Shown: one piece after another, positions 1-64,000 of the stretch | Layout of the letters: each line of letters opens with the position of its first letter | Numbering within the stretch: position 1 is the stretch's first letter | IMG/VR virus record: IMGVR_UViG_3300037439_000116 | Location: 4,562 to 68,561 of that record | Length of the DNA stretch: 64,000 bases | Origin: a virus | Lineage: Duplodnaviria; Caudoviricetes | Reading direction: 5' to 3' (one strand) | Translations under genes and position numbers: made by a program | Notes under the pieces: generated by a model | The model's database searches: none | What the model was told of the DNA's origin: nothing | The model's input: only the letters and a program-made list of their open reading frames with translations

Positions 1-36
1 ACGCACGAGGCGTGGATCGAGCGCGGCGACGACCGC

Positions 37-234
37 ATGTACGTCGCGGCATACGCCAACCTGGCCCGTGTGGTCATCGTGGCGCCGCGCCGGACGATGG
101 CGCTGGGCACCGAGGCCGGGTGCATCCGGGAGATCCCCGTCGGATGGCGCGACATGGCCAACGCCGAGGCCCTGCTGGCCTACTTCAACGCCTGCGTCCG
201 CAGCTACGAAATGATGGGGTGGCGCCGTGCTTGA
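37..234 (+). CDS. hypothetical phage protein
   Basis: 65-aa ORF, stop overlaps next start in a coupled + strand run. Confidence 0.55.
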   Translation: MYVAAYANLARVVIVAPRRTMALGTEAGCIREIPVGWRDMANAEALLAYFNACVRSYEMMGWRRA

Positions 235-424
235 GCAGTACATGGTCACCGAGGTCACGGACGACTCGTACCGCGGTATGTCGGTGCGCACCTTCGGGCC
301 GTACGGCAGCCCCGAGCAGGCCGAGCAGGAGCGCCGGTCGCGCCACCTGGGCAACCTGCTTAAGGCGAGTTCCCGGCCCTTGCCCCGCACCTTCGTGAGC
401 CGAGCAGAGGAGATGAGCGAATGA
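227..424 (+). CDS. hypothetical phage protein
   Basis: 65-aa ORF, ATGA overlap with next gene. Confidence 0.6.
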   Translation: MLEQYMVTEVTDDSYRGMSVRTFGPYGSPEQAEQERRSRHLGNLLKASSRPLPRTFVSRAEEMSE

Positions 425-840
425 GCGACGAGGCCGAGTGGGTCCGCATGACCGTGGACGAGATCGCGGTGATGCGCGAGATCATCAAGTGGTGCAAGGC
501 CGAGGGAGTCGAGGAGACCTACGCCGCGCGGTGGGAGGCGAAGAAAGAGATCTCCTGGAGCCCGAACGCGAGACGCGCTCGGGCCGTCGACCTGGACCTG
601 CGGTGGCACGGCCTGCGGGTCGCGCTCGGCGGGGAGCTCAGCCACACGTGGCGTGACGTGCCCGCGCGAACGTTCACCGAGGGCGTGGACATGCTTGTCG
701 CGCTCGGCTTCCTGCCGGCCCAGTTCTCTTCGGCGTACCGGGCCGGATGGGAGGGGCGCAACTCGGCGACCGACTCCGACGGGTGCGTTGACCTCGTCAC
801 GTGGCCGGAGTACGCACCGGCGGTGCCGGCGGCATGGTGA
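421..840 (+). CDS. hypothetical phage protein
   Basis: 139-aa ORF, GGAG RBS, typical high-GC3 codon use. Confidence 0.7.
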   Translation: MSDEAEWVRMTVDEIAVMREIIKWCKAEGVEETYAARWEAKKEISWSPNARRARAVDLDLRWHGLRVALGGELSHTWRDVPARTFTEGVDMLVALGFLPAQFSSAYRAGWEGRNSATDSDGCVDLVTWPEYAPAVPAAW

Positions 841-860
841 GTCCAGCGAAGCGCGGGGAC

Positions 861-1898
861 ATGATGACGCCGACCGGGCGGTTGCTCGTTCCGGCCGACC
901 AGCTCGGCGGGGAAGCGTGGCTGTCGGCGCGGCGCGGGCCGGGCGACCGCGACCCGGCGAAGTACCGGATTGGGTCATCCGACGTGCCGTCGATCCTGGA
1001 CCTGCCCGGCGTCGGGACTCCGGCGCACGTCTACCGGTCCAAGGTCTACGACATCGGGCCGGAGCCGACGGAGCAGATGCAGTGGGGTCACCTACTTGAG
1101 GCGCCCATCGCCCTCGAATGGTGCCGGCGCAACCGCGCGGTCATCGACGAGATCGGCCTCTTGGAGCGCACCGACGCGCCGTGGCACGTGAGCACCATCG
1201 ACCGGCGGGTGCGTGAGTGCCCGGTCAGCCGGTCGCGAGGCGTGAACGAGGAGTGTCTCTTGGAGGTGAAGACGGTCGACTCGCACGTCGAGTCGCGGTG
1301 GCACGCCGAGATCCCGGACCGCATCCTCGCGCAGATCCTCCACCAGCTCTACGTCACCGGCTACGGGCACGCGCACTACGCCTGCTTGGTAGGCGGCAAC
1401 CGCATGAAGCAGGGCATCGTCTACGCCGACCGCGAACGCAAGCTCATGGATCTCGTGGTCAACAAGACGAACGAGTTCCGGGAGCGCCATCTGCTCACAC
1501 TGACTGAGCCGGAGTGGAACACGACCGAGAAGCCCGACAAGATGATCGAGCTGGACAAGCGGTCGCACCCCGAGCGGGACGGCGTACGTGACCTGGACGT
1601 GGAAGGCGTCGGCGACGTCATGGAGTACGCCCGCGCGTCGGCCGCGGAGTCGGCCGCGAAGAAAGAGCGCGAAGCTGCGGGAGCCCGGCTCCGGCAGCTC
1701 GCCGACGGCGCGGAGCACGTGACCTTCTCGGGCGAGCTGGCCTACCGGCTCGGCGAGAGCACGCGGACCAACGTCGACCTCGACCGGCTCAAGGAGAAGT
1801 ACCCCGACGTCTACGACGACGACGAGGTGGTCACGCACAAGAAGTCGCACACGATCTACATCGACAAGGCGTACAAGGTGAAGGGACCGAGAGCATGA
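861..1898 (+). CDS. YqaJ-like viral recombinase / 5'-3' exonuclease
   Basis: Motifs IGSSDVPSIL, MQWGHLLE, LLEVKT, QILHQLYVTG of lambda-exonuclease/YqaJ family; start could be 834. Confidence 0.88.
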   Translation: MMTPTGRLLVPADQLGGEAWLSARRGPGDRDPAKYRIGSSDVPSILDLPGVGTPAHVYRSKVYDIGPEPTEQMQWGHLLEAPIALEWCRRNRAVIDEIGLLERTDAPWHVSTIDRRVRECPVSRSRGVNEECLLEVKTVDSHVESRWHAEIPDRILAQILHQLYVTGYGHAHYACLVGGNRMKQGIVYADRERKLMDLVVNKTNEFRERHLLTLTEPEWNTTEKPDKMIELDKRSHPERDGVRDLDVEGVGDVMEYARASAAESAAKKEREAAGARLRQLADGAEHVTFSGELAYRLGESTRTNVDLDRLKEKYPDVYDDDEVVTHKKSHTIYIDKAYKVKGPRA

Positions 1899-2110
1899 GA
1901 GAAGAGAGCGGCCAGCTGAGCCTGACCCAGCGACGGATCATCTTCAGCACCGTGACGGTCAGCGTGGCCAGCTGCGCGGGGATGAAAGTGGACATCCTCG
2001 GCGGCGAGACGAACCGAAGCCTGGCATTCGGCTTGGTCCTCGCGCTGGCCGTGGTCATGGTGGCCATCCTCGCGGCGTGGCCGTGGGTCGGACCGGGGGA
2101 CGGCGAGTGA
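1895..2110 (+). CDS. small membrane protein
   Basis: 71 aa with hydrophobic segments; ATGA coupling. Confidence 0.6.
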   Translation: MREESGQLSLTQRRIIFSTVTVSVASCAGMKVDILGGETNRSLAFGLVLALAVVMVAILAAWPWVGPGDGE

Positions 2111-2289
2111 AGCGGCGCATCCATCGGGCGTTCCTCACGGTGCCGCTGGGGTTCGCGCTGGGATGGCTGAGTTCCTTCGGCGCCGCGAAGCTCATCGACA
2201 ACAATCAGCTCGCCTACCTGCTGGCGGTGGCGGTCGTCATTCCCACCTGCTTCATCCTCGGCACCTGGACCGGGCAGGGGGAGCGCTGA
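2107..2289 (+). CDS. small membrane protein
   Basis: GTGA overlap; two hydrophobic helices. Confidence 0.6.
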   Translation: MKRRIHRAFLTVPLGFALGWLSSFGAAKLIDNNQLAYLLAVAVVIPTCFILGTWTGQGER

Positions 2290-3203
2290 TGTGGTGGACA
2301 GGCAACGCGCTCGGACTGGATTTCGAGACGGATGGGAAGGATCCGCTAGACGCGCGGATCATCACGGCGGCGACGGTGCGCCTGGTGCCGGGGGCGCGGC
2401 CGGACGAGAACGAGATCATGGTCAAGCCTGAGCGGGACATCCCGGAGAAGGCCACCGAGATCCACGGGATCTCGACTGAGCAGGCCGCGGCCGAGGGGAT
2501 GGAACGCGCGGTGGGCATCGCGACCGTGGCGGGACAGATGGCCGGTGCGCTCGGACCGGACGTGCCGCTGGTCGGCCACAACGCCAGCTACGACCTCACG
2601 GTGCTGGACCGGGAGATGCGGCGCGTGGGCATCGGACATCTGGCGCTCGAGAAGAACGTGTTCGCGCAGATCGATCAGGTGCGGCTCACCGTCGAGGGAC
2701 TGACGACCGTGTTCCCGGTGATCGACACGCTCGTGCTGGACAAGGCCGTGGACACGTACCGCAAGGGCAAGCGGCAGCTCTCCTTCGTCGCCGAGCACTA
2801 CGGCGTGCCGATGACCGAGGGCGCCGCGCACGGCGCGACCGCCGACGTGATCGCGTCACTGCGGATCGCCATCGAGATCGCCAACCGGTGCAAGAAGGCG
2901 GATGGGCAGGGCCCGGAGGGGTTCGACCAGCAACTCATGCGCGAGGTCATGGAGATCTACAGCGACCGCAAGCGCCCTAACGAAGTAGCTCGCGCATTCG
3001 CCGAGGTCGGGCGGATGACGCTGGCCGACCTGCACTGCGCGCAGGTGCGGTGGGCGGCTGAGCAGGCGCGCTCGCTGCGGGAGTACTTCGTCAAGCTGAA
3101 CGACCCCGAGAAGGATCCGGCGGGCGTGTCCGAGGACTGGCCGCTACGTACGCTAACCACCGGCACGAGCACGGTAGAGACCGTCGACACCGAGCTCGTG
3201 TGA
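2289..3203 (+). CDS. DnaQ-like (DNA Pol III epsilon family) 3'-5' exonuclease
   Basis: DEDDh motifs LDFETDG, VGHNASYD, IDTL, AHGATAD. Confidence 0.9.
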   Translation: MWWTGNALGLDFETDGKDPLDARIITAATVRLVPGARPDENEIMVKPERDIPEKATEIHGISTEQAAAEGMERAVGIATVAGQMAGALGPDVPLVGHNASYDLTVLDREMRRVGIGHLALEKNVFAQIDQVRLTVEGLTTVFPVIDTLVLDKAVDTYRKGKRQLSFVAEHYGVPMTEGAAHGATADVIASLRIAIEIANRCKKADGQGPEGFDQQLMREVMEIYSDRKRPNEVARAFAEVGRMTLADLHCAQVRWAAEQARSLREYFVKLNDPEKDPAGVSEDWPLRTLTTGTSTVETVDTELV

Positions 3204-3219
3204 ACCGAGAGGATGAGGC

Positions 3220-4002
3220 ATGGGACTGAGAGAGATGGCCGAGCAGGCCGGGGGCGCGAGCGGCCGAGAGCCGACGCGGCTGGATATTGAGGCGGCTGAG
3301 CGCAACGGGTTCGCTGCGCCGGACGTGGCCGAGTCGGGAGTGCCGGCGGGGATGGACGTACCGGTGCACGTGGCGTGGTCGCGGGTCATGCAGGACGTGG
3401 AGTGGATCGGCAAGTCGCGCCGGACCGAGTCGGGCGCGAAGTACAACTACCGGGGCATCGACGACGTGATGAATTTCGTCGGGCCGGCGCTGCGCAAGCA
3501 CGGCGTGTTCGTCCTGCCTGCGGGGATCGACCCGACGTACGAGGTCATCAAGACCACCTCGGGATCGGCGATGAACTACTGCCGGGCCACGGTGCGATTC
3601 ACGATCCACGGACCCAAGGGGGACACCATGCTCGCCGAGGTGCTCGGTGAGGGGTTCGACAACGGCGACAAGTCCGGGAGCAAGGCTCAGTCGATCGCGC
3701 TGCGGACGCTGCTGCTGAACGGGCTGGCGATCCAGACCAACGAGCCCGAGCGGGACACCGAGTACGGGGTGCAGCACGAGATCGCGGGGCCGCCGGTGCG
3801 CACGGCGGCTGACTATGCGGCGGAGATCCTGGACTCCGGTACCTCGATCGCGCGGCTCAAGATGATCCGGGCCGAGCTGGACGGGAATGATCGGCTGAAG
3901 ATGGCCATGGTCAGCGACGGGTTCGGGGACGAGCAGATCGAGCTGGGCCGGCTCGTGCGGCGTGTCGGCGCGCGGCGGCTGGCCGGAGAGAAGGGCGACT
4001 GA
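3220..4002 (+). CDS. ERF-family single-strand annealing protein
   Basis: YNYRGIDDVMNFVGPALRKHGV and GEGFDNGDKSGSKAQSIALRTLL; located near YqaJ exonuclease. Confidence 0.85.
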   Translation: MGLREMAEQAGGASGREPTRLDIEAAERNGFAAPDVAESGVPAGMDVPVHVAWSRVMQDVEWIGKSRRTESGAKYNYRGIDDVMNFVGPALRKHGVFVLPAGIDPTYEVIKTTSGSAMNYCRATVRFTIHGPKGDTMLAEVLGEGFDNGDKSGSKAQSIALRTLLLNGLAIQTNEPERDTEYGVQHEIAGPPVRTAADYAAEILDSGTSIARLKMIRAELDGNDRLKMAMVSDGFGDEQIELGRLVRRVGARRLAGEKGD

Positions 4003-4003
4003 C

Positions 4004-4339
4004 GTGGAGTTCGACCCGGTCAAGGAGTACAAGGCGCGGGCGGCGACGCTGGCCGAGATGGTCCAGGCTCAGCGCGCCCACATCGAAGCGATGCCCGACT
4101 GTGGCGGGGCCCCGCTGTGCGTCGGCGCGGAGGAACTGATCGCGCTCGGCGCCATCATCAAGCTGCACCCCAGCTATCCGGTCTCTCTGGCGCTCGCCGC
4201 CGTGGGCGAGCTGCGACTGGCGCAGGACAAGGTGCTCGATCTGGAGGCCCGACTCGCGGCCGCCGAGGCTGAGTTGACCACGTGGCAGGACGCGGCTGAG
4301 GTGCTCGGGCCGGTCGGCGTTCCGGTGGAGCAGTCATGA
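4004..4339 (+). CDS. hypothetical protein
   Basis: GTG start just after ERF stop; ATGA coupling to next gene. Confidence 0.6.
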   Translation: MEFDPVKEYKARAATLAEMVQAQRAHIEAMPDCGGAPLCVGAEELIALGAIIKLHPSYPVSLALAAVGELRLAQDKVLDLEARLAAAEAELTTWQDAAEVLGPVGVPVEQS

Positions 4340-4614
4340 GCGAGATGCCGCCGTACGGAAGGGTGCGCGACAATGCCGAGGCGCGGCTGGCGTTCGCCAA
4401 CGGGACCGAGGGCGACGCCTGGATGAGCGGCTGGTGCCTGCGCGAGGGGGCCTACTGCAAACACGACACCATGCAGCGCGGCGGGGATATCGCGTGTCCG
4501 CTGCTGGACGTGGCGCTGCTGGACGAGAGCACACCGCGGCAGTGGGTCGACCGCACATCGGCACTGGAGCCAGCAATGTACCGATGCACGAAGTACGAGG
4601 CCGAGCAGGTCTGA
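4336..4614 (+). CDS. hypothetical Cys-containing protein
   Basis: 92-aa ORF coupled to upstream gene. Confidence 0.65.
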   Translation: MSEMPPYGRVRDNAEARLAFANGTEGDAWMSGWCLREGAYCKHDTMQRGGDIACPLLDVALLDESTPRQWVDRTSALEPAMYRCTKYEAEQV

Positions 4615-4626
4615 TCACCCCATAGG

Positions 4627-4666
4627 TTGTCACTGTACCCACGGCCTGATAGGCTGTGGGTACAGT
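4627..4666 (+). promoter_or_regulatory. sigma70/HrdB-type promoter overlapped by inverted GTGGGTACAGT boxes
   Basis: TTGTCA (4627)-N17-TAGGCT (4650); ACTGTACCCAC 4632-4642 and GTGGGTACAGT 4656-4666 are inverted copies. Confidence 0.7.
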
Positions 4667-4691
4667 CATTTTCTGACAGAGAGGGGCCACG

Positions 4692-4934
4692 ATGGCCGAC
4701 ACCGGAAGCCGTAACTTCCGTTGCCCGGATACCACCTGGGACGCCGCGCAGCTCAAGGCGCAGCAGATGCGCCAAGAGGGTTACGACATCGACGTGACCA
4801 AGGTGCTCAACGCCGCGCTCGGCGCATTCCTGGCCGAGACCAGCGAGCACACCGCCGAGCGGCTCGCGCTGCCCAAGGGCGGCACGCCGGCGCCGGTCTA
4901 CCGCCGGCCGAAGCCGCGGATGGCCGCGCAGTGA
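4692..4934 (+). CDS. ribbon-helix-helix (Arc/CopG-like) DNA-binding protein
   Basis: N-terminal RNFRCPDTTWDAAQLKA strand-helix pattern, 80 aa, GAGGGG RBS. Confidence 0.65.
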   Translation: MADTGSRNFRCPDTTWDAAQLKAQQMRQEGYDIDVTKVLNAALGAFLAETSEHTAERLALPKGGTPAPVYRRPKPRMAAQ

Positions 4935-6319
4935 GCTATCTCGACTTCCTGGCGGGCAAGAGCCAGTACGGCAGCGCGGAGGGTTTCCCGGTCAAGACCG
5001 AGGCAGACTTTCTCTTCGGATTCCAGCGTGACCTCGTGGACTGGGCGGCCGACATCGGCCGTGGCGCGATCTTCGCCGACTGCGGACTCGGCAAGACGCC
5101 GATGCAGCTGGTCTGGGCGGACAGCGCGCGCCGCGCCACCGGGAAGCCCACGCTGGTGCTGACTCCGCTGGCGGTGGCCTTCCAGACCGAGACCGAAGCG
5201 GCCAAGTTCGGCATCGAGGCCGCCGTGTCGCGTGACGGATCGATCTCGGCCCCGATCGTCGTGACCAACTATGAGCAGATCGAGAAGTTCAACCCCGACG
5301 ACTTCGGCGCGGTGGTCTGCGACGAATCGTCAGCGATCAAGTCGTTCGACGGCAAGCGCAAGGCACTGGTCACCGAGTTCATGCGCACCGTGCCCTACCG
5401 GCTGCTGTGCACCGCGACGGCAGCGCCGAACGACTACGTCGAACTAGGCACCTCGAGCGAGGCACTGGGATACCTCGGGCACATGGACATGCTCAGCCGG
5501 TTCTTTGTCAACGACAACAAGACCTCGCGAGGGTTCCGCAATCACTCGTGGGGCAAGGTCCGAGAGGACGCTTTTCAGGGGCAGCAGTGGCGATTCAAGG
5601 GCCATGCCGAGGACGCGTTCTGGCGCTGGGTCGTGTCGTGGGCTCGAGCCGTACGCCGGCCGTCGGACCTCGGATACCCCGACGACGGGTACGTCCTGCC
5701 TGAGCTGAGGGAGATCCGGCACACGATCGAGACGGGCACCGTTCCGGACGGACGGTTGTTTGACGTGCCGGCCGTGGGACTGCACGAGGAGCGCGAGGAG
5801 ATCCGCCGGACGCTGCGTGAGCGCTGCGAGAAGGCAGCGGAGATCATGGTGGACGCCAAGCCGGGTGTCGCCTGGTGTCACCTGAACGACGAGGCCGACA
5901 TGCTGGTCAAGCTGATCGACGGTGCCGTTCAGGTGTCCGGGTCGGACTCCCCTGAGGAGAAGGAGGAGAAGCTGCATGCCTTCTCCGACGGTCAGATCCG
6001 CGTGCTGGTGACCAAGCCGAAACTCGGCGCCTGGGGCCTGAACTGGCAGCACTGCCACCGTATGACCTACTTCCCCTCGCACAGCTACGAGCAGTACTAC
6101 CAGGCCGTACGGCGCGCGTGGCGGTTCGGTCAGACCGAACCGGTGACCATCGACATCGTGACCACGCCGGGCGGCGAGCGTGTGTTCGCCAACCTGACCC
6201 GCAAGGCCGCCGCCGCTGAGCAGATGTTCGACGCGCTGACCAGGCACATGCGCGACGCGCTGGGCATCACCCCGATCAGCACCTACCCGCATCCCGTCCA
6301 GATCCCCTCGTGGATCTGA
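4931..6319 (+). CDS. SNF2-like SF2 helicase
   Basis: ADCGLGKT Walker A, VCDESS, TATAAPND, GLNWQHC, QAVRRAWRFGQ. Confidence 0.9.
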   Translation: MSYLDFLAGKSQYGSAEGFPVKTEADFLFGFQRDLVDWAADIGRGAIFADCGLGKTPMQLVWADSARRATGKPTLVLTPLAVAFQTETEAAKFGIEAAVSRDGSISAPIVVTNYEQIEKFNPDDFGAVVCDESSAIKSFDGKRKALVTEFMRTVPYRLLCTATAAPNDYVELGTSSEALGYLGHMDMLSRFFVNDNKTSRGFRNHSWGKVREDAFQGQQWRFKGHAEDAFWRWVVSWARAVRRPSDLGYPDDGYVLPELREIRHTIETGTVPDGRLFDVPAVGLHEEREEIRRTLRERCEKAAEIMVDAKPGVAWCHLNDEADMLVKLIDGAVQVSGSDSPEEKEEKLHAFSDGQIRVLVTKPKLGAWGLNWQHCHRMTYFPSHSYEQYYQAVRRAWRFGQTEPVTIDIVTTPGGERVFANLTRKAAAAEQMFDALTRHMRDALGITPISTYPHPVQIPSWI

Positions 6320-6339
6320 GTACCGAGAGGACACCGAGC

Positions 6340-7344
6340 ATGGGCAACGTTCTGGCACAGGAAATCACCGACCGCTGGGCCGTCTACAACGGCGACTCCA
6401 TGGAGGTCATGCAGAGCTACCCCGACGACGCGATCCACCTGTCCGTCTACTCGCCGCCGTTTGCCGGCCTCTACCACTACTCGTCCAGCGAGCGCGACCT
6501 GTCCAACAACACCAGCTACGAGGCGTTCTTCCAGCACTACGACCACATCGTGCGGGAGCTGCACCGGATCACCATGCCGGGCCGGCGCACGCTGGTGCAC
6601 TGCATGGACGTGCCGCGCAGCAACTCGGGGCGTAACGACTCGCTGATGGACTTCCCGGGCGACATCATCCGCCAGCACGAGCGGCTCGGCTTCGTCTACG
6701 TCGGTCGCTACCACATCTGGAAGGAGCCGCTGGCCGTCCGCAACCGCACCATGACCAAAGGACTCGCGCACCGGACGATCGTCGAGGACGCGTCCCAGTG
6801 CTCCGTCGCCTCGGCCGATTACCTCCTGGCCTTCCGGAAGAAGGGCGACAACCCGGTGCCGATCGCGCACCCGGTCGGTCTGACCGAGTACGCCGGAGCC
6901 CGGAAGGTGCCGGCCGAGCTGGACGAGTTCCGCGGGTGGACCGGCAAACAGACCGAGAACCGGTTCTCGCACTGGGTGTGGAGGCAGTACGCCTCGGCCT
7001 TCTGGGACGACATCCGGGGCAACATGGGCGACCGCGAGCTGGACAAGGGCGCGGTACTGCCGTTCCGCGAGAGCCGCGACGAGGACGACGAGAAGCACGT
7101 CCACCCGCTGCAACTCGACGTGATCCACCGTGGTATCCAGCTATGGAGCAACCCGGGCGAGACGGTGCTCACGCCTTTCATGGGAGTCGGCAGCGAGGTG
7201 TACGAGGCGGTCCGGTGCGGTCGTCTCGGGGTCGGCGCCGAGCTGAAGACCAGCTACTACAAGCAGACGCTACGCAACCTGGCGACCGTGGACCAGCCCG
7301 CCGTGGTCGGCGGCGAGCCGACTCTGTTCGACCTGAACGCCTGA
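6340..7344 (+). CDS. amino-DNA methyltransferase (N6-adenine/N4-cytosine, class beta)
   Basis: SPPF catalytic motif near N-terminus, TPFMGVGSE SAM-binding motif near C-terminus, HVHPLQLD. Confidence 0.9.
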   Translation: MGNVLAQEITDRWAVYNGDSMEVMQSYPDDAIHLSVYSPPFAGLYHYSSSERDLSNNTSYEAFFQHYDHIVRELHRITMPGRRTLVHCMDVPRSNSGRNDSLMDFPGDIIRQHERLGFVYVGRYHIWKEPLAVRNRTMTKGLAHRTIVEDASQCSVASADYLLAFRKKGDNPVPIAHPVGLTEYAGARKVPAELDEFRGWTGKQTENRFSHWVWRQYASAFWDDIRGNMGDRELDKGAVLPFRESRDEDDEKHVHPLQLDVIHRGIQLWSNPGETVLTPFMGVGSEVYEAVRCGRLGVGAELKTSYYKQTLRNLATVDQPAVVGGEPTLFDLNA

Positions 7345-7399
7345 TGCGCTACCACTTCGCTGCGTTCCTGACGCACGAGGTCAACCGAGAGGAGAGCGA

Positions 7400-8554
7400 A
7401 TGATCGAGGGAAGCATCACCGTCAAGCCGCAGGTGTTCGCCGCGGCGGTCAAGTGGGCCGCCGGGTTCCTGGCCGGCAAGCCCGCCATCCCGGTGCACGG
7501 CGGACTCAAGCTGGACGCCGAGTCGGGCACGCTGACCATCACCGCGTTCTCGGAGTACGTGTCGGCCGTGGCGTCGGTGCCGTTCGAGGGGGATGGCAGC
7601 GGCGTGGCGGTCGTGTCGGGGCGGCTGCTCAAGGAGCTGGCGGGCACGTTCGGCACCAAGGACGTCGGGATCTCGGGCGACAAGGAGCTGGTCGCCATCG
7701 CATCGGGACGATGGAACGGGACGCTGCCGACCATGAGCGAGGACGACTACCCCGCCGTGCCGCCGGTGCCGTCGCCCATCGGGACCGTCAACGGCGACGA
7801 GTTCGCCCGGGCCGTGGCCGAGGTGGTCACGGCAACCAGCAAGGACCCCGACAAGCAGGTGCAGTTCCGGGCCGTCCACCTGACCTTCGGCGACGGGCGG
7901 GCATCGATCATGGGCACCGACAGCTACCGGGCTGCGGGGTCGGCGGCCGAGTTCACCTCCACGTCGGTGCAGGACTCAGGGACGCTGGAGGCCCTGGTGC
8001 TCGGCGAGATCATGGAAGACGTGGCCGCCGGGTTCATGGGGCCGGACGCCATCACCGTGGGCATGTCGGGCACGCAGATCGCCATGTCGTCGCGGACGCG
8101 GTCGGTCGTGCTGAACACGCTGGCCATGAGCGAGGGTGGGCGGGAGTACCCCGTCGACATGGTCCGCCGCTTCCTCGCTGCTGAGCAGCCCGAGCATGCG
8201 ATCGTCGCCGTCGGCGAGCTGGTCGTGCCGCTGAAGCGGGCGGCGCTCATGCGGGAGAAGGAGGGACCGGTCACGGTGCGGTTCAGCGAAGGGCTGATCA
8301 CCATCGTCAGCCGGTCGGGGGAAAGCCGGCGGGCAGGCACCGACGAGGTCGACGTGAAGTACTCCGGTCCGGAGACCTCTCTCGACTTCAACCCGCGGTA
8401 CTTCGCCGAGGCGCTGTCGTCGGCACCGGGCGACGAGGTGGACATCGCACTCACGGCCGAGCGGCACCCGAACGGGGCGCCCAAGCCGGTCGTGCTCACC
8501 GTCGCGGGCGCGCCGTGGCGGCACGTCATGCAACCACTGAAGGAGATGAAGTGA
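7400..8554 (+). CDS. dnaN: DNA polymerase III beta sliding clamp homolog
   Basis: 384 aa; KPAIPVHGGLKL, DDYPAVP, GTDSYR, FNPRYFAEAL match beta-clamp pattern. Confidence 0.85.
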   Translation: MIEGSITVKPQVFAAAVKWAAGFLAGKPAIPVHGGLKLDAESGTLTITAFSEYVSAVASVPFEGDGSGVAVVSGRLLKELAGTFGTKDVGISGDKELVAIASGRWNGTLPTMSEDDYPAVPPVPSPIGTVNGDEFARAVAEVVTATSKDPDKQVQFRAVHLTFGDGRASIMGTDSYRAAGSAAEFTSTSVQDSGTLEALVLGEIMEDVAAGFMGPDAITVGMSGTQIAMSSRTRSVVLNTLAMSEGGREYPVDMVRRFLAAEQPEHAIVAVGELVVPLKRAALMREKEGPVTVRFSEGLITIVSRSGESRRAGTDEVDVKYSGPETSLDFNPRYFAEALSSAPGDEVDIALTAERHPNGAPKPVVLTVAGAPWRHVMQPLKEMK

Positions 8555-9126
8555 CCACGCTGAGAGAGATGGCCGAGCAGATCCGAGAGGTCAACGTCGA
8601 GAAGGGTTGGCGGCCGGCCGAGGGCGGGCCGGGCACGAACACCTGGGGCGACTACGTCGCGCTGCTGCACTCGGAGGTCTCCGAGATGCTGGAGGCCTAC
8701 CGGGACTGGAAGCTCGAAGACCGCACCGAGCGGCTCGCCGTCGCTCACCGCGAGGTGGGCTTAGAGGATCAACCGGTCAAGCCTCTTGGCGTCGGGTCGG
8801 AGATGGCGGACGTGCTGATCCGGCTGCTCGACATGAGCGGCGTGTTCGGATTCCCGGTGTTCGACATGGACATGGAGCTCGGGGATGTGGCGTCGGTCTA
8901 CGAGCCGGCGCGCGGGCTGGTCAGCTTCGGCGACTTCGTGACCATGCTGCACAAGATGGTGACGCAGCTCGGCGAGGCGCGCGACCGGTCGCTGTCGGCG
9001 GCGTGGGTGCTGCGCGGGCTGGTCACGATGGCGCGGCGGTACGGGATCGACCTGGACGCCGAGTACGCGCGCAAGCTCGCGTACAACCGGACGCGGGCGT
9101 TTCGGCATGGAGGCCGGGCGCTATGA
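8551..9126 (+). CDS. MazG-like NTP pyrophosphohydrolase with internal duplication
   Basis: ALLHSEVSEMLEAYRD and EMADVLIRLLD motifs; C-terminal KLAYNRTRAFRHGG. Confidence 0.8.
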   Translation: MTTLREMAEQIREVNVEKGWRPAEGGPGTNTWGDYVALLHSEVSEMLEAYRDWKLEDRTERLAVAHREVGLEDQPVKPLGVGSEMADVLIRLLDMSGVFGFPVFDMDMELGDVASVYEPARGLVSFGDFVTMLHKMVTQLGEARDRSLSAAWVLRGLVTMARRYGIDLDAEYARKLAYNRTRAFRHGGRAL

Positions 9127-9470
9127 GCGACCGAGCCTCGGGGCAACTGGAGATGGAGCCGGCGGAGCGGCTGGCGGCGCTTCGTGCGGCGATGCCGACG
9201 GACCCGCGGTGCTGGTGGATCGGCGAGGAGACCGACGAGATGATCTCCACGTGGGAGCGCATTGGCCTGCCGCCGCTGGTCATGCACGACGCCGAGGGCG
9301 ACCGGCTCACGCTGTGGACGATCGACCTCACGGAGGCGGCCACAATGCTCGGGCTACCGATCAGCGGCGAGGGCGACCTGGTCATCGAGGACGGGGACTA
9401 CCGGCTCTTCGTCGAGGAGCTGGACAACGAGAAGCACCTGAAGGAGACGAGCGATGGCGCGAGTGCGTGA
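9123..9470 (+). CDS. hypothetical protein
   Basis: ATGA coupling, acidic 115-aa ORF. Confidence 0.6.
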   Translation: MSDRASGQLEMEPAERLAALRAAMPTDPRCWWIGEETDEMISTWERIGLPPLVMHDAEGDRLTLWTIDLTEAATMLGLPISGEGDLVIEDGDYRLFVEELDNEKHLKETSDGASA

Positions 9471-9705
9471 CAACCAGGACGACGTGATGGCGCGGGGGGC
9501 GGCCGAGAGGGCGGTGGCCGACTTCCTCGACGTCGAGCCCAACGAGGAGATCGGAGAAAGCGCGGCTACACCGTCGGTGCTGGTTTCCCAGATCGCCGAG
9601 ACGGTGGAGTTCGAGAAGGCCACCTTCAAGGGCGGCGGGCGGGAGATCGGGATGCGCCGGGTCGTCATCACCGGGGCGTGGGAAGTCGACCCCGGCCAGA
9701 GCTGA
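9454..9705 (+). CDS. hypothetical protein
   Basis: 83-aa ORF with GGAG RBS. Confidence 0.6.
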   Translation: MARVRDNQDDVMARGAAERAVADFLDVEPNEEIGESAATPSVLVSQIAETVEFEKATFKGGGREIGMRRVVITGAWEVDPGQS

Positions 9706-9765
9706 GCGATTGAGGGCGGCGGGGTCTGCGGGCCTCGCCGCCCGGCACACCGAGAGGAGACGAGC

Positions 9766-10356
9766 ATGAGCACGCAGACCAGGCCGCGGGTGTCCACCAA
9801 GCGCAAGCCACAGGAAGACCCCGCATGCGCCGCCGAGCGGCACGGCACCTACCGGGCGTACGTGCTCGGGTGCGTGTGCCCGTCAGCCCAGGCGGCACGG
9901 GTGCGGCACGACGAGATGCGGAGCACGCCGGAGCGGCGGGAGCGGGACCGGCGCACGGCGCAGGAGTACGACGAACGCGAGGCGTGGGTCCTGCGGGTCA
10001 CCGGCGGCCGGTTGCGGCTGGACCCGCGCATCCGGTGGCGGGGCAAGACCCACGCCGTGGACCGGTTCAACGTCGACGCCATGGTCAACGGCTACGACGT
10101 GCCGAGCACGCTGGGGGAGAAGATCGCGGCCATCGCCCGGCTGGAGGGGCGCATCGTCAGCGCCAGCGCGTACAGCTGGCGCCGGATCGGAGGGCTGGAG
10201 ATCGCGGCCAAGCTGCACCTGAGCGACGACCGGGAGGTCTACCGGGTTCGGCAGAACCGCAAGAAGCTCGCGGCTGAGCGAACCCAGCGGCGGCTGGCCG
10301 ACTCGATCTGGCGCGCTGCCATCGTGGCCGCGGCCCAGGACAAGCGTCGTGGCTAG
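9766..10356 (+). CDS. hypothetical basic protein, possible metal-binding HGTxxxYxxGCxC motif
   Basis: GAGGAG RBS; HGTYRAYVLGCVC motif; Arg-rich. Confidence 0.7.
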   Translation: MSTQTRPRVSTKRKPQEDPACAAERHGTYRAYVLGCVCPSAQAARVRHDEMRSTPERRERDRRTAQEYDEREAWVLRVTGGRLRLDPRIRWRGKTHAVDRFNVDAMVNGYDVPSTLGEKIAAIARLEGRIVSASAYSWRRIGGLEIAAKLHLSDDREVYRVRQNRKKLAAERTQRRLADSIWRAAIVAAAQDKRRG

Positions 10357-10714
10357 GCCGTACGACGACGACCCGTGGGTCAAGGCGCTGAGCGGTCCGT
10401 GGACCGAGCGGATCGAGCGAGGGCAGAAGCCGTGCCACTACTGCCGCGAGCCTGCCGCCATGAAAGAACCCACGAGCGGACGGCCGGCGCACAAGGCGTG
10501 CGCGGAGCGGGACACCGACAGCGTTCCGCTCGGGACGTGGGACGGCGAGGACCGCAAGCCGGTCAAGGACGGGCCGCTCGGGTGCGGCACGCAGGGCGAT
10601 GAGATCTTCCGCGGGCGGCTTCCGCGGGCGGCTCTGCGGCGAGGTGGGCACGCAACTGTCGTGCAAGCTCTGCCCACGGTCGCCGACGTACGACGGACCG
10701 TTCGAGTGACCTGA
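10349..10714 (+). CDS. hypothetical zinc-finger-like protein
   Basis: CHYC...HKAC motif; overlaps upstream stop. Confidence 0.55.
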   Translation: MARPYDDDPWVKALSGPWTERIERGQKPCHYCREPAAMKEPTSGRPAHKACAERDTDSVPLGTWDGEDRKPVKDGPLGCGTQGDEIFRGRLPRAALRRGGHATVVQALPTVADVRRTVRVT

Positions 10715-10735
10715 GCCACCAGCAGGCATAGGGTC

Positions 10736-10773
10736 AAAGACCCCGCATCCATCAGGGTGCGGGGTCTCTTCTT
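10736..10773 (+). terminator. intrinsic terminator
   Basis: AGACCCCGCATCC-ATCA-GGGTGCGGGGTCT hairpin followed by CTTCTT. Confidence 0.7.
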
Positions 10774-10830
10774 GGCGGAGATGATGTAGGATGAAGGTCA
10801 ATCTATTACCTCGCCTGATCAGGAGAGACT

Positions 10831-11043
10831 ATGACCATGACCACCGAGGAGCGCTCGCGTCGCGCCTCGCGTGCCCGATCGCTGAACGCTCGGCGCCGCC
10901 GGTTTCAGCGGGCGTTGCAGGAGATGCGGGAGAGCGGACTCGTCGTGCTCGTGCTCGTGGAAGATCCGGAGATCCCGGATTCCATGCTCGCTGCGGCCGA
11001 GTACACCCCCGAGGAGACGCACGCCGCTGTCTACGGCAAGTGA
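10831..11043 (+). CDS. hypothetical protein
   Basis: AGGAGAG RBS, 70 aa. Confidence 0.65.
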   Translation: MTMTTEERSRRASRARSLNARRRRFQRALQEMRESGLVVLVLVEDPEIPDSMLAAAEYTPEETHAAVYGK

Positions 11044-11112
11044 GAGACGGCGAAGGCCCGCCGGGTAGGGCGGGCCATCTGGTCACCGGAACACAAGCAA
11101 CAGGAGATTGTC

Positions 11113-11568
11113 GTGACTGATTCTAGTACAAACGCCACCTTGCGCGCTGCCGAGGCGCTCGGGGATCCGGATCGGCTGTTCGACCTCGCGCAGGTCCGGT
11201 TCTTCATGGCCGCGGCCGAGGCGTACGGGTACGAGCGACGCCGGCGGGAGGAGCGCACGCCGAGCCGGCTCAGCTACCTCGCGGGGTTCGAGACCGGCTA
11301 CCGGCAGCGGGTCACCGAGGAGAACGCGGCCTACCCGCCCGAGCCGATGCGGCTGGTCACCACGCACGCGCAGGACGCGGTGCGGGTGCACCGGGAGCGG
11401 GTCGGTGTCGACGTCGTGGCGCCGCGGGAGGGCGACTGGCCGGGGGGCGACGCCGACACGGCGATGGCCCGCTACGGATGGGATGCCGACCGAGATGAGT
11501 CCGAGCCGCTGAAGGTCTCCGTCCGCACGCGCACCGAGCGCGGCCGGCTCGTGTGGGCCGACCAGTGA
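11113..11568 (+). CDS. hypothetical protein
   Basis: AGGAG RBS then GTG; GTGA coupling to methyltransferase. Confidence 0.7.
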   Translation: MTDSSTNATLRAAEALGDPDRLFDLAQVRFFMAAAEAYGYERRRREERTPSRLSYLAGFETGYRQRVTEENAAYPPEPMRLVTTHAQDAVRVHRERVGVDVVAPREGDWPGGDADTAMARYGWDADRDESEPLKVSVRTRTERGRLVWADQ

Positions 11569-13538
11569 CCGCGCCTGGGCCTGCGTGCGCCTGCTCAGGT
11601 GCTGAGACGACGCTGGTCAGCCTGTTCGACGGGATCGGCGGCTTCCCGCTCGCCTTCTCCTCGGCCGGCGTGCGGACCGTGGCCACGGTCGAGATCGACA
11701 AGGCAGCGGCCGGCGTGGCCGCGCTGCACTTCCCCCAAGCCCACCACTTCGCCGACGTCACGGAGGTGACCGCGGATGACATCCTCGCCGCCGGATTCTG
11801 CCCTGCCCATGGAGTTCTCACTGCCGGATGGCCCTGCCAGGGCAATTCGGTAGCAGGAAAACGAGGCGGCATGGCCGATCCTCGTTCGGGCCTCTGGCGT
11901 GATGTGGTCCGATTGCTGGGCGACGTGCGGCCGGCATGGTTTGTCGGCGAGAACGTTCCCGGGCTGCTGACCGTCAATAAAGGCGACGACATGCACGTCG
12001 TCATGTCGGACCTTGAATCGCTGGGTTACTTGGTAGAATTCGGCATTCATGATGCCCAGTTTTTTGGAGTACCCCAGCGACGCCGAAGGCTGGTTTTCAC
12101 GTGCCGAAACCTGGACCGTTTACTCGCGCAGAAGACGATTTCATCCGCGCTCACCTTGGCTCAATGCCTCACCGAGACATCGCTGATGATATTTCTCGTT
12201 CAGTCTCGGGGGTACGGAAAAGGGTCTGCGCCTTGGGTCTCTCTCGAAGCCTGCGTCGATGGACTCCAGCGGAGGATGACGCAATTCGCGATGCTGCGCG
12301 AGGCGGCGAGCGACTGGTCGACCTGGCTCAGCGTCTTGACCGGGGACTCAGTGAAGCGAGCGCTCGCGTCCGGCATCTCGGACTCGCCCCATGGCGACAG
12401 CATCGGCCGCGCCCTCGTCTCACCAAAGGCGGGCACGTCATCGCCGGATACGACCGCGAGCGAAACCGGTACTTACTTGAGCACCGAGTCGTCATGGCGG
12501 GAGCTACTGGCCGAGCTCTTCGAGATGGCGAAGTCGTCCATCACATCTCCACCGACAAGCTGGACAACCGGATCGAGAACCTTCACCTCTGCGCGGATGC
12601 TGCTGAGCATCAGCGCATACACCGCAGCCTTGACGCTCTCGTGCCCGAGCTTCTCGCGGCCCGCATCATCCGCTTCAACCGCGATCGGAGTGCTTACGAG
12701 TTATGCCAGATCCACAGGTGACAGCCTTCTTGCGGGAATGGACGGGTTCAACGACATCGTGGGACTCGACGCCGCCGCCAATGATCTCAGCGTCGCTCTC
12801 GGACATCTTGGAGACAGCGCCGGACCTGCCGAGGTACTGCTTGAGCCCGCGCGCGGCGGCGGGCATCCTGCGGCGAGCGGCGCGAAGCGAACGGGTACTC
12901 CCGGTAGTGCTTCAAGCAGCGTTGGAGTCGCTGGCAAAGGACTGCCAGAGCTAGCCCCGACCCTCCAGGGCGGCGGAAAGCGTGGCTTCCGAGTGGATGC
13001 TGAAACGGCCGCCGGCGGCGGTCTGATCACAGCACCGCAGGTGGTCAACGCGTTGACCCACAACAGCATCGTGGGGCTGGACGACAACACCGCTGAGGGT
13101 GCCGACGCCAGCGAGGATGAGACCGGGCGTGGCACGTCACTGGTCGCGTTCGGACTGCGCGCCAATCCCGGCGGGGTGGGGCAGGGGCACAACACCAACT
13201 ACGTCCCCGTTGCGTTCGGGCACAGGCAGGGACTCGACCCCCAGGCATCCGAGGACGTCACGCCGACCCTGCGCACCGGCGGTGGCGGGGCAGGGGTCTC
13301 GGTCGCTGCCGCAGTGCGGCGGCTGACGCCAGTCGAGTGCGAGCGGCTCCAAGGCTTCCCGGACGGGTGGACAGCGAAGCGGGCCGAACTCGTACTGTCG
13401 GGCAACCGGTGGACCGCGTCCGGCGTGGTCTCGGCGGCGTCGGACTCGGCGCGGTACCGGCAGCTCGGCAACTCGATCGCCGTGCCGGTGTTCGCGTGGG
13501 TCGCCCAGCGGATGGGGGGCGTCCGTGGTGATGCCTGA
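11565..13538 (+). CDS. dcm: C5-cytosine DNA methyltransferase with very long variable region
   Basis: Motif I LFDGIGGF, IV GWPCQGNS, VI ENVPG, VIII PQRRRRLVF, IX RRLTPVECERLQGFP, X RQLGNSIAVPV. Confidence 0.9.
   Translation: MTAPGPACACSGAETTLVSLFDGIGGFPLAFSSAGVRTVATVEIDKAAAGVAALHFPQAHHFADVTEVTADDILAAGFCPAHGVLTAGWPCQGNSVAGKRGGMADPRSGLWRDVVRLLGDVRPAWFVGENVPGLLTVNKGDDMHVVMSDLESLGYLVEFGIHDAQFFGVPQRRRRLVFTCRNLDRLLAQKTISSALTLAQCLTETSLMIFLVQSRGYGKGSAPWVSLEACVDGLQRRMTQFAMLREAASDWSTWLSVLTGDSVKRALASGISDSPHGDSIGRALVSPKAGTSSPDTTASETGTYLSTESSWRELLAELFEMAKSSITSPPTSWTTGSRTFTSARMLLSISAYTAALTLSCPSFSRPASSASTAIGVLTSYARSTGDSLLAGMDGFNDIVGLDAAANDLSVALGHLGDSAGPAEVLLEPARGGGHPAASGAKRTGTPGSASSSVGVAGKGLPELAPTLQGGGKRGFRVDAETAAGGGLITAPQVVNALTHNSIVGLDDNTAEGADASEDETGRGTSLVAFGLRANPGGVGQGHNTNYVPVAFGHRQGLDPQASEDVTPTLRTGGGGAGVSVAAAVRRLTPVECERLQGFPDGWTAKRAELVLSGNRWTASGVVSAASDSARYRQLGNSIAVPVFAWVAQRMGGVRGDA
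12101..12721 (+). CDS. HNH homing endonuclease with N-terminal Myb/HTH-like repeats, nested in the methyltransferase in another frame
   Basis: EHRVVM...EVVHHISTDKLDNRIENLHLC...HQRIH; repeats FTRAEDDFIR and WTPAEDDAIR. Confidence 0.85.
   Translation: MPKPGPFTRAEDDFIRAHLGSMPHRDIADDISRSVSGVRKRVCALGLSRSLRRWTPAEDDAIRDAARGGERLVDLAQRLDRGLSEASARVRHLGLAPWRQHRPRPRLTKGGHVIAGYDRERNRYLLEHRVVMAGATGRALRDGEVVHHISTDKLDNRIENLHLCADAAEHQRIHRSLDALVPELLAARIIRFNRDRSAYELCQIHR
12703..12954 (+). CDS. small protein nested in the methyltransferase in the third frame (possible accessory/beta polypeptide)
   Basis: SLSDILE..PRYCLSPRAAAGILRRA..LP..LQAALE, a motif I recognise from ORFs overlapping C5 MTase genes; start coupled to HNH stop. 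Confidence 0.6.
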   Translation: MPDPQVTAFLREWTGSTTSWDSTPPPMISASLSDILETAPDLPRYCLSPRAAAGILRRAARSERVLPVVLQAALESLAKDCQS

Positions 13539-15021
13539 GGACCACACCCCCGAGTTATGGGAAGCGGATCTCGACCCCGACGGAAACGTGCTGGATCAGG
13601 ACGAGGTCTACGGCGAGGATGTCGCGCCACATGTCACGGAGGAGGATGTCGCCGGCGCGGCGCCGGAGGACGCCATCGCTGCGCGGTACCGGCTACCCGA
13701 GGAGTTCTGGGGTGCGCGGGAGATGTTCAAGGCGATCCGGCAGGCGGCATGGGCCTCACAGACCCACCCGGACGCGGTGCTGGCGTGCGTGCTCACCCGC
13801 GCCTCGGGGGCGGTCGGGCACCAGGTGCTCTTCGACTCGGGCAAGGGCTCGCCGGGCACGCTGTCGCTGTTCGCCTGCCTGCTCGCTCCCTCGGGCATCG
13901 GCAAGAGTGAGGCCTATGGGGCGTCGACCACGCTGGTCCGGCTGCCGTCGCACCTGACCGACGAGTCCGGCTACGCGAATCAGGACATCTTCCGCGATGG
14001 CCTCGGCATCGGCACCGGCGAGGGGCTGGCCGAGGCGTACATGGGCGCGGTCGAACGCGAGACCGGCAAGCTGGTGGCCAAGGGCCGCGGCAAGCAGATG
14101 GAGCCCGAAATGGTCAAGGTGCGCGCTGTCGTGCGGCACCGGGCGTTCTTCTTCGTCGACGAGGGCGAGACGCTGACCAAGCTGATGAAGGAGCGGCAGG
14201 GCTCCACGCTCGGGCCGACCCTGCGGACCGCATGGTCCGGCGGCACGCTCGGGCAGGCCAACGCCTCGGAGGACCGGTTCCGCTTCGTGCCGGCCCGCTC
14301 GTACTCCATGGGCATCGCCATCGGCTACCAGCCCGAGACCGCGGTGGCCATGCTGTCCGACGTCGGGCCCGGCACGCCGCAGCGGTTCCTGTGGTTCGGC
14401 GCCCAGGACACCGAGATGCCGGCCGAGATGCACGAGTGGCCTGAGCACTTGACCCTGCCGCCGGAGGGCATGGGCGACGGCATCATCCGGTTCCCGATCG
14501 AGATCAAGCGGTGGCTGCGCGCGCAGACCCGGGGCAAGCACCGCGGCGAGATCGAGATCGACCCGATGGACTCGCACGAGCCGCTGATGCGCTGCAAGCT
14601 GGCCGCGCTGCTCTGCTACCTGGACGGCCGGTGGGACGTCTCGCGCGATGACTGGATTCTCGGCGGCATGATCTGGTCCGTCTCCTGCGCGATCCGCGAC
14701 CGGCTGATCCGGCACCGGGACACTGAGGCCCAGCGCCGGGCCGAGAAGATCCGCGAAGAGCGGCTCTCCGAGGCGGAGGCTGTGGAGATCCTCAAGGTCA
14801 CCGTCTCGGCCGACGTGGAGCGGGTGGCTCGCAACCTGCCGGGCATCTCGGACCGCATGATTGAGCGCGGCGACCGGCCCAAGCGCTACCTGATCAAGAA
14901 GAACATCGGGCGCGACAAGGGGATCTTCGACGCTGCCGTCAGTCACGCTGTGCAACGGGGCTGGCTGTACGAGCGGGACGGCGAACTGCTGGCCGGATTT
15001 GAGGAGCCACCGTCTAGATGA
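13531..15021 (+). CDS. DUF3987/YfjI-like P-loop ATPase, probable replication helicase/initiator
   Basis: LLAPSGIGKS Walker A, FFVDEGE Walker B, GSTLGPTLRTAWSG, QRFLW; followed by AT-rich non-coding region. Confidence 0.7.
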   Translation: MPEDHTPELWEADLDPDGNVLDQDEVYGEDVAPHVTEEDVAGAAPEDAIAARYRLPEEFWGAREMFKAIRQAAWASQTHPDAVLACVLTRASGAVGHQVLFDSGKGSPGTLSLFACLLAPSGIGKSEAYGASTTLVRLPSHLTDESGYANQDIFRDGLGIGTGEGLAEAYMGAVERETGKLVAKGRGKQMEPEMVKVRAVVRHRAFFFVDEGETLTKLMKERQGSTLGPTLRTAWSGGTLGQANASEDRFRFVPARSYSMGIAIGYQPETAVAMLSDVGPGTPQRFLWFGAQDTEMPAEMHEWPEHLTLPPEGMGDGIIRFPIEIKRWLRAQTRGKHRGEIEIDPMDSHEPLMRCKLAALLCYLDGRWDVSRDDWILGGMIWSVSCAIRDRLIRHRDTEAQRRAEKIREERLSEAEAVEILKVTVSADVERVARNLPGISDRMIERGDRPKRYLIKKNIGRDKGIFDAAVSHAVQRGWLYERDGELLAGFEEPPSR

Positions 15022-15031
15022 TCTCTAAACC

Positions 15032-15240
15032 GGAGGGGGACGCCAATGGGGGGACGTCCCCCCTCGGGTGTCTGTAGATGTGTTTTTAGTTAGGTTACCC
15101 TAACACATACGTGATTCCGCATAAGTTGCCTGAGCTGGGAATATAGATAAATATAAATATAAAGAAGTTTGACTCGCGGTAGGCGCGAGGTGTTGTGCGT
15201 CAGTCACTGAGGGGGGACGTCCCCCCGGGGGGACATACCC
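15032..15240. other. putative origin of replication
   Basis: Two perfect 16-bp palindromes GGGGGGACGTCCCCCC (15048-15063, 15211-15226) plus half sites (15035, 15227) flanking AT-rich ATATAGATAAATATAAATATAAAG (15141-15164). Confidence 0.65.
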
Positions 15241-15275
15241 CAGTAACAGAGGTTGAGGTCTGGTAAGCTGCACTT

Positions 15276-15713
15276 ATGACGACGACACGCGAGAAGGTCG
15301 CGCCGTGGGAGCGATACACCGACGGTGACTGGCACACGGTCCGTACGGGACCGGCCGACGAGATCAAGGCCGAGAGCCTGAGGCAGTACCGCCGGCACTA
15401 CGAATCGATGAGGGCTTGGTGCGCGATCAACCGGATGCGCGGGCAGCTGTCCCGGACGGACTCCGGCCGCGTGCTGCGAGTGCGCCTCCGGCCGGACGAG
15501 CGACAGATCGACCGGGACCGGATCGCGGGGTCGCTCCGGGGTCGCGGCAGGACGGAACTGGGCGTGACGCTGATCGAGGCCACCCAGATCATCCAGTACG
15601 CCAGGCACCTCCGGCAGTACGGCGAGAACGGTCCGGGCGAGACGGCCAGCTGGCGCGAGTTCGACGCGCGCAGCGAACGCTTTATCCGGAGCCTCGGGAG
15701 GATCGCGCGATGA
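15276..15713 (+). CDS. hypothetical protein
   Basis: 145-aa ORF after origin candidate, ATGA coupling. Confidence 0.65.
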   Translation: MTTTREKVAPWERYTDGDWHTVRTGPADEIKAESLRQYRRHYESMRAWCAINRMRGQLSRTDSGRVLRVRLRPDERQIDRDRIAGSLRGRGRTELGVTLIEATQIIQYARHLRQYGENGPGETASWREFDARSERFIRSLGRIAR

Positions 15714-16360
15714 GCACGGATGAGCAACGGGTACGGACGATGTGCGGGTGGATCGGGGTGGAGATCTCGCGGTCGCGGGTGCGGACGCCGGGCAGGGCGG
15801 GGTACGGGCTGTACCGGGTGCGGGGGTCTGCGCTGCAGCGGGTGCCCGGTTTGCTGGCCATGCGAGAGCCGGTACCGACCGAGTGGACGGCGTATGCGTT
15901 CACGCTGCGGGCGATCGAGCAGGCGTGCATGGCAGCGATCGAGTGCGGGCGGCCAAGCGGGCCGGCGCCGATGCGGGTGGCCGGGACGATGGACGGCGGG
16001 CCGGTCGCCTCGCGGGTGTTGACGCGGTGGACGCCGGCGTACCGGGGGCTGCGGGATCTCGGGGCTCGGGGAGCTGCGGGGCTGTGCGGGCGACCGCGGC
16101 GGCACGAGGACGGATGTCTGTGTCTGGCCGACCGGCGGGCGCGCTGGCTGCCGGATGAGGAGCCTGAGGCCGATGAGCGGGACGTTGTCGGTGAGGGTGT
16201 CCTGCGGTCGACGGTCCGGAGCCGGCAGCGTGCCGAGAACCGCGAGTTCCAGGCCGAGCACCTGAAGCGGCGGGAGCACGGGCTCAAGGCCCGGCACGCG
16301 GCGAAGCTGGCCCGGGGTGAAACCCAGCGACGCGAGACGGGCCCGCCAGCGCAAGCGTGA
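15710..16360 (+). CDS. hypothetical Arg-rich protein
   Basis: ATGA-coupled start. Confidence 0.6.
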   Translation: MSTDEQRVRTMCGWIGVEISRSRVRTPGRAGYGLYRVRGSALQRVPGLLAMREPVPTEWTAYAFTLRAIEQACMAAIECGRPSGPAPMRVAGTMDGGPVASRVLTRWTPAYRGLRDLGARGAAGLCGRPRRHEDGCLCLADRRARWLPDEEPEADERDVVGEGVLRSTVRSRQRAENREFQAEHLKRREHGLKARHAAKLARGETQRRETGPPAQA

Positions 16361-16445
16361 GCCGCTTTCACCCCCTCCTGAGTAGGGCGGCAAGGGTGAG
16401 CAAAAGATCTTGGCTGAGATTGGCCGCTAGCCGGTCGTCCTCGGG

Positions 16446-16474
16446 TGGCGTCAGTGGTAGGATGTGGGTACAGT
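16446..16474 (+). promoter_or_regulatory. promoter with GTGGGTACAGT box
   Basis: TAGGAT (16458) directly followed by GTGGGTACAGT (16464-16474), upstream of GAGGGG RBS and ATG 16501. Confidence 0.65.
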
Positions 16475-16500
16475 AAGCGAACCGAGAGAGAGGGGCAGCA

Positions 16501-16638
16501 ATGCCGAACGCCGAGCGAGTTTCGCCGGTCACCTTTTCGCACCACGTAGCCGTCCGGACCTTGAGCCTGTGCGCGGCCATCCGCCGCCCCGGCCGGTGCC
16601 GTCACGTGCGCATCGCCTTCTCGGAGGCCGCGCAGTGA
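16501..16638 (+). CDS. small hypothetical protein
   Basis: GAGGGG RBS; GTGA coupling to next gene; 45 aa. Confidence 0.5.
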   Translation: MPNAERVSPVTFSHHVAVRTLSLCAAIRRPGRCRHVRIAFSEAAQ

Positions 16639-17003
16639 CCCGCCCCGGACGCCCGCACGGCGTCGCCGGTGACCTTGTTCGCCTGGCCGCCGCGGTGGTC
16701 GGCTCGGCCGCTGCCGCGCAGGTGATCGGCCGTCACGTGGACGGCGAGCCTGACACGCGAGCTGAGCAGGCCGCGCAGGCGCAAGAGCACACGTGCGACT
16801 CGGCGTTCACGGACCCGGGACTGACCCGCGCGGGCGAGGGCTACGCGTGGGTCGTGGGCGCGAACGAGCGCAGGCTGATCATCAAGCGGATGGGGGACGG
16901 CGTCTACCTCGGCGGCTGTCTGATCAGCGACCGCGCCCTGCTGCGCGAACTGGCCGCCTACCTCGCCGCCGAGGCCGGGTTCCTGCCGGGCGGTGACACG
17001 TGA
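16635..17003 (+). CDS. hypothetical protein
   Basis: GGAGG RBS and GTGA coupling. Confidence 0.6.
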   Translation: MTRPGRPHGVAGDLVRLAAAVVGSAAAAQVIGRHVDGEPDTRAEQAAQAQEHTCDSAFTDPGLTRAGEGYAWVVGANERRLIIKRMGDGVYLGGCLISDRALLRELAAYLAAEAGFLPGGDT

Positions 17004-17239
17004 CGACGGCCGAGGCGCGCGAGGAGTTCGCCCGGCGGCTGGTCGTCGGCAGTTCGACCGATCTCGTGGTGCGGACGATCGTCGAGTTGATCGAGCTGGT
17101 CGAGGACTTCACCGACGAGGACGCCTGCCGGTTCGACCACAACGGCGACTGCCAGGCGCACGGCTGGTTCGAGACCGACCCGAAGTGCCCGCACGCGCGG
17201 GCCAAGGAGCTGCTGTCCGCGATGGGAGTGACGCCGTGA
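17000..17239 (+). CDS. hypothetical protein
   Basis: 79 aa, C-x-F-D-H-x-G-x-C-x-x-H motif, coupled. Confidence 0.65.
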   Translation: MTTAEAREEFARRLVVGSSTDLVVRTIVELIELVEDFTDEDACRFDHNGDCQAHGWFETDPKCPHARAKELLSAMGVTP

Positions 17240-17463
17240 TCAGCGACCACGCCAAGCGGGAGATCAAGCTGCTCACCCGCCTTTCCGAGGACACTGCGCT
17301 TCCGCCGCTCACCCGAGCCATGGCCCTGCTGATTGCCCACCAGCGCTTCGACGCTGGCCCCTGCCTCTGCGGCTGGTACGAGCTCGGCAAGCCCCATGCA
17401 GAGCATCAGGCACTGGAGCTTGAGCGTGCCGGCCTGCTCATCACCCAGGAGGAGAAGCCGTGA
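17236..17463 (+). CDS. hypothetical protein
   Basis: CLCGW...HAEH motif, coupled. Confidence 0.6.
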   Translation: MISDHAKREIKLLTRLSEDTALPPLTRAMALLIAHQRFDAGPCLCGWYELGKPHAEHQALELERAGLLITQEEKP

Positions 17464-18068
17464 CCGCCCGCCTGCACGTAGACCCGTCCCGCTCCGGCGA
17501 CGGCAACTCGACGATGGCGCCGGCCCGCGCCGAACCGCTGACCGTGGTCCGCGTCGACTACCCGTCAGCCTCGATGCTGGCGCCGCTGCGGGCGCTCTAC
17601 CGCGACGCGTTCACCGAGGTCAACGAGCTGGCCGTTCAGCGGCACATGCTGACCGAGGATGAACTGACCGACGTGCTCGACGACTGGCGGATCGGCAAGT
17701 ACGTGGCCCGCGACGGCGACGGGCTGGCCGGCTGGTCCGTGATGACCGACCGCCTGGAGGCGTGGCCGCTGGTCGCCCCCGAGTTCTTCGCCCGCGCCTA
17801 CCCGGGCCGGAAGGTGTTCTACGTCGGCTTCGTCGCCACCCGCAACCACGCGGCAGGTGCGTACGCCGCGCTGGTCGCCCGCATGTACGAGGACGTGATC
17901 GCGGCCGACGGCGTGTTCGCCATGGACTTCTGCGGCGCGAACGTGGACCGGCTGGACATTGCGCGCCGGGTGAACGTGCTGCTGCGCCGGCTCAACCCTG
18001 CGGCCCGGTTCGGGCTGGTGGATCGGCAGGAGTTCTACGTCGGTGACTTCCGGGAGGACGAGCCGTGA
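17460..18068 (+). CDS. GNAT-like acyltransferase-fold protein
   Basis: YRDAF...QRHML...IGKYVARD...LAGWSVMT...FYVGFVAT resembles actinobacterial GNAT-fold proteins. Confidence 0.5.
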   Translation: MTARLHVDPSRSGDGNSTMAPARAEPLTVVRVDYPSASMLAPLRALYRDAFTEVNELAVQRHMLTEDELTDVLDDWRIGKYVARDGDGLAGWSVMTDRLEAWPLVAPEFFARAYPGRKVFYVGFVATRNHAAGAYAALVARMYEDVIAADGVFAMDFCGANVDRLDIARRVNVLLRRLNPAARFGLVDRQEFYVGDFREDEP

Positions 18069-18174
18069 TCCACCGCTGCCACCACGCCCGGCTCGTGCTG
18101 TGGTCCGGTGCCGCCTGGCTCCATGTCGACCAACCGCATCTGTCCCGCTGCGACCAGCCGTGACCGGCCAGACG

Positions 18175-18306
18175 ATGACCCACCACGTCGTCATCCGCAA
18201 CGGCTCGTGGTGGACGTGCCGGCACTGCCCGCGGCGCTGGCCCTACCCGTCGCCGATCCCGAAGGACGCGGAGAAGTGCACGCCCAGAGAGTGGAGACAG
18301 GGATGA
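18175..18306 (+). CDS. small Cys/Trp-rich hypothetical protein
   Basis: WWTCRHC; ATGA coupling. Confidence 0.45.
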   Translation: MTHHVVIRNGSWWTCRHCPRRWPYPSPIPKDAEKCTPREWRQG

Positions 18307-18449
18307 CCCGCCGGACGTTCGCCCTGCTGTTCACCCTCGGCCTGACCGCAGCCTCGGTGGCTGGCATCGCGATCGGCCTGGCCGCTGCGGTGACCGCGGA
18401 CCGGATGCGCGGCATCTTCGGCGAGGTGCAGTGGGGCGAGGATGACTGA
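18303..18449 (+). CDS. small membrane protein
   Basis: single hydrophobic helix; coupled. Confidence 0.55.
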   Translation: MTRRTFALLFTLGLTAASVAGIAIGLAAAVTADRMRGIFGEVQWGEDD

Positions 18450-18630
18450 CTTCGCCATCACGGGCATGCGCTGGACGATGGTCGCGGTCTACGCCCTGAT
18501 CGCCTGGCAGGTGTGCCACGACGGGACCTCGGCGGGCGACGCGGTCGGGCTGGCTGTCGTCGGCTCGGTCGTCATCAGCGCCGTCGTCTTCGCCGACTGG
18601 ATCAATCGCGCGCCTCGGAGGGAAGAGTGA
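18442..18630 (+). CDS. small membrane protein
   Basis: two hydrophobic helices; coupled. Confidence 0.6.
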   Translation: MTDFAITGMRWTMVAVYALIAWQVCHDGTSAGDAVGLAVVGSVVISAVVFADWINRAPRREE

Positions 18631-18860
18631 CTGACGAAGAACTCCGCATCGAGCTGGGCACGGCCCTCGTGCGCGTCGGGGCCGCCGAAGACGAAGCAGT
18701 GCTCTTCCAGTGGCACCCCTGCGTCGACACGCCAGCCTGCCGCGCCGCCCAGACCCCACCCGGCCCATGCGCCTGCTCGGGCATCCCGTACCTGTCCGAT
18801 GTGGCCTGGGCCGAGATCGCTCCGATCGTCCGCCGCTTGCTGAATGCAGACGCCGAATGA
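18627..18860 (+). CDS. hypothetical Cys-containing protein
   Basis: GTGA coupling, GGAGG RBS. Confidence 0.6.
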   Translation: MTDEELRIELGTALVRVGAAEDEAVLFQWHPCVDTPACRAAQTPPGPCACSGIPYLSDVAWAEIAPIVRRLLNADAE

Positions 18861-19129
18861 CTGAGCGCGAGACTCCGACCGAGAAGGCCGAGCGCCTGTC
18901 GCAGACCTACTCGGACCTGGTCGGCGGCCCGGTCGGCATGGCCGATTGCGGATGTCCGAACAACATGCTCGGCGCCCCTCCCGCACTGCACATCTGCCGC
19001 GCCTGCGGCTTCGAGGGCAACTACGACATCCACCAGGACTGCCCCTGTTGTGCGTACCTTCGCCACGGCGGCACCAGCCGCGACGATCCGCGCTCGCCGG
19101 AGTTCCGGCTCTGGGGGCCGTCCGAATGA
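18857..19129 (+). CDS. Cys-rich (zinc-binding) hypothetical protein
   Basis: CGC, CRAC, HQDCPCC motifs; coupled. Confidence 0.6.
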   Translation: MTERETPTEKAERLSQTYSDLVGGPVGMADCGCPNNMLGAPPALHICRACGFEGNYDIHQDCPCCAYLRHGGTSRDDPRSPEFRLWGPSE

Positions 19130-19554
19130 CCGAGGACGAGTTGGTCACCGCGATCATCGACATGGCCCGCCTGCTCGGCGTGACCACGGCGCACTTCCGC
19201 CCGGCCCGCGTGATCGACAGGGACGGCGCCACCCGCTGGGTTACTGCGGTCCAGGGTGACGGCAAGGGCTTCCCGGACCTCGTGCTGGCCGGCCCCGGCG
19301 GTGTCGCCTTCCGCGAGGTCAAGGTGGGCAGCAACAAGGCGACGCCGGAGCAGATGATCTGGTTGAGCGTGCTCACCTCCGCCGGCGCCGACGCCGCAAT
19401 CTGGCACGAGCGCGACTGGCACTCCGGCCGCATAGAGGACGAGTTGCGGGAGCTTGCGGGCAAACAACCCCGCAAACCCACCCCGCAACCCGATCCGCAA
19501 ACACCCCGCAAAGGCCCCGCATGGCTGAAGAATGGAGGGCGAGGAAATGGATGA
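19126..19554 (+). CDS. VRR-NUC domain nuclease (PD-(D/E)XK)
   Basis: GFPDLVLA...FREVK...TPEQMIWL. Confidence 0.85.
   Translation: MTEDELVTAIIDMARLLGVTTAHFRPARVIDRDGATRWVTAVQGDGKGFPDLVLAGPGGVAFREVKVGSNKATPEQMIWLSVLTSAGADAAIWHERDWHSGRIEDELRELAGKQPRKPTPQPDPQTPRKGPAWLKNGGRGNG
19444..19522. repeat. cluster of CCGCAA hexamers
   Basis: TTGCGG at 19444, 19454; CCGCAA at 19470, 19483, 19495, 19506; CCGCAT at 19517. Confidence 0.75.
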
Positions 19555-19900
19555 GTTGATCACCTGGTTGCGCGCCCAGCTCGACGAGGATAAGGGCAAG
19601 GTCGCGGCTATGGAGCGCGAGGCGAAGCGCGTCCAGACCGCCCCGATCTTCCAGGGCCACCCGCCGAACTGGCTCGCGGGCGTAGACATCTTCGTCAGCC
19701 CCAAACGGTGGCACGACGAGATCGAGGCCAAGCGGCGCATCCTGGGCAGGTACGAAGACGCCCTTGCCCGGCAGCATGACCCGGAATATTCGCAGATTGC
19801 AGCGCGCGCGCAGGTCGAGGAATACGAGGGCTGGGTGATCCCGGCGCTCGCCCAGCCGTACGCCGGGCGCCCCGGGTGGCGCGAGGAGTGGGCCGCGTGA
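19547..19900 (+). CDS. DUF6221-family protein
   Basis: MDELITWLRAQLDED...EIEAKRRIL...LAQPYAGRPGWREEWAA. Confidence 0.75.
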   Translation: MDELITWLRAQLDEDKGKVAAMEREAKRVQTAPIFQGHPPNWLAGVDIFVSPKRWHDEIEAKRRILGRYEDALARQHDPEYSQIAARAQVEEYEGWVIPALAQPYAGRPGWREEWAA

Positions 19901-20067
19901 GCCTGCTCCGCAACCTCGTCGACACGCTGACCGGCATCCGCAACCCGCATGTCCGCCCGCCCGGCGCCGACCTAAACATTGCGGTCACCCGCGACGAGGT
20001 TGCGGCCGAGTGGCGCCGATACCGCAAGCAGGCAGCAGCGCACCGCAGACGCGAGGAGACGAGATGA
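19897..20067 (+). CDS. small hypothetical protein
   Basis: GTGA coupling. Confidence 0.55.
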   Translation: MSLLRNLVDTLTGIRNPHVRPPGADLNIAVTRDEVAAEWRRYRKQAAAHRRREETR

Positions 20068-20501
20068 CCGACAAAGAGCAGCGCCCCGTGAGCTTCCCGC
20101 CCGGCGAGACCGAGTACGTGGAGACGTTCATCCGTACGCACTACGCCGATGGCACGCACGTTGACACCCCGCCTGAGAGCGGCCGGAGTGCCGCACCTGC
20201 CGTCGTCCAGCTCGCGCGCATGTTCGCCTCGATCGAGCGCACGCGCGTCGGCCGCTCCGTTCGCATGCAGCGCACGGTCAAGGTGGTCGCGTCCGAGTGG
20301 GAAGTGGTCGTGCCGCCGGCACCCGAGCAGCCCGAGGTGGTCAAGTACGAGCAAGCCGACCCCAACGACTACTGCCAGCGTCAGCTCTGCGGCCATGCCT
20401 ACGGACTCCACGAGCCGGAGGGCGAGCACGCCTGCAGCCGCTGCGGCAACCCGGACAAGTGCTCGGGCTTCGTGGCCAAGCGGGCGCCCGCTGATGCCTA
20501 A
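20064..20501 (+). CDS. hypothetical protein with C-terminal Cys/His cluster
   Basis: GAGGAG RBS; C-x3-CGH...H...C-x2-C-x5-C. Confidence 0.65.
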   Translation: MTDKEQRPVSFPPGETEYVETFIRTHYADGTHVDTPPESGRSAAPAVVQLARMFASIERTRVGRSVRMQRTVKVVASEWEVVVPPAPEQPEVVKYEQADPNDYCQRQLCGHAYGLHEPEGEHACSRCGNPDKCSGFVAKRAPADA

Positions 20502-20697
20502 GCCGAAGACCGGCCCCGTGGCCGAGGTCAGGGCTCGCCTGTTCCGCAACCTGGACGGCACGCTGACGTGGATCGTCGAGTTCGATCACTTCGGCCATGT
20601 CGCCTACGGCGGCAAGTTCACCGACACCGACGAGACGGCGACCGCGCTGGGCGCGCTGATGCGCCAGGCAGCGAACGACAGGAGCGAGGAGACATGA
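20494..20697 (+). CDS. hypothetical protein
   Basis: coupled ORF, 67 aa. Confidence 0.6.
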   Translation: MPKPKTGPVAEVRARLFRNLDGTLTWIVEFDHFGHVAYGGKFTDTDETATALGALMRQAANDRSEET

Positions 20698-21047
20698 AGG
20701 CGCTGATCATCGGCGGCGAACGCCACGGCGAATGGCAGGACGTATTGGACGGCGCTCAGGCGTGGGTGAACCTGCGCGACGCGTGCACCTACCGCATCCG
20801 CAAGGCTCACTCGGCGATCACGGATGCGGCCACCTCGCGGGTCAAGGAGGTCTACATAGTCCACCTCGCGGTGCACCCGGACCTGACCGGTCCGAACGAG
20901 CCGCAGGTGGTCGGCCAGCTACTCAACCTGCTCGCTATGAACGAGTTCGCCCGGGCCCACGGCGAGCAGCAGGAGGTGCCGAAGGACGACCCGCAGCCGC
21001 CCGGCGCGCCACTCGATGAGACAGCGAACGGGGGGCCTGTCCCGTAA
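20694..21047 (+). CDS. hypothetical protein
   Basis: GAGGAG RBS, coupled. Confidence 0.65.
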   Translation: MKALIIGGERHGEWQDVLDGAQAWVNLRDACTYRIRKAHSAITDAATSRVKEVYIVHLAVHPDLTGPNEPQVVGQLLNLLAMNEFARAHGEQQEVPKDDPQPPGAPLDETANGGPVP

Positions 21048-21086
21048 AATAGACGCTGACCGATAGCATCGAGCAAGGAGACGAGA

Positions 21087-21323
21087 ATGCCGTTCATTCC
21101 GATCATCTGGGGCCCGTTCACCGGCTGCGCGTCGAGCCACTGCGTGGAGGTCACGCCGAACGGTGACGGATTCGACTTCACGTCCACCCTGGGCGCCGAC
21201 AAGGGCCGGGTGACCTACACCGCGGCCGAGGTCGCCGCCTTCCTGACCGACGTCAAGGCCGGCAAGTGGGACGCCGTCCAGGCCCGCGCCGAGTCGCTGG
21301 CTCTGGCGGACGCCACCGTCTGA
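21087..21323 (+). CDS. DUF397-family protein
   Basis: CASSHCVEV and TYTAAEVAAFLTDVKAGKWD. Confidence 0.75.
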   Translation: MPFIPIIWGPFTGCASSHCVEVTPNGDGFDFTSTLGADKGRVTYTAAEVAAFLTDVKAGKWDAVQARAESLALADATV

Positions 21324-21363
21324 GGCCGCCATGTGCGGCACCGAGTGGGAGTAATCGAGAACG

Positions 21364-21399
21364 CGAGCCCCGTACCCAGTGAGGTGCGGGGCTTTCTCG
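21364..21399 (+). terminator. intrinsic terminator
   Basis: AGCCCCGTACC-loop-GGTGCGGGGCT followed by TTCTC. Confidence 0.6.
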
Positions 21400-21414
21400 T
21401 GCCATGATCCGAGC

Positions 21415-22059
21415 ATGCGCGTGGAGACGAACTACACGACGATGCACCAGCGGCTACTCACGGCAGTGTCGGAGGCTCGCAGCCTGCTGACCGCGCTGCA
21501 GCCCCTGCTGGCCGAGCCGGATGGCAGCGGACCGGACACCGGCACGATCGGCCGGCACGCTCCGGAGAGTCGGGAGCCGTGGGCGATGCAGGCCGCGGGC
21601 GCGTACTGGGATCTCTACTTCGGCGCCGGTGAGCTCGCCCGTGGGATGCGTTCCGCCGCAGGCCTGCGCCTCCCGCTGTTCAAGGACACCTACGGCCACG
21701 AGGCCCTGAGCGTCGTGGTCAACATGGCCCCGTCCGTCTCGGATACCCCGCTCCGGTGGGCGGCCACCTCGCTGGAGAAGTGGTCCCGTGCCGCGCAGTC
21801 CGTACCCGAGATCGACGAGGGTGAGCCGTGGGCCCCGCTGCCCAGCCCACCCGGTCGCAGCCCGCTCGCGTGTCCGTACTGCGAGACGTTCGGCCTGCGT
21901 ATGCTCAGGCGCAAGGGCGAGGTGCGCTGCTTCTTCCCCGGCTGCAAGGACCGCGACGGCCATCCCACCAGAGCGCGGATGGAGCCGGGCCGCATGACGG
22001 GCGAGGAGCGGCTGATCTTCGGAGACGGCACGACGATGGGCGGCGGCGCGGATGAGTAG
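21415..22059 (+). CDS. hypothetical protein with C-terminal zinc ribbon
   Basis: CPYC...CFFPGC. Confidence 0.7.
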   Translation: MRVETNYTTMHQRLLTAVSEARSLLTALQPLLAEPDGSGPDTGTIGRHAPESREPWAMQAAGAYWDLYFGAGELARGMRSAAGLRLPLFKDTYGHEALSVVVNMAPSVSDTPLRWAATSLEKWSRAAQSVPEIDEGEPWAPLPSPPGRSPLACPYCETFGLRMLRRKGEVRCFFPGCKDRDGHPTRARMEPGRMTGEERLIFGDGTTMGGGADE

Positions 22060-22390
22060 AGCGATGTGGGGGCGGCCCGGAGTAGGCCCCAACTGGGCCG
22101 ACAGTCTCTTCCGAGGTCGCGCCGGCGTGGTGGTCGAGATCGCCCCGAACCGGTTCATGAGCTGGCGCATGCGCGGCAGCGAGGGCGAAGTGGAGACGGA
22201 GACCGACTACGAGGACATCAACGTCATGGACCGCATTGAGCCGCTCATGCGCATCCCGACACTGACCGTGGTCCGCTTCGAACTGTCCGGCTTCCTGGAC
22301 GCCGCCGAGGACCGCGCGCCGCGGCCGGACTGGGCGACCGAGACGGCAGGCGAGCTGACCGCCCGCCGCGAGATCGGACGGCGGGGATGA
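22052..22390 (+). CDS. hypothetical protein
   Basis: 112 aa, coupled. Confidence 0.6.
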   Translation: MSRAMWGRPGVGPNWADSLFRGRAGVVVEIAPNRFMSWRMRGSEGEVETETDYEDINVMDRIEPLMRIPTLTVVRFELSGFLDAAEDRAPRPDWATETAGELTARREIGRRG

Positions 22391-22626
22391 GCGACCCGTA
22401 CCGCAGTCACCGACCGGTGAGCACCGAACTCAAGGCCGACCACTACCCGAACACCGCCGAGCGGATCATCCGGACCGTCCGCGACGTATGCGCGATCGTC
22501 GCCCTCGTGCTGGTCAGCCTGCTCATGTTCGGCCTGTTCAACGCCCTGTCTGAGCTCGGCAACGCCGTGGAGCGCGTCGCCCCCGAGCCGACCGTCTCCG
22601 AGTGCGTGGGTGAGCTGGAATGCTGA
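22387..22626 (+). CDS. small membrane protein
   Basis: central hydrophobic helix; ATGA coupling. Confidence 0.6.
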   Translation: MSDPYRSHRPVSTELKADHYPNTAERIIRTVRDVCAIVALVLVSLLMFGLFNALSELGNAVERVAPEPTVSECVGELEC

Positions 22627-22816
22627 GCCGACCGTGACCGCCCAGGAGGGCTACTTCTCCGTCGCGTGCTGCGGCGTACGGCGCGGCATCCTGGCCGGTG
22701 TGCTGATCTGCCCGCGCTGCGACTGCACACCGACCTCGGGCATCCCGCGCGAATCCGAGGTCAAGGACATCCCCGCCGGCGTGTGGCACATGCCGATCAA
22801 GCGGGAGACGTCCTGA
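22610..22816 (+). CDS. small Cys-rich protein
   Basis: CCG...CPRCDC; start uncertain. Confidence 0.5.
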   Translation: MSWNAEPTVTAQEGYFSVACCGVRRGILAGVLICPRCDCTPTSGIPRESEVKDIPAGVWHMPIKRETS

Positions 22817-22819
22817 TCC

Positions 22820-23461
22820 ATGAGCGGCGAGACGGAGCGGGATGTCAGTGGGTGGACTACCGACACTCTGCACACCCATCTGCAACGCCAGCTCAACGAT
22901 CTGATCGGCCAGATCCAACGCCAGATCGACGACATGCAGAAGCAGCTTGAACGCCGGTTCGAGGCCGAGCGCCACGCGGTTGACCTGGCGTTCGAGGCTC
23001 ACCGGGCCCTGACCAACGCCACCGGCGTGGCCACAGACAAGGCCGTACAAGCCGCCCTGGCCGCGCAGAAGGAAGCCGTGCAGGTCGCGCAGGACGCGGC
23101 CCGGGAGACCAGCCAGGTGCTCGCCCGTAACGCCGAGCAGTACCGGGCGCAGCAGAACGAGTGGCGTGAGGCGATGCGCGACATCCTCAACCGGGCCATG
23201 ACCCGCGACGAGGCGAAGGGCGCGATCGACCGGGCCACCGAGCGCATTCAAGAGCTGATGACGGCGCAGCAGAACGCCCCCACCCGCGACGAGATCCAAG
23301 CCATGCGGGAACGGGTCGGCGCGTTGGAAAAGGGGCAGGTCGAGATCGCAGCCAAGACCGCTGGCGCGCAGACCGGCCGGGCCAGCATCTTCACGGCGAT
23401 AACGGCCGCGGTCGCCCTCATCACCATGGTCATTATCGTGGCGAACGCGTGGACCCGATAG
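22820..23461 (+). CDS. coiled-coil protein with C-terminal transmembrane helix
   Basis: heptad-rich helical body, C-terminal IFTAITAAVALITMVIIVANAW. Confidence 0.7.
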   Translation: MSGETERDVSGWTTDTLHTHLQRQLNDLIGQIQRQIDDMQKQLERRFEAERHAVDLAFEAHRALTNATGVATDKAVQAALAAQKEAVQVAQDAARETSQVLARNAEQYRAQQNEWREAMRDILNRAMTRDEAKGAIDRATERIQELMTAQQNAPTRDEIQAMRERVGALEKGQVEIAAKTAGAQTGRASIFTAITAAVALITMVIIVANAWTR

Positions 23462-23469
23462 GAGACGAG

Positions 23470-23889
23470 ATGTGGGACAACCGAGCACGACGCTCCGACA
23501 AGCCCGGCCACAAGGATGACGGCGACACGGTGCTGCTGGTCAGCGACCTCGGCCGGGGGATCTTCGACGAGACGCCGATCCGGCTGAGCGGGTGCTGGGC
23601 CCCTGAGCGCGGCAGGTTCGGCGCGGCCGAGGCGGCGAAGTTCCTGGACCTCACGCTGGCCGAGATCGAGGAGCGGGCTCGAGCCCGGCGGATGCGCTGG
23701 CCGTTCGTTGTGGTCACCGAGAAGAACACGAGCGCCGAGCCGGATGAGCGCCGGACCTTCGTCCGCTACGTCGGTGAGCTGTTCGCTTTCGACACCGGTC
23801 AGAGCGTCAACGCCGAGGTGGCCGCCTTCCTGGCCGGCCACCCCGAGTGGTCGCGCGGCACCGGCGGCACGGATGAGGTCCCGCTGTGA
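23470..23889 (+). CDS. thermonuclease (SNase-like OB-fold) protein
   Basis: DGDTV, IRLSGCWAPE, TFVRYVG pattern of staphylococcal nuclease family. Confidence 0.7.
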   Translation: MWDNRARRSDKPGHKDDGDTVLLVSDLGRGIFDETPIRLSGCWAPERGRFGAAEAAKFLDLTLAEIEERARARRMRWPFVVVTEKNTSAEPDERRTFVRYVGELFAFDTGQSVNAEVAAFLAGHPEWSRGTGGTDEVPL

Positions 23890-24077
23890 CGCCAGGCATG
23901 GTGACGGTGGTCAGCGCGACGATCGTGACCAAGTACCCCGAGCACATCACCCGCGCGGCGGAAGTGCTGGCCAGAGCGCTGGCGGGTCTGGCCCTGGAGG
24001 GGATCTCTGTCGGCCTGAACATAGGTCAGACTGAAGACGAGGATGAGGGAGAGGATCGCGGCACCGACAGCACGTGA
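23886..24077 (+). CDS. small hypothetical protein
   Basis: GTGA coupling. Confidence 0.5.
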   Translation: MTPGMVTVVSATIVTKYPEHITRAAEVLARALAGLALEGISVGLNIGQTEDEDEGEDRGTDST

Positions 24078-24093
24078 TCCGGAAGGAGGGATC

Positions 24094-24207
24094 GTGCTGT
24101 GGAGGATCGTTCTCGGAGTGCTCGCCGCCATCGTATTAATCGGGGTGACCGTCATCATGACCCTGTGGCTGGTTTACCTGCTCTCGCTGGTCGCGCAGTC
24201 CGGTTAG
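24094..24207 (+). CDS. 37-aa membrane peptide
   Basis: AAGGAGG RBS, GTG start, fully hydrophobic. Confidence 0.5.
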   Translation: MLWRIVLGVLAAIVLIGVTVIMTLWLVYLLSLVAQSG

Positions 24208-24632
24208 GCCGCGCCTGCCTCGTGCATCCGCAGCACGACGAACCGGTGCCGATCGCGACGCACTACGTCCGGCCCCGGCCGCGGGGTGGCGGCGCCGAGC
24301 CGACCGTGACGCTGTGCGCCAACGCCCATGGCCGCGTGCATGCCCTCCTCGATGAGATCGAGGCGTACGCCATGACCAGCCCGTACCGGACCACCAACGA
24401 GGTGCTGCGCAGCCTGCCCGTCTGGGACGCGTACGACGTGACCGAGCGGGCCATCGCCTACCACGGCTGGATGGCCTACGGCCTCAGCTTCATCAACGGC
24501 CGATACGCCGCCGCCTACGCCCACTGGCGCACCGACGGCACGCCGAAGGTCCCGGACGTCCCGCACTTCAACGACCTCTACCACGCCGCCCGCTGGTCCA
24601 AGCGCTGGCGCAAGGAGCTGGACGCCCTCTGA
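24099..24632 (+). CDS. HNH-like protein (start uncertain, probably near 24200)
   Basis: THYVRPRPRGGG...VTLCANAHGRVH resembles a degenerate HNH motif; upstream of terminase. Confidence 0.5.
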   Translation: MEDRSRSARRHRINRGDRHHDPVAGLPALAGRAVRLGRACLVHPQHDEPVPIATHYVRPRPRGGGAEPTVTLCANAHGRVHALLDEIEAYAMTSPYRTTNEVLRSLPVWDAYDVTERAIAYHGWMAYGLSFINGRYAAAYAHWRTDGTPKVPDVPHFNDLYHAARWSKRWRKELDAL

Positions 24633-24676
24633 GGTGCGATGATGACCGCATGCGTTTCAGGAGACGAGGAGACGAA

Positions 24677-25633
24677 GTGGAAGCAACCGACCCCGCGCCG
24701 GTCGACATGGGCCGCGGCCAGCCGAGCGACACCAGCAGCACGCCGATCTACGACGACCAGCCCGACCGCGCCGCGGCCGAGCAGATGATCGCCGACAGCC
24801 GCGCCGAAGGATGGTCCGGCGTGACCGGTGAGGACGAGACGACTCCGACGCCGGATCCCACCAAGGCCGAGGCCGAGACGATCCAGCAGTTCATGGACGC
24901 GCCCGATCGGGTCAGGCGCCGCATCGATGAGTTGTCCGCCCCGCAGCCGAGCCGGCACGTGCTCAGCGAGTCGGTCATCGCGCGCTCGGTCGTGCCGACC
25001 CCGATCGTTAGCCCGACGCGTCAGCCGTGCGAGTCATGCAGGGGGACCGGATACATGCCGAGCATCAGTGACTACCTGCGCGAGTCGGCCTCGTGGATCG
25101 ACGATATGGACGCCGTGGTCCGGTATTTCTATACCACCATGCTGGACATGGCCCGGACCGACGCCGAGAAGGACGCCCACGACGCAGGCCACCCCGACCC
25201 GCTCGCCGTCGGACAGGCCGCGGTCGACGACCTTGCGTTCCTGTTCCCGCCCGACCTCATCTCGGCCGCCACTGGCGAGACGGACAGCCGAGGCGCGGCT
25301 CAGCGCGACAAGCTCGCCGAGAAGTTGGTCGGCGTGGCCACCCTCTACAACCCGGCCGACGCCGAGGCGATGGAGCGACTGGACAACGTGATCACCTCCA
25401 TGGCCGCGCGCCACGCCGCGTTCGCCCGCCGTGACGGCACGATCAAGCCGACCTCGCTGGAGGAGTACGCGCTGGCCAAGAAGGCGCTGTTCGCCACGCT
25501 GGTCACGCTCGGCCCGCGCTTCACCGGGGCCCACGAGGCGGCATGGTCGGCCGCCTACGACTTCGTGGCCGGCGGCATGATGCGCGCGCAGCCCCTCTCC
25601 GGCTCGTCGTTCCCTCGATTCCCGAGGGCGTGA
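24677..25633 (+). CDS. globin-domain protein with low-complexity N-terminus
   Basis: C-terminal ~180 aa aligns by eye to flavohaemoglobin-type globins: YFY (B10 Tyr), FLFP (CD1 Phe), QRDKL (E7 Gln), ARHAAF (F8 His), EAAWSAAYDFVAGGM. Confidence 0.8.
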   Translation: MEATDPAPVDMGRGQPSDTSSTPIYDDQPDRAAAEQMIADSRAEGWSGVTGEDETTPTPDPTKAEAETIQQFMDAPDRVRRRIDELSAPQPSRHVLSESVIARSVVPTPIVSPTRQPCESCRGTGYMPSISDYLRESASWIDDMDAVVRYFYTTMLDMARTDAEKDAHDAGHPDPLAVGQAAVDDLAFLFPPDLISAATGETDSRGAAQRDKLAEKLVGVATLYNPADAEAMERLDNVITSMAARHAAFARRDGTIKPTSLEEYALAKKALFATLVTLGPRFTGAHEAAWSAAYDFVAGGMMRAQPLSGSSFPRFPRA

Positions 25634-25635
25634 CC

Positions 25636-25893
25636 ATGGCCGCTGGAGACCCGTACCCGACGGGTGATGCGCTGACGGTCAGGGTGCCGAAGGAGTTCGC
25701 GGCGGAGTTCATGACCGAGTGGATGGCCAAGCAGCTGAAGACGCGTCCGGTCCTGCGCATGATCCTGCGCGACCCGGCCACTGGAGCAGATGTCGATCTG
25801 GGTGGGTGGCAGGTCACCGGCGTTGCGACGAAGACCCAGGCAGACGGCGCGTACCTGATCCCCGTGGCCACGCTCCGAGCGGTGTTCGACTGA
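25636..25893 (+). CDS. hypothetical protein
   Basis: 85 aa, coupled. Confidence 0.6.
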   Translation: MAAGDPYPTGDALTVRVPKEFAAEFMTEWMAKQLKTRPVLRMILRDPATGADVDLGGWQVTGVATKTQADGAYLIPVATLRAVFD

Positions 25894-26069
25894 TGGAGAG
25901 CTTCGCGAAGTGGTCGGTGGTCGTGCTGGTCATCATCGGGGCGGTGGGCAGCATCGCCGCGGGGCTCAAGCAGACCGACCGCAGTGAGGCGTCCATCGGC
26001 GGCGTGCTGCTCGGCCTGCTGTTCAACCTCTGGATCCTCGTCGCCGTGCTCGTGTGGTGGCAGCCGTGA
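25893..26069 (+). CDS. small membrane protein
   Basis: two hydrophobic helices; TGATG coupling. Confidence 0.6.
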   Translation: MESFAKWSVVVLVIIGAVGSIAAGLKQTDRSEASIGGVLLGLLFNLWILVAVLVWWQP

Positions 26070-26263
26070 CGGATGGCGAGCCGATTGTCGAGCACGGGCT
26101 TCTGATGCGCAGCGGCGGGATGCAGGTTCGGTCCGACGATCCCGAGATTGAGGACGCGTACCCGCTGGAACGGTGGATTCCGAACCAGCAGAAATTCGGC
26201 GGCAAGGTCTACACGCGCAAGGTGATCGTGGTGGAGGACTGGACCGAGGTCCCCAAGCAGTGA
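26066..26263 (+). CDS. small hypothetical protein
   Basis: GTGA coupling. Confidence 0.55.
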   Translation: MTDGEPIVEHGLLMRSGGMQVRSDDPEIEDAYPLERWIPNQQKFGGKVYTRKVIVVEDWTEVPKQ

Positions 26264-26460
26264 ACGGCTTGACCCTGGCGGAGGCGGCGGCAGCGATGTC
26301 GCCGCCCATCCCGCGCCGGGAGCTGGCCCGCCGGCTCAAGGGCGTGGCGCCGATCGGCAGCACCTACGGACGGCGTGGGCGGCGGGCCGCGACGTACCCC
26401 GTAGACGAGATCATGAAGGCGCACGCCGGGTGGGTGCGGGAGCGCGAGATGGTCAGGTAG
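26260..26460 (+). CDS. small HTH DNA-binding protein
   Basis: LTLAEAAAAM...RRELARRL...ATYPVDEIM MerR/Xis-like pattern. Confidence 0.6.
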   Translation: MNGLTLAEAAAAMSPPIPRRELARRLKGVAPIGSTYGRRGRRAATYPVDEIMKAHAGWVREREMVR

Positions 26461-26536
26461 TGGCAGATGATCGCGACGTGTGCCAGAATTCGGCACATCT
26501 TCGCCGTGCCCGGAAACGGCGCACAGGGAGGTCAGC

Positions 26537-27040
26537 GTGAAGCCGGACCCCGGCAAGCGAGGAACGCCGCGCGAGATCACACACCCGCCGTCCCAGATGA
26601 TCGACGTGTACGACCGCGCTCGCAAGGCAGCCGAGATGCGCCGCGACGGACGGCCGTGGGACGAGGTCGCCGCCGAGTGTGGGTACGCCGGCAAGGGCGC
26701 GGCGTACAACGCCGTCCGGGCGCGCATGGTCGAAGCGCGCAGCCTGGCTTACGGCGAGGTGGAGCTGTACCGCGCCGAGTCGATCGAGCGGCTGGAGGCA
26801 CTGCTGGCCGCCGTCATGCCGATGGCGCTCAAGGCCAGCGAGAAGCACGTCGAGTCGGCCCGTCGCCTGATCAAGCAGATCAGCGACCTGCGTGGCGAGG
26901 CTCAGCCCGTCAAGGTGGAGATCGGGGAGAGCGATGTCGATCGACTTCTCCGAGAAGCTACGGCAGAGTTCGAACGACGAGCTGCAGAGCTTGATCGGCA
27001 AGCTGGCGGAACTCCAGAGGCTGCGCAGCCGGATCGGTGA
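26537..27040 (+). CDS. terS: terminase small subunit
   Basis: HTH AEMRRDGRPWDEVAAECGY; directly upstream of TerL. Confidence 0.75.
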   Translation: MKPDPGKRGTPREITHPPSQMIDVYDRARKAAEMRRDGRPWDEVAAECGYAGKGAAYNAVRARMVEARSLAYGEVELYRAESIERLEALLAAVMPMALKASEKHVESARRLIKQISDLRGEAQPVKVEIGESDVDRLLREATAEFERRAAELDRQAGGTPEAAQPDR

Positions 27041-29540
27041 GCTGAGGCGCCCGGAGTTCCGGGCCCAGTATCCGACCCCCGGCCACCTGGCCCGCGCGCT
27101 CCAGCCGAGCACCCGCCAGACGCCGGCTCTCGATGCCATCGATGAGGCCCTGGTCGATCTGGCCAATGCGCCAGGGGCCACAGGGCGTACAATGATCTTT
27201 GTGCCGCCACAAGAAGGAAAGGCTCTAGCGCTCGACACGCCTATCGCCACCCCTCAGGGCTGGACGACGATGGGCGCTCTGCGCGTCGGCGATCAAGTGT
27301 TTGACCGACATGGCAAGACCTGTCGTGTCACCTGGGTCTCCCCCATCTGGCACGACCGGGAGTGTTACGAGGTCCGTACGGGCGACGGGGAGCGGATCGT
27401 CGCCGACGCGGTGCACGAGTGGCCGGCTCGACTGGATCGCCGATCAGGCGAGTACCTCCACGAGTCCTCGTCACTGGCGAGCCCTCGTTCCAAGAACGCG
27501 CAGATCGTCGCGCCGTCCGGCCTGGATCTTCCGGACGCCGAACTGCCGCTAGACCCGTATGTTCTCGGCGCATGGCTCGGAGATGGGCACGCTCGGTCAG
27601 CGCGCATGACGTTCGCTGACGAAGAGATTGCTGAGCGCATCCGCGACGCGGGCGTGCCGATTCGTAAGGTCCCGACCACTACCTACGGATGGTCTCTGGT
27701 CCCGGAAGGGTGGGCCAGCACCAGGACGTCGCCCATCAGGGTCACCTTGACCGCGATGGGTGTATGGGGAAACAAGCACATCCCCGCTCCGTATTTCAGA
27801 GGGTCGGACAAGCAGAGGCTCTCGCTGCTCCAAGGGCTCATCGACACCGACGGCTACGTCAGTCCGCGTGGGCAAGTCGAGTTCACCAGCACCAATCCCC
27901 TTCTTGCTGAAGGCGTACGCGAACTGGTCTACAGCCTCGGAGCCAAGGCCACGATCACCGAGAGCCGCGCCACCTTGGCGGGCAAAGACTGCGGGCCGAA
28001 ATGGCGCGTCAAGTTCTACCTGTCAGGCGCAGCGCACATCGCTCGCAAGGCCGACAGATGCAAGGACTCTTCAGTGGCTCGGGTCCGGTACGTCACGGCC
28101 GCCCGGACCGAATCGGTTCCCACGGTGTGCATCGAAGTGGACTCGCCAGACCACACGTTTCTAGCCGGTCGGTCCCTGCTGCCGACCCACAACAGCACCC
28201 GCACCTCGTGCTGGTTCCCGCTCTGGCTGCTCGCCCAGGACCCGACGTTGCGCATCGCGATCGTCAGCTACTCAGCGACCAAGGCCGAGCGCTGGGGCCG
28301 CTGGATCCGGCGCATGATCGAGAGCCACCCCGAGCTCGGCATCGAGTTGATGGGCGACCGCAAGGCCGTCGACGACTTCGAGACGACCGCGGGCGGGCGC
28401 GTCCTGTCGGTGGGCATCGGCGGCGGCATCACCGGCGAACCGGTAGACGTCATGGTCATCGACGATCCCCTGCGCGGCCGCGCCGAGGCCGAGAGCCCGA
28501 CGTACCGCGAAGCGGCGTGGGACTGGTGGGAGTCGAACGGCTCCACGCGCCTCAGTTCCCGCGGACGCGTGGTGCTGATGCTCACCCGCTGGCACTCCGA
28601 CGACCTCGCCGGCAAGCTGGTCAAGAACGAGCCGGGCAAGTGGAAGGTGCTCCGCATCCCCGCTGTCCGTGACCGGGCCCAGCCTCTCGTGCGCGGCAGT
28701 GACGGCGCCAGCGCGTACGCGCCGAACGGCGAGCTCATCAGCGTGCAGGGCCGTGAGCCCGGGTTCTTCCTGGACCTCAAGGAGACCCGGTCGTCGTACG
28801 TGTGGAACTCGATTTACATGCAGACGCCGGTCGCGGCCGAGGGCAACCTGTTCTCGAGGACCGACTTCCGCTACTGGCAGTGGGCTGAGTCGGACCCGAG
28901 TCACCACGATCCGCTTCACGGCGCGAAGCTCTCGATCGACGGCGTGGCGCTGTTCATCGCCGACATGGTCCGCTTCGTGACCATGGACCTCGCCGAATCC
29001 ACCAAGCGCTCGGCGGACTGGACGGTTGCCTCGGTCTGGGCCATCGACCTGAGCGGCCGACTGATCCTGCTGGACACCAAGCGGATGCGGGTGGCCGAGA
29101 AGGATCACGCCGACTTCCTCGCCCCGCTGTGCACCAGGTGGGCGACCCCTGACGTCTACGTGGAGCGCGGCTTCATCGGCACCGCGCTGGTCCGCGACGC
29201 GACGCAGGCGGGCATCCGCATCCAGCCGCTCAACCCATCCACCGACAAGGTGACCCGGGCCATCCCGGCCAGCAACCGGCTCAAGGCCCATCAGGTCTTC
29301 TGGCCCGACTACGTCGACTGGCTGGACGAGTGGTGCGACGAGATCGCGGGCTTCCCGACGTGGCAGTACGACGACCGCACGGACACCTTCTCCTACGCCG
29401 CTCACATCGCCGCCGCGCACTGGACCCCGCCGCCCAAGCACCCGCCGCGGGCCATCGCCACCCGAACCGACGCCGACCGCGCCTACCAGGCAGCGACCGG
29501 CCTCACCGGCGAAGTGGACCTCTCGCGCGCCGAGTGGTGA
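26934..29540 (+). CDS. terL: terminase large subunit containing an intein
   Basis: PPQEGK|S Walker A, GGITGEPVDVMVIDDP Walker B, TRWHSDDL, MDLA, DDRTDTFSY nuclease motifs. Confidence 0.92.
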   Translation: MSIDFSEKLRQSSNDELQSLIGKLAELQRLRSRIGELRRPEFRAQYPTPGHLARALQPSTRQTPALDAIDEALVDLANAPGATGRTMIFVPPQEGKALALDTPIATPQGWTTMGALRVGDQVFDRHGKTCRVTWVSPIWHDRECYEVRTGDGERIVADAVHEWPARLDRRSGEYLHESSSLASPRSKNAQIVAPSGLDLPDAELPLDPYVLGAWLGDGHARSARMTFADEEIAERIRDAGVPIRKVPTTTYGWSLVPEGWASTRTSPIRVTLTAMGVWGNKHIPAPYFRGSDKQRLSLLQGLIDTDGYVSPRGQVEFTSTNPLLAEGVRELVYSLGAKATITESRATLAGKDCGPKWRVKFYLSGAAHIARKADRCKDSSVARVRYVTAARTESVPTVCIEVDSPDHTFLAGRSLLPTHNSTRTSCWFPLWLLAQDPTLRIAIVSYSATKAERWGRWIRRMIESHPELGIELMGDRKAVDDFETTAGGRVLSVGIGGGITGEPVDVMVIDDPLRGRAEAESPTYREAAWDWWESNGSTRLSSRGRVVLMLTRWHSDDLAGKLVKNEPGKWKVLRIPAVRDRAQPLVRGSDGASAYAPNGELISVQGREPGFFLDLKETRSSYVWNSIYMQTPVAAEGNLFSRTDFRYWQWAESDPSHHDPLHGAKLSIDGVALFIADMVRFVTMDLAESTKRSADWTVASVWAIDLSGRLILLDTKRMRVAEKDHADFLAPLCTRWATPDVYVERGFIGTALVRDATQAGIRIQPLNPSTDKVTRAIPASNRLKAHQVFWPDYVDWLDEWCDEIAGFPTWQYDDRTDTFSYAAHIAAAHWTPPPKHPPRAIATRTDADRAYQAATGLTGEVDLSRAEW
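27222..28193 (+). mobile_element. class 3 intein with LAGLIDADG homing endonuclease (324 aa)
   Basis: Starts ALALDTP, ends PTHN before Ser+1; HEW, VCIEV and PTHN give the W-C-T triplet; LGAWLGDG and LLQGLIDTDG endonuclease blocks. Confidence 0.9.
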
Positions 29541-29606
29541 CTCCCGGCCTCAACGAGAACAGGCGTCGTTACCGCAAGGGGCGGATCGCTCGAAGTTGAG
29601 GCCGGG

Positions 29607-29921
29607 TCACGGTGCGCCGAACGTCCGGCCGATCTCGGCCACCTCGGAGTAGTCGTCAGGCGAGAGATAGTTGCTGGCTCCGCGTCTGAACGGTGCCTCA
29701 ATGCGGCCAGCCAGCGGAACGCGCACGATCTCCTGCCAGACGCCGGCCCATCGGCGCGTCCAGGTGTCCGTGTCGGGGTCGTGACTCCACGGCTCGTGAT
29801 CCACCTGTCGCCCGATTGGTGAGCGATCCCCGATATCCATCGCCGCGCCGAGATGCGTTGCCACGCCGAGCACCACGCCCGGTGCGCTGATGTCCTGATC
29901 GATCAACACGAAAACGTCCAT
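29607..29921 (-). CDS. antisense hypothetical protein between terL and portal
   Basis: 104-aa ORF filling the only gap between TerL and portal. Confidence 0.5.
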   Translation of the reverse strand: MDVFVLIDQDISAPGVVLGVATHLGAAMDIGDRSPIGRQVDHEPWSHDPDTDTWTRRWAGVWQEIVRVPLAGRIEAPFRRGASNYLSPDDYSEVAEIGRTFGAP

Positions 29922-29943
29922 GCCCTGATCGTAGGAGGTGCCC

Positions 29944-31218
29944 ATGCCGCTTTCCGACGCCCCGCGCACCGCTGCCGGCTCGATGGGCACGACGTACGAC
30001 GCGCTCGCCCTGGACCTGTTCGAGAACGTGCCCGAGCTGACATTCCCGCTGTCGCTGGCCACCTACTCGAAGATGCGCAACGACCCGCAGATCTCCACGG
30101 TGCTCAAGGCCTACACGTACCCGCTGCGCTCGGCGACCTACGCAATCAACCCCAAGGGCTGCCGTGACGAGGTCGTCGAGCTGTGCGCCGACGCGTGGGG
30201 CCTGCCGATCGCCGGTGACAACGACGGCCCGGGGCCGGCCCGCCGCCGCGGCGTCCAGTGGGACGATCACCTGCGCATCGCGCTGCTCATGCTGCCGTTC
30301 GGCTTCAGCCCGTTCGCTCAGCGTTACGAGATCGGCGGCGACCCCGCTCGGGCACGACTGGCCGAGCTGTCCGAGCGCCTGCCGCAGACGATCACGGACA
30401 TCGAGACCAACGACGACGGCTCGCTCAAGGGGATCAAGCAGAACGGCCAGAAAGAGCTGATCCCCGCCAACCATCTGCTCTGGTACGTCCACGAGCGCGA
30501 GGGCGCGGCATGGCAGGGCCGCCCGATGATCCGCGAGTCGTACGGGCCGTGGCTGCTGAAGAACGAGATGCTGCGCGTGCTCGGCCAGTCCAACCGCCGC
30601 TTCGGCATGGGCGTGCCCGAAGTCCAGGCACCGCCCGGCGCACCACCGGCCGACGTCACTCAAGCCGCGCAGATCGCTGCCGGTTTCCGGGCGGGAGATC
30701 AGGCCGGTATCGGCATGCCGAGCGGATTCAGCTTCAACCTCAAGGGCATGACCGGCTCGGCGCCGGACACGCTCGGCTTCATCCGCTACCTGGACAGCGC
30801 CATCGCCGCCAGCGTGCTGGCCAACGTGCTGAGCCTGCCCGACGCGGCCACGGGTAACCGTGCCCTTGGCGACACGATCATCGGCCTGTTGCAGATGAGC
30901 TGGAAGACGACCGCCCGCGAGATCACCGGCCCGGCCACGCAGCTGAACGTCCAGATGGTCGACTACAACTTCGGCGAGGACGAGCCGGTCCCGGCCGTTC
31001 TGTGCACCGACATCAACCGCCCCGAAGTCACGAGCGAGGCGATCAGTTCACTGGTCACCTGCGGCGCGCTCACGCCGGAGCTCGGGCTGGAGAACGACCT
31101 GCGCATCCGCTACAGCCTCCCGGTGATCCAGGAGGAAGAGCGGCAAGCGGCTCTCCCCGCGCCGGCCCCCGAGCCGGGCCGCACCAACGAGCCGGCACCC
31201 GAGCAGGTGCCCGCATGA
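29944..31218 (+). CDS. portal protein (DUF935/Mu gp29-like)
   Basis: Position after TerL; KMRNDPQI, GFSPFAQRY, RFGMGVP motifs. Confidence 0.88.
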   Translation: MPLSDAPRTAAGSMGTTYDALALDLFENVPELTFPLSLATYSKMRNDPQISTVLKAYTYPLRSATYAINPKGCRDEVVELCADAWGLPIAGDNDGPGPARRRGVQWDDHLRIALLMLPFGFSPFAQRYEIGGDPARARLAELSERLPQTITDIETNDDGSLKGIKQNGQKELIPANHLLWYVHEREGAAWQGRPMIRESYGPWLLKNEMLRVLGQSNRRFGMGVPEVQAPPGAPPADVTQAAQIAAGFRAGDQAGIGMPSGFSFNLKGMTGSAPDTLGFIRYLDSAIAASVLANVLSLPDAATGNRALGDTIIGLLQMSWKTTAREITGPATQLNVQMVDYNFGEDEPVPAVLCTDINRPEVTSEAISSLVTCGALTPELGLENDLRIRYSLPVIQEEERQAALPAPAPEPGRTNEPAPEQVPA

Positions 31219-31451
31219 TGGACGAGAAGGCCCGCCGCGCGCTCATCAAGCTGATCACCGAGGCTGAGAACCCCGCCCTGCGCGACCAGATCCTCGACAG
31301 GTGGGCCGACTGGCAGTTCCACGCGACCGAGTGGGACGCCGACAAGTGGGGCCTGCCCTCGTCGAAGGCAATGAAGGATGACCTCGCGTGCCTGCGTCTG
31401 CGGGCCAAGCAGGACGGCTCGCCGATCCCCGAGCACTGGTTCGTCTCGTGA
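31215..31451 (+). CDS. small hypothetical protein
   Basis: ATGA and GTGA coupling on both sides. Confidence 0.6.
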   Translation: MMDEKARRALIKLITEAENPALRDQILDRWADWQFHATEWDADKWGLPSSKAMKDDLACLRLRAKQDGSPIPEHWFVS

Positions 31452-33823
31452 CCGACGTGGAGATCCGCAAGCCGGTCGCGCTGCGGACGCTGCATGCGAT
31501 CGAGATGGCCGCCGTCGGTACGTGGCACGCCTCCACCGGCGTCGCGACCTTCACGACCGAGGACTTCAGCGACGCCGTGGCCGCGCTCGACTGCCCGGGT
31601 GTGCGCAACCCGGTGATCAAGCTCGGGCACATGGAGGAAGACTCCACGTCGGGCGTGCGCTGGGACGGTGAGCCCGCGCTCGGATGGGTCGCCAACATGC
31701 GCTTCGACGGAACGAAGCTGCTCGGCGACTTCACCGGCGTGCCCGCGTGGCTGGCCGACGCCGATGAGAACGGCCTGTCGGTCATGGCCGCGGCCTACCC
31801 GGACCGCTCGATCGAGATCTGGCGCCCGTTCGTCTGCCAGATCGGCCACACGCACCCCAGCGTCGTCACCGCGATCAGCCTGCTCGGTGTCGCCCCGCCC
31901 GCGATCGGCGTGCTCAAGAGCATGCAGGACGTGTACGCGCTGTGGACGGAGCCCGTCACGGGTGAGGCCGTCCAGGCGGCTGCCCGCCAACGCGAGCAGG
32001 ACGGCGCCCGCAGCCTCGCCGCCGGCGGGGAGCGCCTTGAGGTGCTGGTCCATCTCGCCGCGGCCGACGAGGAACGACGGCCGCTGACTGACATCGAGCA
32101 GCGTTCGGGCGTGGACTTCGACCGGCTGGACGCGCAGTGGACCGAGGCGCTGGACGGGCTGATGCAGGTCTGGCCCGAACTGGCCGAGCGGCAGCGCGAG
32201 GAACTGGCCAAGCAGATCGCCTCGGCTGTCGACGACGCGCCCGACACGCTGGGCGAGCTGACCGCGGACGACGACGAGGTCTCGGCGGTACTGCTGGCCG
32301 CGATGCTCGTGGTCGCCCGGCAGGCAGCGGCAGGGCAGGTGGCCGAGGCGGAACGCCAAGGCGTCGGCGTCGAGGCCCCCGACCTCGATGAGGGTCTCGT
32401 CCGCGACACAGCCGAGGCCGTAGCCGCCGCGATGGCCGCGAGCACCGCCAGCACCGCGGGCCGCACGGCAGCGCAGTGGCTCGGCCAGGGTGACGGGGCG
32501 TTGATCGCCGGGCAGGTGACCGAACACCTCGCCGGCCTCTCGGACGCGTTCCCCCGTGACCAGTTCGGCGGCGCGCTGTCGGCCGCGCAGGCCCGCGGCC
32601 GGTTCGCCGTGATCGAGGGCTACGCCGGTCCGGCCGACTACTACGCCTCCGAGGCGCTGGACGTGCGCACCTGCGCGCCGTGCAAGTCGGTCGACGGCAA
32701 GCGGTTCGACGACCTCGACTCCGCCCGGGCCGCGTACGGCAGCGGCAAGTACCAGGGCTGCGCGGGCGGTGCCCGGTGCCGGGGCCAGCTCATCACCATC
32801 TTCGGTTCCGACCGGGCCTCGGTCGCGACCACCGTCCGTCTCAACCTGGGAGGCCCCATGGGCACCACGACCGGCGGCGTCGTCAAGGCGTCCGTGTCGG
32901 TGGAAGACATCAGCCGCAAGTACTACGAGTCGGCCGGTTACAGCATGTGGATCACCGAGATGCATGTGGACCCGCTGGAGCTGATCGCCGCCGACGACGC
33001 ATCGGGCAAGTACTACCGGATCCCGGTGGAGCTGTCCGGCGAGGAGTTCGTCTTCGGCGAGCCGCAGGAAGTGGCCATCCAGTACGCGGACGTCAAGACC
33101 GCGGCCTCGGCTCCGGTGAAGTTCGCCGAGCGTGCCGTGGCCCTGCTCGCCGCAGGCAAGAACCCCGACGGCACCGACCGCGTGGCCCCCGACGTCTCGC
33201 CCGCCGGCGCGGCTATCCGCAAGGCGGCCGACAAGGCCAACGCCGCGGTCCCGGCCGTGCTCGAAACCGAGGTCCCGGCCGAACCCGAGAAGACCCCCGA
33301 CGCCGATCCGGCGACCGGGCCCACCACAACCCCGAAGGAGGCGTCCGTGGACGCAGCCAAGATGCGGGAGGCGCTGGGGCTCGGTCCCGACGCCACGGAC
33401 GACGAGGTGCGCGAGGCTATCTCGACGCAGCTCTCCGCCCAGATCCCCGCGCAGACGCCCGACCCGGCGGCGACCCTCACCGCGATCTCGCCCGCTCAGG
33501 GCGGCGCGATGCTGATCGACCCGGAGAACTACAAGACGCTGATCCAGATGGCCGCGAAGGGCCAGTGGGCCGCCGAGCAGGTCCAGGTCGGCCGACGCGA
33601 CCAGGTGCTCAAGGAGGCGTGCGAGGCGGGCCGGTTCCCGGTCTCCCGGCTCGCGGCCTACAAGGACATGTGGGACAAGAACCCCGAGGCTACCGAGCAG
33701 TACATCAACCTGATGCCGAAGAACTCGGTGCCGGTGATGGCCTCGGGCTTCCTCGGCGCCGAGATCAGCCAGAACGAAACCGACATCGCCTACGAGGCGC
33801 TCTACGGAAAGGCCGGTGCCTGA
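31448..33823 (+). CDS. fused head maturation protease (Mu gpI-like) + MuF-like minor head + scaffold protein
   Basis: VIKLGH, PALGWV, YPDRSIE, ISLLG protease motifs; CAPC...CAGGARCRG MuF motif; Ala/Pro-rich C-terminal scaffold. Confidence 0.8.
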   Translation: MTDVEIRKPVALRTLHAIEMAAVGTWHASTGVATFTTEDFSDAVAALDCPGVRNPVIKLGHMEEDSTSGVRWDGEPALGWVANMRFDGTKLLGDFTGVPAWLADADENGLSVMAAAYPDRSIEIWRPFVCQIGHTHPSVVTAISLLGVAPPAIGVLKSMQDVYALWTEPVTGEAVQAAARQREQDGARSLAAGGERLEVLVHLAAADEERRPLTDIEQRSGVDFDRLDAQWTEALDGLMQVWPELAERQREELAKQIASAVDDAPDTLGELTADDDEVSAVLLAAMLVVARQAAAGQVAEAERQGVGVEAPDLDEGLVRDTAEAVAAAMAASTASTAGRTAAQWLGQGDGALIAGQVTEHLAGLSDAFPRDQFGGALSAAQARGRFAVIEGYAGPADYYASEALDVRTCAPCKSVDGKRFDDLDSARAAYGSGKYQGCAGGARCRGQLITIFGSDRASVATTVRLNLGGPMGTTTGGVVKASVSVEDISRKYYESAGYSMWITEMHVDPLELIAADDASGKYYRIPVELSGEEFVFGEPQEVAIQYADVKTAASAPVKFAERAVALLAAGKNPDGTDRVAPDVSPAGAAIRKAADKANAAVPAVLETEVPAEPEKTPDADPATGPTTTPKEASVDAAKMREALGLGPDATDDEVREAISTQLSAQIPAQTPDPAATLTAISPAQGGAMLIDPENYKTLIQMAAKGQWAAEQVQVGRRDQVLKEACEAGRFPVSRLAAYKDMWDKNPEATEQYINLMPKNSVPVMASGFLGAEISQNETDIAYEALYGKAGA

Positions 33824-33824
33824 C

Positions 33825-34196
33825 ATGGCTGAGTACAGCGTCGTCTTCGCAGGCGGCTTCGCTCCGATCACGATGCAGGCCTCGGCCAACGTGGTCGGTG
33901 GCCGGCTCGTCGAGGTCACCGGCACCGGCACCGTCGGTCCCGCCGGCGCGGCCAGCGTCAAGGCCATCGGTGTGGCTGCGACCGACCAGGCGACCGGGGC
34001 CAAGGTCCAGGTCTGGCCCCTTCCGGGGGTCGTGCACGAAGTCACCGGGGCCGGCGTCATCGCGGCCGGCGACAACCTCGCGGCCGGTGCCGCCGGTGTC
34101 GTCGCGCCCATCGCCGCAGGCACCTTCGGCCAGCTTGTCGGAGTGGCGCTCGCGCCCGCTGCCGACGGCGCGACTGTCCGTTTCATCGGACGCTAG
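33825..34196 (+). CDS. capsid decoration/cement protein (DUF2190-like)
   Basis: Gly/Ala-rich 123 aa between scaffold and MCP; IGVAATD, VGVALAPAADG. Confidence 0.8.
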   Translation: MAEYSVVFAGGFAPITMQASANVVGGRLVEVTGTGTVGPAGAASVKAIGVAATDQATGAKVQVWPLPGVVHEVTGAGVIAAGDNLAAGAAGVVAPIAAGTFGQLVGVALAPAADGATVRFIGR

Positions 34197-34208
34197 GAGA
34201 GCTGATCC

Positions 34209-35132
34209 ATGGCGATCACCTACCCGCCGTCAGCTCCCACGCTGTCCGGCGACATCGTTACCATCTCGCGCTTCCTCAACACCCCGACCGCGGTGGCCCG
34301 GCGTCTGCGCACCATCGCCGAGAACCGCTTCATCGCCGACGTGCTGCTGACTGGCCGTGTCGAAGGCTCGTCGATCCTGTACGAGACCGACGAGTCCATC
34401 TACACCTCCCGCGCACCCGAGCAGATCGCTCCCGGTGACCAGTACCCCCGCGCGCTGGCGCCGACCGGCACCGGCGCAACGGCCAACCCGGTCAAGTGGG
34501 GCCAGGAGATCCCGATCACCGATGAGGAGATCGGCCGCTTCCGGGGCGACGCCGTGGAGCGCAACCTCACGAAGATCGTGAACTACCTGATCTACACGGT
34601 GGACACGACCGCCCTCGCGGTCATCGCCGCCGTGGTCACCCAAGCAGTCGCCGCCACCGCCGCGTGGAACCTCACCACGGCGAACGTCCTGCTCGACCTG
34701 CTCCGGGCCAAGGCGACGATCCGCGCGCTCAACAAGGGCTACGAGCCGAACGTCGCCGTGTGCGACGACTTCGCCTTCGCCTACATCGCGGCCAACATGA
34801 ACCTGCTGGCCACGCTGGCGCGCGAGAGCGGCACGACCGTCTCCATGACCGGCGACCTGCCGGTGATCGCGGGCCTGACCATCATGCCGACGCCGAACCT
34901 GGCGACGGCGGGCACAGTGCTCGTGGCCGACACCGCGAACCTCGGCTCGCTCGGCTACGAGAACATCCCGAGCCCGGAGTACCAGGGCGCGGCCGACGCG
35001 ATCCAGACGCTCACCCGGCGCAACCCGGCGGGCAACGATGAGTGGCTGGTCCGCGCTCGCCGCTCGGTCGTCCCATTCGTGCAGGAGCCGGGGGCCGCGT
35101 GCAAGATCACCGGCATCGGCACCCTGACCTGA
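34209..35132 (+). CDS. major capsid protein
   Basis: 307 aa, AGGAG RBS, position; KWGQEIPITDEEI HK97-fold pattern. Confidence 0.85.
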   Translation: MAITYPPSAPTLSGDIVTISRFLNTPTAVARRLRTIAENRFIADVLLTGRVEGSSILYETDESIYTSRAPEQIAPGDQYPRALAPTGTGATANPVKWGQEIPITDEEIGRFRGDAVERNLTKIVNYLIYTVDTTALAVIAAVVTQAVAATAAWNLTTANVLLDLLRAKATIRALNKGYEPNVAVCDDFAFAYIAANMNLLATLARESGTTVSMTGDLPVIAGLTIMPTPNLATAGTVLVADTANLGSLGYENIPSPEYQGAADAIQTLTRRNPAGNDEWLVRARRSVVPFVQEPGAACKITGIGTLT

Positions 35133-35140
35133 TCGGAGAG

Positions 35141-35659
35141 ATGACCATGCCTTTCATCGTGCTGGCCCCTCGGCTGGCATTCCAGAAGACGGAGCCGGAG
35201 AACCCGACCGTCCCCGTCGGCGACGAGGAGATCGTCCAGCGGGGCGGCAGCGTCCCCGACTACGTGCCGACGTACATCACCTCGGCGCTCGCTTCGGCCG
35301 GCTCGGTCGTGTTCGCCGATGAGCGTCCCGACCTCAGGCCAGTGGACGACGTGCCGCCGCAGGTCCGCACCCCGGACATGCCCGGCGTCCTGCCGAGCGA
35401 CCCCCACGGCGTGCCGCTGCTGCCCGGCGATCTCGTGACCACTGAGCCTCCGCGCGAGGTGGAGGTCGACGTGCCGCCGGTCGACGAGACGGGCGGGCCC
35501 GCACTGGGTGCCCCGCCCAAGGCGTCCGACTCGAAGGACACGTGGGAGACCTACGCCACGCACCCGAAGATCGGCATGACGCTGGCCGAGGCCGAGGCCA
35601 TGAACAAGACCGACCTCATGGCGCAGGTCAAGCAGCGCTACGAAGCCGCTTCTCGCTGA
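35141..35659 (+). CDS. hypothetical head-associated protein
   Basis: Pro-rich; C-terminal AEAMNKTDLM helical motif. Confidence 0.7.
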   Translation: MTMPFIVLAPRLAFQKTEPENPTVPVGDEEIVQRGGSVPDYVPTYITSALASAGSVVFADERPDLRPVDDVPPQVRTPDMPGVLPSDPHGVPLLPGDLVTTEPPREVEVDVPPVDETGGPALGAPPKASDSKDTWETYATHPKIGMTLAEAEAMNKTDLMAQVKQRYEAASR

Positions 35660-35736
35660 GCGGTCCGGAACCGGGCGCGGCGGCGGTGGGCTTCGTCTCC
35701 CTCCCCGCCGCTGCGCTCATCCGAAAGGAGCTGACC

Positions 35737-35967
35737 ATGGGCACGCCGATCGACCTCGAGAAGATGCGCTCCATCTCCGTCGGGCGACGCACCCGAGTCA
35801 TCGTGCGCGAGGGCCGTGAGCATCCCGAGTCCGGCCGCCCATGGAAGTCGACGACCACCGAGGCCGGGACCGTCACCGAACACAACACCAAGGACGACCG
35901 GGTCGACGCTCTCGTCACGCCGGCCACCATCACCATCACGAAGGGACAGGCGCATGGCAGCGCGTAA
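35737..35967 (+). CDS. small hypothetical protein
   Basis: AAAGGAG RBS. Confidence 0.65.
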   Translation: MGTPIDLEKMRSISVGRRTRVIVREGREHPESGRPWKSTTTEAGTVTEHNTKDDRVDALVTPATITITKGQAHGSA

Positions 35968-36349
35968 GACCTACGAGCAGGCCAGCAAGCAGGCGCGCGA
36001 CGCGCTCGCCGCTGCCGTGCTCAGCGACCCCGGCAGCCACTTCCCGTACAAGCGCGACGCCGTGCAGGAGGTGCTCGACGCCAACCCGAACATGGGCCCC
36101 GGCGTGCCCGGTGAGGCCGAGGGCGCCGACGACGACTCCCGCACGGTGGCCGACTACATGACCGAGGCCATCGCCGATGCGAGCGAGGCGTACGTGACCG
36201 CGCAGGCCGCGTACCTCAAGGACGGCACCGACGAGAGCCGCTCGGCCTACGACGCCGCGCGTGACCAGCTTCAGGCCGCCCGGCTCGATCACCGTGCCAG
36301 GCGCGGCAACGAATTCACCGTCGGCGCTGCGGCGAGAAGGGCTGGCTGA
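35954..36349 (+). CDS. hypothetical protein
   Basis: 131 aa, overlaps upstream stop. Confidence 0.65.
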   Translation: MAARKTYEQASKQARDALAAAVLSDPGSHFPYKRDAVQEVLDANPNMGPGVPGEAEGADDDSRTVADYMTEAIADASEAYVTAQAAYLKDGTDESRSAYDAARDQLQAARLDHRARRGNEFTVGAAARRAG

Positions 36350-36351
36350 CC

Positions 36352-36819
36352 ATGGCTGTCACCGCTTCGGGCCTGTACTTGGCCAACTTCGTCGACGTGC
36401 TCGACGCCACGCAACTGGCGATCGACCTTTCCCTCGCCTCACACAAGCTCGCGCTGCTGAACAACACGGCGACCCCGAACTTCTCGACCGACGTCACCTG
36501 GAACAACACCAACGAGGTGGCCGGCACCGGATGGGTCACCGGCGGCATCGCGCTCTCGGCGGCAGCAGCCGGCGCTACCTCAACCGCGCCGACCCTGACC
36601 GAGTCCCCCACCGGCACGATCATGTACGACATGAACGACGTCGCGGTCAGCTCCACCACGCTGACCAATGCCCGAGCGGCCCGGCTCTACGCCGACGCGT
36701 TGGCCGGTGACAACCTGATCTTCCTGGTCAATTTCGGCGCGGACTTTTCCACGTCCAACGGGACGTTCGGCATTCAGTGGGCAGCGACAGGCTGCCTAAC
36801 TCTCGACATCACGCCATAG
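36352..36819 (+). CDS. beta-rich virion structural protein (fibre/spike base-like)
   Basis: KLALL...NEVAGTGWVTGG...VNFGADFS..NGTFGIQW, a widespread structural family. Confidence 0.7.
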   Translation: MAVTASGLYLANFVDVLDATQLAIDLSLASHKLALLNNTATPNFSTDVTWNNTNEVAGTGWVTGGIALSAAAAGATSTAPTLTESPTGTIMYDMNDVAVSSTTLTNARAARLYADALAGDNLIFLVNFGADFSTSNGTFGIQWAATGCLTLDITP

Positions 36820-36822
36820 CCC

Positions 36823-37569
36823 GTGGCCATCCTCGACCGCAACTCCGGCGTCTTCTCGGCGACCACGGCGATCACAGTCTCCCGCTCATCCGGCTCGTAC
36901 GGCACGGGCACCATCGTCGTCGTCCTGTTCATCGCGAACACGACGTTCGCGACACCGGGCGGTTGGAATCTGCGGCACACCAGCGTCAGTGTCATGGGCA
37001 ATTACGCCTTCGATCGCACGGCCGCAGGGGAAGCGTCGTACGCGTTCACCGCGGGGGCCGCCGGGTCGGGCCAGTGGTACGCATGGGAGCTGACGGCCGG
37101 GTCGACGTACGTGACCGGCACCCTGACTCAAGGCGGGGCGGCCTCCTCGTTCGCCACTGCCAGCATCACCCCCACCGCCGGGGATCGGCACCTGCTCGCC
37201 GCGGTCGGCGGCTTGCACGACACGCTCAGCCGGTCGGTCACCGCATGGTCGAACAGCTTCGTCTCCAACGGTCTCGGCGGCGCGGCCACCGTCCAAGACC
37301 GCCCGTTCTCCGGCGCGGCTGAACTCGATGTCACCGCCAACGGGTCAGGGTCGTACTCCACGACGGGGACATTCAACGGCAGCAGCGTCGGCGCGTCCGG
37401 CGGAGGAATGCTCGCCTACAACCGCATCGCCGGGGACACCACGGCCCCGAGCGTGCCCGCCGGGCTGGCCACCACAGCGGTCGGTTCCACCACCGCCGAC
37501 CTGTCCTGGTCTGCGGCCACCGACGACACCGCCGTGACCGGCTACGAACTGCAAGTCATCGGACCGTAG
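36823..37569 (+). CDS. virion structural protein ending in an N-terminal half FN3 domain
   Basis: Thr/Ser/Gly-rich; ends DTTAPSVPAGLATTAVGSTTADLSWSAATDDTAVTGYELQVIGP. Confidence 0.75.
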   Translation: MAILDRNSGVFSATTAITVSRSSGSYGTGTIVVVLFIANTTFATPGGWNLRHTSVSVMGNYAFDRTAAGEASYAFTAGAAGSGQWYAWELTAGSTYVTGTLTQGGAASSFATASITPTAGDRHLLAAVGGLHDTLSRSVTAWSNSFVSNGLGGAATVQDRPFSGAAELDVTANGSGSYSTTGTFNGSSVGASGGGMLAYNRIAGDTTAPSVPAGLATTAVGSTTADLSWSAATDDTAVTGYELQVIGP

Positions 37570-37580
37570 GAGAGGCAGGC

Positions 37581-38042
37581 ATGGGCAACCGTTACGAGGT
37601 CGGCCTCACGAAGGCAGGGGTCAACACCGCCAACACGGTGATGTGGGCCCTGCGCGCACCGACGCGCCGCACATGGCTGCATGAGCTGGGGATCTTCGTC
37701 GACACCGCGCCGACCACCGCGCCGCAGTTCGTGCTGGCCCGCAACACGGCGGGCACGATCACCAGCACCACGACCACCGGTGGTCAGCCCAACGTCCCCG
37801 AGGCATCGGCGTCTACGTCCACGCTGGACTCGGCATGGTCGGCCGCCCCGACCTTCACCACGACCGGGCCGTTCATGCGGCGCATCACCCTGCCGGTCAG
37901 CGCCGGGCAGGGCGTCATCTGGACGTGGCCCGAGGGGCTGGTCATCAACACGACCATCACGACCACGCTGGTCATCGCCAACGCGGTCGCCTCAGGTGCG
38001 ACGCTCGGCGCGTTCTCGATCTACGTCTCCTGGGACGAGTAG
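37581..38042 (+). CDS. beta-rich virion structural protein
   Basis: GGAGAGG RBS, Thr-rich 153 aa. Confidence 0.7.
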   Translation: MGNRYEVGLTKAGVNTANTVMWALRAPTRRTWLHELGIFVDTAPTTAPQFVLARNTAGTITSTTTTGGQPNVPEASASTSTLDSAWSAAPTFTTTGPFMRRITLPVSAGQGVIWTWPEGLVINTTITTTLVIANAVASGATLGAFSIYVSWDE

Positions 38043-38046
38043 CACC

Positions 38047-41000
38047 ATGGCCTTCGCGTCAGGATCGTCCCGGGCGACACCGGGAGGTCTGGCGCGCAGC
38101 GTCATCGTCGGCACTCAGCCGCGCACGGGCCGGGTCGCCGCCGCACCCACGCCGGACGGCGGCTCGACGTTCAGCACCGGCGAGCAGGCCTGGATCGTCT
38201 CGGCCGCGGGCACGACCGCCACTCTGACCGGCCTCACGCCGGGCAGCTCGTATCAGGTGCGGGTCCGCGCGGTCGACGCCGCCGGCAACGCCTCGGCGTG
38301 GAGCGACGAGATCACCGTCACCGCGCAGAGCGACCCGGCGCCCATCACCGTCGCCGCAGTCGCGGCGTTCCCCACCGCAACCGCTATCGTCCCCGGCGCC
38401 GTCCCCGCCACCATCGCTGCAGCGGCGACCTTCCCCGCCGTCGCTGCCGGTGTCGTACGCACCTTCACCGCGGCGGGCACGACCGCTACCGCCACCGGCC
38501 TCACGGCGTCGCGGAACTACACGGCCACCGTCCGCGCCCGCGACGCGGCTGGGAACTGGTCGGCGTGGTCAGCACCCGTGCCGTTCACGACTACCGGCGG
38601 CGGCGTGGCCGGCCCATCCACCATCTCCGGCGTCGCCGCCTTCCCTTCGGCGAGCATCGGCGGCACCCCGCCCACCGTGACCGCGGGCCGCGCACGGCCG
38701 GTCGTTTCCCTCGGCGCGGTCGTTCTGGACGTGACCGCCACCCCGCCCGGCGGCACGACGATCATCGGCTACTCGTGGACGATCCTGTCCGGCGGCGGCA
38801 GCCTGACCAACGCGACCACCGCGACGCCGACGTACACCGCACCCGCCGGGAGTGGCACCGCCAGCATCCAGGCCGCGGTGATGACAGCCAACGCCGGGCG
38901 GGCCACCGCGACCGTGACGGTGGCCTACGCGCCCACGGTGGTCGCCGCCGAGAACGCGCTGACCGGAACCGCCCGGGCGTCGTGGGATCTCGCCAGCCCG
39001 AACCTCGGCGGAATCAGCACGCTGCAAGGGTTCGTTGACGGCTTCAGCGTCGACAAGTCGGGCACGGTGAACTTCAAGATCGCGCAGTCCGACGCCGCAG
39101 GGTGGGCCGCAGAGGTCTACCGGCTCGGCTGGTACGGCGGCGACGGTGCCCGCTCGTACGGGACGCTCACTCCCTCGGGTGGGCAGGTCACCGCCAGCCA
39201 GGCGCAGGCGTCACCGGCCGATGCGGATCCCGGGACCACGCTGATCTCGGCCGACTGCGCGGGCTGGTCGACCACGCTGACCTGGACCCCGCCCGCGTGG
39301 GCCCCCTCGGGGATCTACGTCCTGCGACTCAATCGCACCGGCGGCGGAGCCAGCCACGTCATGTTCGTGCTGCGCGACGACGCGCGGGCGGCCGAGCTGA
39401 TGCTGATGCCCTCGGACTCGACCTGGAACGCGTACAACGCGTGGGGCGGCATGGGCGGCTCCATGTACTCGGGCAACAGCCTCTACTACGGCACCGCCGT
39501 GGATCAGTACAACGGCGACTGCGCTCGGTTCGTCTCCTACAACCGGCCTGTCGTCAACCGCGGCGCGGCGGACTCCGGCCGGACCTACGGCGCTGTCGAG
39601 TGGAGCACCTTCTTCACCGGCGAGTACCCGATGGTGCGGTTCCTGGAGCGCAACGGCTACGACGTGAAGTACTACTCGTGCCTCGACGCCGCCGGCGATC
39701 CGCTCGGCACGCACCTGACAGGAGAGGCGGGGTCTGGCCGAGCCGGCGCAGGGGCGGCCATGTTCGTCGGGCACAACGAGTACTGGTCGGACTCGATGCG
39801 CTCGGGCTGGGAGCGCGCCAAGAACCGCGGCGTCAGCGTCTTCAGCTGCGCGGGCAACGAGGTGTTCTGGCGCACCTACGGCACCAACCCCGACGGCGAC
39901 GGACGGCCGCGCACCTTCGAGTGCCAGAAGTCGACGATCGGCGGGCGCGGCAACACCCGCCCGCAGTGGACCGGCACGTGGCGCGACCCGGACGGCGCGG
40001 GCAAGGGTGGCGACAGTCCAGAGAACACGCTCACCGGCACGATCTTCGCGGTCAACGGCCCGGACCTGCGTGCCTTGGTCGTACCGTTCGCGGGCGGCTA
40101 CTCGGCCGAGCCGATCTGGCGGCACACGTCGGTGGCGTCGCTGACCACGGGCCAGACCTGGACCTCGCCGAGCCAAATCCTCGGATTCGAGTGGGACGTC
40201 CCCGGACCCGCGTTCGTGTCCACCACGGCCGCGAGCTACATGGCCGCGCCGCACGCCCGGGTGCGCTACTGCTCGACGGTGACCTACTCGGTCAGCTCGG
40301 GCCTGCTGCTCACCGATGCGGGCGACGTCTACGACGCCTCGGGCACCGCCACGCACCGCCTCGTCGTCCACCCCGGCGGCGCGGGCGCCATCGCGTTCGG
40401 CACCGGGACGATCAACTGGGCCCTCGGTCTCGACGACGCCAACACCTACCAGCAGGGCAGCGACAACACCTCGGACGTGATCCGGCAAGCCACGGTCAAT
40501 GTCCTGATGGACATGGGCGCCGGGCCGGCCACGCTGATGAGCGGGCTGACCACGCCGACCCCCGTCGACTGGTACCCCGACGTCCCCGTCACCACGATCG
40601 CCGCGGTCGCCGCCTTCCCCGCCGTCGGCCTCGGATCGGGCGCGCTGCCCGCTCCCGCGACCCTGGCTGCGGTAGCCGCCGTCCCCGCGGTGACCATCCG
40701 GCGCACGGCACTGGCCACACCCGCCACCGTGGCCGGCGTCGCGGCGTTCCCCGCGGTGACCTTCCGCTCCGCAGCGACCGTGACCCCCGCGACGGTCGCC
40801 GCCGTTGCTTCGATCCCCGCAGTCAGCGTCCAGACCGCCTCGGGATCCACGGCGGCACCGGGCACCCTCACCGGCGTCGCAGCACTGGCGGGCACTGCCG
40901 TCACCGGCAGCACGCTCGCCCCCGCCACCATCGTCGGCGTCGCGGCTCTCCCCGTCCCCACCGTGACCACCGCGACGGGTGCGGCGCCGGCCACCATCGT

Positions 41001-41541
41001 GGCTACCGCATCGATCGGCGCGCCGACGGCCCGGGCCGGAAGCTCGCCCGCGCCGGCCACCGTTGCGGGCGTGGCGTCTCTGCCCGCGCCCACTGTCCAA
41101 GCCGGGTCAGGAGCGGCACCCGCGCCGGCCACGATCAGCGCATCTGCCGCCGTCCCCGCGCCTTCGATCCAGACCACCTCGGGCAGTGTGGCCACGCCTG
41201 CCACGCTGGCTGTTTCGGCGGCGATGGCCGCGGCCATCGCACTCGCCTCCATGCGCGTCGGCGCCGTCACGCTGGCCGGCTCCGCAGCGTTCCCAGCGCC
41301 CGCCGTCCGGCTCGGCGTACTGCCCACACCGAGCACGCTGGCCACTTCGGCCGCGTTCGGTTCGGTGTCGCTCCGGCTGACGGCGACCGTGCTGGCCGGG
41401 ACCGTCACGGGGTTCGTGACCATCGGGCAGATCAGTCACATCGTGGGCGATGTCGAATCCGGCGCGCTCACGGCGGGGGTCACCGGCGACGAGGTGGCCG
41501 CTCGGGCCCTGAGCGATTCCATCGGAGCGAGGGTGACATGA
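38047..41541 (+). CDS. large virion appendage protein: half-FN3 units, PKD-like segment, N,N-dimethylformamidase beta-like (DUF6605) domain, Ala/Thr/Pro repeats
   Basis: YRLGWYGG, TWNAYNAWGG, VSYNRP, EYPMVRFLERNGYDV, GHNEYWS motifs; about a dozen PATxAxVAAxP repeats. Confidence 0.8.
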   Translation: MAFASGSSRATPGGLARSVIVGTQPRTGRVAAAPTPDGGSTFSTGEQAWIVSAAGTTATLTGLTPGSSYQVRVRAVDAAGNASAWSDEITVTAQSDPAPITVAAVAAFPTATAIVPGAVPATIAAAATFPAVAAGVVRTFTAAGTTATATGLTASRNYTATVRARDAAGNWSAWSAPVPFTTTGGGVAGPSTISGVAAFPSASIGGTPPTVTAGRARPVVSLGAVVLDVTATPPGGTTIIGYSWTILSGGGSLTNATTATPTYTAPAGSGTASIQAAVMTANAGRATATVTVAYAPTVVAAENALTGTARASWDLASPNLGGISTLQGFVDGFSVDKSGTVNFKIAQSDAAGWAAEVYRLGWYGGDGARSYGTLTPSGGQVTASQAQASPADADPGTTLISADCAGWSTTLTWTPPAWAPSGIYVLRLNRTGGGASHVMFVLRDDARAAELMLMPSDSTWNAYNAWGGMGGSMYSGNSLYYGTAVDQYNGDCARFVSYNRPVVNRGAADSGRTYGAVEWSTFFTGEYPMVRFLERNGYDVKYYSCLDAAGDPLGTHLTGEAGSGRAGAGAAMFVGHNEYWSDSMRSGWERAKNRGVSVFSCAGNEVFWRTYGTNPDGDGRPRTFECQKSTIGGRGNTRPQWTGTWRDPDGAGKGGDSPENTLTGTIFAVNGPDLRALVVPFAGGYSAEPIWRHTSVASLTTGQTWTSPSQILGFEWDVPGPAFVSTTAASYMAAPHARVRYCSTVTYSVSSGLLLTDAGDVYDASGTATHRLVVHPGGAGAIAFGTGTINWALGLDDANTYQQGSDNTSDVIRQATVNVLMDMGAGPATLMSGLTTPTPVDWYPDVPVTTIAAVAAFPAVGLGSGALPAPATLAAVAAVPAVTIRRTALATPATVAGVAAFPAVTFRSAATVTPATVAAVASIPAVSVQTASGSTAAPGTLTGVAALAGTAVTGSTLAPATIVGVAALPVPTVTTATGAAPATIVATASIGAPTARAGSSPAPATVAGVASLPAPTVQAGSGAAPAPATISASAAVPAPSIQTTSGSVATPATLAVSAAMAAAIALASMRVGAVTLAGSAAFPAPAVRLGVLPTPSTLATSAAFGSVSLRLTATVLAGTVTGFVTIGQISHIVGDVESGALTAGVTGDEVAARALSDSIGARVT

Positions 41542-42326
41542 GTCAGAGCGTCTTCAACCCCGGCGACCCGATCACCTCACGGCTCAAGCTCGGCGTCGTG
41601 CCTGACGGGACCACCGCGGCCAGCGTCGTCGTGCGGCGACCGGACGGCGCGGTGATCAGCGGGCTGACGCCGTCGGGATGGGTGAACACCGACGAGAAGA
41701 CCGTCCAGTTCTACGCCACCGACGACGGGGCCGCCGCGGGCACTACGGTCGCCAGCTCCGGCGACTGGCTTGTCGTATGGTCGGTGCTCGGCGCGGGAGC
41801 CTCCGTCACGCCCAAGGTCTACAGCGTGTCCGCGCTACCCGGCACGACGACCCGGCCCGTATGGTCACCGTTCCTGTCCGACGTGGCCGACCACGCGCCG
41901 TTCCTCACGATGGACACCCGCACGCCGGGCGCACAGACGTGGCTCGGGACGTTCACGGGCTGGACCTCGCCGACCGACGAGCAGGCGCAGAGGCACATCG
42001 ACTCCGCAGCCTCGATCGTCGGTGCGGGGTTCGGGACACTGGCCGGCACGCTGCCGAGGATGGCCCGCGCGGTGACCGCCCTGCGAGCCGCCATCAGCTT
42101 GATCCGCGCGTTCGCCCGCGGGCCCGAGGACCTGGCATTGGCCGACGCCTTGGAGCGCCAGCTTGCCGCGGACACTAAGGCGTTGCAGGCCGCCGTCGAC
42201 AACGCGGGGGCCGACACCCTCTCGGCCGCGCCCGTGCTGTACGCGCCCGCACCCGTGCCGTGGGGCGACGACCTCATCGTCGGCAGCTCGTCTCGCTATC
42301 CCCGTACGTACCTCTGGCCCGAGTAG
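41538..42326 (+). CDS. putative head-tail adaptor with N-terminal Ig-like part
   Basis: Position before tail completion genes; helical C-terminal half. Confidence 0.6.
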   Translation: MSQSVFNPGDPITSRLKLGVVPDGTTAASVVVRRPDGAVISGLTPSGWVNTDEKTVQFYATDDGAAAGTTVASSGDWLVVWSVLGAGASVTPKVYSVSALPGTTTRPVWSPFLSDVADHAPFLTMDTRTPGAQTWLGTFTGWTSPTDEQAQRHIDSAASIVGAGFGTLAGTLPRMARAVTALRAAISLIRAFARGPEDLALADALERQLAADTKALQAAVDNAGADTLSAAPVLYAPAPVPWGDDLIVGSSSRYPRTYLWPE

Positions 42327-42334
42327 GAGAGACC

Positions 42335-42658
42335 ATGACCGACTTCGCAGCCGACGCTGGCGGCAACACCACAGCGGGTGGCCTGCTGACCGCGCGCACC
42401 GGGACGGCCTCGGGTGACACCGTGCCGGCCGGCACGCGCATCTTCGCCCGCAACACCGGCGCCGGCTCACTGACCATCACCATGACCAACGCCAAGACGG
42501 ACGATGGTTTGACGATTAGCAACAAGACTCACACCCTGACCGCCGGTCAGGTCAAGTCGTTCACCGTGAATCCGCAGTGGGGCAACGCGTCCGGCCTCGT
42601 GCCGTTCGCGGTCACCTCGGGCACCGTGGGCGACCTGACCTACTACATTTCCGCTTGA
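42335..42658 (+). CDS. virion structural protein
   Basis: AGGAG RBS, Thr/Gly-rich. Confidence 0.65.
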   Translation: MTDFAADAGGNTTAGGLLTARTGTASGDTVPAGTRIFARNTGAGSLTITMTNAKTDDGLTISNKTHTLTAGQVKSFTVNPQWGNASGLVPFAVTSGTVGDLTYYISA

Positions 42659-42667
42659 GGAGACGCC

Positions 42668-43153
42668 ATGCCGTACGCACTGCAGAGACTGTCCGCACCG
42701 GGCTCGCTGGCCGCGGGCTACCAGCGCGGCGATGAGGTCCTTCCGCCGGTCATCGAGGCGTGGGACCTCGTCGAGGGCGAGCACTGGTCGGCCGACTTCC
42801 CGGACGGCCCGGCCGAAGTGCCCACCGTCCCGCGGCCTGTCGACGACTCCTCCCGCGGCGCGTGGGTGGCTTACGCCGTCTCGCGTGGCATGGACCCCGA
42901 AGAGGCGGAGCGCACCGACCTGAGCGACCTGATGGACGTCTACCCCGAGGACGCCCCGGCCAAGACCGACCGCCCGGCCGACAGCGCCCGTAAGGCCGAC
43001 TGGGTCTACTACGTGCACAACCACCCGCAGGCCACAACCGAGGATCAGGACTGGGCCGCGAACGACGGCACGACCAAGGCTGAGCTGCAGGCCTGGGAGC
43101 CGCGTGCGGCTGACCCGGTTGCCGAGTCCGCCACCGAACAGGCGAACGGCTGA
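42668..43153 (+). CDS. hypothetical protein
   Basis: GAGGAG RBS, acidic, repeated W-x-x-Y-A/V motif. Confidence 0.65.
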   Translation: MPYALQRLSAPGSLAAGYQRGDEVLPPVIEAWDLVEGEHWSADFPDGPAEVPTVPRPVDDSSRGAWVAYAVSRGMDPEEAERTDLSDLMDVYPEDAPAKTDRPADSARKADWVYYVHNHPQATTEDQDWAANDGTTKAELQAWEPRAADPVAESATEQANG

Positions 43154-43155
43154 GC

Positions 43156-43587
43156 ATGGCCGGCGACGTGGTGATCAAGTTCGAGCCCGGGTGGGAGGTC
43201 GGCGTCATGGCGCTGTCCGAGCCGTACCTGGACCTCGCGGCGGCCATCGTGGCGGGCGGGCAGAAGCGGCGCATCCCGGTCAGCCAGGACGGCAGTCACG
43301 GACGGCAGCCTGGCTACGCCCGCGACCGCATCCACGTCCAGCGCGGCGCCGACCTGCTCGGCCCGTTCCGCGACGTCGGCTCGGACGCCACCAGCCCCAC
43401 CGGCTACCCCTACCCGCTGGGTCTCGAGCTCGGCACCCGGGCGCACACGATCACGAGCCACGGCAACTACCCGCTGCGCAGCAAGGACGGCCGGATCTTC
43501 GGCCGCTCGGTGGACCATCCGGGCACCCGGCCGTATCCGTGGTGCCGCGCTGCGCTGGCCGACCTCGCCGGACGGACGCTGAGCTGA
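43156..43587 (+). CDS. tail completion protein (HK97 gp10-like)
   Basis: LELGTRAHTI...HPGTRPYPW. Confidence 0.75.
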   Translation: MAGDVVIKFEPGWEVGVMALSEPYLDLAAAIVAGGQKRRIPVSQDGSHGRQPGYARDRIHVQRGADLLGPFRDVGSDATSPTGYPYPLGLELGTRAHTITSHGNYPLRSKDGRIFGRSVDHPGTRPYPWCRAALADLAGRTLS

Positions 43588-44015
43588 TGGTCGCGCAGAC
43601 GTACGTGGACGCGATCGGGGCGATGGCAGCCTGGATCAATTCGCGGACCGAGACGTTGGTGGGGTACGGCAATCCGCTTCAGATGGGCGCACACCTGAAG
43701 AAGCTGGCCGGCGGCGAGCCGGCTACTTACGCGTTCATGGAGGAGCTGTTCTCCACGCGCTCCGAGGATGGGGCCGAGAATCCCGACATGATGGCCAGCC
43801 TGGCCGCGCAGGTCTACGGCGGGACGCGTGAGGCCGCGGGGGCCGCCGCGGTCGCGCTGGCCGAGGAGCTGAGCACGCAGCTGTGCGGGTGTCAGGCGGC
43901 TGTGGCCGGCGCAGTGCTGTTCGTCTCGGACGACATCCAAGGGCCCTCATGGTCACCCGACGGCGACGCGCCGCGGATGCTGCTCAACTGGACCGTGCGG
44001 ATGCGCCCAGCGTGA
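43587..44015 (+). CDS. putative tail terminator
   Basis: Position and size, coupled to gp10-like gene. Confidence 0.6.
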   Translation: MVAQTYVDAIGAMAAWINSRTETLVGYGNPLQMGAHLKKLAGGEPATYAFMEELFSTRSEDGAENPDMMASLAAQVYGGTREAAGAAAVALAEELSTQLCGCQAAVAGAVLFVSDDIQGPSWSPDGDAPRMLLNWTVRMRPA

Positions 44016-44076
44016 GGGCCACGCTGGTCATCGCTGCGGCGACCCTCGTGGCCCTCGTGCTGTTCTACGTGGTCTT

Positions 44077-44403
44077 CTAGCCGAGCGGTCGGCCGTCCTG
44101 CTTGCGGGCGTCCTCAACCTCGTACAGCGCGTGCGCTACGGCGACCTTGAGCCCGTCGAGCTGGGTGCCGTACTGACGAAACAGCGCCCGCGCGTCACGC
44201 CGGAAGTCGCGGATGTGATTGATGTAGCGGTGCACAAGGTCGATGTTGACGCCCTCGCGAATCATCGCCTGCTTGAGCTCGTACAGCTCGACGTTGCAGA
44301 TGGCGTCCAGGCTGGTCCAGTCCTGATCGCTCAGGGTGTCCAGCCGGTTCGTGTTGCTGCTCATGGCGCCGAGCGTCTCCAGTGCCGTCGTGTTCTGGCC
44401 CAT
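44077..44403 (-). CDS. helical hypothetical protein
   Basis: GAGGAG RBS; ends EDARKQDGR. Confidence 0.7.
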   Translation of the reverse strand: MGQNTTALETLGAMSSNTNRLDTLSDQDWTSLDAICNVELYELKQAMIREGVNIDLVHRYINHIRDFRRDARALFRQYGTQLDGLKVAVAHALYEVEDARKQDGRPLG

Positions 44404-44412
44404 GTCCGCTCC

Positions 44413-44733
44413 TCAGCGTCCGTCGATCTTGCGGGCGTACTCGACCTCGGCAATGGAGGTCTCCAGCATGCGGATGGCTTTGCCGACGGTGGCGTCCAGT
44501 CGACCGGCGTGCCGGCGCAGCTCGGTCAGGCCCTCGTCCAGGACGGCGGCGAGGTCGGTCGCCGTCGTGGCCTCCACGCCCTCGGTCCGCATCATCCGGC
44601 TGGGACCCTCGCTGATGACGAAGGTGCTGTAGTCGTCGACCTCCCCGCGGATGGCCTCCAGCGCCAGGCTGATTCGGTGCATCTTCGCGACTCCGCCGCC
44701 GAAGATCTCAGGCGCCTGCGTGCACTTCCCCAT
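44413..44733 (-). CDS. helical hypothetical protein
   Basis: GAGAGGGG RBS; ends EYARKIDGR. Confidence 0.7.
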   Translation of the reverse strand: MGKCTQAPEIFGGGVAKMHRISLALEAIRGEVDDYSTFVISEGPSRMMRTEGVEATTATDLAAVLDEGLTELRRHAGRLDATVGKAIRMLETSIAEVEYARKIDGR

Positions 44734-44758
44734 GCCGTCCCCTCTCGTTGGTGACTTC

Positions 44759-44792
44759 ACTGTACCCACGGTAGGAGATCGAGTCCAGCCCC
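44759..44792 (-). promoter_or_regulatory. leftward promoter with GTGGGTACAGT box
   Basis: Minus strand TGGACT-N17-TACAGT; box at 44759-44769. Confidence 0.65.
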
Positions 44793-44868
44793 GTCTATGC
44801 CACCGTGCCGCACGAGCGGCGCGGCGCTTCAGCGTGCCCCACGAGGGGCCTCAACTGAGGAGTGATCC

Positions 44869-45450
44869 ATGCCCGCTGTGATCGTCCCGAAGGGTGCCCT
44901 GAGTTTCGGCGCCGGTTATCTCTACGTCTCTGATCTTGGTATCGCCGCCCCGACCAACACGGTGGCCGGCTCGGTGTTCACCGACACGTGGGCCGTCGGC
45001 TGGAACCTGTGGGGCGTGACCCGCGAGGGCCACACGCTCAACATCGAAATCGACTCAGAGCCCGTGGAGGCGGCCGAGTACCTAGACCCGCTGCTCAATG
45101 TCACGACCGGTCGCACCATCACGGCCGAGTTCGAGATCATGCAGGTCCACCTGACCAACTTCCGGCGTGCGTTCAACGGCGGCGCCAAGACGCCGACCGG
45201 CGCCGGCGCGACGCTGATGACCACCTACACGCTCCCCGCGATCGGGGGCGAGGTGCGCCAGCAGATCGGGTGGGAGTCCGTGGACGGCACCGAGCGCTGG
45301 TGGGGCATGCAGGCCTTCCAGACCGGCTCGGTCGCCATCCAGCGCCAGCGCGGCGCGGACAACGCCAGCCTGCCGCTGACCTTCACGCTGGAGCCGGACG
45401 CGTCCAGCCAGCCGGTCTACTTCGCATCGGCCGGTGTGACCCGTGGCTGA
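44869..45450 (+). CDS. major tail protein
   Basis: GAGGAG RBS; WNLWGVTREG, position upstream of chaperone and tape measure. Confidence 0.85.
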   Translation: MPAVIVPKGALSFGAGYLYVSDLGIAAPTNTVAGSVFTDTWAVGWNLWGVTREGHTLNIEIDSEPVEAAEYLDPLLNVTTGRTITAEFEIMQVHLTNFRRAFNGGAKTPTGAGATLMTTYTLPAIGGEVRQQIGWESVDGTERWWGMQAFQTGSVAIQRQRGADNASLPLTFTLEPDASSQPVYFASAGVTRG

Positions 45451-46027
45451 GGCAGCGCCGATCTACACGAACATGTCCCGCTCGGACCTGCGCGTCGTGC
45501 AGCCGGTGCCGGACACGCAGTCCATCCAGATGCAGGCCGAGGGCGTCGTCGAGGCAGAGGGCGACCGCGTGGAGCTGAACGGCGAGTGGTTCCGGCTGGC
45601 CGATTCGGTCGGCCTGATGCCGCTGATGGCCTACGCCAACTCGGCCAAGCAGGGCGCGGACTCCGACGACTTCGAGGGCCTTGCGGCGATGTACGCGATG
45701 ATCCGCGACACGGTAGACCAGACCCGTCCGGCGAAGCTCGACCCCGCCACCGGCGAGCAGTCGCGCGACGTGGCCGGTGAGCTGGAGTGGGACGGGCCGT
45801 CGGAGTGGATGCGCTTCGAACGGCACGCGATCGAGAGCAAGGCCGACGGCGAGGACCTGATGGGGTTCGTCGGCCGCGCCATGGAGGTGCTGGCGGCGCG
45901 CCCTCGCAAGCGGCGAGAAGACTCCTCCAGTGGCTCGCCGCAAACATCGCCACCGTCGAGGCCCGTCTCATCCTCGCCGGCCATGGAGGGTTTGGTCCCG
46001 GTGTCTCGCCTCGGCGAGGCCCTCTAG
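45443..46027 (+). CDS. tail assembly chaperone
   Basis: Between MTP and TMP; Ser-rich C-terminal tail overlapping a -1 frame ORF. Confidence 0.75.
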   Translation: MAEAAPIYTNMSRSDLRVVQPVPDTQSIQMQAEGVVEAEGDRVELNGEWFRLADSVGLMPLMAYANSAKQGADSDDFEGLAAMYAMIRDTVDQTRPAKLDPATGEQSRDVAGELEWDGPSEWMRFERHAIESKADGEDLMGFVGRAMEVLAARPRKRREDSSSGSPQTSPPSRPVSSSPAMEGLVPVSRLGEAL

Positions 46028-46188
46028 ACGACATGCCGCTGCGCGCCGCGCTCAACCTCGCGTACGCGCTGATCACTGAGGGCGCTGACACCAAGCAGCG
46101 CCAGGAGATCGACGACCAGCTCTACGGGTGGGGCGACATGAACAAGCGCGCGCAGCAAGATCTGTACGGCGACGGAGGCGAGAGCTGA
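45787..46188 (+). CDS. probable -1 frameshifted extension of tail assembly chaperone (gpGT-like); 5' limit uncertain
   Basis: Open -1 frame overlapping the chaperone 3' end and ending in TGATG with the TMP start. Confidence 0.55.
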   Translation: MGRAVGVDALRTARDREQGRRRGPDGVRRPRHGGAGGAPSQAARRLLQWLAANIATVEARLILAGHGGFGPGVSPRRGPLDDMPLRAALNLAYALITEGADTKQRQEIDDQLYGWGDMNKRAQQDLYGDGGES

Positions 46189-49100
46189 TGGTGGCTCTCG
46201 CCTCCGCCTTCGTGCGCCTGAGGCCCCAGCCGGACTCGACGGAGTTCCGCAAGCAGGGTGCCAAGATGGGCACCGAGGCGGGCACGGCCGCGGGCAGGAC
46301 GTTCGGCGACGGGTTCTCCAAGGACGCGACCGGACGCCTGCGGACCGCCAACGGCAAGTTCGCCACGGACGCCAAGAAGGCACTCGGGGCGGCTGGCGGC
46401 GCCTCGGGGTCGTCCTTCGGTGACGGGTTCTACCGCGACGCATCCGGCAAGCTGCGGCAGGCCAACGGACGGTTCGCCACCGACGCACAGAAGCGCATGC
46501 TCGAAGGCGGCGGCGCGGCGGGCGCAAGCTTCGGCGACGCCTTCAACCGCGAGGGCGGCGGGCGCATCCGCAAGGGCTTCAGCTCGCTGAAGAACGAGCT
46601 CGGCCCGCTGCTCGTGCCGCTCGGTGTGGCCGGCGCGGTGGCCGCCATCGGGAAGATCGGCATCGAGTACGAGAACAACCTCAACACGCTCAAGGCCGTG
46701 ACCAACGCGACCGGGGCCGAGATGGCCAAGGTCTCGGAGCGGGCACGTGCGCTCGGCGCGGACATCAACCTGCCCGGCGTCTCGGCCGCCGGCGCGGCGC
46801 GAGCCATGACCGAGCTGAGCAAGGCGGGCTTCACCGTCCAGCAGTCCATGGACGCCGCCAAGGGCACGCTGCAACTGGCCCGGATCGCGGCCATCGGCGA
46901 GGGTGAGGCGGCCGAGATCGCGGCCAACGCCGTCAACGCGTTCGGCATCAAGGCGACCGAGGTGAACAAGGTCGTCGACCAGCTCGCGGCCACGGCCAAC
47001 TCCTCGTCGGTGGAGATCAAGGAGGTCAGCTACTCCTTCAAGCAGGCCGCCGCCGTCTTCTCCGGCGTGCAGGGCCCGGCCATCGGCGCGCAGGAATCCA
47101 TCACCGAGCTCAACACAGCGATCGGCATCCTCGGCAACAACGGCATCAAGGGGTCCGACGCCGGTACCTCACTCAAGCAGATGCTGCTACAGCTGACCGG
47201 CCCGTCCGAGCAGGCCAAGGATCAGATGGCGTTCCTCGCCCTCAACGCGCGCAGCGCGAACATCAGCCTGGAGCAGCAGAACCAGGTGTTGCACGGATCC
47301 AAGAAGGTGCGCGGCGAGGCGCTGGCGCAGATCGCGAAGATGAACCCCGGCATGCAGGACATGGGCGACATCGCCTACGACGCCAACGGCAAGATGCGCG
47401 GACTGCGCGAGATCCTCGACCTGACGGCCAAGGGCACCAAGAACATGACGCAGGAGGAGAAGAACTACGCCGTCACGCAGATCTTCGGCGCGGACGCGTC
47501 CCGTGCCGTGCTGGCGCTGCTCAAGGGCGGGCTGCCCGTCTACGACCAGATGCGGGCCAAGGTCCTGCAACAGGGCTCGGCGGCCAAGGTGGCGGCGGCT
47601 CAGAACGCAGGCCTCGGCGGCGCGATCGACAACGTCAAGAGCCAGTTCGAGAACGCGGCCATCTCGATCTACGACCAGGTCAAGGGGCCGCTGACGCAGG
47701 GGCTGAACGCGCTGGCCGGCGTGCTCGCCCCGCTGGCCGGCGGGATCGCCACGTTCGGCGCGTTCGTGCGCGAGAACGGCGAGACCATCAAGCAATGGGC
47801 CATCGCCATCGGCGTGGTCACGCTGGCCCTCAAAATCAACTCCGCCATGCTCGCGGTCCAAGCCGCCGGCGGCCTGCTGGCCTACGTCAAGGGCATCCGG
47901 ATCGTCACCGGCACCACGCGGGTGTGGGCCGGCGCGCAGGCACTGCTGAACGCCACGCTGCTGGCCAATCCCATCGGGCTGGCCATCGTCGCGCTGGCCG
48001 CGCTCGGTGCCGCGATCTACCTGGCCTACAAGAACTCCGAGACCTTCCGCCGGATCGTCCAGGTCGTCTGGGGCGCGATCAAGACGGCCATCGCGGCCAC
48101 CGTCGACTGGTTCGTCGGCACCGCGTGGCCGTCGCTCAAGCGCGCCTACGACCAGCTCGCCGCTGCGGCGATGTGGCTGTGGAAGAACATCATCCTGCCG
48201 GTGTGGAACGGCATCAAGGCGGTCATCGGCGTCGTCGTGACCGTCGTGCGCGGGTACATCAGCCTGATCGTCGCTGAGTTCCGGCTGATCGCCTCGGTGG
48301 CCACGTGGCTGTGGAAGAACATCTTCACGCCCGTCTTCGCCGCGATCCGCAAGGTCGTCGAGATCTGGTGGTTCGCCATGCGGGTCGCCTTCGCTGCGTT
48401 CGTCAAGATTATCCGGGCCGCCGTCATGCCGGTGGTCCGCTCGGCGGGGTCGTTGTTCTCCACGATCTTCCGCGTCATCCGGGCGGCCGTGTCCGCGTGG
48501 TGGGCCGACATGAAGCGGCTGTTCGGGCTGTTCCGCCAGTACGTCGTTGGCCCACTGATGAACGCCCTGCGCACGATGCTCGCGGGGTGGCGCACGATCT
48601 TCTCGGCCGTGTCGCGGGTCGTGCGCGGATGGTGGACCGGCACCGTATCGCCGATCTTCGCCACCGTGCGGCGCGGATGGCAGGCGCTCGCCGCGGCGTT
48701 CTCCGCCGTCTACAACGGGAAGATCAAGCCACTGTTCTCGGCGTTCATCGGCTTCATGAGGAACAACGTCGCCGGCGCATTCAAGACCGCCGTCAACACT
48801 ATCCGCGCGGCGTGGGCCAAGGTGCAGGAAGCGGCGCGCAAGCCGGTTGCCTTCGTGGTCAACCGGGTCATCAACCCCTTCATCGGCGGCCTGAACGCGG
48901 CGGCCAAGGTGGTCGGCGTCAAGGACCGGATCGCGCCGATCAGCGGGTTCGCCAGTGGCGGGCAGGTGCCCGGATCCCGGCCGCCGGGTGGCGCGGACAA
49001 CCACTTCGCCCGGGTCAAGCAGACCGGCAAGCTGTTCGCCATCGGCAGCAAGGAGTTCATCACCAACTCCAAGAGCACCGAGGCCAACCTCCCGCTGGTC

Positions 49101-50021
49101 AAGGCGATCAACGCCAAGCGCGGCAAGGTGACCCGCGACGACGTGGACCCGTTCCTGGACGGCAACGACGGGCATGGCCGCGGCGATGGGATCGGCGACC
49201 TGTTCAAGAAGATCATGGCTCCGTTCCGGGGCGCGGCCTCGGTCATCGCCGACCCGGGCAAGGCGATGCGCAACGTCGCCAACAGCCTGCTCGCGAAGAT
49301 CCCGGGCAGCGGACAGCTGGTCTCGATGATCCGGTCCGCCTCGTCGCGCCTCATCTCCGGCGCGGCCAACTGGCTCAGCAACCTCGGGCTCAGCGGCGGG
49401 GCGATCGGCGGGGGCGGCGTGGCCGGCGGCTGGAAGGGCATGCAGCGGCTCATCTCCGGGCGCTTCCCCGGGCTCGGCATGATCTCCGGCTTCCGACGCG
49501 GGGCGCGCACCCTCTCGGGCAACCGGTCCTATCACTCGCTCGGCCGCGCGGTGGACTATCCGCCGAACCGGGCGCTGGCTGCGTGGATCCGAGGGACGTA
49601 CGGCGGCAAGACCAAGGAGCTGATCACCCCGTTCCAAGACCTCAACCTGCACAACGGGCGGCCGCACCGCTACACCGGCGCGGTCTGGAATCAGCACAAC
49701 TTCGCAGGCGGCAACGCTCACGTGCACTGGGCGGCGCGGGACGGCGGCCTGGTCACGGGCAAGACCGGCATGCCGGTCAAGCTGTTCGACCAGGGCGGGT
49801 TCTGGCCGTCGGGCACCGCGGGGATCAACCTCTCCGGGCGCACCGAGTACGTGGAACCGAACCGCGACGGCAAGGCGGGCGCGGACTCCGGGCCGGTCCG
49901 CCTGCATCCGGCCGACATCGACCTGCTGGGCCGGGTCATCAGCCGGGAAATGGCCACCACTGTCGGTGCCGCGAATTATGCGGCCGGCCGGCGCACCGGC
50001 CTCTACATCCAGGGGGCATGA
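46188..50021 (+). CDS. tape measure protein with C-terminal peptidase-like domain
   Basis: 1277 aa; TP901-type core (GIKGSDAGTSLKQML), W/F-spaced helical repeats, NPIGLAI; HSLGRAVD...HVHW near C-terminus. Confidence 0.93.
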   Translation: MVALASAFVRLRPQPDSTEFRKQGAKMGTEAGTAAGRTFGDGFSKDATGRLRTANGKFATDAKKALGAAGGASGSSFGDGFYRDASGKLRQANGRFATDAQKRMLEGGGAAGASFGDAFNREGGGRIRKGFSSLKNELGPLLVPLGVAGAVAAIGKIGIEYENNLNTLKAVTNATGAEMAKVSERARALGADINLPGVSAAGAARAMTELSKAGFTVQQSMDAAKGTLQLARIAAIGEGEAAEIAANAVNAFGIKATEVNKVVDQLAATANSSSVEIKEVSYSFKQAAAVFSGVQGPAIGAQESITELNTAIGILGNNGIKGSDAGTSLKQMLLQLTGPSEQAKDQMAFLALNARSANISLEQQNQVLHGSKKVRGEALAQIAKMNPGMQDMGDIAYDANGKMRGLREILDLTAKGTKNMTQEEKNYAVTQIFGADASRAVLALLKGGLPVYDQMRAKVLQQGSAAKVAAAQNAGLGGAIDNVKSQFENAAISIYDQVKGPLTQGLNALAGVLAPLAGGIATFGAFVRENGETIKQWAIAIGVVTLALKINSAMLAVQAAGGLLAYVKGIRIVTGTTRVWAGAQALLNATLLANPIGLAIVALAALGAAIYLAYKNSETFRRIVQVVWGAIKTAIAATVDWFVGTAWPSLKRAYDQLAAAAMWLWKNIILPVWNGIKAVIGVVVTVVRGYISLIVAEFRLIASVATWLWKNIFTPVFAAIRKVVEIWWFAMRVAFAAFVKIIRAAVMPVVRSAGSLFSTIFRVIRAAVSAWWADMKRLFGLFRQYVVGPLMNALRTMLAGWRTIFSAVSRVVRGWWTGTVSPIFATVRRGWQALAAAFSAVYNGKIKPLFSAFIGFMRNNVAGAFKTAVNTIRAAWAKVQEAARKPVAFVVNRVINPFIGGLNAAAKVVGVKDRIAPISGFASGGQVPGSRPPGGADNHFARVKQTGKLFAIGSKEFITNSKSTEANLPLVKAINAKRGKVTRDDVDPFLDGNDGHGRGDGIGDLFKKIMAPFRGAASVIADPGKAMRNVANSLLAKIPGSGQLVSMIRSASSRLISGAANWLSNLGLSGGAIGGGGVAGGWKGMQRLISGRFPGLGMISGFRRGARTLSGNRSYHSLGRAVDYPPNRALAAWIRGTYGGKTKELITPFQDLNLHNGRPHRYTGAVWNQHNFAGGNAHVHWAARDGGLVTGKTGMPVKLFDQGGFWPSGTAGINLSGRTEYVEPNRDGKAGADSGPVRLHPADIDLLGRVISREMATTVGAANYAAGRRTGLYIQGA

Positions 50022-51443
50022 GTGGCGTCGGTCATCCAGTTCGTCAACTCCATCACCGCAAGCCCGACCGTGCGGCTGGACCTGAACAACACCGCGACCC
50101 GTGAGATCCTCCTCGCCAAGGAGGGCATTGACCTCTCGCCGCCGCCGCTGCGCCGCACCGTGATCTCCACGATGATGGCCGACGGCGACTACGTCCCGGC
50201 CGCGGCCTACGGCAACCGCACCCTGAAGATCCCCATCCTCGTCCGGGGGGCCAGCGCGGATGCCGTGGCGAACACGTTGCAGACCCTCGCGCGTGAGCTG
50301 GCGCGGCCGAACAACATCCTCAAGGTCCAGCTCGATGGGGCCACCTCGCCGACGTTCTTCCAGACGTTCGCCGCGCCTGACTACGTCTTCTCGATGCTGC
50401 GGTTGCAACTCGTCGCCAACACCCATGTCATGCTGGAGATCCCGGCCACGCCGTTCGGCATCGGGCTCAAGGAGACCATCAGCGCGGTCACCGTGAACGA
50501 CGACCCCGCTAACGGCACCAACGGCATGAAGTGGGACATCACCGGAGTCAAGGGCGACGTGGAGACGCCCGTGACGATGACGCTGGCCACCGGCGACCTC
50601 TACGACTCCACGGACCCGATCTCGGTCCTGGCCGTGCGCCGGCGCGGCACCGTGGCCAACGTGCCGTTCGTGCTACAAGGCGAGGCGATGGACCTCAGCA
50701 CGGACACGACCCTGCCGGGAACGGACGCGCTGATGTCCGGCTCGGGCAGCTCGTACGCCCGGACCTCGTTCGGCTCCAATGCCACCCTGACCCGGCGCGT
50801 CTACCTGGACCCGTTCCCCACCTCGGCCAGCGTCGACAACCGCGGCACCTACCGGGTACTGGCGTGCGTGCGCCGGTCGTCGGCCAGCGGAAGCATCGGC
50901 GTTCAGCTCGGCTACACCTCGGGCACGGCGGGGATCCTCGTCCAGAACGACTACGTCGAGACGCCGCTCACGGTCAACCGGTGCCACATCGATCTCGGGC
51001 TGATCAGCTTCCCGACGGGGGCTGACCCGGTGTACGACGGCTACAGCAACGTGGAGATGCTGGTGCGGGGGCGGTACATCGAGCTGCGGGTCGGGCGCTT
51101 CTCGGGGTCGTCCAACTTCGACATCGACTACCTCCTGTTCGTGCCCGCCGACGACCAGCTGGCCCTCATCGACTGGGGGGACGCGATCATCACGACCAAC
51201 GAATTCGTCATCGACGGCATCCACGAGCTGATCTACACGCAGAACGTCTCACTCGATCAGGTCTACGGCTCCAAGCCCTCGGTGCTCGCGGGCGGCTATC
51301 CGATGATCTCGCCCGGCGTGACCAACCGGTTCTTCTTCGTGCGCCGTGCCGGACGCGGGGCGCCGACGGCGAAGACCGCGACCACGGCGATCGAGGTCTC
51401 CTACTGGCCGAAGTATCTGACCGTTCGACCGGCCACGACATGA
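50022..51443 (+). CDS. distal tail protein (minor tail)
   Basis: Directly after TMP; YGNRTLKIPILVRG Dit-like motif. Confidence 0.8.
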   Translation: MASVIQFVNSITASPTVRLDLNNTATREILLAKEGIDLSPPPLRRTVISTMMADGDYVPAAAYGNRTLKIPILVRGASADAVANTLQTLARELARPNNILKVQLDGATSPTFFQTFAAPDYVFSMLRLQLVANTHVMLEIPATPFGIGLKETISAVTVNDDPANGTNGMKWDITGVKGDVETPVTMTLATGDLYDSTDPISVLAVRRRGTVANVPFVLQGEAMDLSTDTTLPGTDALMSGSGSSYARTSFGSNATLTRRVYLDPFPTSASVDNRGTYRVLACVRRSSASGSIGVQLGYTSGTAGILVQNDYVETPLTVNRCHIDLGLISFPTGADPVYDGYSNVEMLVRGRYIELRVGRFSGSSNFDIDYLLFVPADDQLALIDWGDAIITTNEFVIDGIHELIYTQNVSLDQVYGSKPSVLAGGYPMISPGVTNRFFFVRRAGRGAPTAKTATTAIEVSYWPKYLTVRPATT

Positions 51444-53044
51444 GCCTCACCATCCCGCTCGCCGTCCGACTGTCGGCCACCAAGGGCGGCGGGCACGTCA
51501 CACGCGACCTGCACGACCTGTCGTTCCGGTCGGTGGTCCCGGGCGGCTACGCGTCCGCGTCCTTCTCGCTGTCCCGGCCGCTCGGCATCCAGCCGGACGA
51601 GATCATGGAGTACGGCAAGGTCGTCGTCTACGACCGGCGCACGGGAGGAACGGTCTGGGAAGGGCGGCTCGAAGACCCGGGCCGCTCGGCGGGCGACGGT
51701 GGGGAGATCTGGCAGATCACCGCGACCGGGCCGGCCACGTACGCCGAGGACCGCACCATCAGCCTGATCTACGTCGACAGCGGCCTCGGCGGCTGGAAGG
51801 TCGGCACCGACTCCATCCCCTCGGTGGACATCCAGATCAGCGAGGACGCCATCAAGATGGGCGTGGCCATGGGCACCACGCACCGGGCCGGATACGCGGG
51901 TCTCGCGGTCTACCACTCGATCGCCTACACCGAGCAGGAACTCGCCCGCGTCCGGGTGACCTTCGTGCCGACGTTCACCTCCATCAACTACGAGTCGTGG
52001 CTCGGCACCTCGATCGGCAACGGCGGCACGACCAACCTCGCGCAGACGGCGATCCTGGGCACCAACACCCAGACCATCGCCCGCGGCGGCGTCACCGCTA
52101 TCCCGGCCGGACACGACACGGTGCGGCTCCGGTTCGTCCGCATGGTCAGCAACATCACGCCGTCCGACGACCTGATCACGTGCCAGTGGTTCCCTGTCGT
52201 CCTCGGGCTGCTCAAGGACGAGAACGGTACCGACATCGTCTCCGGCTACGCCGCGAACACCGTGCTCGCCTCGACGATCATCCGCGACCTGCTCGGGCGG
52301 CTGCTGGACCGGTTCGACGGGGCGGCGGCCAGCATCGAGACCACCTCCGTGGCGATCGACCAGCTCGCGTACCCGGACGGTGCGTCTGCAGCCAAGGTGC
52401 TTGAGGATCTGATGCTGCTCGAACCGGCCTACTACTGGGCGGCGTGGGAGACGCTGGACAGCGGGAAGCATCGGTTCGAGTGGAAGTCGTGGCCCACGAC
52501 GGTGCGGTACGACGCCAGCGTCGTGGACGGGTTCGACTCGCCGGCGGCGACGGGCGAGGTCTACAACGCGGTCACCGTGCGCTGGCTCGACGGTGTCGGC
52601 ACGTCCCGGATCGTGCGGCAGACGCAGACCATCGCCACGCTGTCGGCCGCCGGGATCACCCGCGAGGCGTTCATCGACATCAGCGACGAGGTCGGCTCGG
52701 CGGCCAACGCCGCGCAGGTCGCTGCCACGTTCCTCGCTGCGCATCAGGCACCGATGAACCAGGGCACTCTCACCGTGTCGCGACCCATCATGGATCTCCA
52801 AGCAGGGCGGGCCGTCCAGCCGTGGGAGATCAAGCCCGGCAACTTGATCCGGGTGCGCAACGTACTGCCGCGGATCGACACGCTCAATGCCACCGGCCGT
52901 GACGGCATCACCGTCTTCAAGGTCGCGGCCGTGGAGTTCAACGCCGCCTCGGCGTCGGCCACCTTGGAACTGGACTCCTACCCGATGACCGTGGCCCGGG
53001 CCGTGGCCGAACTGTCCAAGCGGAAGATCACCAGGAAGCGGTGA
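51440..53044 (+). CDS. minor tail / tail hub protein
   Basis: PGGYASASFSL, VWEGRLE, IKPGNLIRV. Confidence 0.8.
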   Translation: MSLTIPLAVRLSATKGGGHVTRDLHDLSFRSVVPGGYASASFSLSRPLGIQPDEIMEYGKVVVYDRRTGGTVWEGRLEDPGRSAGDGGEIWQITATGPATYAEDRTISLIYVDSGLGGWKVGTDSIPSVDIQISEDAIKMGVAMGTTHRAGYAGLAVYHSIAYTEQELARVRVTFVPTFTSINYESWLGTSIGNGGTTNLAQTAILGTNTQTIARGGVTAIPAGHDTVRLRFVRMVSNITPSDDLITCQWFPVVLGLLKDENGTDIVSGYAANTVLASTIIRDLLGRLLDRFDGAAASIETTSVAIDQLAYPDGASAAKVLEDLMLLEPAYYWAAWETLDSGKHRFEWKSWPTTVRYDASVVDGFDSPAATGEVYNAVTVRWLDGVGTSRIVRQTQTIATLSAAGITREAFIDISDEVGSAANAAQVAATFLAAHQAPMNQGTLTVSRPIMDLQAGRAVQPWEIKPGNLIRVRNVLPRIDTLNATGRDGITVFKVAAVEFNAASASATLELDSYPMTVARAVAELSKRKITRKR

Positions 53045-53045
53045 C

Positions 53046-53375
53046 ATGACTCAGCCCATCCCCGTCGCACCCGGCGTCATCGCCGACGTGTCCGTGCTCG
53101 TGCTCTCGGTCAACGAGGGGACGCAGCAGGCGTCCATCCGGGTGATCGACAACAACGGCGGGTTCCTGACCGTCGCCGTGTCCCTGCCGCTCGGCGTGAT
53201 CAAGCCGAAGTCGTTCCAGGTCGTCGTCGGCGACGTGCTCGAATCGACGGACGGTAAACAGATCACCGGCTTGGTCCGCTGGACCGACGGGCTGATGTGG
53301 TCGCCGTCGCCGTCCGGGGTGCCCGCCAACCAGACGACCGGGTGGCGCAAGCTCGGCAACTTCGTGATCCCGTGA
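53046..53375 (+). CDS. hypothetical protein
   Basis: 109 aa between tail and lysin. Confidence 0.65.
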   Translation: MTQPIPVAPGVIADVSVLVLSVNEGTQQASIRVIDNNGGFLTVAVSLPLGVIKPKSFQVVVGDVLESTDGKQITGLVRWTDGLMWSPSPSGVPANQTTGWRKLGNFVIP

Positions 53376-54916
53376 CCATCCACCTCGGCGACGTCGCCAG
53401 CTACCAGGGCAGCATCGGCATCGACCAGCTACGCGCGGCCGGGTTCGGTATCAACCTCAAGGTGTCGCACGGGCTCGGGTCCAAGTCGGTACACCCGTCG
53501 GTGGCCGCCCTGGCCGCGGTGGCACGGGCGGTCGGGATGCCGATCAGCACCTTCCACTGGCTGGACGCGTCGGCGTCGGGCGAGGAACAAGCCGAGTACG
53601 CGTACCGGCGGCTGACGCAGTTCGGGCTGGCGATCGGCACCGTGCATCAGCTGGACGTGGAGGCTCAACCGGCGCCCCCGCTGGCCTCGGTGCGGGGTTA
53701 CCTGAAACGGATGACCGCGCTGCTCGGGCGGCCGGTCGTGCTCTACACCGGCGACTGGTGGTGGGTGCCGCGCGGATGGGATGTGTCCGACCTGACGCCC
53801 TACCTGTGGTCGGCGCCGAACGCCGGTTATCTCGGCAGTTACCCGGGCGACTCGTCGCAGCACTGGCGCGCCGGCTACGGCGGGTGGGCCGACCTGACCG
53901 TCATGCAGTACGCCGTCAAGGAGCTGCCGGGCACGTCGATCAAAGTCAGCATGAGCGCCGTGCGCGACGAGGATGCGTGGCGCGTGCTCACGGGGAAAGG
54001 AGAGAGAGTGTCGTACTCACCGGACAGGATCGCCGAGGCGCGCCGGTTCGTGATGGACACGCTGCGCTCGGCGGGCGAGGACGTGAATCCCGCCTCGTTC
54101 GGCGTCATCGGCGACGACTCGCACGCCAACGCCGGGACCGGCTACCACCTCGGCAAAGACGCACTCAAGAGCAACGCCTACTCGATCGTGGAGTCCAGCC
54201 GCGACCGCAACGGGCTGACCAACGCGGCGGCGGCGTTCGACTGGGGCGCCTTCTCGATCACCGTCAAAGGCAAGCGGCACGACCTCAAGAGCATGAGCCT
54301 CTGGATGGTCGCGCAGTGCAAGGCCAATGCCCCGGACACCCGGGACATCCGGGAGATCATCTACTCGCCCGACGGCCGGACCGTCAAGCGCTGGGACGAC
54401 CTCGGCATCCGCACGACCGGCGACTCGTCGCACACCTCGCACACGCACTTCTCGTGGTACCGCGACTCCGAGAAGCGCGACAAGACGGCGCTGTTCCGGC
54501 GCTACTTCACCGAGATCGGACTACTGGAGGAACCCGACATGCCCATCGACGACAACGACGTGATCACGCTGGCGACCTCGAAGCTGTGGCCGACGCCCGC
54601 GCCGCTACAGGACAGCGTCGGTCCGAAGATCAGCCTTCAGGACCTGCTCGTGCGCACGTTCCTGCGGGCCGAGGGCGCGAACAACACGGCGATGGCGCTG
54701 CGGACGGCGTTCAGCGCGTTCGTCGCGGCCGAGCAGGGCGACGACGCGGCCAAGGCTGCGGCGCTGGCTCAGCTCAAGGCGGACATCGCCGCCGTTCCAG
54801 CCGACGTACTGGACGGCCTCGGCGGATCGCAGCAGTCCGACGCCGAGCTGGCCACGGCCCTGCGCGCCGCGCTCGGTGCCCGGGCGGCGGCCGTCGGGGC
54901 GCTGCTTCAGGAGTGA
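53372..54916 (+). CDS. multidomain endolysin: GH25 muramidase + M15-like peptidase + helical C-terminus
   Basis: GDVASYQG, LKVSHG, QLDVE, LYTG, MQY (GH25); GDDSH..GYH..AAAFD..SHTSHTHFS (Zn peptidase). Confidence 0.85.
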   Translation: MTIHLGDVASYQGSIGIDQLRAAGFGINLKVSHGLGSKSVHPSVAALAAVARAVGMPISTFHWLDASASGEEQAEYAYRRLTQFGLAIGTVHQLDVEAQPAPPLASVRGYLKRMTALLGRPVVLYTGDWWWVPRGWDVSDLTPYLWSAPNAGYLGSYPGDSSQHWRAGYGGWADLTVMQYAVKELPGTSIKVSMSAVRDEDAWRVLTGKGERVSYSPDRIAEARRFVMDTLRSAGEDVNPASFGVIGDDSHANAGTGYHLGKDALKSNAYSIVESSRDRNGLTNAAAAFDWGAFSITVKGKRHDLKSMSLWMVAQCKANAPDTRDIREIIYSPDGRTVKRWDDLGIRTTGDSSHTSHTHFSWYRDSEKRDKTALFRRYFTEIGLLEEPDMPIDDNDVITLATSKLWPTPAPLQDSVGPKISLQDLLVRTFLRAEGANNTAMALRTAFSAFVAAEQGDDAAKAAALAQLKADIAAVPADVLDGLGGSQQSDAELATALRAALGARAAAVGALLQE

Positions 54917-55323
54917 ACGCCCGGAAGCTGTGGCGATCCCTGCGCAAGCGCATCGGCGTGCGGGGGGACGTGCTGCTTGCCTTGGGCGTGATCGATATTG
55001 CGCAGGCGGTCTCGCTGATCCGCGGTGACCCCGGCGCGTCCTACGACTGGTTCGGCTCGGTCATCCCGCTGCCCGCGTGGGCGGCACTCTGGTTCAGCGC
55101 GGCGGCAGTCATCATCTACCACGCCTTCCGCGAGGACGACCACATCGGCTACGTCGCCGCTGTAGGGATCAAGCTGGTCTGGGGTGTCGGCTGCTTCGCC
55201 GCGTGGCTGCTGGCCGACGTGACCGCTCTCGGCGGGGTCTTCTGGCTCATGCTCAGCGTGGTGATCTGGCGGGTTGCCGGATGGCTCGCCCGGGTCGACC
55301 TGAGCGAAAACGGCCAACCATGA
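54913..55323 (+). CDS. multi-pass membrane protein, holin candidate
   Basis: about 4 hydrophobic helices, coupled to lysin. Confidence 0.65.
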   Translation: MNARKLWRSLRKRIGVRGDVLLALGVIDIAQAVSLIRGDPGASYDWFGSVIPLPAWAALWFSAAAVIIYHAFREDDHIGYVAAVGIKLVWGVGCFAAWLLADVTALGGVFWLMLSVVIWRVAGWLARVDLSENGQP

Positions 55324-55706
55324 CGATCGAGATACGCGACCTGATCACGGCGGCGTCGGTCCTCGTCGCGCTGTTCGGGATGCTGCTGGTCAACCGCAAC
55401 GCGAAGCGGGCCCTGCGGCCGGCGGCGGAGAACACCGACCTCACGCGCATCCGGGACCTGCGGGCCGAGCGGGCCGAGATCAAGCAGGAGCTCACCGAGA
55501 CCAGGCAGGAGCTGGAGCTGGTCCGCAACCAGGTCCACCGGCTCAGCATGCAGGTCGAGGAAGCGAGCAACGCGGCTACGCAGGCGTACCGCGACCGGCA
55601 AGAGATGATCCGCTTCGCGCAGATGCCGGGGGTGACGATCGACGATTGGCTGCGCCATTTTGATCGGCCGCCGCCCGAGACCCCGGCGGCGGTCGATAGA
55701 GGATAA
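55320..55706 (+). CDS. membrane-anchored coiled-coil lysis-region protein
   Basis: N-terminal TM followed by heptad repeats. Confidence 0.7.
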   Translation: MTIEIRDLITAASVLVALFGMLLVNRNAKRALRPAAENTDLTRIRDLRAERAEIKQELTETRQELELVRNQVHRLSMQVEEASNAATQAYRDRQEMIRFAQMPGVTIDDWLRHFDRPPPETPAAVDRG

Positions 55707-55713
55707 TTGATCC

Positions 55714-56328
55714 ATGACGATCCGGCCCGAGGCCTTCGACTCACTCCTCTCGATCCAGGAACGCGGAGACCGCGACTGGACGCTGCTCGCTCCTCTGATC
55801 TGGGAGGGCACCAAGGGCGCGCGCTTCGTCGTGCCCGTCGGCTTCGTGACCGACTTCGCCACCGTCCCACGGATCATGCACTGGAAGGTCAGCCCCTACG
55901 GCCCGTACACCCGGGCCGCCGTGTTGCATGACTGGCTGCTTGACCAGCTGGCCGAGTGGCACAAGGTCAACCCCCTCGGGGGGCGAGAGAGCTACAAGCG
56001 CCCCGAGCCGCCGGCGAACTCGCGCGACGTGGACGGGATCTTCCGCCGAGCCATGGAAGACCTCGGAGTCCGGTGGGACCGGCGGTGGGTGATGTGGGCT
56101 GCGGTCCGGTGGGGCGCGCTGTTCAACTCGCGGCGGGCGTACGGGCGTGACTTCCACAAGGACCTGCCGCGCGTGCTGGCCATCTCGCTGCTCATGCTCG
56201 TGACCACCTCGCCCGGCGCGATCGGGGTGCTCATCTCGCTCAGCTTCGAGAAGGCGGCGAACATCGCGCACCTGCTCTTCACCAAGCTCAGTGGCCGGCA
56301 GAGCGCCGGTCCTGCTGAAAGGATCTGA
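55714..56328 (+). CDS. DUF1353-family protein
   Basis: VPVGFVTDFATVPR, AAVLHDWL, DGIFRRAM, MWAAVRWG. Confidence 0.85.
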   Translation: MTIRPEAFDSLLSIQERGDRDWTLLAPLIWEGTKGARFVVPVGFVTDFATVPRIMHWKVSPYGPYTRAAVLHDWLLDQLAEWHKVNPLGGRESYKRPEPPANSRDVDGIFRRAMEDLGVRWDRRWVMWAAVRWGALFNSRRAYGRDFHKDLPRVLAISLLMLVTTSPGAIGVLISLSFEKAANIAHLLFTKLSGRQSAGPAERI

Positions 56329-56330
56329 CC

Positions 56331-56567
56331 ATGGACCACGTCAACGCTCCGGCGGACGGTCGCAAGCGGCTGTTCCGGGACTCGAAGTTCGGCAACATCC
56401 TCAACGGCGCTGCGGTCGCCGCCGCGCTCTACATCGCCGACGCCGTATCCGGCCTGGACGTGACGGCGCTGCCCGACGTGCTGGAGCCGGTCGCCTTCGG
56501 CGTCGTCGGCACGGTCGTCGGCCTGCTCGTCTCGTGGGCTACCTCGCGCCGGGAGCCCACGAGCTAG
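56331..56567 (+). CDS. small membrane protein, holin candidate
   Basis: two hydrophobic helices, last + strand gene. Confidence 0.65.
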   Translation: MDHVNAPADGRKRLFRDSKFGNILNGAAVAAALYIADAVSGLDVTALPDVLEPVAFGVVGTVVGLLVSWATSRREPTS

Positions 56568-56607
56568 CGGACCGCCATCCGCGAGTCCGGTCCACCCGTC
56601 CGGGCGC

Positions 56608-56650
56608 AGAACGGCCCCGCCTCCTTTTCGGGAGCGCGGGGCCGTTTTCT
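56608..56650. terminator. terminator between converging late and right-arm transcripts
   Basis: AGAACGGCCCCGC...GCGGGGCCGTTTTCT hairpin. Confidence 0.75.
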
Positions 56651-56660
56651 GTATGCGCAG

Positions 56661-57101
56661 CTAGTGGCGGCAGCCCTTGCAGTGGACGGCGATGCCGGGG
56701 CAGGCGCCAGAGTGACCGGCGCGGTTGACCAGGAGCAGGCCGAGGACGATGAGGATGACGCCGAAGCCGACGATGCTGGAGAGGTTGACGCCGGAGAGGG
56801 CGCTGGATAGGGCGAGGAAGATGCCGGTGCCGGCCAGGATCACGAAGGCCGCGACCGCGCCGACGAAGGCCAGGGCCTTGCCGATCTCGCCGGCCACGGT
56901 CGGCCGCTTCAGCTTGGGGGCGACGGGGCGGGACTCGCGGACGGTGGCAGTCATCATGTAGCGGCCCGAGCTGAGCTCGGTCGCAGCGGTGAAGCGAACC
57001 AGGCTGCCGGACGCCGTCGCCTTGGACACGTATTCGGCCAGCTGGCTCGCGGTGCCGACGACGGGCCGCTCGACGGCGACCATCTCGGTGCTGCTCTTCA
57101 T
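56661..57101 (-). CDS. membrane protein with C-terminal Cys/His motif
   Basis: two hydrophobic helices; CPGIAVHCKGCRH; AGGAG RBS. Confidence 0.7.
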   Translation of the reverse strand: MKSSTEMVAVERPVVGTASQLAEYVSKATASGSLVRFTAATELSSGRYMMTATVRESRPVAPKLKRPTVAGEIGKALAFVGAVAAFVILAGTGIFLALSSALSGVNLSSIVGFGVILIVLGLLLVNRAGHSGACPGIAVHCKGCRH

Positions 57102-57124
57102 GCTGTCTCCTATCGGTTAGCCAT

Positions 57125-57154
57125 ACTGTACCCACGACCGTTGCCGATCCGCAA
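57125..57154 (-). promoter_or_regulatory. leftward promoter with GTGGGTACAGT box
   Basis: Minus strand TTGCGG-N18-TACAGT; box at 57125-57135. Confidence 0.7.
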
Positions 57155-57156
57155 GA

Positions 57157-57184
57157 AGGCGCCCACCCCGCGGGGTGGGCGCCT
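57157..57184. terminator. terminator hairpin ending the tra operon
   Basis: AGGCGCCCACCCC-GC-GGGGTGGGCGCCT, 13-bp perfect stem. Confidence 0.7.
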
Positions 57185-57201
57185 CTGTGTTGCGTGGTGA
57201 A

Positions 57202-57573
57202 TCAGATGGCGGCGATGGTGGCCGCGATGAGCATGAGCCACGCGCCGACGAAGACGATGGCCTTGACGATGACCAGCGGGAGACTCGGGTAGCTGGTCCG
57301 GCCGGGCCGGTAGGCGATGGCGGTCAGCAGCAGGAGCCCCACGAAGCAGTAGATCGACCACGAGGGCGGGCCGGCGAAGTCACCGACCGCCATGTCCCGG
57401 ACCACGGTCCAGGCCTTGTAGAGGATCCAGCCGATTGCCGCCGCGGCGGCACCAAGGGCCGTCGGCACCATGCCGTAGCGCTTGAAGGTGTACCAGCCCG
57501 CGTGGTTGCGGCCGAACTTCTCGGCCGCCGCCTTCTCGGCCGCTTCGTTCCATTGCTCCTTGGTCAGGGCCAT
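57202..57573 (-). CDS. multi-pass membrane protein (Spd-like candidate)
   Basis: three hydrophobic helices; last gene of operon containing traB. Confidence 0.65.
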   Translation of the reverse strand: MALTKEQWNEAAEKAAAEKFGRNHAGWYTFKRYGMVPTALGAAAAAIGWILYKAWTVVRDMAVGDFAGPPSWSIYCFVGLLLLTAIAYRPGRTSYPSLPLVIVKAIVFVGAWLMLIAATIAAI

Positions 57574-57599
57574 CGTCTCTCCTCGGTCGCTCGCGCTTA

Positions 57600-57965
57600 T
57601 TACAGCACGAAGCCCCCCGACCCCTGCCCGTTCGCGGCCTGGTCCGCCTTGTGCCGCAGCACCGACGCGCAGTGCGCGACCGAGCCCATGTTGCTGGAGA
57701 TGTTCTTCAGGTCGTCCGCCGCAGCCACCATGGCCGAGCGGATGCGGTCGATGGAGGCGACGATCGAGCCGACGTACTCACCGACGACGGACTCCGGGAT
57801 GCCCTTCGCCCGAGCGGACGTGGTCAGGCGATTCTCAAGGTCGTCGTGCAGCAGGTTCTCCCACTCGACGCCTTCGTCGATCAGCTTGTTGCGGAGGTTC
57901 AGGAGGCGGGAGTCGGACGCCTCGGCGAAATTGATCAGGGCCTGACTGGAGCGGATCTTCGACAT
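57600..57965 (-). CDS. helical protein, TraA-like size
   Basis: GGAG RBS, all-alpha 121 aa. Confidence 0.7.
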   Translation of the reverse strand: MSKIRSSQALINFAEASDSRLLNLRNKLIDEGVEWENLLHDDLENRLTTSARAKGIPESVVGEYVGSIVASIDRIRSAMVAAADDLKNISSNMGSVAHCASVLRHKADQAANGQGSGGFVL

Positions 57966-57974
57966 GTTCGTCTC

Positions 57975-58304
57975 CTAGAGGTCGAAGGAATCGGACGTGG
58001 ACTCGCGCGCCTTACGGGCCGCATTGCGGCAGCTGTCGAATGCCGCAGCGGCCGAACTGAGGGCCCCGAAAAGGCCCGCGGCGTTCGAGTGCGCGCGGCT
58101 CAGGTGGTCGCTGAGAGTGGCCATCATCTGATTTGCCTTGGCGACAGGCACGCCCGAGGAAATCATCTCCCGCTCGATGGCGTCGAACACGCTCGCCCAT
58201 CCCGTGTTGCCCAGAAGAATGCGGATCGGCTCAACCACCCCCGTCATTTCCGCCAGCGTGCTCGTCATGGCCTTGGCTGTTCTCGGTACGGATACCGTGT
58301 CCAT
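57975..58304 (-). CDS. helical protein, TraA-like size
   Basis: GAGGA RBS, all-alpha 109 aa. Confidence 0.7.
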   Translation of the reverse strand: MDTVSVPRTAKAMTSTLAEMTGVVEPIRILLGNTGWASVFDAIEREMISSGVPVAKANQMMATLSDHLSRAHSNAAGLFGALSSAAAAFDSCRNAARKARESTSDSFDL

Positions 58305-58557
58305 CTTGGGTCCTCTCGGTGATGGTGTGGATCTTCTTCAGCACCTGCTCTGCGAGCCCCGCAACTTGAGCTGCGGGCCCCGCAAGCTCCTCGGCCGCGT
58401 CGAGCGCCTCCCCCGCAAGCCGGTCCGCAACTTCGGGGTCGCAACCTGCCCGCAAAAGTGCGGCCGTCCAGTCCGCAACCTGCTCGGCGTCCGGGACCGT
58501 GTAGCGGGTTGCGGCCACCCGCAAAAAGGCGGCCGCAACTTCGGCCTCGGAGGTCAC
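58231..58557 (-). CDS. hypothetical Ala-rich protein
   Basis: GTGA coupling to traA-like stop; carries CCGCAA repeats. Confidence 0.55.
   Translation of the reverse strand: MTSEAEVAAAFLRVAATRYTVPDAEQVADWTAALLRAGCDPEVADRLAGEALDAAEELAGPAAQVAGLAEQVLKKIHTITERTQDGHGIRTENSQGHDEHAGGNDGGG
58359..58538. repeat. dense CCGCAA repeat cluster
   Basis: CCGCAA at 58359, 58380, 58413, 58425, 58450, 58473, 58519, 58533; TCGCAA at 58439; inverted TTGCGG at 58509. Confidence 0.8.
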
Positions 58558-58904
58558 TTGCCGGCGTCGAACCGGCCGGCGTGCTGGCCTGCGGCTGCGG
58601 GCGCAAACGTGCCCTCGAAGATCGTGTTCGCTCGGGTGAGGGCGACGGCCGCAGCGATCTGCGAGGCGGCCGAATGGTTCAGGTGGTAGGCGATCTGGAT
58701 GGCCGCGATCCGGAGGTCGGCACCCATCCAGCCCTTCCGGCCCCGGACGTTCGTAGCCTTCGGGAGCTCCTTGCGCAGGACGGCGGCGACCGCCTGGAGG
58801 CTGCCCGCGTTGCCGTTGAACTCGGCCCGGACGTCGGCGACCATGGCCTCCCACTCGCTCGTGTTGGACGGGGTGATGATCCCCGAGTAGCCCGTACTGC
58901 TCAT
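58554..58904 (-). CDS. plasmid transfer protein TraA-like
   Basis: All-alpha 116 aa right after traB; IAYHLNHSAASQIAAAVAL..ANTIFEGTF resembles Streptomyces plasmid TraA C-terminus. Confidence 0.5.
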   Translation of the reverse strand: MSSTGYSGIITPSNTSEWEAMVADVRAEFNGNAGSLQAVAAVLRKELPKATNVRGRKGWMGADLRIAAIQIAYHLNHSAASQIAAAVALTRANTIFEGTFAPAAAGQHAGRFDAGK

Positions 58905-58915
58905 GTCTCGTCTCC

Positions 58916-59058
58916 TGTCAGATAGTCCGCTTGTATACGATCCGTTACCGTCGGGTCCTGTCAGATAGCAGGTGTCAGATGTCAGATGGCAGGGTGTCAG
59001 ATCCAAATCCCCTATAGGCAGAGAGATCCACGCGGCCTGTCAGGTGTCAGCTGACACC
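58916..59058. repeat. TGTCAG(A/G/C)T 8-mer array, clt-like candidate
   Basis: TGTCAGAT at 58916, 58959, 58973, 58980, 58995; TGTCAGGT 59038; TGTCAGCT 59045; palindrome GGTGTCAGCTGACACC 59043-59058. Confidence 0.8.
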
Positions 59059-59065
59059 CTCACGA

Positions 59066-61411
59066 TCAGTGATCACGCTTCAGCCGGTACTTTCCCTTCG
59101 TCCGACCGAGGTCCGGAGCGGGCATCAGCGTCTTGCCGCCATCGAGTTCGATCTCCCCGAGAGCAGCCTGCTGGAAGCTCTCGATGAACCACGGCCGGCT
59201 CCGGTAGGGGTACCGATCGACCACCAAGCTGACCGTGATGACGACCGTCCGACCCGTCGGGTCGGCCGGATCGCGCAGGGCCTCGTCGGCGAGCAGTTCG
59301 TCGAACGACTTGTTCAGCGCGACCAGTGCAGCCGCCCGGTCCCGCGGTGCCGGCTTGTCGTCGCCCCAGGAGACGTCCGCGGCACCGGTCTTCAGTGGCT
59401 CGGTCGCCTGGCTCATATTGCCGCGCTCGCCCGTCACCGGGTCCGGGGGGTACAGGTCGATGCCGTCCACGTTCTTCGCCTCCCGCAAGTTCTGCTTCAT
59501 GTCCTCCGCGACCTCTGCGGGGTCCTCGTCCGCAAAGTCGAACCCGTCATCGTCGTCCGGCACAGCGGCCGCCCGTCGACCTGCGGTCCGCAACTCCTCC
59601 GCATACTCGTCTCCCTCGTTCTCGGTTTGCGGGGTGTTTGCGGGGTCGGTTTGCGGGGTCCCCTGCTGGAGCAGGACGGCCCGGATGCGCTCCGTCTCGG
59701 CCACGGCGTTGTGCCACCAAATGGTGCCGTCGTCCTGTCGGGTCGCCATGACCGAACCCTGATCGAGCTTGGCCATCCGCGGTGCCCATTCGAGGTTCCG
59801 CTTCAGCATCTTCTCGACGAGGACGTCCTTGTCCTCGTCGCCAAAGGTGCGGTTCGGAACGGGGAACATCTCCTCGTCGATCCCAAGGCCTTCGACGTAG
59901 AAATAGCCGGGCTTGCGGGCCTTCCAATAGTCGGGTCGCGCACCTGCCTTAATGGTCGGCTCGCTGAGCGCGAAAATGGCGGACTGGTCGTCGCTCGTGC
60001 CGAAGCAGAGCGAGGTGCCGAGGTTGAATCGCAGGCCGGTCGGCATCTGCGTGTGGTCGGCACGCTGCATGGAGAAGCCGATGACGATGCCGAGGCTCAG
60101 GCACTTGCTGGCGATCGTCTGGCAGCGGAAGCCGTCGGACTGCAGGATCGAGTCCGCCTCGCCGACGTGCACGATCAGCTCGGGCATGGGCTCCATCTGC
60201 TCGCGCCGGCCCGCCTCGTTGGTGCGCCACTTCGGCTCGTGGAAGCAGTCCTTCACCGAGTAGGCCGAGATGCCGAACCGGCCGAGCTGGGCCTGGCGGT
60301 ACTTCATGATCTTCTCGACCTGCGTGAAGGCTGCGCGGTACTCGCCGCCCGTGTCGCCGTCGGCCTCGATGACCGCGACCTCGGTGACGGGGCAGACGGG
60401 ACGCAGATCCTGCATGCCCTTGCTCTTGTTGAGGTAGAGGATCACGTCGTCGCGACGGGTGCCGAACTCGGTGAGCATGGTGTTCTCGCCGACGGTCTTG
60501 CCCGCGCGGGACATCCCCATGAACAGGTAGTTGGACGGGGCCGTGATGTCGGTGGGCGTCTTGGGTCCGCCCGGTCCACCGACGTAGATCGTGACCTTCG
60601 TGCCCATGGCCGAGACGGCGATCACGGCGCCGTCGGCCACGGAGCCGCCGGGGCTGGACGGCTCGGGGAGCATCTGCTTCTTGATCAGCGGGTCGGTATG
60701 CATCAGGCGGAGCTTGCTGCGGTCGGCGCGGTCGCCACCGGTCGCGGTGGACATGCCGCCGGGCGAGCCGGTGGAGGACTCGATGTTGGCCTTGGCGTCC
60801 TGCAAGGTCTCCACGGTGTCGCCGTCGGCGTGGTCGAACTCGACCTCGGTGGCGATGAGCTCCCCGTCGTCGCCGTGGATCGGCTTGATGCTGCGGGCCT
60901 TCCAGCCCTTGAGCTTCTTGAGCCAGTCCGGGCCGTCCTTCTCGGCCTCGTCGCTCTTGTCATTGCGGGTGACGTCCAGACGGGCGATGGACCACGTCAC
61001 GGCGACGAGCCAGCCGGCGAGGATGAACAGGCCGGACCATAGCCAGCTCACGCCGACGCCGGCGTTGATGGCGAACAGCAGACCGAGCGCTGAGACGGAG
61101 CCGGCCAGGGCCGCCTGCTTGCCGCGCTCGCGGTGCTTGGCGAAGTCCCACGCCAGCGTGGACAGGCCGACGGTGGCCAGCACGAAGAAGGTGTTGGCGA
61201 GCAGGGGGGCGGCGGGGCTGGTCTTGACCGTCCAGTCGAGCGGGCCCCAGTGCAGGTCGACGCCGTGGGTCCAGACGTAGATCAGCCACGCGACGGGCAG
61301 GCCGGTGAACGGGGCGAGGAACAGGCCGAGGAAGCGGTGCGGCTGGTCGTGGACCTTGCGGCTACCGCCGCGCTCAGTGCTGGTCGTCGTGGTCTTCGTG
61401 CGCGTGGCCAT
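59066..61411 (-). CDS. traB: TraB-like FtsK/SpoIIIE conjugative DNA translocase
   Basis: N-terminal TM helices; GMSRAGKT Walker A; LSLGIVIGFSMQRADHTQMPT, GARPDYWKARKPGYFY; C-terminal wHTH with RSRPW. Confidence 0.85.
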   Translation of the reverse strand: MATRTKTTTTSTERGGSRKVHDQPHRFLGLFLAPFTGLPVAWLIYVWTHGVDLHWGPLDWTVKTSPAAPLLANTFFVLATVGLSTLAWDFAKHRERGKQAALAGSVSALGLLFAINAGVGVSWLWSGLFILAGWLVAVTWSIARLDVTRNDKSDEAEKDGPDWLKKLKGWKARSIKPIHGDDGELIATEVEFDHADGDTVETLQDAKANIESSTGSPGGMSTATGGDRADRSKLRLMHTDPLIKKQMLPEPSSPGGSVADGAVIAVSAMGTKVTIYVGGPGGPKTPTDITAPSNYLFMGMSRAGKTVGENTMLTEFGTRRDDVILYLNKSKGMQDLRPVCPVTEVAVIEADGDTGGEYRAAFTQVEKIMKYRQAQLGRFGISAYSVKDCFHEPKWRTNEAGRREQMEPMPELIVHVGEADSILQSDGFRCQTIASKCLSLGIVIGFSMQRADHTQMPTGLRFNLGTSLCFGTSDDQSAIFALSEPTIKAGARPDYWKARKPGYFYVEGLGIDEEMFPVPNRTFGDEDKDVLVEKMLKRNLEWAPRMAKLDQGSVMATRQDDGTIWWHNAVAETERIRAVLLQQGTPQTDPANTPQTENEGDEYAEELRTAGRRAAAVPDDDDGFDFADEDPAEVAEDMKQNLREAKNVDGIDLYPPDPVTGERGNMSQATEPLKTGAADVSWGDDKPAPRDRAAALVALNKSFDELLADEALRDPADPTGRTVVITVSLVVDRYPYRSRPWFIESFQQAALGEIELDGGKTLMPAPDLGRTKGKYRLKRDH
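59588..59658. repeat. CCCCGCAAA repeats inside traB
   Basis: TTTGCGGGG at 59626, 59637, 59650; CCGCAA at 59588. Confidence 0.7.
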
Positions 61412-61598
61412 CGGTGCCTCCTTCCAGGAACGAGCGGACGTCGGACTCGCGGACGCGGTGATGGCCGCCGGGGGTCGGGGTGGACGCGACACGGCCGGCG
61501 CGGATCCACCGGGCCACAGTGGCCGTATCGACCCTGAACAGCGCGCCGACCTCGGCCGTGGTCAGCAGCCGATCGCCGCCGAGCAGGTCGTCACCCAC
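61374..61598 (-). CDS. BldC/excisionase-family MerR-like HTH protein
   Basis: LLTTAEVGALFRVDTATVARWIRAGRVASTPTPGGHHRVRESDV closely follows the BldC pattern. Confidence 0.85.
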   Translation of the reverse strand: MGDDLLGGDRLLTTAEVGALFRVDTATVARWIRAGRVASTPTPGGHHRVRESDVRSFLEGGTDGHAHEDHDDQH

Positions 61599-61815
61599 GG
61601 TGGGTGTTCCGTTCCGCGGCGTACAGGATGCTGCCGATCTCGTGGGCTTCCCAGTCGGTCAGCCGCGCGGGGATCAGGTGGCCATCATCGTTGCGCACGT
61701 CAAACAGGACGGCGCCCGAGACCACGGTCACCCGCGCGGTGCCTCCGGCCTCCAGCGCCACACTCGCGGTATACGTCGGCTTCTCACCGGTATAGATCAA
61801 TTCGTCGCTCATCAT
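61591..61815 (-). CDS. small hypothetical protein
   Basis: GAGGAG RBS; first gene of tra operon. Confidence 0.65.
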   Translation of the reverse strand: MMSDELIYTGEKPTYTASVALEAGGTARVTVVSGAVLFDVRNDDGHLIPARLTDWEAHEIGSILYAAERNTHRG

Positions 61816-61884
61816 CTCTCCTCTCGTCTTACGCAGTCTATCGCGTCCGTGCGCGCCGTGCACGCCATGTCCGTTTTCTGGCAC

Positions 61885-61913
61885 GAAAAAGCCCCGCCGT
61901 CGCGGCGGGGCTC
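61885..61913 (-). terminator. intrinsic terminator
   Basis: Minus strand GAGCCCCGCCG-loop-CGGCGGGGCT followed by TTTTC. Confidence 0.75.
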
Positions 61914-61930
61914 GATCGGTCTGGCTTGGG

Positions 61931-62071
61931 TCAGGCGGCGAGTGCGTCGACGCCCGGGCAGGTTCCGTGCGGCGCATGGCTCAGGCCCATGCGGCGGGCG
62001 CGGCACGCCTCGGCGAGCGGCTGGCGGGCGATCATCCGGACTGCGCGACGGGGGCTGGTCTTGACGCTCAT
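61931..62071 (-). CDS. small basic protein
   Basis: 46 aa between promoter box and terminator, GGAG RBS. Confidence 0.5.
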   Translation of the reverse strand: MSVKTSPRRAVRMIARQPLAEACRARRMGLSHAPHGTCPGVDALAA

Positions 62072-62101
62072 CTCGGTTCTCCATCTCTCGGCTGTGTCTC
62101 T

Positions 62102-62137
62102 ACTGTACCCACAGTAGGCCGGAGGGCGCAAGGGTCA
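62102..62137 (-). promoter_or_regulatory. leftward promoter with GTGGGTACAGT box
   Basis: Minus strand TTGCGC-N18-TACAGT, also TTGACC-N16-TACTGT; box at 62102-62112. Confidence 0.7.
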
Positions 62138-62887
62138 ACGGGTGAGTTTCTTGACGGCCTTCGACGTGCGCCAGAAGGTGACCCACGCGAGCGCCACGCC
62201 GATCGCTGGCGGGAGCCACCACGTGACCGAGGGCCAGGGCAGGTGCATGTTCACCACGACGCGGGCGGCGAGGTAGGTGAAGACCGCGGCGAGGAGCAGG
62301 ACCGCGACCACGCGCCATGCGGTTCGCCGCCGGCGGGCGGCCTCACGAGCCCGGCGCTGCTGCTCGCGCGCAGACACGGGTCGCGGACGGGCCGGCTGTG
62401 GAGCCACACGGTGGCGCGGCACCGGGCGGGGCTGCTCACCGAATGGGCGGACTGGGCGGACGCCGTTGTGGATCGTCTTCTTGCGGTCGATCCAATCGGC
62501 CTCGGCGCGGCGTAGTGCTGCCTCATCCGCTTCGGGGTCGCCGGTGACATAGACCCGTTCGAGGATGCGCCAGCCGTCGCGGCCGGGAAGGATGTCCGCC
62601 TTCCACGGGTCACGGGCGACGGACTGGGCGCTGGTGTGCGCGCTGGCGCTGGAGCCGTGCACGCGCTCCTGCACCGCCTTCGGCGTCGGGCCGACGCACT
62701 TGCCGACGTAGGCCGAAGTGCCCGGCGCCTGACCGCGCGTCTTGAGCTCGTAGACGAAGCCGAAGATCGGGCGGCGAGCGCGGCGGTCGGCGACTACGCG
62801 CGACTCGGTCGTGTGACCGGCCCACGGGTCGGCCGGGACGCCCCGGACGACAGGTGCGTCGCCGGGGCCCCAGAACGCCTGCGTCAT
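62135..62887 (-). CDS. GIY-YIG-like nuclease domain with C-terminal transmembrane helices
   Basis: GFVYEL...AYVGK...ERVH...AEADWI..KK..HN; two C-terminal hydrophobic helices. Confidence 0.6.
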   Translation of the reverse strand: MTQAFWGPGDAPVVRGVPADPWAGHTTESRVVADRRARRPIFGFVYELKTRGQAPGTSAYVGKCVGPTPKAVQERVHGSSASAHTSAQSVARDPWKADILPGRDGWRILERVYVTGDPEADEAALRRAEADWIDRKKTIHNGVRPVRPFGEQPRPVPRHRVAPQPARPRPVSAREQQRRAREAARRRRTAWRVVAVLLLAAVFTYLAARVVVNMHLPWPSVTWWLPPAIGVALAWVTFWRTSKAVKKLTR

Positions 62888-63279
62888 GACAGGTCCGCCA
62901 GCGACGCTTGCGCCGTGACGACCGCCTGACGGATCGTCTCCAGATCGGTCAGCACGGCGTCCAGGTCGTCGGTGCCGCCCCGCAGTCGGGTCTTCTCGAT
63001 TGCCCACAGCACCTCGCCGCGGGCGTGGTTCAGCTTCCGACGCCGGGCGGCATGCGCCAGTTCTGCGTCATCGGGAGCGACGAGGAGAAGGCGAGCGGAG
63101 TCGTACTGGTCCTTGCCGAACTCTGACAGGTCGTCCAGCCGGAAGCGGATCTCCTGGCGAGACGCACAGGACACGACGACCTGCGTCTTGGTGGCGCGCC
63201 AGCCGGTGATCGGCTGGACGACGGTGCGCCTCCGGTTGGTCACGACCGCGTTGGCGATCCAGTTCGGGACGGTGGTCAT
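62884..63279 (-). CDS. hypothetical protein
   Basis: 131 aa, GGAGG RBS, ATGA coupling. Confidence 0.7.
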   Translation of the reverse strand: MTTVPNWIANAVVTNRRRTVVQPITGWRATKTQVVVSCASRQEIRFRLDDLSEFGKDQYDSARLLLVAPDDAELAHAARRRKLNHARGEVLWAIEKTRLRGGTDDLDAVLTDLETIRQAVVTAQASLADLS

Positions 63280-63282
63280 GGA

Positions 63283-63582
63283 TCAGCCCTCCAGGTCGGT
63301 GAGGTAGGAGATGGAGCAGGAGTTCCAGGTCATCGAGCGGTAGCGGGGGAGCGCCTCGATCGCGTCGGCCAGCGCGCGGGCGTCGGTGCCCTCGGGGAAC
63401 GTGATCACGGTGCGAATGCGCTCGGTCAGGTCCGTGGCGTACGCGCGGTCCGAGGCGATGGTGGCCGGCGCGGGCGAGAACATCAGGTGGCGCCGAACCA
63501 GCAGGCGAGCCGTCTTGGTCGCCTCGGCGAGCGGGCTGACCTTGCGGGCCTTGCTCTTGACGGTGCGTCCGCTGGTGTACAT
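63283..63582 (-). CDS. hypothetical protein
   Basis: 99 aa, GAGAG RBS. Confidence 0.65.
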   Translation of the reverse strand: MYTSGRTVKSKARKVSPLAEATKTARLLVRRHLMFSPAPATIASDRAYATDLTERIRTVITFPEGTDARALADAIEALPRYRSMTWNSCSISYLTDLEG

Positions 63583-63612
63583 CGGGTGCTCGCTCTCTCT
63601 TGGTGTGCCTTA

Positions 63613-63642
63613 ACTGTACCTACACTAACGCCCGGAGCGCAA
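63613..63642 (-). promoter_or_regulatory. leftward promoter with variant box GTAGGTACAGT
   Basis: Minus strand TTGCGC-N18-TACAGT; box at 63613-63623. Confidence 0.65.
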
Positions 63643-63667
63643 GCCCCGGGCGCGGTGTGGCACGTTC

Positions 63668-63943
63668 CTACTTCCGACAGTGGTGGCCGGCGTCGTGCTT
63701 GCCCCACGTCCGGCAGCCAGCGTCGACGCAGCGGCGGCACTGGTCGACATGGGCGGCGGCGAACTGCCGGGCGTCGGCCAGGGCGAAGCGCTCGCGCGAG
63801 TCGGTGAGCATGTCGTCGATCGGGCCGAACGGGTCGTAGGCCGGGGTGCAGCCCGCGCAGTAGGCGGCGACCGAGCCGTCGTCGCGCTGGACGAGTTCCA
63901 CGCGGGCGGTCAGGTTGTCGTTGTAGACGAACAGGCGGGCCAT
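63668..63943 (-). CDS. small Cys-rich hypothetical protein
   Basis: CAGC, CRRC, C..W..H motifs; GGAG RBS. Confidence 0.7.
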   Translation of the reverse strand: MARLFVYNDNLTARVELVQRDDGSVAAYCAGCTPAYDPFGPIDDMLTDSRERFALADARQFAAAHVDQCRRCVDAGCRTWGKHDAGHHCRK

Positions 63944-63952
63944 GGCGCTCTC

Positions 63953-64000
63953 CTACGAGGCGGAGTGGACGGCGGCGACCAGGCTCATCGGGGTGGTGGG
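63953..64000 (-). CDS. partial CDS (3' end only)
   Basis: open frame entering from the window edge and ending TAG at 63953. Confidence 0.35.
   Translation of the reverse strand, partial: PTTPMSLVAAVHSAS

Follow-up and report, generated by a model that had tools for sequence, protein, structure and literature searches.

Two insertions in actinobacteriophage DNA methylases, the ShiLan domain and the Pacc40 gp60 insertion, have been described as hidden out-of-frame HNH endonucleases (Gosselin et al. 2023, PMC9957025; Arsenault et al. 2025, PMC11855218). The locus analysed here lies in a 64,000-nt stretch of a Caudoviricetes virus record (IMGVR_UViG_3300037439_000116, positions 4,562 to 68,561), referred to below as the window, and resembles both: a methylase insert of about 200 codons brings no stop into the host frame, the HNH gene is read in another frame, no intron or intein signature is found, the element is patchy among close relatives, and straight-through translation is proposed. 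The HNH lineages differ, with zinc fingers plus HNH in 195 aa for ShiLan and two HTH/Myb-like repeats plus HNH_3 in 206 aa for the window. A tblastn search of the window HNH against 50,697 phage records revealed no homology to the ShiLan HNH; full-length matches were confined to nine Cluster J phages (E ≤ 1e-8), with partial ones besides. By its published description, the ShiLan HNH gene is further set apart in starting 18 bp into the insert and having its stop in the last 4 nt, with no ribosome-binding site seen, whereas in the window the start lies at the junction itself, a Shine-Dalgarno (SD)-like run stands in motif VIII, and a 79-nt tail begins a third-frame host ORF. This kind of hidden HNH element was first published in 2025, and the window copy adds a third overlapping frame to it.

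In M.EcoHK31I, a C5 methyltransferase (MTase), the alpha gene also contains the coding sequence of the beta polypeptide, read in a different frame (PMC2836561). There, as in the window, a small alternative-frame ORF carries a conserved MTase element that is absent from the main frame, but that element is motif IX in M.EcoHK31I, whereas in the window motif IX belongs to the main frame and the nested ORF holds the start of the target-recognition domain (TRD). M.EcoHK31I has been proven to require two polypeptides, and we infer the same requirement for the window. The T4 seg and mob genes and Aeh1 mobE in nrdA are, like the window HNH gene, intron-less homing endonuclease genes in or beside a conserved gene, with co-conversion of the flanks; they leave the host gene split or untouched, whereas the window host frame is overprinted across the whole endonuclease gene. 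The MTase/HNH loci of Cluster J phages (Thibault gp102-105; Schatzie 116-118; Yeet, HokkenD, Constella and others) hold a homologous HNH, of 52.5% amino acid identity, at the identical site of a homologous MTase, and share with the window the stop-free host frame and an equivalent third-frame ORF (Thibault gp104). They differ from the window in that their annotation gives separate fragments or an unresolved intron, and the downstream parts of their MTases carry extra frame breaks.

The MTase gene of the window, the insert and the endonuclease are laid out as follows.
11553 to 13538, + strand: C5 DNA MTase ORF, frame 0, 661 aa (ORF list; PF00145, 3.2e-52)
11553 to 12098, + strand: N-terminal half of the MTase with motifs I, IV, VI and VIII (phrog_116/363 DNA methyltransferase, 1e-52)
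11625, + strand: motif I, FDGIGG (motif scan of the MTase frame, as for all motifs)
11832, + strand: motif IV, PCQGNS
11949, + strand: motif VI, ENVPG
12075, + strand: motif VIII, QRRRR
12099 to 12800, + strand: mobile insert, comprising the HNH ORF and the 79-nt tail; 702 nt, 234 stop-free MTase-frame codons (alignment with insert-free relatives)
12101 to 12721, + strand: gene for a homing-type HNH endonuclease, frame +2 relative to the MTase, GTG start, 206 aa (PF13392 HNH_3, 4.2e-10)
12957 to 13538, + strand: C-terminal part of the MTase, frame 0, with the remaining TRD and motifs IX and X (phrog_16528, 7.6e-28)
13317, + strand: motif IX, RRLTPVE, frame 0
13461, + strand: motif X, QLGNS, frame 0

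The C5 MTase motif set, namely I, IV (PCQ), VI (ENV), VIII (QxRxR), IX and X, is complete in the window. A Pfam search placed PF00145 on the two ends alone of the 661-aa ORF. The N-terminal half had a pLDDT of 77-90 in the AF2 model; the model of the whole product, with a 9-row alignment, had a mean pLDDT of 49.8, a quality that does not allow the loop between motif VIII and the remaining enzyme to be assessed. That loop is about 290 aa long and not under selection, and it might impair folding.

The junctions were set, as the preliminary description of this DNA had proposed, by alignment with insert-free homologues (Omega gp127, L014 and 59 viral loci), which placed the insert at 12099-12800. 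The HNH ORF leaves about 2 nt of the insert before its start and 79 nt after its stop. The 206-aa HNH does lie, as first described, wholly inside the MTase ORF, in another frame and just after motif VIII; its HNH_3 core spans residues 128-165, and it matches several PHROG HNH families. Of the two Myb-like repeats reported at the same time, the repeats themselves are present as two tandem N-terminal units, each about 45 aa long, with 42% identity to one another (E 8e-6), but the Myb label derives solely from the pattern (F/W)TxAEDDxIR, phrog_323 (4e-12) and a non-significant PDB match to MYB3 (E 0.78). The region evolves as HNH-coding sequence, with a codon-position divergence of 0.434/0.356/0.52, and the GC-phase plot over it is ambiguous in the window. 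Full-length homologues occupy the identical site in at least 18 loci. A common layout was found in 22 of 24 loci with a full-length HNH (locus GC 44-69%): the MTase-frame ORF spans the HNH gene, which starts about 25 nt past the QRRRR codons, and a third-frame ATG precedes the HNH stop by at least 16-20 nt.

The insert adds no stop to the MTase frame and its length is divisible by three, as is likewise the case in 19 of 19 relatives. Read in that frame, it contains 27% Ser+Thr by composition, compared with 9% and 13% in the flanks, and the open, Ser/Thr-rich frame first described across the HNH gene is thereby borne out. Over HNH genes of 40-63% GC, the MTase frame was free of stops in all 19 related loci; permutation of synonymous codons gave P = 0.0000-0.052 per locus, values that are not independent because the loci are related. 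When the HNH protein and its codon usage were held fixed, 1.4% of the permutations of the window kept the MTase frame stop-free. The same frame is also open over the third-frame ORF in 18/18 loci (P = 0.005-0.70, with the same dependence between loci). Selection holds the MTase frame stop-free across the HNH gene in all 19 loci tested, and the frame is therefore apparently translated straight through. The frame had been said to resume beyond the HNH gene to motifs IX and X: both motifs are found there, but the unselected shadow extends also over 12796-12954. The proposal that dual coding spares the host gene is supported by the selected, stop-free frame of the 19 loci, by the patchy distribution in Cluster J and by the lack of intron and intein signatures.

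The open frame could in principle be a by-product of high GC in a dead MTase gene. The window has a GC content of 69% and abundant long spurious ORFs, and damage is plain in some relatives, with a truncated gp102 in Thibault, a frameshift behind TLQGGG in Schatzie, and disrupted loci in L099 and L110. We regard a dead gene as extremely improbable, given that the window retains each of the six catalytic motifs intact and that the frame stays open where the HNH gene has only 40-49% GC (L109, L020, L107 and L016; permutation P 0.0004-0.05).

No group I or group II intron was matched in the window (Rfam, E ≤ 10), and no Rfam family whatsoever in 12 related loci (E ≤ 0.1). A Pfam search of the 661-aa product (E ≤ 0.1) found DNA_methylase alone and no Hint or intein family, and an HNH that is out of frame with the host protein does not fit an intein. 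The earlier statements that the MTase frame bears no intein signature and that no splicing element is present both withstood these searches. Phage group I introns often carry HNH genes, which counts towards the insert being a self-splicing group I-like intron with an HNH ORF, the open MTase frame being incidental and the mature mRNA lacking the insert. Spliced introns do occur in Cluster J phages, in genes for capsid and tail (PMC3706429), and the GenBank annotators of Schatzie were 'unable to determine intron boundaries'. We nevertheless consider an intron very unlikely: besides the Rfam results, the insert has only about 2 + 79 nt beyond the HNH ORF, the tail has a weak +1-frame periodicity (codon-position divergence, invaded loci), and an intron requires no length divisible by three and no stop-free host frame, yet both occur in 19/19 loci. 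The +1 ORF as the true MTase continuation after intron removal was rejected as a candidate; the C-terminal part is back in frame 0, and insert-free genes share the +1 offset. Within-locus nucleotide comparison found no significant similarity that would make the tail a duplicate of the upstream exon. HMMER alignments hint at a similarity between the tail and the +1 reading of that exon.

The third frame, with its 83-aa ORF, had been missed in the preliminary description. Its features and the candidate start signals are these.
12084 to 12089, + strand: CGAAGG, SD-like purine run formed by the two final Arg codons of motif VIII, 11 nt upstream of the HNH GTG
12687 to 12690, + strand: GGAG, 12 nt 5' of the third-frame ATG ((A)GGAG about 10-12 nt upstream in most relatives)
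12703 to 12954, + strand: third-frame (+1) ORF, 83 aa, with its ATG inside the HNH 3' end (ORF list; profile matches)
12796 to 12951, + strand: segment with purifying selection on the +1 frame and not on the MTase frame (codon-position divergence)

The 83-aa ORF encodes a leader (MPDPQ..) and, as its conserved segment, the TRD start (SLSDILE..GILRRA), which reads SLSDILE..PRYCLSPRAAAGILRRA..LPxxLxxAL. A profile of this segment matched 3887 database clusters; tblastn of the ORF against phage records returned no match at 1e-3, though homologues exist, the query being short. Codon-position divergence over 12796-12951 was 0.376/0.298/0.578 in 18 invaded loci, and the MTase-frame reading of this segment, GHLGDSAGPAEVLLEP.., is a shadow. 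The highest per-phase GC (0.81) in the region of the 83-aa ORF falls on the third codon position of the third frame. A small nested ORF in another frame is thus under its own purifying selection, as in an EcoHK31I-type gene.

The frame switch is also found where the insert is not. The codon position that varies most shifts from frame 0 to +1 and back to 0 across 59 non-redundant insert-free viral loci, and likewise in two subfamilies; the switch occurs at ..VFIVG/SLSDILE and lasts about 150 nt. The MTase motifs all share one frame in about 70 viral loci, with the TRD-start segment always in +1, and in a few relatives, such as L015 and P0042/43/74, motif IX is also in the +1 frame. The HNH gene is located exactly at the 0 to +1 switch point, and because the switch is already present in insert-free genes, it landed on the dual-coded junction of a two-frame gene. 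About 24 nt of dual-coded, strongly conserved sequence make up this insertion site, with an insert-free junction of the type ..TTCATTGTCGGACATCTTGGAGAC.. in a relative. On balance we lean towards the view that the whole phage C5-MTase family of which this gene is a member is a two-frame gene, with about 50 codons of TRD start in +1 and the annotated frame there an unselected shadow (about 70 viral loci, GC 40-74%), and that the HNH cassette targets the dual-coded junction and is interlocked with its host, using the motif VIII Arg codons as a ribosome-binding site and supplying a start codon and leader for the +1 product.

The 83-aa +1 protein may be a separate small subunit in the manner of the beta polypeptide of M.EcoHK31I. 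When the N-terminal half, the C-terminal part and the 83-aa protein were predicted as a complex, the score was 0.33 against 0.00 for the best control, the runs agreed in at least 51% of contacts and the partner pLDDT was at least 62; the mark applied is reached by 58/80 solved complexes and 2/110 mismatched pairs, but at 0.60 or under by only 7 of the 80 solved complexes and by both mismatches. The prediction thus lends the association weak support, and since structures exist for C5 MTases that carry the TRD-start segment in cis, the pass may simply reflect these. At the +1 switch of insert-free genes neither a universal start codon nor a slippery site was found, which weakens the reading as a separate subunit, and codon-position data revealed no +1 constraint upstream of SLSDILE in these genes. 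A long upstream +1 ORF under selection in insert-free genes was also considered and rejected, the permutation being mostly non-significant and biased by the choice of region.

Programmed frame changes, +1 after motif VIII and -1 about 150 nt on, could instead join the +1 segment into a single MTase polypeptide. Insert-free genes do switch the selected frame from 0 to +1 and back, and no start codon is obvious at the switch; rare fused genes (P0055, P0154) hold the TRD-start segment in frame between motif VIII and the remainder. We judge this distinctly unlikely: no slippery motif is conserved between subfamilies, two successive frameshifts would yield little product, and invaded alleles put 700 nt between motif VIII and the segment, which there has its own ATG and GGAG.

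The conserved ATG with GGAG at the HNH 3' end would also fit an insertion that splits the MTase into separately translated pieces, in the style of M.AquI or Aeh1 NrdA/mobE, the read-through protein being an irrelevant by-product. Split C5 MTases are active (PMC2836561, PMC3404938), and the restarted third-frame ORF extends to 211-234 aa in P0012 and P0014, reaching motif IX in P0014. The restarted ORF of the window, however, stops after 83 aa, leaving motifs IX and X in frame 0 with no start codon nearby, and the avoidance of frame-0 stops over about 860 nt has no explanation if the N-terminal piece may end anywhere. A split enzyme is accordingly unlikely.

An SD-like 4-mer is present in the motif VIII Arg codons of 15/18 invaded loci, compared with 7/50 insert-free loci (Fisher test, 2e-7, on loci that are related and so not independent). 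The spacing of 11-14 nt from this run to the HNH start is long, and the start codon is GTG in the window and ATG in all relatives examined. The third-frame ATG is formed by NTA-TGC in 18/18 loci, while the HNH residue at that position varies between L, I and V. Judged from these signals, the HNH cassette would take the motif VIII Arg codons as a putative ribosome-binding site and would give the +1 segment its start codon.

Nine Cluster J mycobacteriophages carry the HNH gene, and Omega, Porcelain and Lucky2013 lack it. Identity between Schatzie and Omega is 95-100% outside L001 2507-3690, a foreign tract of about 1.2 kb that resembles co-conversion. From the patchy distribution and this tract, the HNH gene is judged to be a mobile cassette. 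A scan of contigs with the window HNH gave partial matches to the HNH core only. Among sequencing runs, one DNA run of a sediment metagenome contains this DNA and may be where it came from; no RNA run containing it is listed.

We consider it probable that a homing-type HNH cassette sits directly after motif VIII of this phage C5 MTase gene and persists with no splicing element because each of three overlapping frames is kept in a usable state. With the MTase frame stop-free through the 702-nt insert, ribosomes would read from motifs I-VIII to motifs IX-X and produce one 661-aa protein with a long, poorly conserved loop, which we expect to be active. The HNH would be translated from its own start by way of the SD-like AGG/AGA Arg codons of motif VIII, and would cut insert-free alleles. 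The ATG in the last HNH codons, with GGAG about 12 nt upstream, would start the 83-aa +1 protein that carries the TRD start, and this third product would bind the long MTase.

Overprinting with a readable host frame is a third mode, besides introns and inteins, by which a homing endonuclease gene can reside inside a host gene, and it is backed here by clear selection statistics across many divergent phages. In this MTase family, about 50 aa of the annotated protein are really coded in another frame, and gene callers therefore make many chimeric 'hypothetical proteins' from the +1 frame. If the two-frame family is real, its EcoHK31I-like or frame-hopping methyltransferases would form a large class that has so far escaped cataloguing, and the cassette would be a selfish element coding in three frames simultaneously. 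The locus offers a compact test system for nested-gene initiation, for the tolerance of an enzyme to a junk loop, and for a selfish element acting as an expression signal of its host.

The GC content of the window is 69%, and its C5 DNA methyltransferase (MTase) locus is made up of the following features:

11553-13538, + strand: C5 MTase ORF (661 aa), both ends matching PF00145 (3.2e-52)
all 5' of nt 12098, + strand: MTase motifs I, IV, VI and VIII
12099-12800, + strand: insert as read in the MTase frame (234 codons, stop-free)
12101-12721, + strand: HNH ORF (206 aa), nested in the MTase ORF in another frame, with an HNH_3 core (4.2e-10)
12703-12954, + strand: 83-aa ORF in the third (+1) frame, its ATG within the last HNH codons
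13317 and 13461, + strand: MTase motifs IX and X

The middle of the 661-aa MTase had no family match in Pfam, which matched only its ends. As the preliminary description had it, the HNH ORF lies wholly inside the MTase ORF, whose frame stays open across it as Ser/Thr-rich text (27% Ser+Thr, compared with 9% and 13% on its two sides) and then resumes to motifs IX and X. These observations were confirmed in every particular, including two N-terminal repeats in the HNH protein (42% identical to one another), for which the label 'Myb-like' describes a sequence pattern only. An AF2 model of the 661-aa product was of too low quality for judging the insert loop. The last 14 nt of the MTase ORF, stop codon included, are shared with a 498-aa ORF (13525-15021).

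No intron was matched by Rfam in the window (E<=10), and 12 related loci gave no Rfam match of any kind (E<=0.1). Because the insert holds about 2 nt before the HNH start and 79 nt after its stop, there is no space for a ribozyme outside the HNH ORF. An intron requires neither a stop-free host frame nor a length divisible by three. Neither a Hint nor an intein domain was found by Pfam, and the HNH does not share the MTase frame, in keeping with the earlier statement that intein signatures and splicing elements are absent.

Among phage records, the closest come from nine Cluster J mycobacteriophages, Thibault and Schatzie included. These have an HNH homologue (52.5% amino acid identity) at the corresponding site of a homologous MTase, and the GenBank annotators of Schatzie remarked of the locus 'unable to determine intron boundaries'. 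About 20 more full-length HNH copies, of metagenomic or viral-contig origin, came from the protein and contig collections searched. Three features recur in 22 of 24 loci (44-69% GC): the HNH starts about 25 nt 3' of the motif VIII (QRRRR) codons, is wholly covered by the MTase-frame ORF, and has a third-frame ATG shortly 5' of its stop. Synonymous codons were shuffled with the HNH protein and codon usage of each locus fixed. The MTase frame was stop-free across the HNH in 19/19 loci, with a chance of 0.0000-0.052 per locus, values that cannot simply be multiplied as the loci are related. The set includes HNH genes of 40-49% GC, a range in which open alternative frames are rare. That all 19 are stop-free even so argues that the open frame is not due to chance and that selection holds it readable through the insert. 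These results support the preliminary interpretation of a homing-type HNH element that spares its host gene by dual coding, with no splicing element. Over the first 20 HNH codons (12101-12160 and relatives), change at the three codon positions was 0.369/0.295/0.321, with no excess at the third, and CQRVDHILQxKTISSALTxAQCL, the peptide read over them in the MTase frame, is conserved. Both observations hint at added constraint where the insert begins.

The 83-aa ORF contains SLSDILE..PRYCLSPRAAAGILRRA..LPxxLxxAL, presumably the equivalent of the 'L.diLe....kYxLs' block at the start of the target-recognition domain (TRD) in ordinary, Dcm-type C5 MTases. It is kept in all relatives at 41-53% identity, a level similar to that of the HNH (45-56%). 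Its ATG is created by NTA-TGC in 18/18 loci, the HNH residue there being Leu, Ile or Val, and a GGAG lies about 10-12 nt upstream. The cassette would thereby supply ATG, GGAG and a 31-codon leader to the host +1 segment. At the other end of the cassette, an SD-like purine 4-mer was present in the motif VIII arginine codons of 15/18 invaded versus 7/50 insert-free loci (Fisher 2e-7, the samples not being independent). In the window the run is CGAAGG, 11 nt 5' of the HNH GTG; the HNH apparently borrows these host codons, within the co-converted flank, as a predicted ribosome-binding site.

Downstream of the insert, divergence at +1 codon positions 1/2/3 in 18 invaded loci was 0.376/0.298/0.578, and therefore bears the coding signature of the +1 frame; the least variable position was the third of the MTase frame. 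Per-phase GC in the window segment was likewise highest at the +1-frame third position. The MTase frame is also open over this segment in 18/18 invaded loci (permutation P 0.005-0.70).

A profile of the 83-aa ORF matched 3887 clusters among 1.84 billion representatives. Among the top 150 matches, about 40 were 80-120-aa ORFs aligned from residue 1; the longer matches were mostly +1-frame gene calls within C5-MTase genes. Two of the longer matches (P0055 and P0154) are MTases of a rare type lacking the HNH, with a leader-like stretch and an SLxxVLE..GILRRA segment continuing in frame from motif VIII. Apparently they arose when loss of an HNH joined the frames.

Of 80 viral loci fetched with the segment, about 70 (GC 40-74%) lacked the HNH. 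In essentially all of these, a single frame holds motifs IV, VI, VIII, IX and X, and the segment is in +1, 85-97 nt 3' of QRRRR. For 59 non-redundant insert-free loci, and for each of two subfamilies on its own, the codon position that varied most was used to tell which frame is under selection. The pattern was clear: selection acted on the MTase frame as far as ..VFIVG, on +1 over a stretch of about 150 nt beginning at SLSDILE and ending at the +1 stop, and on the MTase frame again through motif X; 5' of SLSDILE the +1 frame showed no constraint of its own. Since the switch also occurs in insert-free loci, the family appears to have a two-frame gene whether the HNH is present or not; by these codon patterns, the HNH sits exactly on its short dual-coded junction. 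As the most conserved nucleotide stretch, the junction is a plausible homing site. No universal start codon or slippery site for the +1 segment was seen in insert-free genes.

A complex prediction for the MTase N-terminal half, C-terminal part and 83-aa protein scored 0.33 (best control 0.00), with at least 51% of contacts in agreement between runs and partner pLDDT of at least 62. The mark was reached by 58/80 solved complexes and 2/110 mismatched pairs, scores of 0.60 or less at the mark coming from 7/80 solved complexes and both mismatches. The model hints that the 83-aa protein could join the two MTase parts; the pass may instead be recall of solved MTases carrying the segment in cis.

Nesting of a subunit in an alternative frame of a C5-MTase gene has a precedent in M.EcoHK31I: its alpha gene also encodes, in a different frame, the beta chain, which carries motif IX (PMC2836561). 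Like M.EcoHK31I, an insert-free MTase of 59.5% GC (L015:2395-4227), with two ORFs (611 and 554 codons) that overlap, has motif IX in +1 beside an SLSEVLE..GILRRA segment, and motifs I-VIII and X in frame 0; this layout is common to many database gene calls (P0042, P0043, P0074, P0061). In many Cluster A1 mycobacteriophages (e.g. Yokurt 89/90, Yecey3 85/86, ToneTone), a single C5-MTase match covers two 'DNA methylase' features; this may be another case of two-frame coding, or else reflect the short ORF to which PMC9957025 refers.

The HNH is missing from Omega, Porcelain and Lucky2013. Schatzie is 95-100% identical to Omega on either side of a divergent tract (L001 2507 to about 3690), in which identity drops to 50-62% along the N-terminal half of the MTase; the insert comes next. 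A homing or recombination event that imported a long upstream tract would fit this pattern. Cluster J phage MTases may be partly decayed: an in-frame stop in Omega (L003:2481-3785) separates gp127 from gp128, the conserved TRD piece PVAALTANGVGTCGADDNQAQAGH sits in yet another frame, and in Schatzie (L001:3900-4004) a 1-nt indel follows TLQGGG. Elsewhere, a metagenomic MTase gene that also has the HNH described here (L010; L021 likewise) contains a further out-of-frame HNH ORF (221 aa, L010:4824-5489), located 3' of motif IX and 5' of motif X, its 879-aa MTase frame open over both inserts. In L024, a Cys-rich HNH-like domain (about 3680-4300) is inserted in frame in the TRD between two ..THSLxGEGFDxSE.. 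copies, suggesting a duplicated flank.

The ShiLan domain and Pacc40 insertion follow the same principle, as described by Gosselin et al. 2023 (PMC9957025) and Arsenault et al. 2025 (PMC11855218): in each, the methylase gene of an actinophage has an insert free of stops that hides an out-of-frame HNH and bears no signature of an intron or intein. The window element differs in its HNH lineage, in the placement of the HNH directly at the junction, in the 79-nt tail that restarts a third-frame host ORF, and in its SD-like signal, no such ribosome-binding site being reported for the ShiLan element in the 2025 paper. It is a well-supported variation on the hidden-HNH kind published in 2025, with an EcoHK31I-like nested frame in addition. 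Hidden-HNH overprinting as a principle was already known.

Follow-up and report, generated by a model that had tools for sequence, protein, structure and literature searches.

We report a complete tailed-phage genome of which a plasmid-type TraB protein and a clt-like array of repeats form an integral, conserved component, as the closed assembly and the relatives described below support. The phage is an uncultivated, siphovirus-like, 68-kb tailed virus with a high-GC actinomycete as its putative host, and the window analysed here comprises 64 kb of its 68,561-bp IMG/VR record. Since the phage carries a TraB pump together with docking repeats, the equipment with which Streptomyces plasmids transfer double-stranded DNA from hypha to hypha, it may spread without virus particles. 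We lean, if only slightly, towards the reading that the genes between 56661 and 61815 are the core of a leftward early arm holding a plasmid-type module for the transfer of double-stranded DNA, which would provide virion-independent spread beside the particles. An earlier note on this DNA had described a phage-conjugation hybrid: its TraB and clt-like array in a phage genome stand, whereas its TraA, Spd and prophage parts find no support.

The phage genome is complete and the traB arm is part of it. The ends of the record overlap by 127 bp, closing a circle with a unique length of 68,434 bp; judging by its length, this repeat looks like an assembler overlap, and it is uninformative about a plasmid state. 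The packaging, head, tail and lysis genes previously noticed are indeed present, with profile matches for TerL in the window (E 2.5e-83), portal (5.7e-56), protease (1.7e-70), the major head (capsid) protein (5.3e-74), tape measure (5.6e-77) and endolysin (2.5e-11), along with RecE-like, Erf-like, helicase, DnaN-like and primase-polymerase genes. A 55,160-bp contig from Logan, independent of the record, covers 52421-64000 with zero differences to the window, joining the lysis genes and the traB arm at an even depth of ~42-50. Five related IMG/VR genomes of 65.6-70.6 kb all retain TraB with TerL and the capsid genes in the same synteny (identities of 64-76% for TerL, 75-79% for the major capsid protein and 39-51% for TraB), which excludes both misassembly and an AICE lying next to the phage. 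In two further metagenomic loci, traB also adjoins lysis genes. All the minus-strand genes described between 56661 and 61815 are present; the arm itself, however, is longer, extending to the end of the window and then wrapping into record bases 1-4373.

Within the arm, traB (59066-61411, minus strand) encodes a 781-aa protein predicted to be a membrane-anchored, FtsK-like translocase of double-stranded DNA with a GMSRAGKT motif and a C-terminal winged helix. It matches the NCBIfam profile NF041214 (plasmid_TraB) in one stretch, residues 69-651 against profile positions 33-554 of 639, with E 2.2e-65 and a score of 221.4 bits that lies far below the equivalog cut-off of 800 bits; by this match, the product is a homologue from a distant subfamily of plasmid TraB, short of equivalog status. 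Pfam, PF01580 included, gives zero matches. Identity to Streptomyces plasmid traB is 24-32% by tblastn, and BLASTP finds four plasmid TraBs at 1e-27 to 1e-38 with no match to chromosomal FtsK or EccC. In a quick tree, the plasmid TraBs cluster with the phage TraB sequences, and the branch leading to FtsK is very long; by these comparisons it is a TraB homologue, not an FtsK. Among 65 TraB matches, 63 span at least 92% of the query, many of them on contigs of 64-71 kb, and a tblastn search of 50,697 phage genomes matched no record.

The AlphaFold2 model (pLDDT 75.5) predicts four transmembrane helices within residues 24-150, in agreement with four hydrophobic segments, followed by a motor (~170-580), a disordered stretch (585-690) and a winged helix (692-780), an architecture that matches that of TraB and the anchored ATPase noted earlier. 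The modelled motor resembles that of FtsK (6t8g/2ius; Foldseek E 2e-13, TMt 0.63-0.66), and its Walker A and B motifs are intact, with G304/K305/T306 of Walker A and E418/D420 unchanged across 20 TraB homologues of 34-67% identity. The C-terminal domain is modelled with an H-E-H-H-E-E topology at pLDDT 81. Foldseek returned nothing significant for it; with VIA, winged-helix domains made up nearly all of the best 50 matches, at Z of only 5.1-6.4. This C-terminus can be aligned with those of plasmid TraBs, and its putative recognition helix, RSRPWF, resembles the RSRSWIS/LSRPWVS of plasmid TraBs having the same CTGACAC word.

That word is found in a putative clt-like array located directly 3' of the traB stop (58905-59065, minus strand). 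Just past the stop lies the 16-bp palindrome GGTGTCAGCTGACACC, followed by a TATAGGGG box and then by another six direct repeats of (T)CTGACA(C/G/T). The short-repeat array reported earlier proved well above chance, with 8 CTGACA copies in the 150 nt after the stop compared with a maximum of 3 per 150 nt in 200 shuffles, and 8 of the 19 CTGACA(C/G/T) sites of the window fall inside it. Its layout is the same in nine related metagenomic or viral loci (L004-L008, L009, L031, L033 and L034), and an array occupies the equivalent place in 10/10 lineage loci and in one Rhizomonospora isolate. Three conjugative plasmids (pCQ3, S. longwoodensis and Thermobispora) also have CTGACAC/TGACACC arrays at the 3' end of their traB. 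In pWTY27, clt was mapped at the 3' end of the tra gene, and the Tra protein footprints TGACACC within it (PMC3583192); the phage array includes this 7-mer, identical to the footprinted DC1 repeat. By position and sequence, a short direct-repeat array resembling the cis-acting clt/TRS type accompanies the tra gene. A second conserved array, with ~8-10 copies of CCGCAA/TTGCGG, lies at 58359-58540 (minus strand) inside a possible small ORF and competes as a rival candidate for the TraB site: the word occurs 7 times per 300 nt where 0.26 are expected, and in the relatives it accumulates within the region coding for the traB linker.

Several genes accompany traB. Directly upstream and overlapping its start is a small HTH of MerR/Xis type, similar to the BldC family (61374-61598, minus strand), which matches Pfam HTH_17 (E 5.8e-11), the NCBIfam BldC profile NF033787 (2.6e-18, under the cut-off) and the excisionase domain TIGR01764 (2.4e-7), and which is found in all relatives at 49-60% identity. 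Directly downstream of the clt-like array, a conserved 116-aa protein is encoded (58554-58904, minus strand); it accompanies traB everywhere, with homologues 3' of traB in L004-L007, L009, L031, L033 and L034, and gave no family match among the Pfam and NCBIfam profiles tried. The earlier note had called this gene TraA-like, an assignment that we reject: hhalign to plasmid TraA gives a probability of 8.4%, NCBIfam gives no match, and plasmid traA sits upstream of traB, whereas this gene sits downstream.

The membrane proteins had likewise been taken for Spd proteins, a proposal that found no HMM matches, and neither a recognisable SpdB2 (DUF2637) nor a TraA was found in the arm by Pfam and hhalign. 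Only one of them, a 356-aa multi-TM protein encoded upstream of traB in the part of the arm outside the window (record 536-1606), has a homologue next to a plasmid traB, on a Thermobispora plasmid (hhalign 99.3%, E 1.2e-20), and a relative also lies beside traB in Rhizomonospora. This protein and five homologues have no Pfam match, DUF2637 and HTH_SpdB_C included, and hhalign to a plasmid DUF2637 protein gives 0.3%; the SpdB2 assignment is a language-model lead only. Two other membrane proteins are shared with relatives and gave no Pfam or NCBIfam family match: a 123-aa protein with hydrophobic segments (57202-57573, minus strand), conserved in the lineage with homologues in L004, L005, L006, L008, L031 and L033, and a 290-aa protein with one C-terminal TM segment (62135-63007, minus strand), kept in all five relatives. 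Further small genes of the arm follow at 63283-64000 (minus strand), where it runs past the end of the window. A gene for a Panacea-domain antitoxin-like protein is also present in the arm.

Both arms of the phage share a promoter-like box, GTGGGTACAGT, as had been observed before. The window holds six exact sites and one with a single mismatch, compared with 0.59 expected; they point into genes, 22-30 nt ahead of an RBS and start codon, with the exception of the site at 4632 (minus strand), for which neither RBS nor start is apparent. The box is conserved in relatives, and the copy at 62102-62112 (minus strand) heads the HTH-traB operon. GGGTACAGT is found again upstream of traB in L004-L007.

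According to the working that we propose, host RNA polymerase would transcribe the arm from the -10-like GGGTACAGT promoters; the same promoter box stands ahead of some early replication genes. The module would consist of the TraB motor, a cis site (the palindrome plus six direct CTGACA(C/G/T) repeats) and companion genes, namely the BldC/Xis-type HTH, the 116-aa protein and several membrane proteins. In the putatively mycelial host, TraB would enter the membrane where hyphae touch or at the cross-walls of septa, its predicted winged helix would dock on the repeats of the double-stranded phage DNA, and the motor would pump this DNA into the adjoining compartment or hypha; replication could follow there. 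The outcome would be a virion-independent route of spread alongside particle infection. Searches for lysogeny and partition genes found none, and what is transferred might be either a genome that infects or an episome that persists; that a stable element is conjugated is doubtful, since, with no integrase, ParA or ParB found, the recipient might be killed. A tentative and still doubtful extension is that a non-lysogenic tailed-phage lineage has, in TraB-clt and membrane partners of its own, a movement system that pushes replicating phage genomes across cross-walls or hyphal contacts. If so, infection would progress within a multicellular bacterium with no need of virions, receptors or lysis, a bacterial counterpart to the cell-to-cell movement of plant viruses.

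Hybrids of TraB and phage are already known in kind from pZL12 and pCQ3, which makes the finding less novel than the earlier note held. PMC4487206 and PMC3583192 cite pZL12/phiZL12, described by Zhong et al. (2010, J Bacteriol 192:3747), a Streptomyces plasmid-phage that has been studied experimentally and carries a locus for conjugal transfer. In its relative pCQ3 (NC_013449.1), traA-traB adjoins terminase, capsid and tail genes, and our phage likewise unites, on a single replicon, a tra locus with genes for virion structure and packaging. It differs, however, in a TraB ~31% identical to that of pCQ3 over part of its length, a capsid protein unrelated at E 1e-5, a smaller genome (68 vs 85-90 kb) and, by profile searches and hhalign, the lack of a traA homologue, ParAB and integrase; it is also known from metagenomes only. 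With the TraB-clt systems of pSVH1, pWTY27 and pJV1, the phage shares the domain order (a TM anchor, then an FtsK-like motor, then a winged helix that is predicted in the phage protein), short direct repeats at the tra gene 3' end and a homologous C-terminal helix. Contrary to these plasmids, its TraB remains below the equivalog score, the module sits in a phage, a BldC/Xis-type HTH takes the place of the GntR-type Kor/TraR regulator, and no SpdB2/DUF2637 is recognisable. Actinophages and Bacillus phages also carry FtsK-superfamily ATPases, the FtsK/SpoIIIE-like proteins of phrog_1358; those match the motor domain alone, if at all, and no clt-type array is reported for them in the literature surveyed. 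Thoma et al. (2015) proposed that actinophage Spd homologues might spread phage DNA (PMC4447253).

Among the other explanations, the phage could be a conjugative plasmid-prophage, extrachromosomal or integrated like pZL12, where TraB-clt moves the resident element before mycelial spread. Even though pZL12 and pCQ3 are exactly such elements (PMC4487206, PMC3583192), the assembly is circular, an excisionase-family HTH lies upstream of traB and the arm includes the Panacea-domain gene, we consider this unlikely. Profile searches for integrase, serine recombinase, ParA and ParB (PF00589, PF00239, PF02195, PF13614 and PF01656) found none in five complete lineage genomes, with positive controls, and no repressor was identified among the arm genes examined; pZL12-type elements, by contrast, carry ParAB (PMC4487206), and the 127-bp end repeat is silent on a plasmid state. 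These profile results lend no support to lysogeny or to the transfer of a prophage claimed earlier. Vertical segregation, in which the FtsK-like pump and repeats would move phage DNA across closing septa, for example into spores, seems quite unlikely. TraB is related to FtsK/SpoIIIE, FtsK-like genes without a known role are common in actinophages, and, with no partition system found, another segregation device would be useful; however, the protein clusters with conjugative TraB rather than septal FtsK, the array words are those of plasmid clt, and a companion membrane protein is common to a plasmid tra region.

A very unlikely possibility is that the locus reflects cross-talk or conflict, with resident TraBs mobilising the phage or the phage TraB blocking or hijacking plasmids and AICEs, or that the repeats are only an HTH operator controlling the downstream gene. 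The CTGACAC word does occur on Streptomyces and Thermobispora plasmids, and the array might serve the adjacent HTH as its operator because it sits between the conserved TATAGGGG box and the RBS of the next gene, in whose 5' region it lies; BldC/Xis-type proteins do bind direct repeats. Nevertheless, the phage has kept a full-length TraB of its own, whose ATPase motifs are invariant, PADLOC gives no defence-system match apart from a weak HTH match, and plasmid arrays of the same word stand at the traB 3' end, as does the pWTY27 clt (PMC3583192). Finally, two separate elements, an AICE or plasmid fragment misassembled onto the phage or a neighbouring island, have next to no likelihood. The source is a metagenome assembly, but this reading is refuted by the Logan contig, the closed circle and the synteny of the five relatives and two further loci, and the promoter box is common to both arms; besides, unlike a small att-bounded AICE with its integrase, the arm lies in a closed 68-kb phage circle with no PF00589 or PF00239 match.

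The arm also contains some further genes. A 109-aa ORF (57975-58304, minus strand) is poorly conserved, with no homologue in the relatives searched, and a 121-aa soluble protein of high GC3 (57600-57965, minus strand) has a weak match in L005 only. L008 and L031 hold homologues of a 73-aa protein encoded upstream of the HTH (61591-61812, minus strand). The arm ends with a gene that converges on the lysis cassette and encodes a 146-aa protein with two C-terminal TM segments (56661-57101, minus strand); homologues are present in L004, L005 and L008. Ahead of this gene, a perfect hairpin with 14-bp arms (57157-57184, minus strand) is followed by a GTGGGTACAGT promoter-like box at 57125-57135, the two spanning 57125-57184.

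The source of this DNA is a complete uncultivated siphovirus-like actinophage. IMG/VR lists its 68,561-bp record, of which the window is bases 4562-68561, under direct terminal repeats, and its CheckV completeness is 100. Since one exact repeat of 127 bp stands at both ends of the record, 68,434 bp of it are unique. Judging from its length, this repeat would be the assembler's overlap of a circular path and not a physical terminal repeat. Genes from 1 to 56567 are transcribed rightward, those from 56661 to the window end leftward. This leftward arm, which carries traB, does not stop there but extends round the circle over record bases 1-4373, and transcription diverges in that part. The G+C content is 0.66-0.73 across the window, and the arm shows no compositional break. 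PHROG profile matches include TerL (2.5e-83), the portal (5.7e-56), a protease fusion (1.7e-70), the major head protein (5.3e-74), a 1277-aa tape measure protein (5.6e-77), a weak Dit and an endolysin, together with a RecE-like exonuclease, a DnaQ-like exonuclease, an Erf-like annealing protein, a helicase, two DNA methyltransferases, a beta-clamp-like protein and a primase-polymerase; no tRNA genes were found. The closest isolated-phage relatives of the capsid protein belong to Gordonia phages (54% identity), and neither a megablast of 25 kb against 50,697 phage records nor a single-protein scan of viral contigs returned a match. A very long G+C-rich ORF (37681-41541, up to 1286 aa), in a region of uncertain gene calls, stands between the genes for the head and that for the tape measure; its sole match is a weak one to a tail fibre (7.7e-7).

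The traB gene (59066-61411, minus strand) encodes a 781-aa protein that matches the NCBIfam model plasmid_TraB over residues 69-651 (E 2.2e-65, far under the 800-bit equivalog cut-off), as well as phrog_24831 and the FtsK-like phrog_1358, with no match in Pfam. By tblastn it finds 49 plasmids, 44 of them from Streptomyces and mostly with the gene annotated as traB, at 24-32% identity, and nothing in 50,697 phage records; searched with plasmid TraB, isolated phages give partial motor-domain matches only. The AlphaFold model (pLDDT 75.5) comprises four TM helices (24-150), the motor, a disordered linker (585-690) and a C-terminal domain with the order H-E-H-H-E-E. Structural superposition matches the motor to FtsK (E 2e-13, TMt 0.63-0.66) and to the coupling protein TcpA, and the Walker A residues G304, K305 and T306, plus E418/D420, are invariant in 20 homologues. 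Folded alone (pLDDT 81), the C-terminal domain retrieves winged-helix domains in almost every one of the 50 matches that VIA ranks highest, with Z values of only 5.1-6.4, and Foldseek gives no significant match for it. The assignment to plasmid TraB, rather than to chromosomal FtsK, is borne out by BLASTP, which reaches 1e-27 to 1e-38 with the TraB proteins of pJV1, pCQ3, the S. longwoodensis plasmid and the Thermobispora plasmid and finds no match among the chromosomal FtsK/EccC proteins of one actinomycete genome. It also agrees with a tree, from a quick maximum-likelihood search only, where FtsK forms a very long branch and the plasmid TraBs are placed within the sequences of the phage lineage.

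The 160-bp gap that separates the traB stop from the following gene holds an array (58905-59065) consisting, in this order, of the perfect palindrome GGTGTCAGCTGACACC, a TATAGGGG box and six further direct (T)CTGACA(C/G/T) repeats. Eight of the 19 CTGACA-type sites of the window lie inside it, and 200 shuffles never gave more than three sites per 150 nt. The same layout is present 3' of traB in all the related loci read, that is, five related IMG/VR genomes (L004-L008), three further metagenomic or viral loci (L031, L033 and L034) and a Rhizomonospora isolate (L009), with the variant word CCTGACGC in L007. As a positive control, CTGACAC/TGACACC arrays were recovered at the traB 3' end of pCQ3, of the S. 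longwoodensis plasmid (-14 to +87 relative to the traB stop) and of the Thermobispora plasmid (+17 to +117), and the known CCGCACA repeats of pJV1 were seen as well. In pWTY27, clt, the cis docking repeats for TraB, overlaps the tra gene by 16 bp and extends over the adjoining 159 bp; within it, four TGACACC repeats are protected by the Tra protein in footprints (PMC3583192). The strongest argument that the phage array may likewise be a clt comes from the C-terminal domains, which can be aligned: where the phage lineage has RSRPWF as its putative recognition helix, pCQ3 has RSRSWIS and the S. longwoodensis plasmid has LSRPWVS.

A second conserved word, CCGCAA/TTGCGG, occurs in 7-10 copies at 58359-58540 in the tra arm, and again in the intergenic stretch 19443-19525. 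In the relatives, it piles up within the part of traB coding for the disordered linker (L006, 11731-11980; L007, from 11728; L008, from 11650; L004, from 11670 and 12699). This word resembles the pJV1 clt repeat CCGCACA.

One alternative is that phage and arm are merely two neighbours, or that their join is a misassembly. The sequence was found in one run only, which is probably its source, a sediment metagenome, and therefore adds no independent habitat or virion evidence; many short Logan joints with sides of 20-22 nt were set aside as unrelated contigs. Both versions of this alternative are excluded by an independent Logan contig of 55,160 bp, which spans 52421-64000 with zero differences and even depth, by the synteny of the relatives and by two further loci. 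Five IMG/VR records of 65.6-70.6 kb (completeness 96-100, two with terminal repeats) encode a TraB with 39-51% identity, and each of them encodes TerL (64-76%) and the capsid protein (75-79%) as well, the co-occurrence of traB and terL that the earlier note had proposed to look for. Their arm preserves the order of genes for 114-aa, 257-aa, 356-aa and 290-aa proteins, the HTH protein, TraB, a 116-aa protein and membrane proteins, followed by the convergent DUF1353 and lysis genes. The two further metagenomic loci keep the order HTH, TraB, array, 116-aa gene and endolysin. In 5.8 billion proteins, TraB has 65 matches (33-65% identity), 63 of which cover at least 92% of the query; many are on contigs of 64-71 kb, and 64 come from metagenomes, the exception having an NCBI source later found to be a metagenome contig. 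The TraB-array module is core to this lineage, in which at least ten genomes or loci conserve it.

The genes and the array described in the earlier note were confirmed as part of a complete phage, and its reading of them is supported in part; its prophage and its TraA-like label are not supported. Six-frame profile searches of five complete genomes, with positive controls, found no tyrosine integrase, serine recombinase, ParB or either of two ParA families, and no repressor was recognised, so that a prophage state is not supported. Plasmid-phages of the pZL12 type carry ParAB (PMC4487206), and with the negative result of these searches the present lineage differs from them. The supposed TraA is the 116-aa protein, a product without family whose gene invariably comes directly after the array. 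It scores 8% against plasmid TraA in hhalign and is encoded downstream of traB, whereas plasmid traA lies upstream.

Other arm genes include one for a 74-aa HTH_17 protein of the BldC-family or excisionase type (61374-61598, minus strand) and two membrane-protein genes (57202-57573 and 56661-57101, both minus strand), conserved in the lineage with no family match. A 356-aa multi-TM protein, encoded in the arm beyond the window, resembles the product of the ORF adjoining traB on the Thermobispora plasmid (hhalign 99.3%, E 1.2e-20), and a homologue adjoins traB in Rhizomonospora too. It has no recognisable DUF2637/SpdB2; Atlas gave a lead in that direction and nothing firmer, and Pfam, with E up to 1, returned no meaningful family for six 356-aa copies, three 290-aa copies and the Thermobispora neighbour. 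PADLOC gave a weak HTH (mad1) match, an SspH fragment match and nothing else. A 154-aa arm protein (record 3397-3861, minus strand) has a short match to the Panacea (SocA-like antitoxin) domain (E 6e-7) and may belong to a toxin-antitoxin or anti-defence pair. The gene at 55714-56328, which separates the endolysin gene from the arm, encodes a protein with a DUF1353 match (1.3e-27) and a TM segment at its C-terminus; it is about 60% conserved in the relatives.

The Rhizomonospora locus (R. bruguierae NBRC 107566, Micromonosporaceae; NZ_BBQH01000056.1, 22999-37819) encodes the same three products, a membrane protein, TraB (at 34% identity) and the 116-aa protein, and its traB is followed by a palindrome and by CTGACAC/CCGACAG repeats. 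The window's capsid protein was not found in that genome and a TerL-like gene lies on another contig, so this TraB is not shown to be phage-borne; the locus could point to the host range of the module.

The promoter-like box that both arms had been noted to share was recovered as GTGGGTACAGT, with 8 exact copies in the genome. Its window sites, 6 exact and 1 with one mismatch, are 4632(-), 4656(+), 16464(+), 44759(-), 57125(-), 62102(-) and 63613(-), and it is also present at record positions 436(-) and 3322(-). The sites point into genes whose RBS and start codon follow after 22-30 nt, except for 4632(-), the leftward member of the divergent pair 4632/4656, which has no evident start or obvious gene. 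The box heads the HTH-traB operon (62102), the last membrane gene (57125) and other arm genes, as well as the rightward genes at 4656 and 16464. TACAGT presumably fits an actinomycete -10 element. Since GTGGGTACAGT occurs in both arms and GGGTACAGT is again found upstream of traB in four relatives, the arm is wired like the other non-structural genes of the phage.

On balance, we lean towards a functional TraB-clt module that would transfer the double-stranded phage genome to other hyphal compartments or hyphae. Thoma et al. have suggested that Spd homologues on actinophages might spread phage DNA (PMC4447253). If TraB-clt moves phage DNA, spread in mycelial actinomycetes would not be limited to particles, with a bearing on plaques, containment by development, receptor resistance and gene flow. 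The lineage is a clean case, as the module belongs to its core and the reading is not confused by genes for lysogeny or partition; because the docking word has already been footprinted in a plasmid, binding and transfer tests can be designed straight from the sequence. FtsK-like genes without assigned role are on record in many Streptomyces phages, and a TraB-clt function is a definite hypothesis for what some of them, at least, might do.

Among known elements, the 85.5-kb Streptomyces plasmid pCQ3 carries traA-traB, then a terminase within 4 kb, then capsid, tape-measure and tail genes. Its terminase region is split by an HNH gene, and TerL is likewise interrupted here: the 882-aa frame (26892-29540) includes residues 112-434 (27225-28193), missing from the 549-572-aa TerL frames of the five relatives. 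This insert matches LAGLIDADG_3 (1e-10), Hom_end and, weakly, Hint_2, and is therefore probably an intein with a homing endonuclease.

Follow-up and report, generated by a model that had tools for sequence, protein, structure and literature searches.

A CTGACA-type repeat array directly after the traB-like gene of a 68.5-kb tailed phage is a probable TraB loading site resembling the clt of pWTY27

The stretch of DNA analyzed here (the window; 64,000 nucleotides, 68.9% GC) comprises bases 4562-68561 of a complete viral record of 68,561 bp, 127 bp of which is terminal repeat. The window encodes a full tailed-phage gene set. Recombination is represented by YqaJ and ERF, and there are further genes for a helicase, a beta clamp, an exonuclease, a methylase, and proteins with DUF3987 and DUF1353. 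The set also includes a capsid protein, a Mu-like portal, an intein-bearing terminase, tail tube and tape-measure proteins, and a GH25 lysin. The terminase large-subunit frame (26871-29540, plus strand) matched LAGLIDADG, Hom_end, and Hint and looks like an intein-containing terminase. No match to Phage_integrase (tyrosine), Recombinase (large serine), or ParB_N was obtained in the complete 68.5-kb genome.

On the minus strand of the window, a small HTH_17 gene, a traB-like gene, and a conserved downstream gene follow one another, and the repeat array lies in the gap between the latter two (Table 1). This gap is 161 bp long and extends from the traB stop codon (59066-59068) to the ATG of the next gene (58904-58902). 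The downstream gene had been called traA-like in the original prediction. This label is unsupported, because the 116-aa gene product matched neither the Pfam TraA-like family nor any other family; it is also unrelated to the genes that follow the pWTY27 and pCQ3 arrays. None of the genes examined in the tra region matched a TraA-like family or was annotated as GntR. A promoter-like 11-mer, GTGGGTACAGT, was found at seven positions (once with a mismatch) where 0.6 copies would be expected: 62102-62112 and 57125-57135 (both on the minus strand), 4632, 4656, 16464, 44759, and 63613. No such box lies inside the 161-bp gap. The copies at 62102 and 57125 lie on either side of the tra block, an arrangement suggesting that a single unit extends from about 62100 to 57136. 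The leftward gene block that contains the tra genes also includes, upstream of them and outside the window (genome positions 3397-3861, minus strand), a gene for a 154-aa protein with a weak match to the SocA/Panacea antitoxin domain. In addition, a second array of about 10 TTGCGG/CCGCAA-type copies in 180 bp was observed on the minus strand at 58359-58538, 370 bp further downstream than the TGTCAG array. It follows a terminator-like hairpin (58546-58531), and its copies occupy different codon phases of an overlapping ORF.

Table 1. Position of the repeat array, its parts, and the adjoining genes in the window
Feature	Position	Strand	Description
HTH_17 gene	61374..61598	-	MerR/Xis/BldC-like; 74 aa; overlaps the traB start; Pfam HTH_17 E 5.8e-11
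traB-like gene	59066..61411	-	781 aa; N-terminal long helices, FtsK-type motor, C-terminal winged helix
Predicted winged-helix DNA-binding domain, coding region	59069..59353	-	C-terminal 95 aa of TraB; helix 3 begins RSRPWF
Repeat array	58916..59056	-	Gap between traB and the next gene; in the reading direction of the tra operon, seven direct copies and one inverted
Palindrome GGTGTCAGCTGACACC	59043..59058		16 bp, perfect; one inverted and one direct copy; 8 bp past the traB stop codon
Inverted-repeat arms	58991..59060		10 bp, perfect; 58991-59000 and 59051-59060, flanking the centre of the gap
Central palindrome CCTATAGG	59011..59018		Family consensus CCTA(N)RGGG
Core block, four ATCTGACA copies	58959..59002	-	Start-to-start spacings of 14, 7, and 15 bp
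Final direct copy	58916..58923	-	Abuts the ribosome-binding site of the next gene (GGAG, 58912-58915)
Downstream gene	58554..58904	-	116 aa, conserved, after the array

The seven TGTCAG(A/G/C)T copies that had been reported for the gap after traB were all found, together with one inverted copy. The matches to TGTCAGVT start at 58916, 58959, 58973, 58980, 58995, 59038, and 59045 on the plus strand, and the single minus-strand copy is located at 59049-59056. The 64-kb window contains 10 TGTCAGVT matches, eight of them within 58916-59056, compared with 3.45 ± 2.0 matches in shuffled sequences, none of which reached 10. The clustering of TGTCAGVT after traB is far beyond chance. Read along the tra operon, the seven direct copies follow the pattern (A/C/G)(T/C/G)CTGACA (five ATCTGACA, one ACCTGACA, and one AGCTGACA), and the motif of the array is ATCTGACA with the core CTGACA(CC). 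All five copies of TGTCAGAT in the 68,561-bp genome are inside the array; the word ATCTGACA (five of five) is thus locus-specific within its replicon. Five of the seven genome copies of TCTGACA and eight of the 20 copies of CTGACA are also in the array. The duplicated 13-mer TCCTGTCAGATAG (58913-58925 and 58956-58968) and the 16-bp palindrome GGTGTCAGCTGACACC were both present as described in the original prediction. The inverted copy adjoins the traB stop, and two of the ATCTGACA copies in the core block share one base.

The locus therefore displays two traits of a clt, namely a cluster of short (5-9 bp) direct repeats accompanied by inverted repeats (seven direct copies and one inverted copy in 141 bp) and a position adjoining the 3' end of traB, where the array begins 8 bp past the stop codon. 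The sps palindrome associated with SpdA was considered as a candidate and rejected, because sps, a palindrome of 12 bp encoding SRDD/E, is a distinct sequence. TGATCA/GATCAC-like boxes containing GATC were observed on both sides of the array, at the traB stop (59062-59075) and before the final copy (approximately 58935-58945), and such flanking boxes are present in most relatives and in pWTY27.

The 781-aa protein matched NCBIfam plasmid_TraB (NF041214) over residues 96-678 with 221 bits (E 2.5e-65), a score below the equivalog cut-off of this family (800 bits), and shows 25-31% identity with plasmid TraBs. The phage TraB is a distant relative of the NF041214 family and not an equivalog. Its Walker A sequence (GMSRAGKT) and an HVGEAD motif are invariant across 42 homologues. 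In the AF2 model of the protein (pLDDT 80.9), long helices are found at residues 25-149, and this N-terminal block is a predicted membrane anchor. The best fold matches of the motor were the FtsK motor and TcpA (E about 5e-13). The C-terminal 95 aa were modeled with a pLDDT of 86.9 in the order H-b-H-H-b-b, and the top 50 structural neighbors of this part were all winged-helix domains, with middling Z scores of 5.3-7.2. Foldseek matches of the C-terminal domain were weak (E about 0.1), with the iteron binder RepE among the neighbors, and a sequence-profile search of the domain against the PDB found no chain. The predicted protein accordingly has the architecture of a TraB, in which an FtsK-type motor with Walker A/B lies between an N-terminal anchor and a C-terminal winged helix.

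About 43 TraB homologues with 37-65% identity were found, many of them on contigs of 64-70 kb. Relatives were missed when viral contigs were scanned with a single sequence but were found by alignment-based scans, and tblastn and blastn searches of 50,697 isolated phage records gave no DNA or TraB match. DNA was obtained for 16 phage-family loci, whose TraBs are 32-65% identical to that of the window. The gene order is kept in the relatives (HTH_17, traB, a gap of about 150-200 bp, and a gene of 112-134 aa), and in the closest relatives with fetched flanks (L002 and the P0007 contig) the tra block converges on lysis genes. In all 16 related loci, traB is directly followed by an array that shares the core and layout of the one in the window. 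The order within the gap is the same in every locus: inverted TGTCAG copies, the central palindrome, a polar direct block of four to seven copies, and a TGATCA-like box. The inverted copies are situated at the traB stop in nearly all relatives, and the final copy is situated by the ribosome-binding site or start codon of the next gene in most. The CCTA(N)RGGG centre occurs in every relative (L002-L025, L030), often preceded by a hairpin and a T-run, and is recognizable in pWTY27 (CCCCTAGG) and pCQ3 (CCTTAGG). Inverted arms that bear the motif around this centre were also found in L002, L007, and L008 and in the IC1 repeat of pWTY27.

The density of CTGAC(A/G) in the 220 bp after traB was 27-55 per kb, compared with 0.3-2 per kb elsewhere in each locus. 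Conservation of the gap (0.70-0.82) equaled or exceeded that of the flanking coding DNA (0.66-0.80). In three complete relatives, four of four, three of three, and four of five ATCTGACA copies (11 of 12 in total) are inside the array. The word drifts within the family, being ATCTGACA in the clade of the window and CCTGACAC(C) or CCTGACGC in distant members. The spacing likewise changes, from 7 or 14 bp in the clade of the window to 10-12 bp (one helical turn) in distant members; the spacing pattern of the core block recurs as 13-15/7/13-14 bp in L002, L003, L004, L006, and L016. One of the loci, L013, is from a cultured Micromonosporaceae strain, Rhizomonospora bruguierae NBRC 107566 (contig NZ_BBQH01000056.1); its traB is 34% identical and is followed by the same kind of array, and the strain is a possible experimental host or carrier. 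In a distant relative, a CsrA-family gene lies between the HTH_17 gene and traB (L025:2770-2985).

The closest counterpart with experimental data is pWTY27 of Streptomyces sp. Y27. Transfer of this plasmid needs tra and a clt that consists of the last 16 bp of tra and the next 159 bp, and deletions in clt cut transfer 10- to 1000-fold (PMC3583192). Purified pWTY27 Tra shifts clt in gels and protects two stretches from DNase, which cover four TGACACC (DC1) repeats and an inverted repeat (PMC3583192). In the pWTY27 record, the protected stretches contain four (C/G)TGACACC copies at the tra stop, an inverted GGTGTCA, and CTGACAG; the centre reads CCCCTAGG, and a GATCACAC box precedes the next ribosome-binding site. 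The phage array thus matches the footprinted pWTY27 clt in core, TGACAC(C), and in layout: both lie at or just after the traB stop, contain direct and inverted copies, span approximately 160-175 bp, and have a CCTAGG-like centre and a GATCAC box ahead of the next ribosome-binding site. The C-terminal domains of the two TraBs are homologous (hhalign E 2.4e-5), with SRPW at the start of helix 3 in both, whereas the motors are only 29% identical. The order of the elements differs, in that the direct copies of pWTY27 overlap the stop codon and its inverted copy comes after the centre, whereas in the phage the inverted copy comes first and the direct block follows. Compared with pWTY27, the clade of the window has an added 5' AT (ATCTGACA) and a relaxed 3' CC. 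The replicons are also unlike in size, pWTY27 being a 14-kb plasmid and the phage genome 68 kb. A gene annotated as 'phage major capsid protein' is located about 800 bp downstream of the pWTY27 clt (L014:3643-4001; record 10642-12102).

The comparison with pWTY27 bears on the earlier claim that the array represents a new TraB recognition sequence. This claim does not hold for the core, since CTGACA(CC) equals the TGACACC of pWTY27 DC1 and is also found after traB in pCQ3, pRL1, and an Amycolatopsis plasmid. The sole part of the word peculiar to the clade of the window is the AT that extends CTGACA(CC) on its 5' side. An array in the position after traB is found in pJV1 and pSN22 as well as in pWTY27, pCQ3, and pRL1. 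Phages and plasmids differ in the genes flanking the arrays: upstream lies HTH_17 in the phages but traA or hypothetical genes in the plasmids, and downstream the two groups have unrelated genes. TraB is the sole neighbor common to all CTGACA arrays, which argues more cleanly for TraB as the reading protein than does the helix-3 comparison given below.

The phage array also resembles the clt of pSVH1 and pJV1 in that a cluster of 7-9-bp direct repeats with a lineage-specific word lies by the 3' end of traB and is read, or in the phage would be read, by the TraB C-terminus. The pJV1 clt, CCGCACA[C/G][C/G] in nine copies, has a different word, and helix 3 of the pJV1/pSN22 type starts with RDRSWVS in contrast to RSRPWF in the phage TraB. 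Elements of the pSVH1/pJV1 type are small plasmids with a GntR repressor, whereas none was annotated among the phage genes examined. Another likeness is to the Streptomyces plasmid-phages pZL12 and pCQ3, which are virion-encoding elements with traA-traB. pZL12 is described, in work cited in PMC3583192, as a plasmid with a transfer cycle and a lytic phage cycle, and pCQ3 carries capsid and tail genes and a CTGACA-type array directly after traB. On the other hand, pCQ3 has ParA/ParB, a tyrosine integrase, and traA, whereas the searches of the phage genome for ParB_N and integrase were negative; the phage has an HTH_17 gene upstream of traB instead, and the TraBs are about 31% identical. Finally, FtsK gamma/KOPS and SpoIIIE/SRS likewise pair an FtsK-type hexameric motor, which bears a winged helix at its C-terminus, with a polar loading word of 8 bp, and Foldseek comparison of the phage TraB with FtsK motor structures gave an E of about 1e-12. 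KOPS and SRS are, however, dispersed and skewed along the chromosome, whereas the phage words are packed in one 140-bp array and nearly absent elsewhere, and the FtsK gamma domain was not recovered among the listed structural neighbors of the phage TraB winged helix.

A published model cited in PMC3583192 assigns the reading of the 8-bp repeats of the pSVH1 clt (TRS) to helix 3 in the winged helix of TraB. We compared the repeats after traB and the TraB C-termini of 11 plasmids with those of the phage family. CTGACA(CC) was accompanied by a helix 3 starting with x-S-R-(P/S)-W-x-S in pWTY27, pCQ3, pRL1, the Amycolatopsis plasmid, and most of the phage family, the sub-clade of the window having I, T, or V at the last of these positions. 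GTGACACC was accompanied by x-R-x-W-x-Q in a Nonomuraea plasmid, a Thermobispora plasmid, and the phage-like contig L026; CCGCACA (the known clt of pJV1) by R-D-R-S-W-V-S in pJV1, pSN22, and pSSPS4.7a; and GCGCACC by T-K-R-W-F-Y-R-Q in the plasmid of Streptomyces sp. NBC_00122. For the covariation of word and helix 3 anticipated among the homologues, the picture is mixed: the four repeat classes match four helix-3-start classes over 27 loci, but these classes follow phylogeny, and L007 (CTGACAC) and L008 (CTGACGC) differ in word while having nearly the same helix 3. Because of the phylogeny and this exception, the covariation is suggestive only, and to that extent appears to agree with the published model. 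On contig L026, a TraA-like gene precedes, and GTGACACC repeats follow, a gene for a 643-aa TraB homologue (28% identical); this locus adjoins baseplate genes (gpV, gpW/gp25, and gpJ-like), pointing to a second, myovirus-like phage context.

Since the array is real, is conserved in the sampled relatives, and matches the pWTY27 clt, it is most likely the site at which TraB grips the DNA of this actinomycete phage. The proposal that the array is a clt recognized by TraB is well supported by the comparison with pWTY27, in position, layout, and core, and by the 16 of 16 related loci. The confinement of the word to this locus and the FtsK-type motor and winged helix of TraB also speak for it, and we consider it probable, on these comparative grounds, that the array is a TraB loading site of the pWTY27 clt type. 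In the mechanism we propose, a membrane-anchored, FtsK-like TraB hexamer would read the CTGACA-type words through its C-terminal winged helices. The close spacing of the direct copies (7 or 14 bp in the clade of the window and about 11 bp in distant relatives) may allow joint binding by several winged helices of one or several rings, so that the motor would assemble at the array on its own DNA and drive the double-stranded genome through a membrane or septum. The direction of TraB loading might be set by the orientation of the direct copies, which is conserved, and the inverted copies at the traB stop may have a role as well. An additional or alternative regulatory role is conceivable because the final copy abuts the next ribosome-binding site and the central palindrome is conserved; TraB bound at the final copy could also damp the translation of the next gene.

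The best rival to a TraB loading site is an operator for a regulator of the transcription or translation of the tra operon, with the HTH_17 protein (BldC/Xis-like) as the candidate regulator and the 116-aa gene onward as the target. Throughout the phage family, traB has an HTH_17 gene as its neighbor. BldC-family proteins line up head-to-tail on direct repeats, and BldC regulates an FtsK-like translocase operon (PMC5859096). The contact of the final repeat copy with the ribosome-binding site of the next gene in most relatives is as expected of an operator, and the phasing of about 11 bp in distant relatives would suit cooperative binding on one face. However, examination of the one or two genes preceding traB in pWTY27, pCQ3, pRL1, and the Amycolatopsis plasmid, all of which carry the same kind of array, revealed no HTH_17 gene. 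The BldC site consensus is AATTNNNN(C), a head-to-tail 9-mer with an AT-rich half (PMC5859096). The array word, (A/C)(T/C)CTGACA(CC), is GC-rich; the AT-rich AATTNNNN(C) is unlike the GC-rich CTGACACC, and the spacings are 7, 14, or 11-12 bp instead of 9 bp. Furthermore, a search of the 161-bp gap for a sigma-70-like promoter found none, the GTGGGTACAGT boxes being at 62102 and 57125 instead, and the motif is absent upstream of HTH_17 and traB, where an autoregulator would be expected to act. The BldC-like alternative, which had been offered alongside the clt in the original prediction, is thus weakened, and we regard an operator as unlikely.

It could also be supposed that the real TraB site is the second, TTGCGG/CCGCAA array and that the TGTCAG array serves another function. 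The nine to 10 TTGCGG-type copies in 180 bp are in different codon phases, similar repeats follow the homologous gene of 114-119 aa in L002, L003, L006, L007, and L008, and the word loosely recalls CCGCACA, the clt repeat of the pJV1 type. TTGCGG is, however, common genome-wide, with just nine of its 74 copies in the second array, and such an array was not seen in L011, L013, L009, and L004. Moreover, nothing corresponding to it is present in the footprinted clt of pWTY27, and helix 3 of the phage TraB is of the type associated with CTGACA, not of the pJV1 type. We therefore consider this assignment very unlikely.

A site for the plasmid-style maintenance of an extrachromosomal prophage, either a parS-like centromere or replication iterons, would account for the short phased direct and inverted repeats, which are typical of such elements. 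A plasmid-like state is conceivable because the genome gave no integrase match, and RepE is among the weak Foldseek neighbors of the TraB winged helix. Against this, the complete genome has no ParB_N match, no replication initiator lies next to the array, and the replication genes (those for the helicase, the beta clamp, and the DUF3987 protein) are 40-50 kb off. In addition, the array always travels with traB, even in plasmids that have rep or par elsewhere: ParAB of pCQ3 is about 46 kb away, and the mapped iteron of pWTY27 is at another place. A maintenance site is thus highly improbable. The distances of the array from the terminal repeat (about 5 kb), the terminase gene (about 30 kb), and the replication genes (40-50 kb) led us to reject a cos/pac site or an origin as well.

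That the conserved sequence acts as RNA, as a structured leader or a terminator of the tra transcript, is scarcely credible: the inverted copies could pair in the transcript, and L004 and L009 have a clear hairpin and T-run between the inverted and direct copies, but the fold was no better than those of shuffles (z = 0.28), no Rfam match was obtained, and the unpaired direct copies change along with the inverted ones (CTGACGC in L008), a co-variation that fits one protein reading all copies and not base pairing.

As judged from these comparisons, the CTGACA array is of a known clt kind, and its principle, position, and core word were already known, as were virion-encoding Streptomyces elements with traB (pZL12 and pCQ3). 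What is new is the ATCTGACA form specific to this clade, with its spacing of 7/14 bp; the arrangement of inverted copies, centre, and direct copies, which is strictly conserved; and the host replicon, a family of tailed phages of about 65-70 kb with no match among isolated phages, the complete member analyzed here giving no integrase or ParB match. We tentatively suggest, as a possibility that we hold to be less than even, that tailed phages of about 65-70 kb of mycelial actinomycetes keep a plasmid-type TraB motor and its loading site and could move their double-stranded DNA genome between hyphal compartments or cells without virions, the layout of the array setting the place and direction of loading.

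If TraB does load at the array, a lytic-looking tailed phage would possess a working DNA export system of the conjugation type and, with it, a second, virion-free route of spread through the mycelium. The 161-bp fragment and a single 95-aa domain would then offer a compact handle for working out how the TraB winged helix reads DNA, with the natural words ATCTGACA, CCTGACAC, CCTGACGC, and GTGACACC paired with natural variants of the recognition helix. CTGACA/TGACACC would be an old and widespread type of TraB recognition, common to plasmids of Streptomyces, Amycolatopsis, Nonomuraea, and Thermobispora and to phages.
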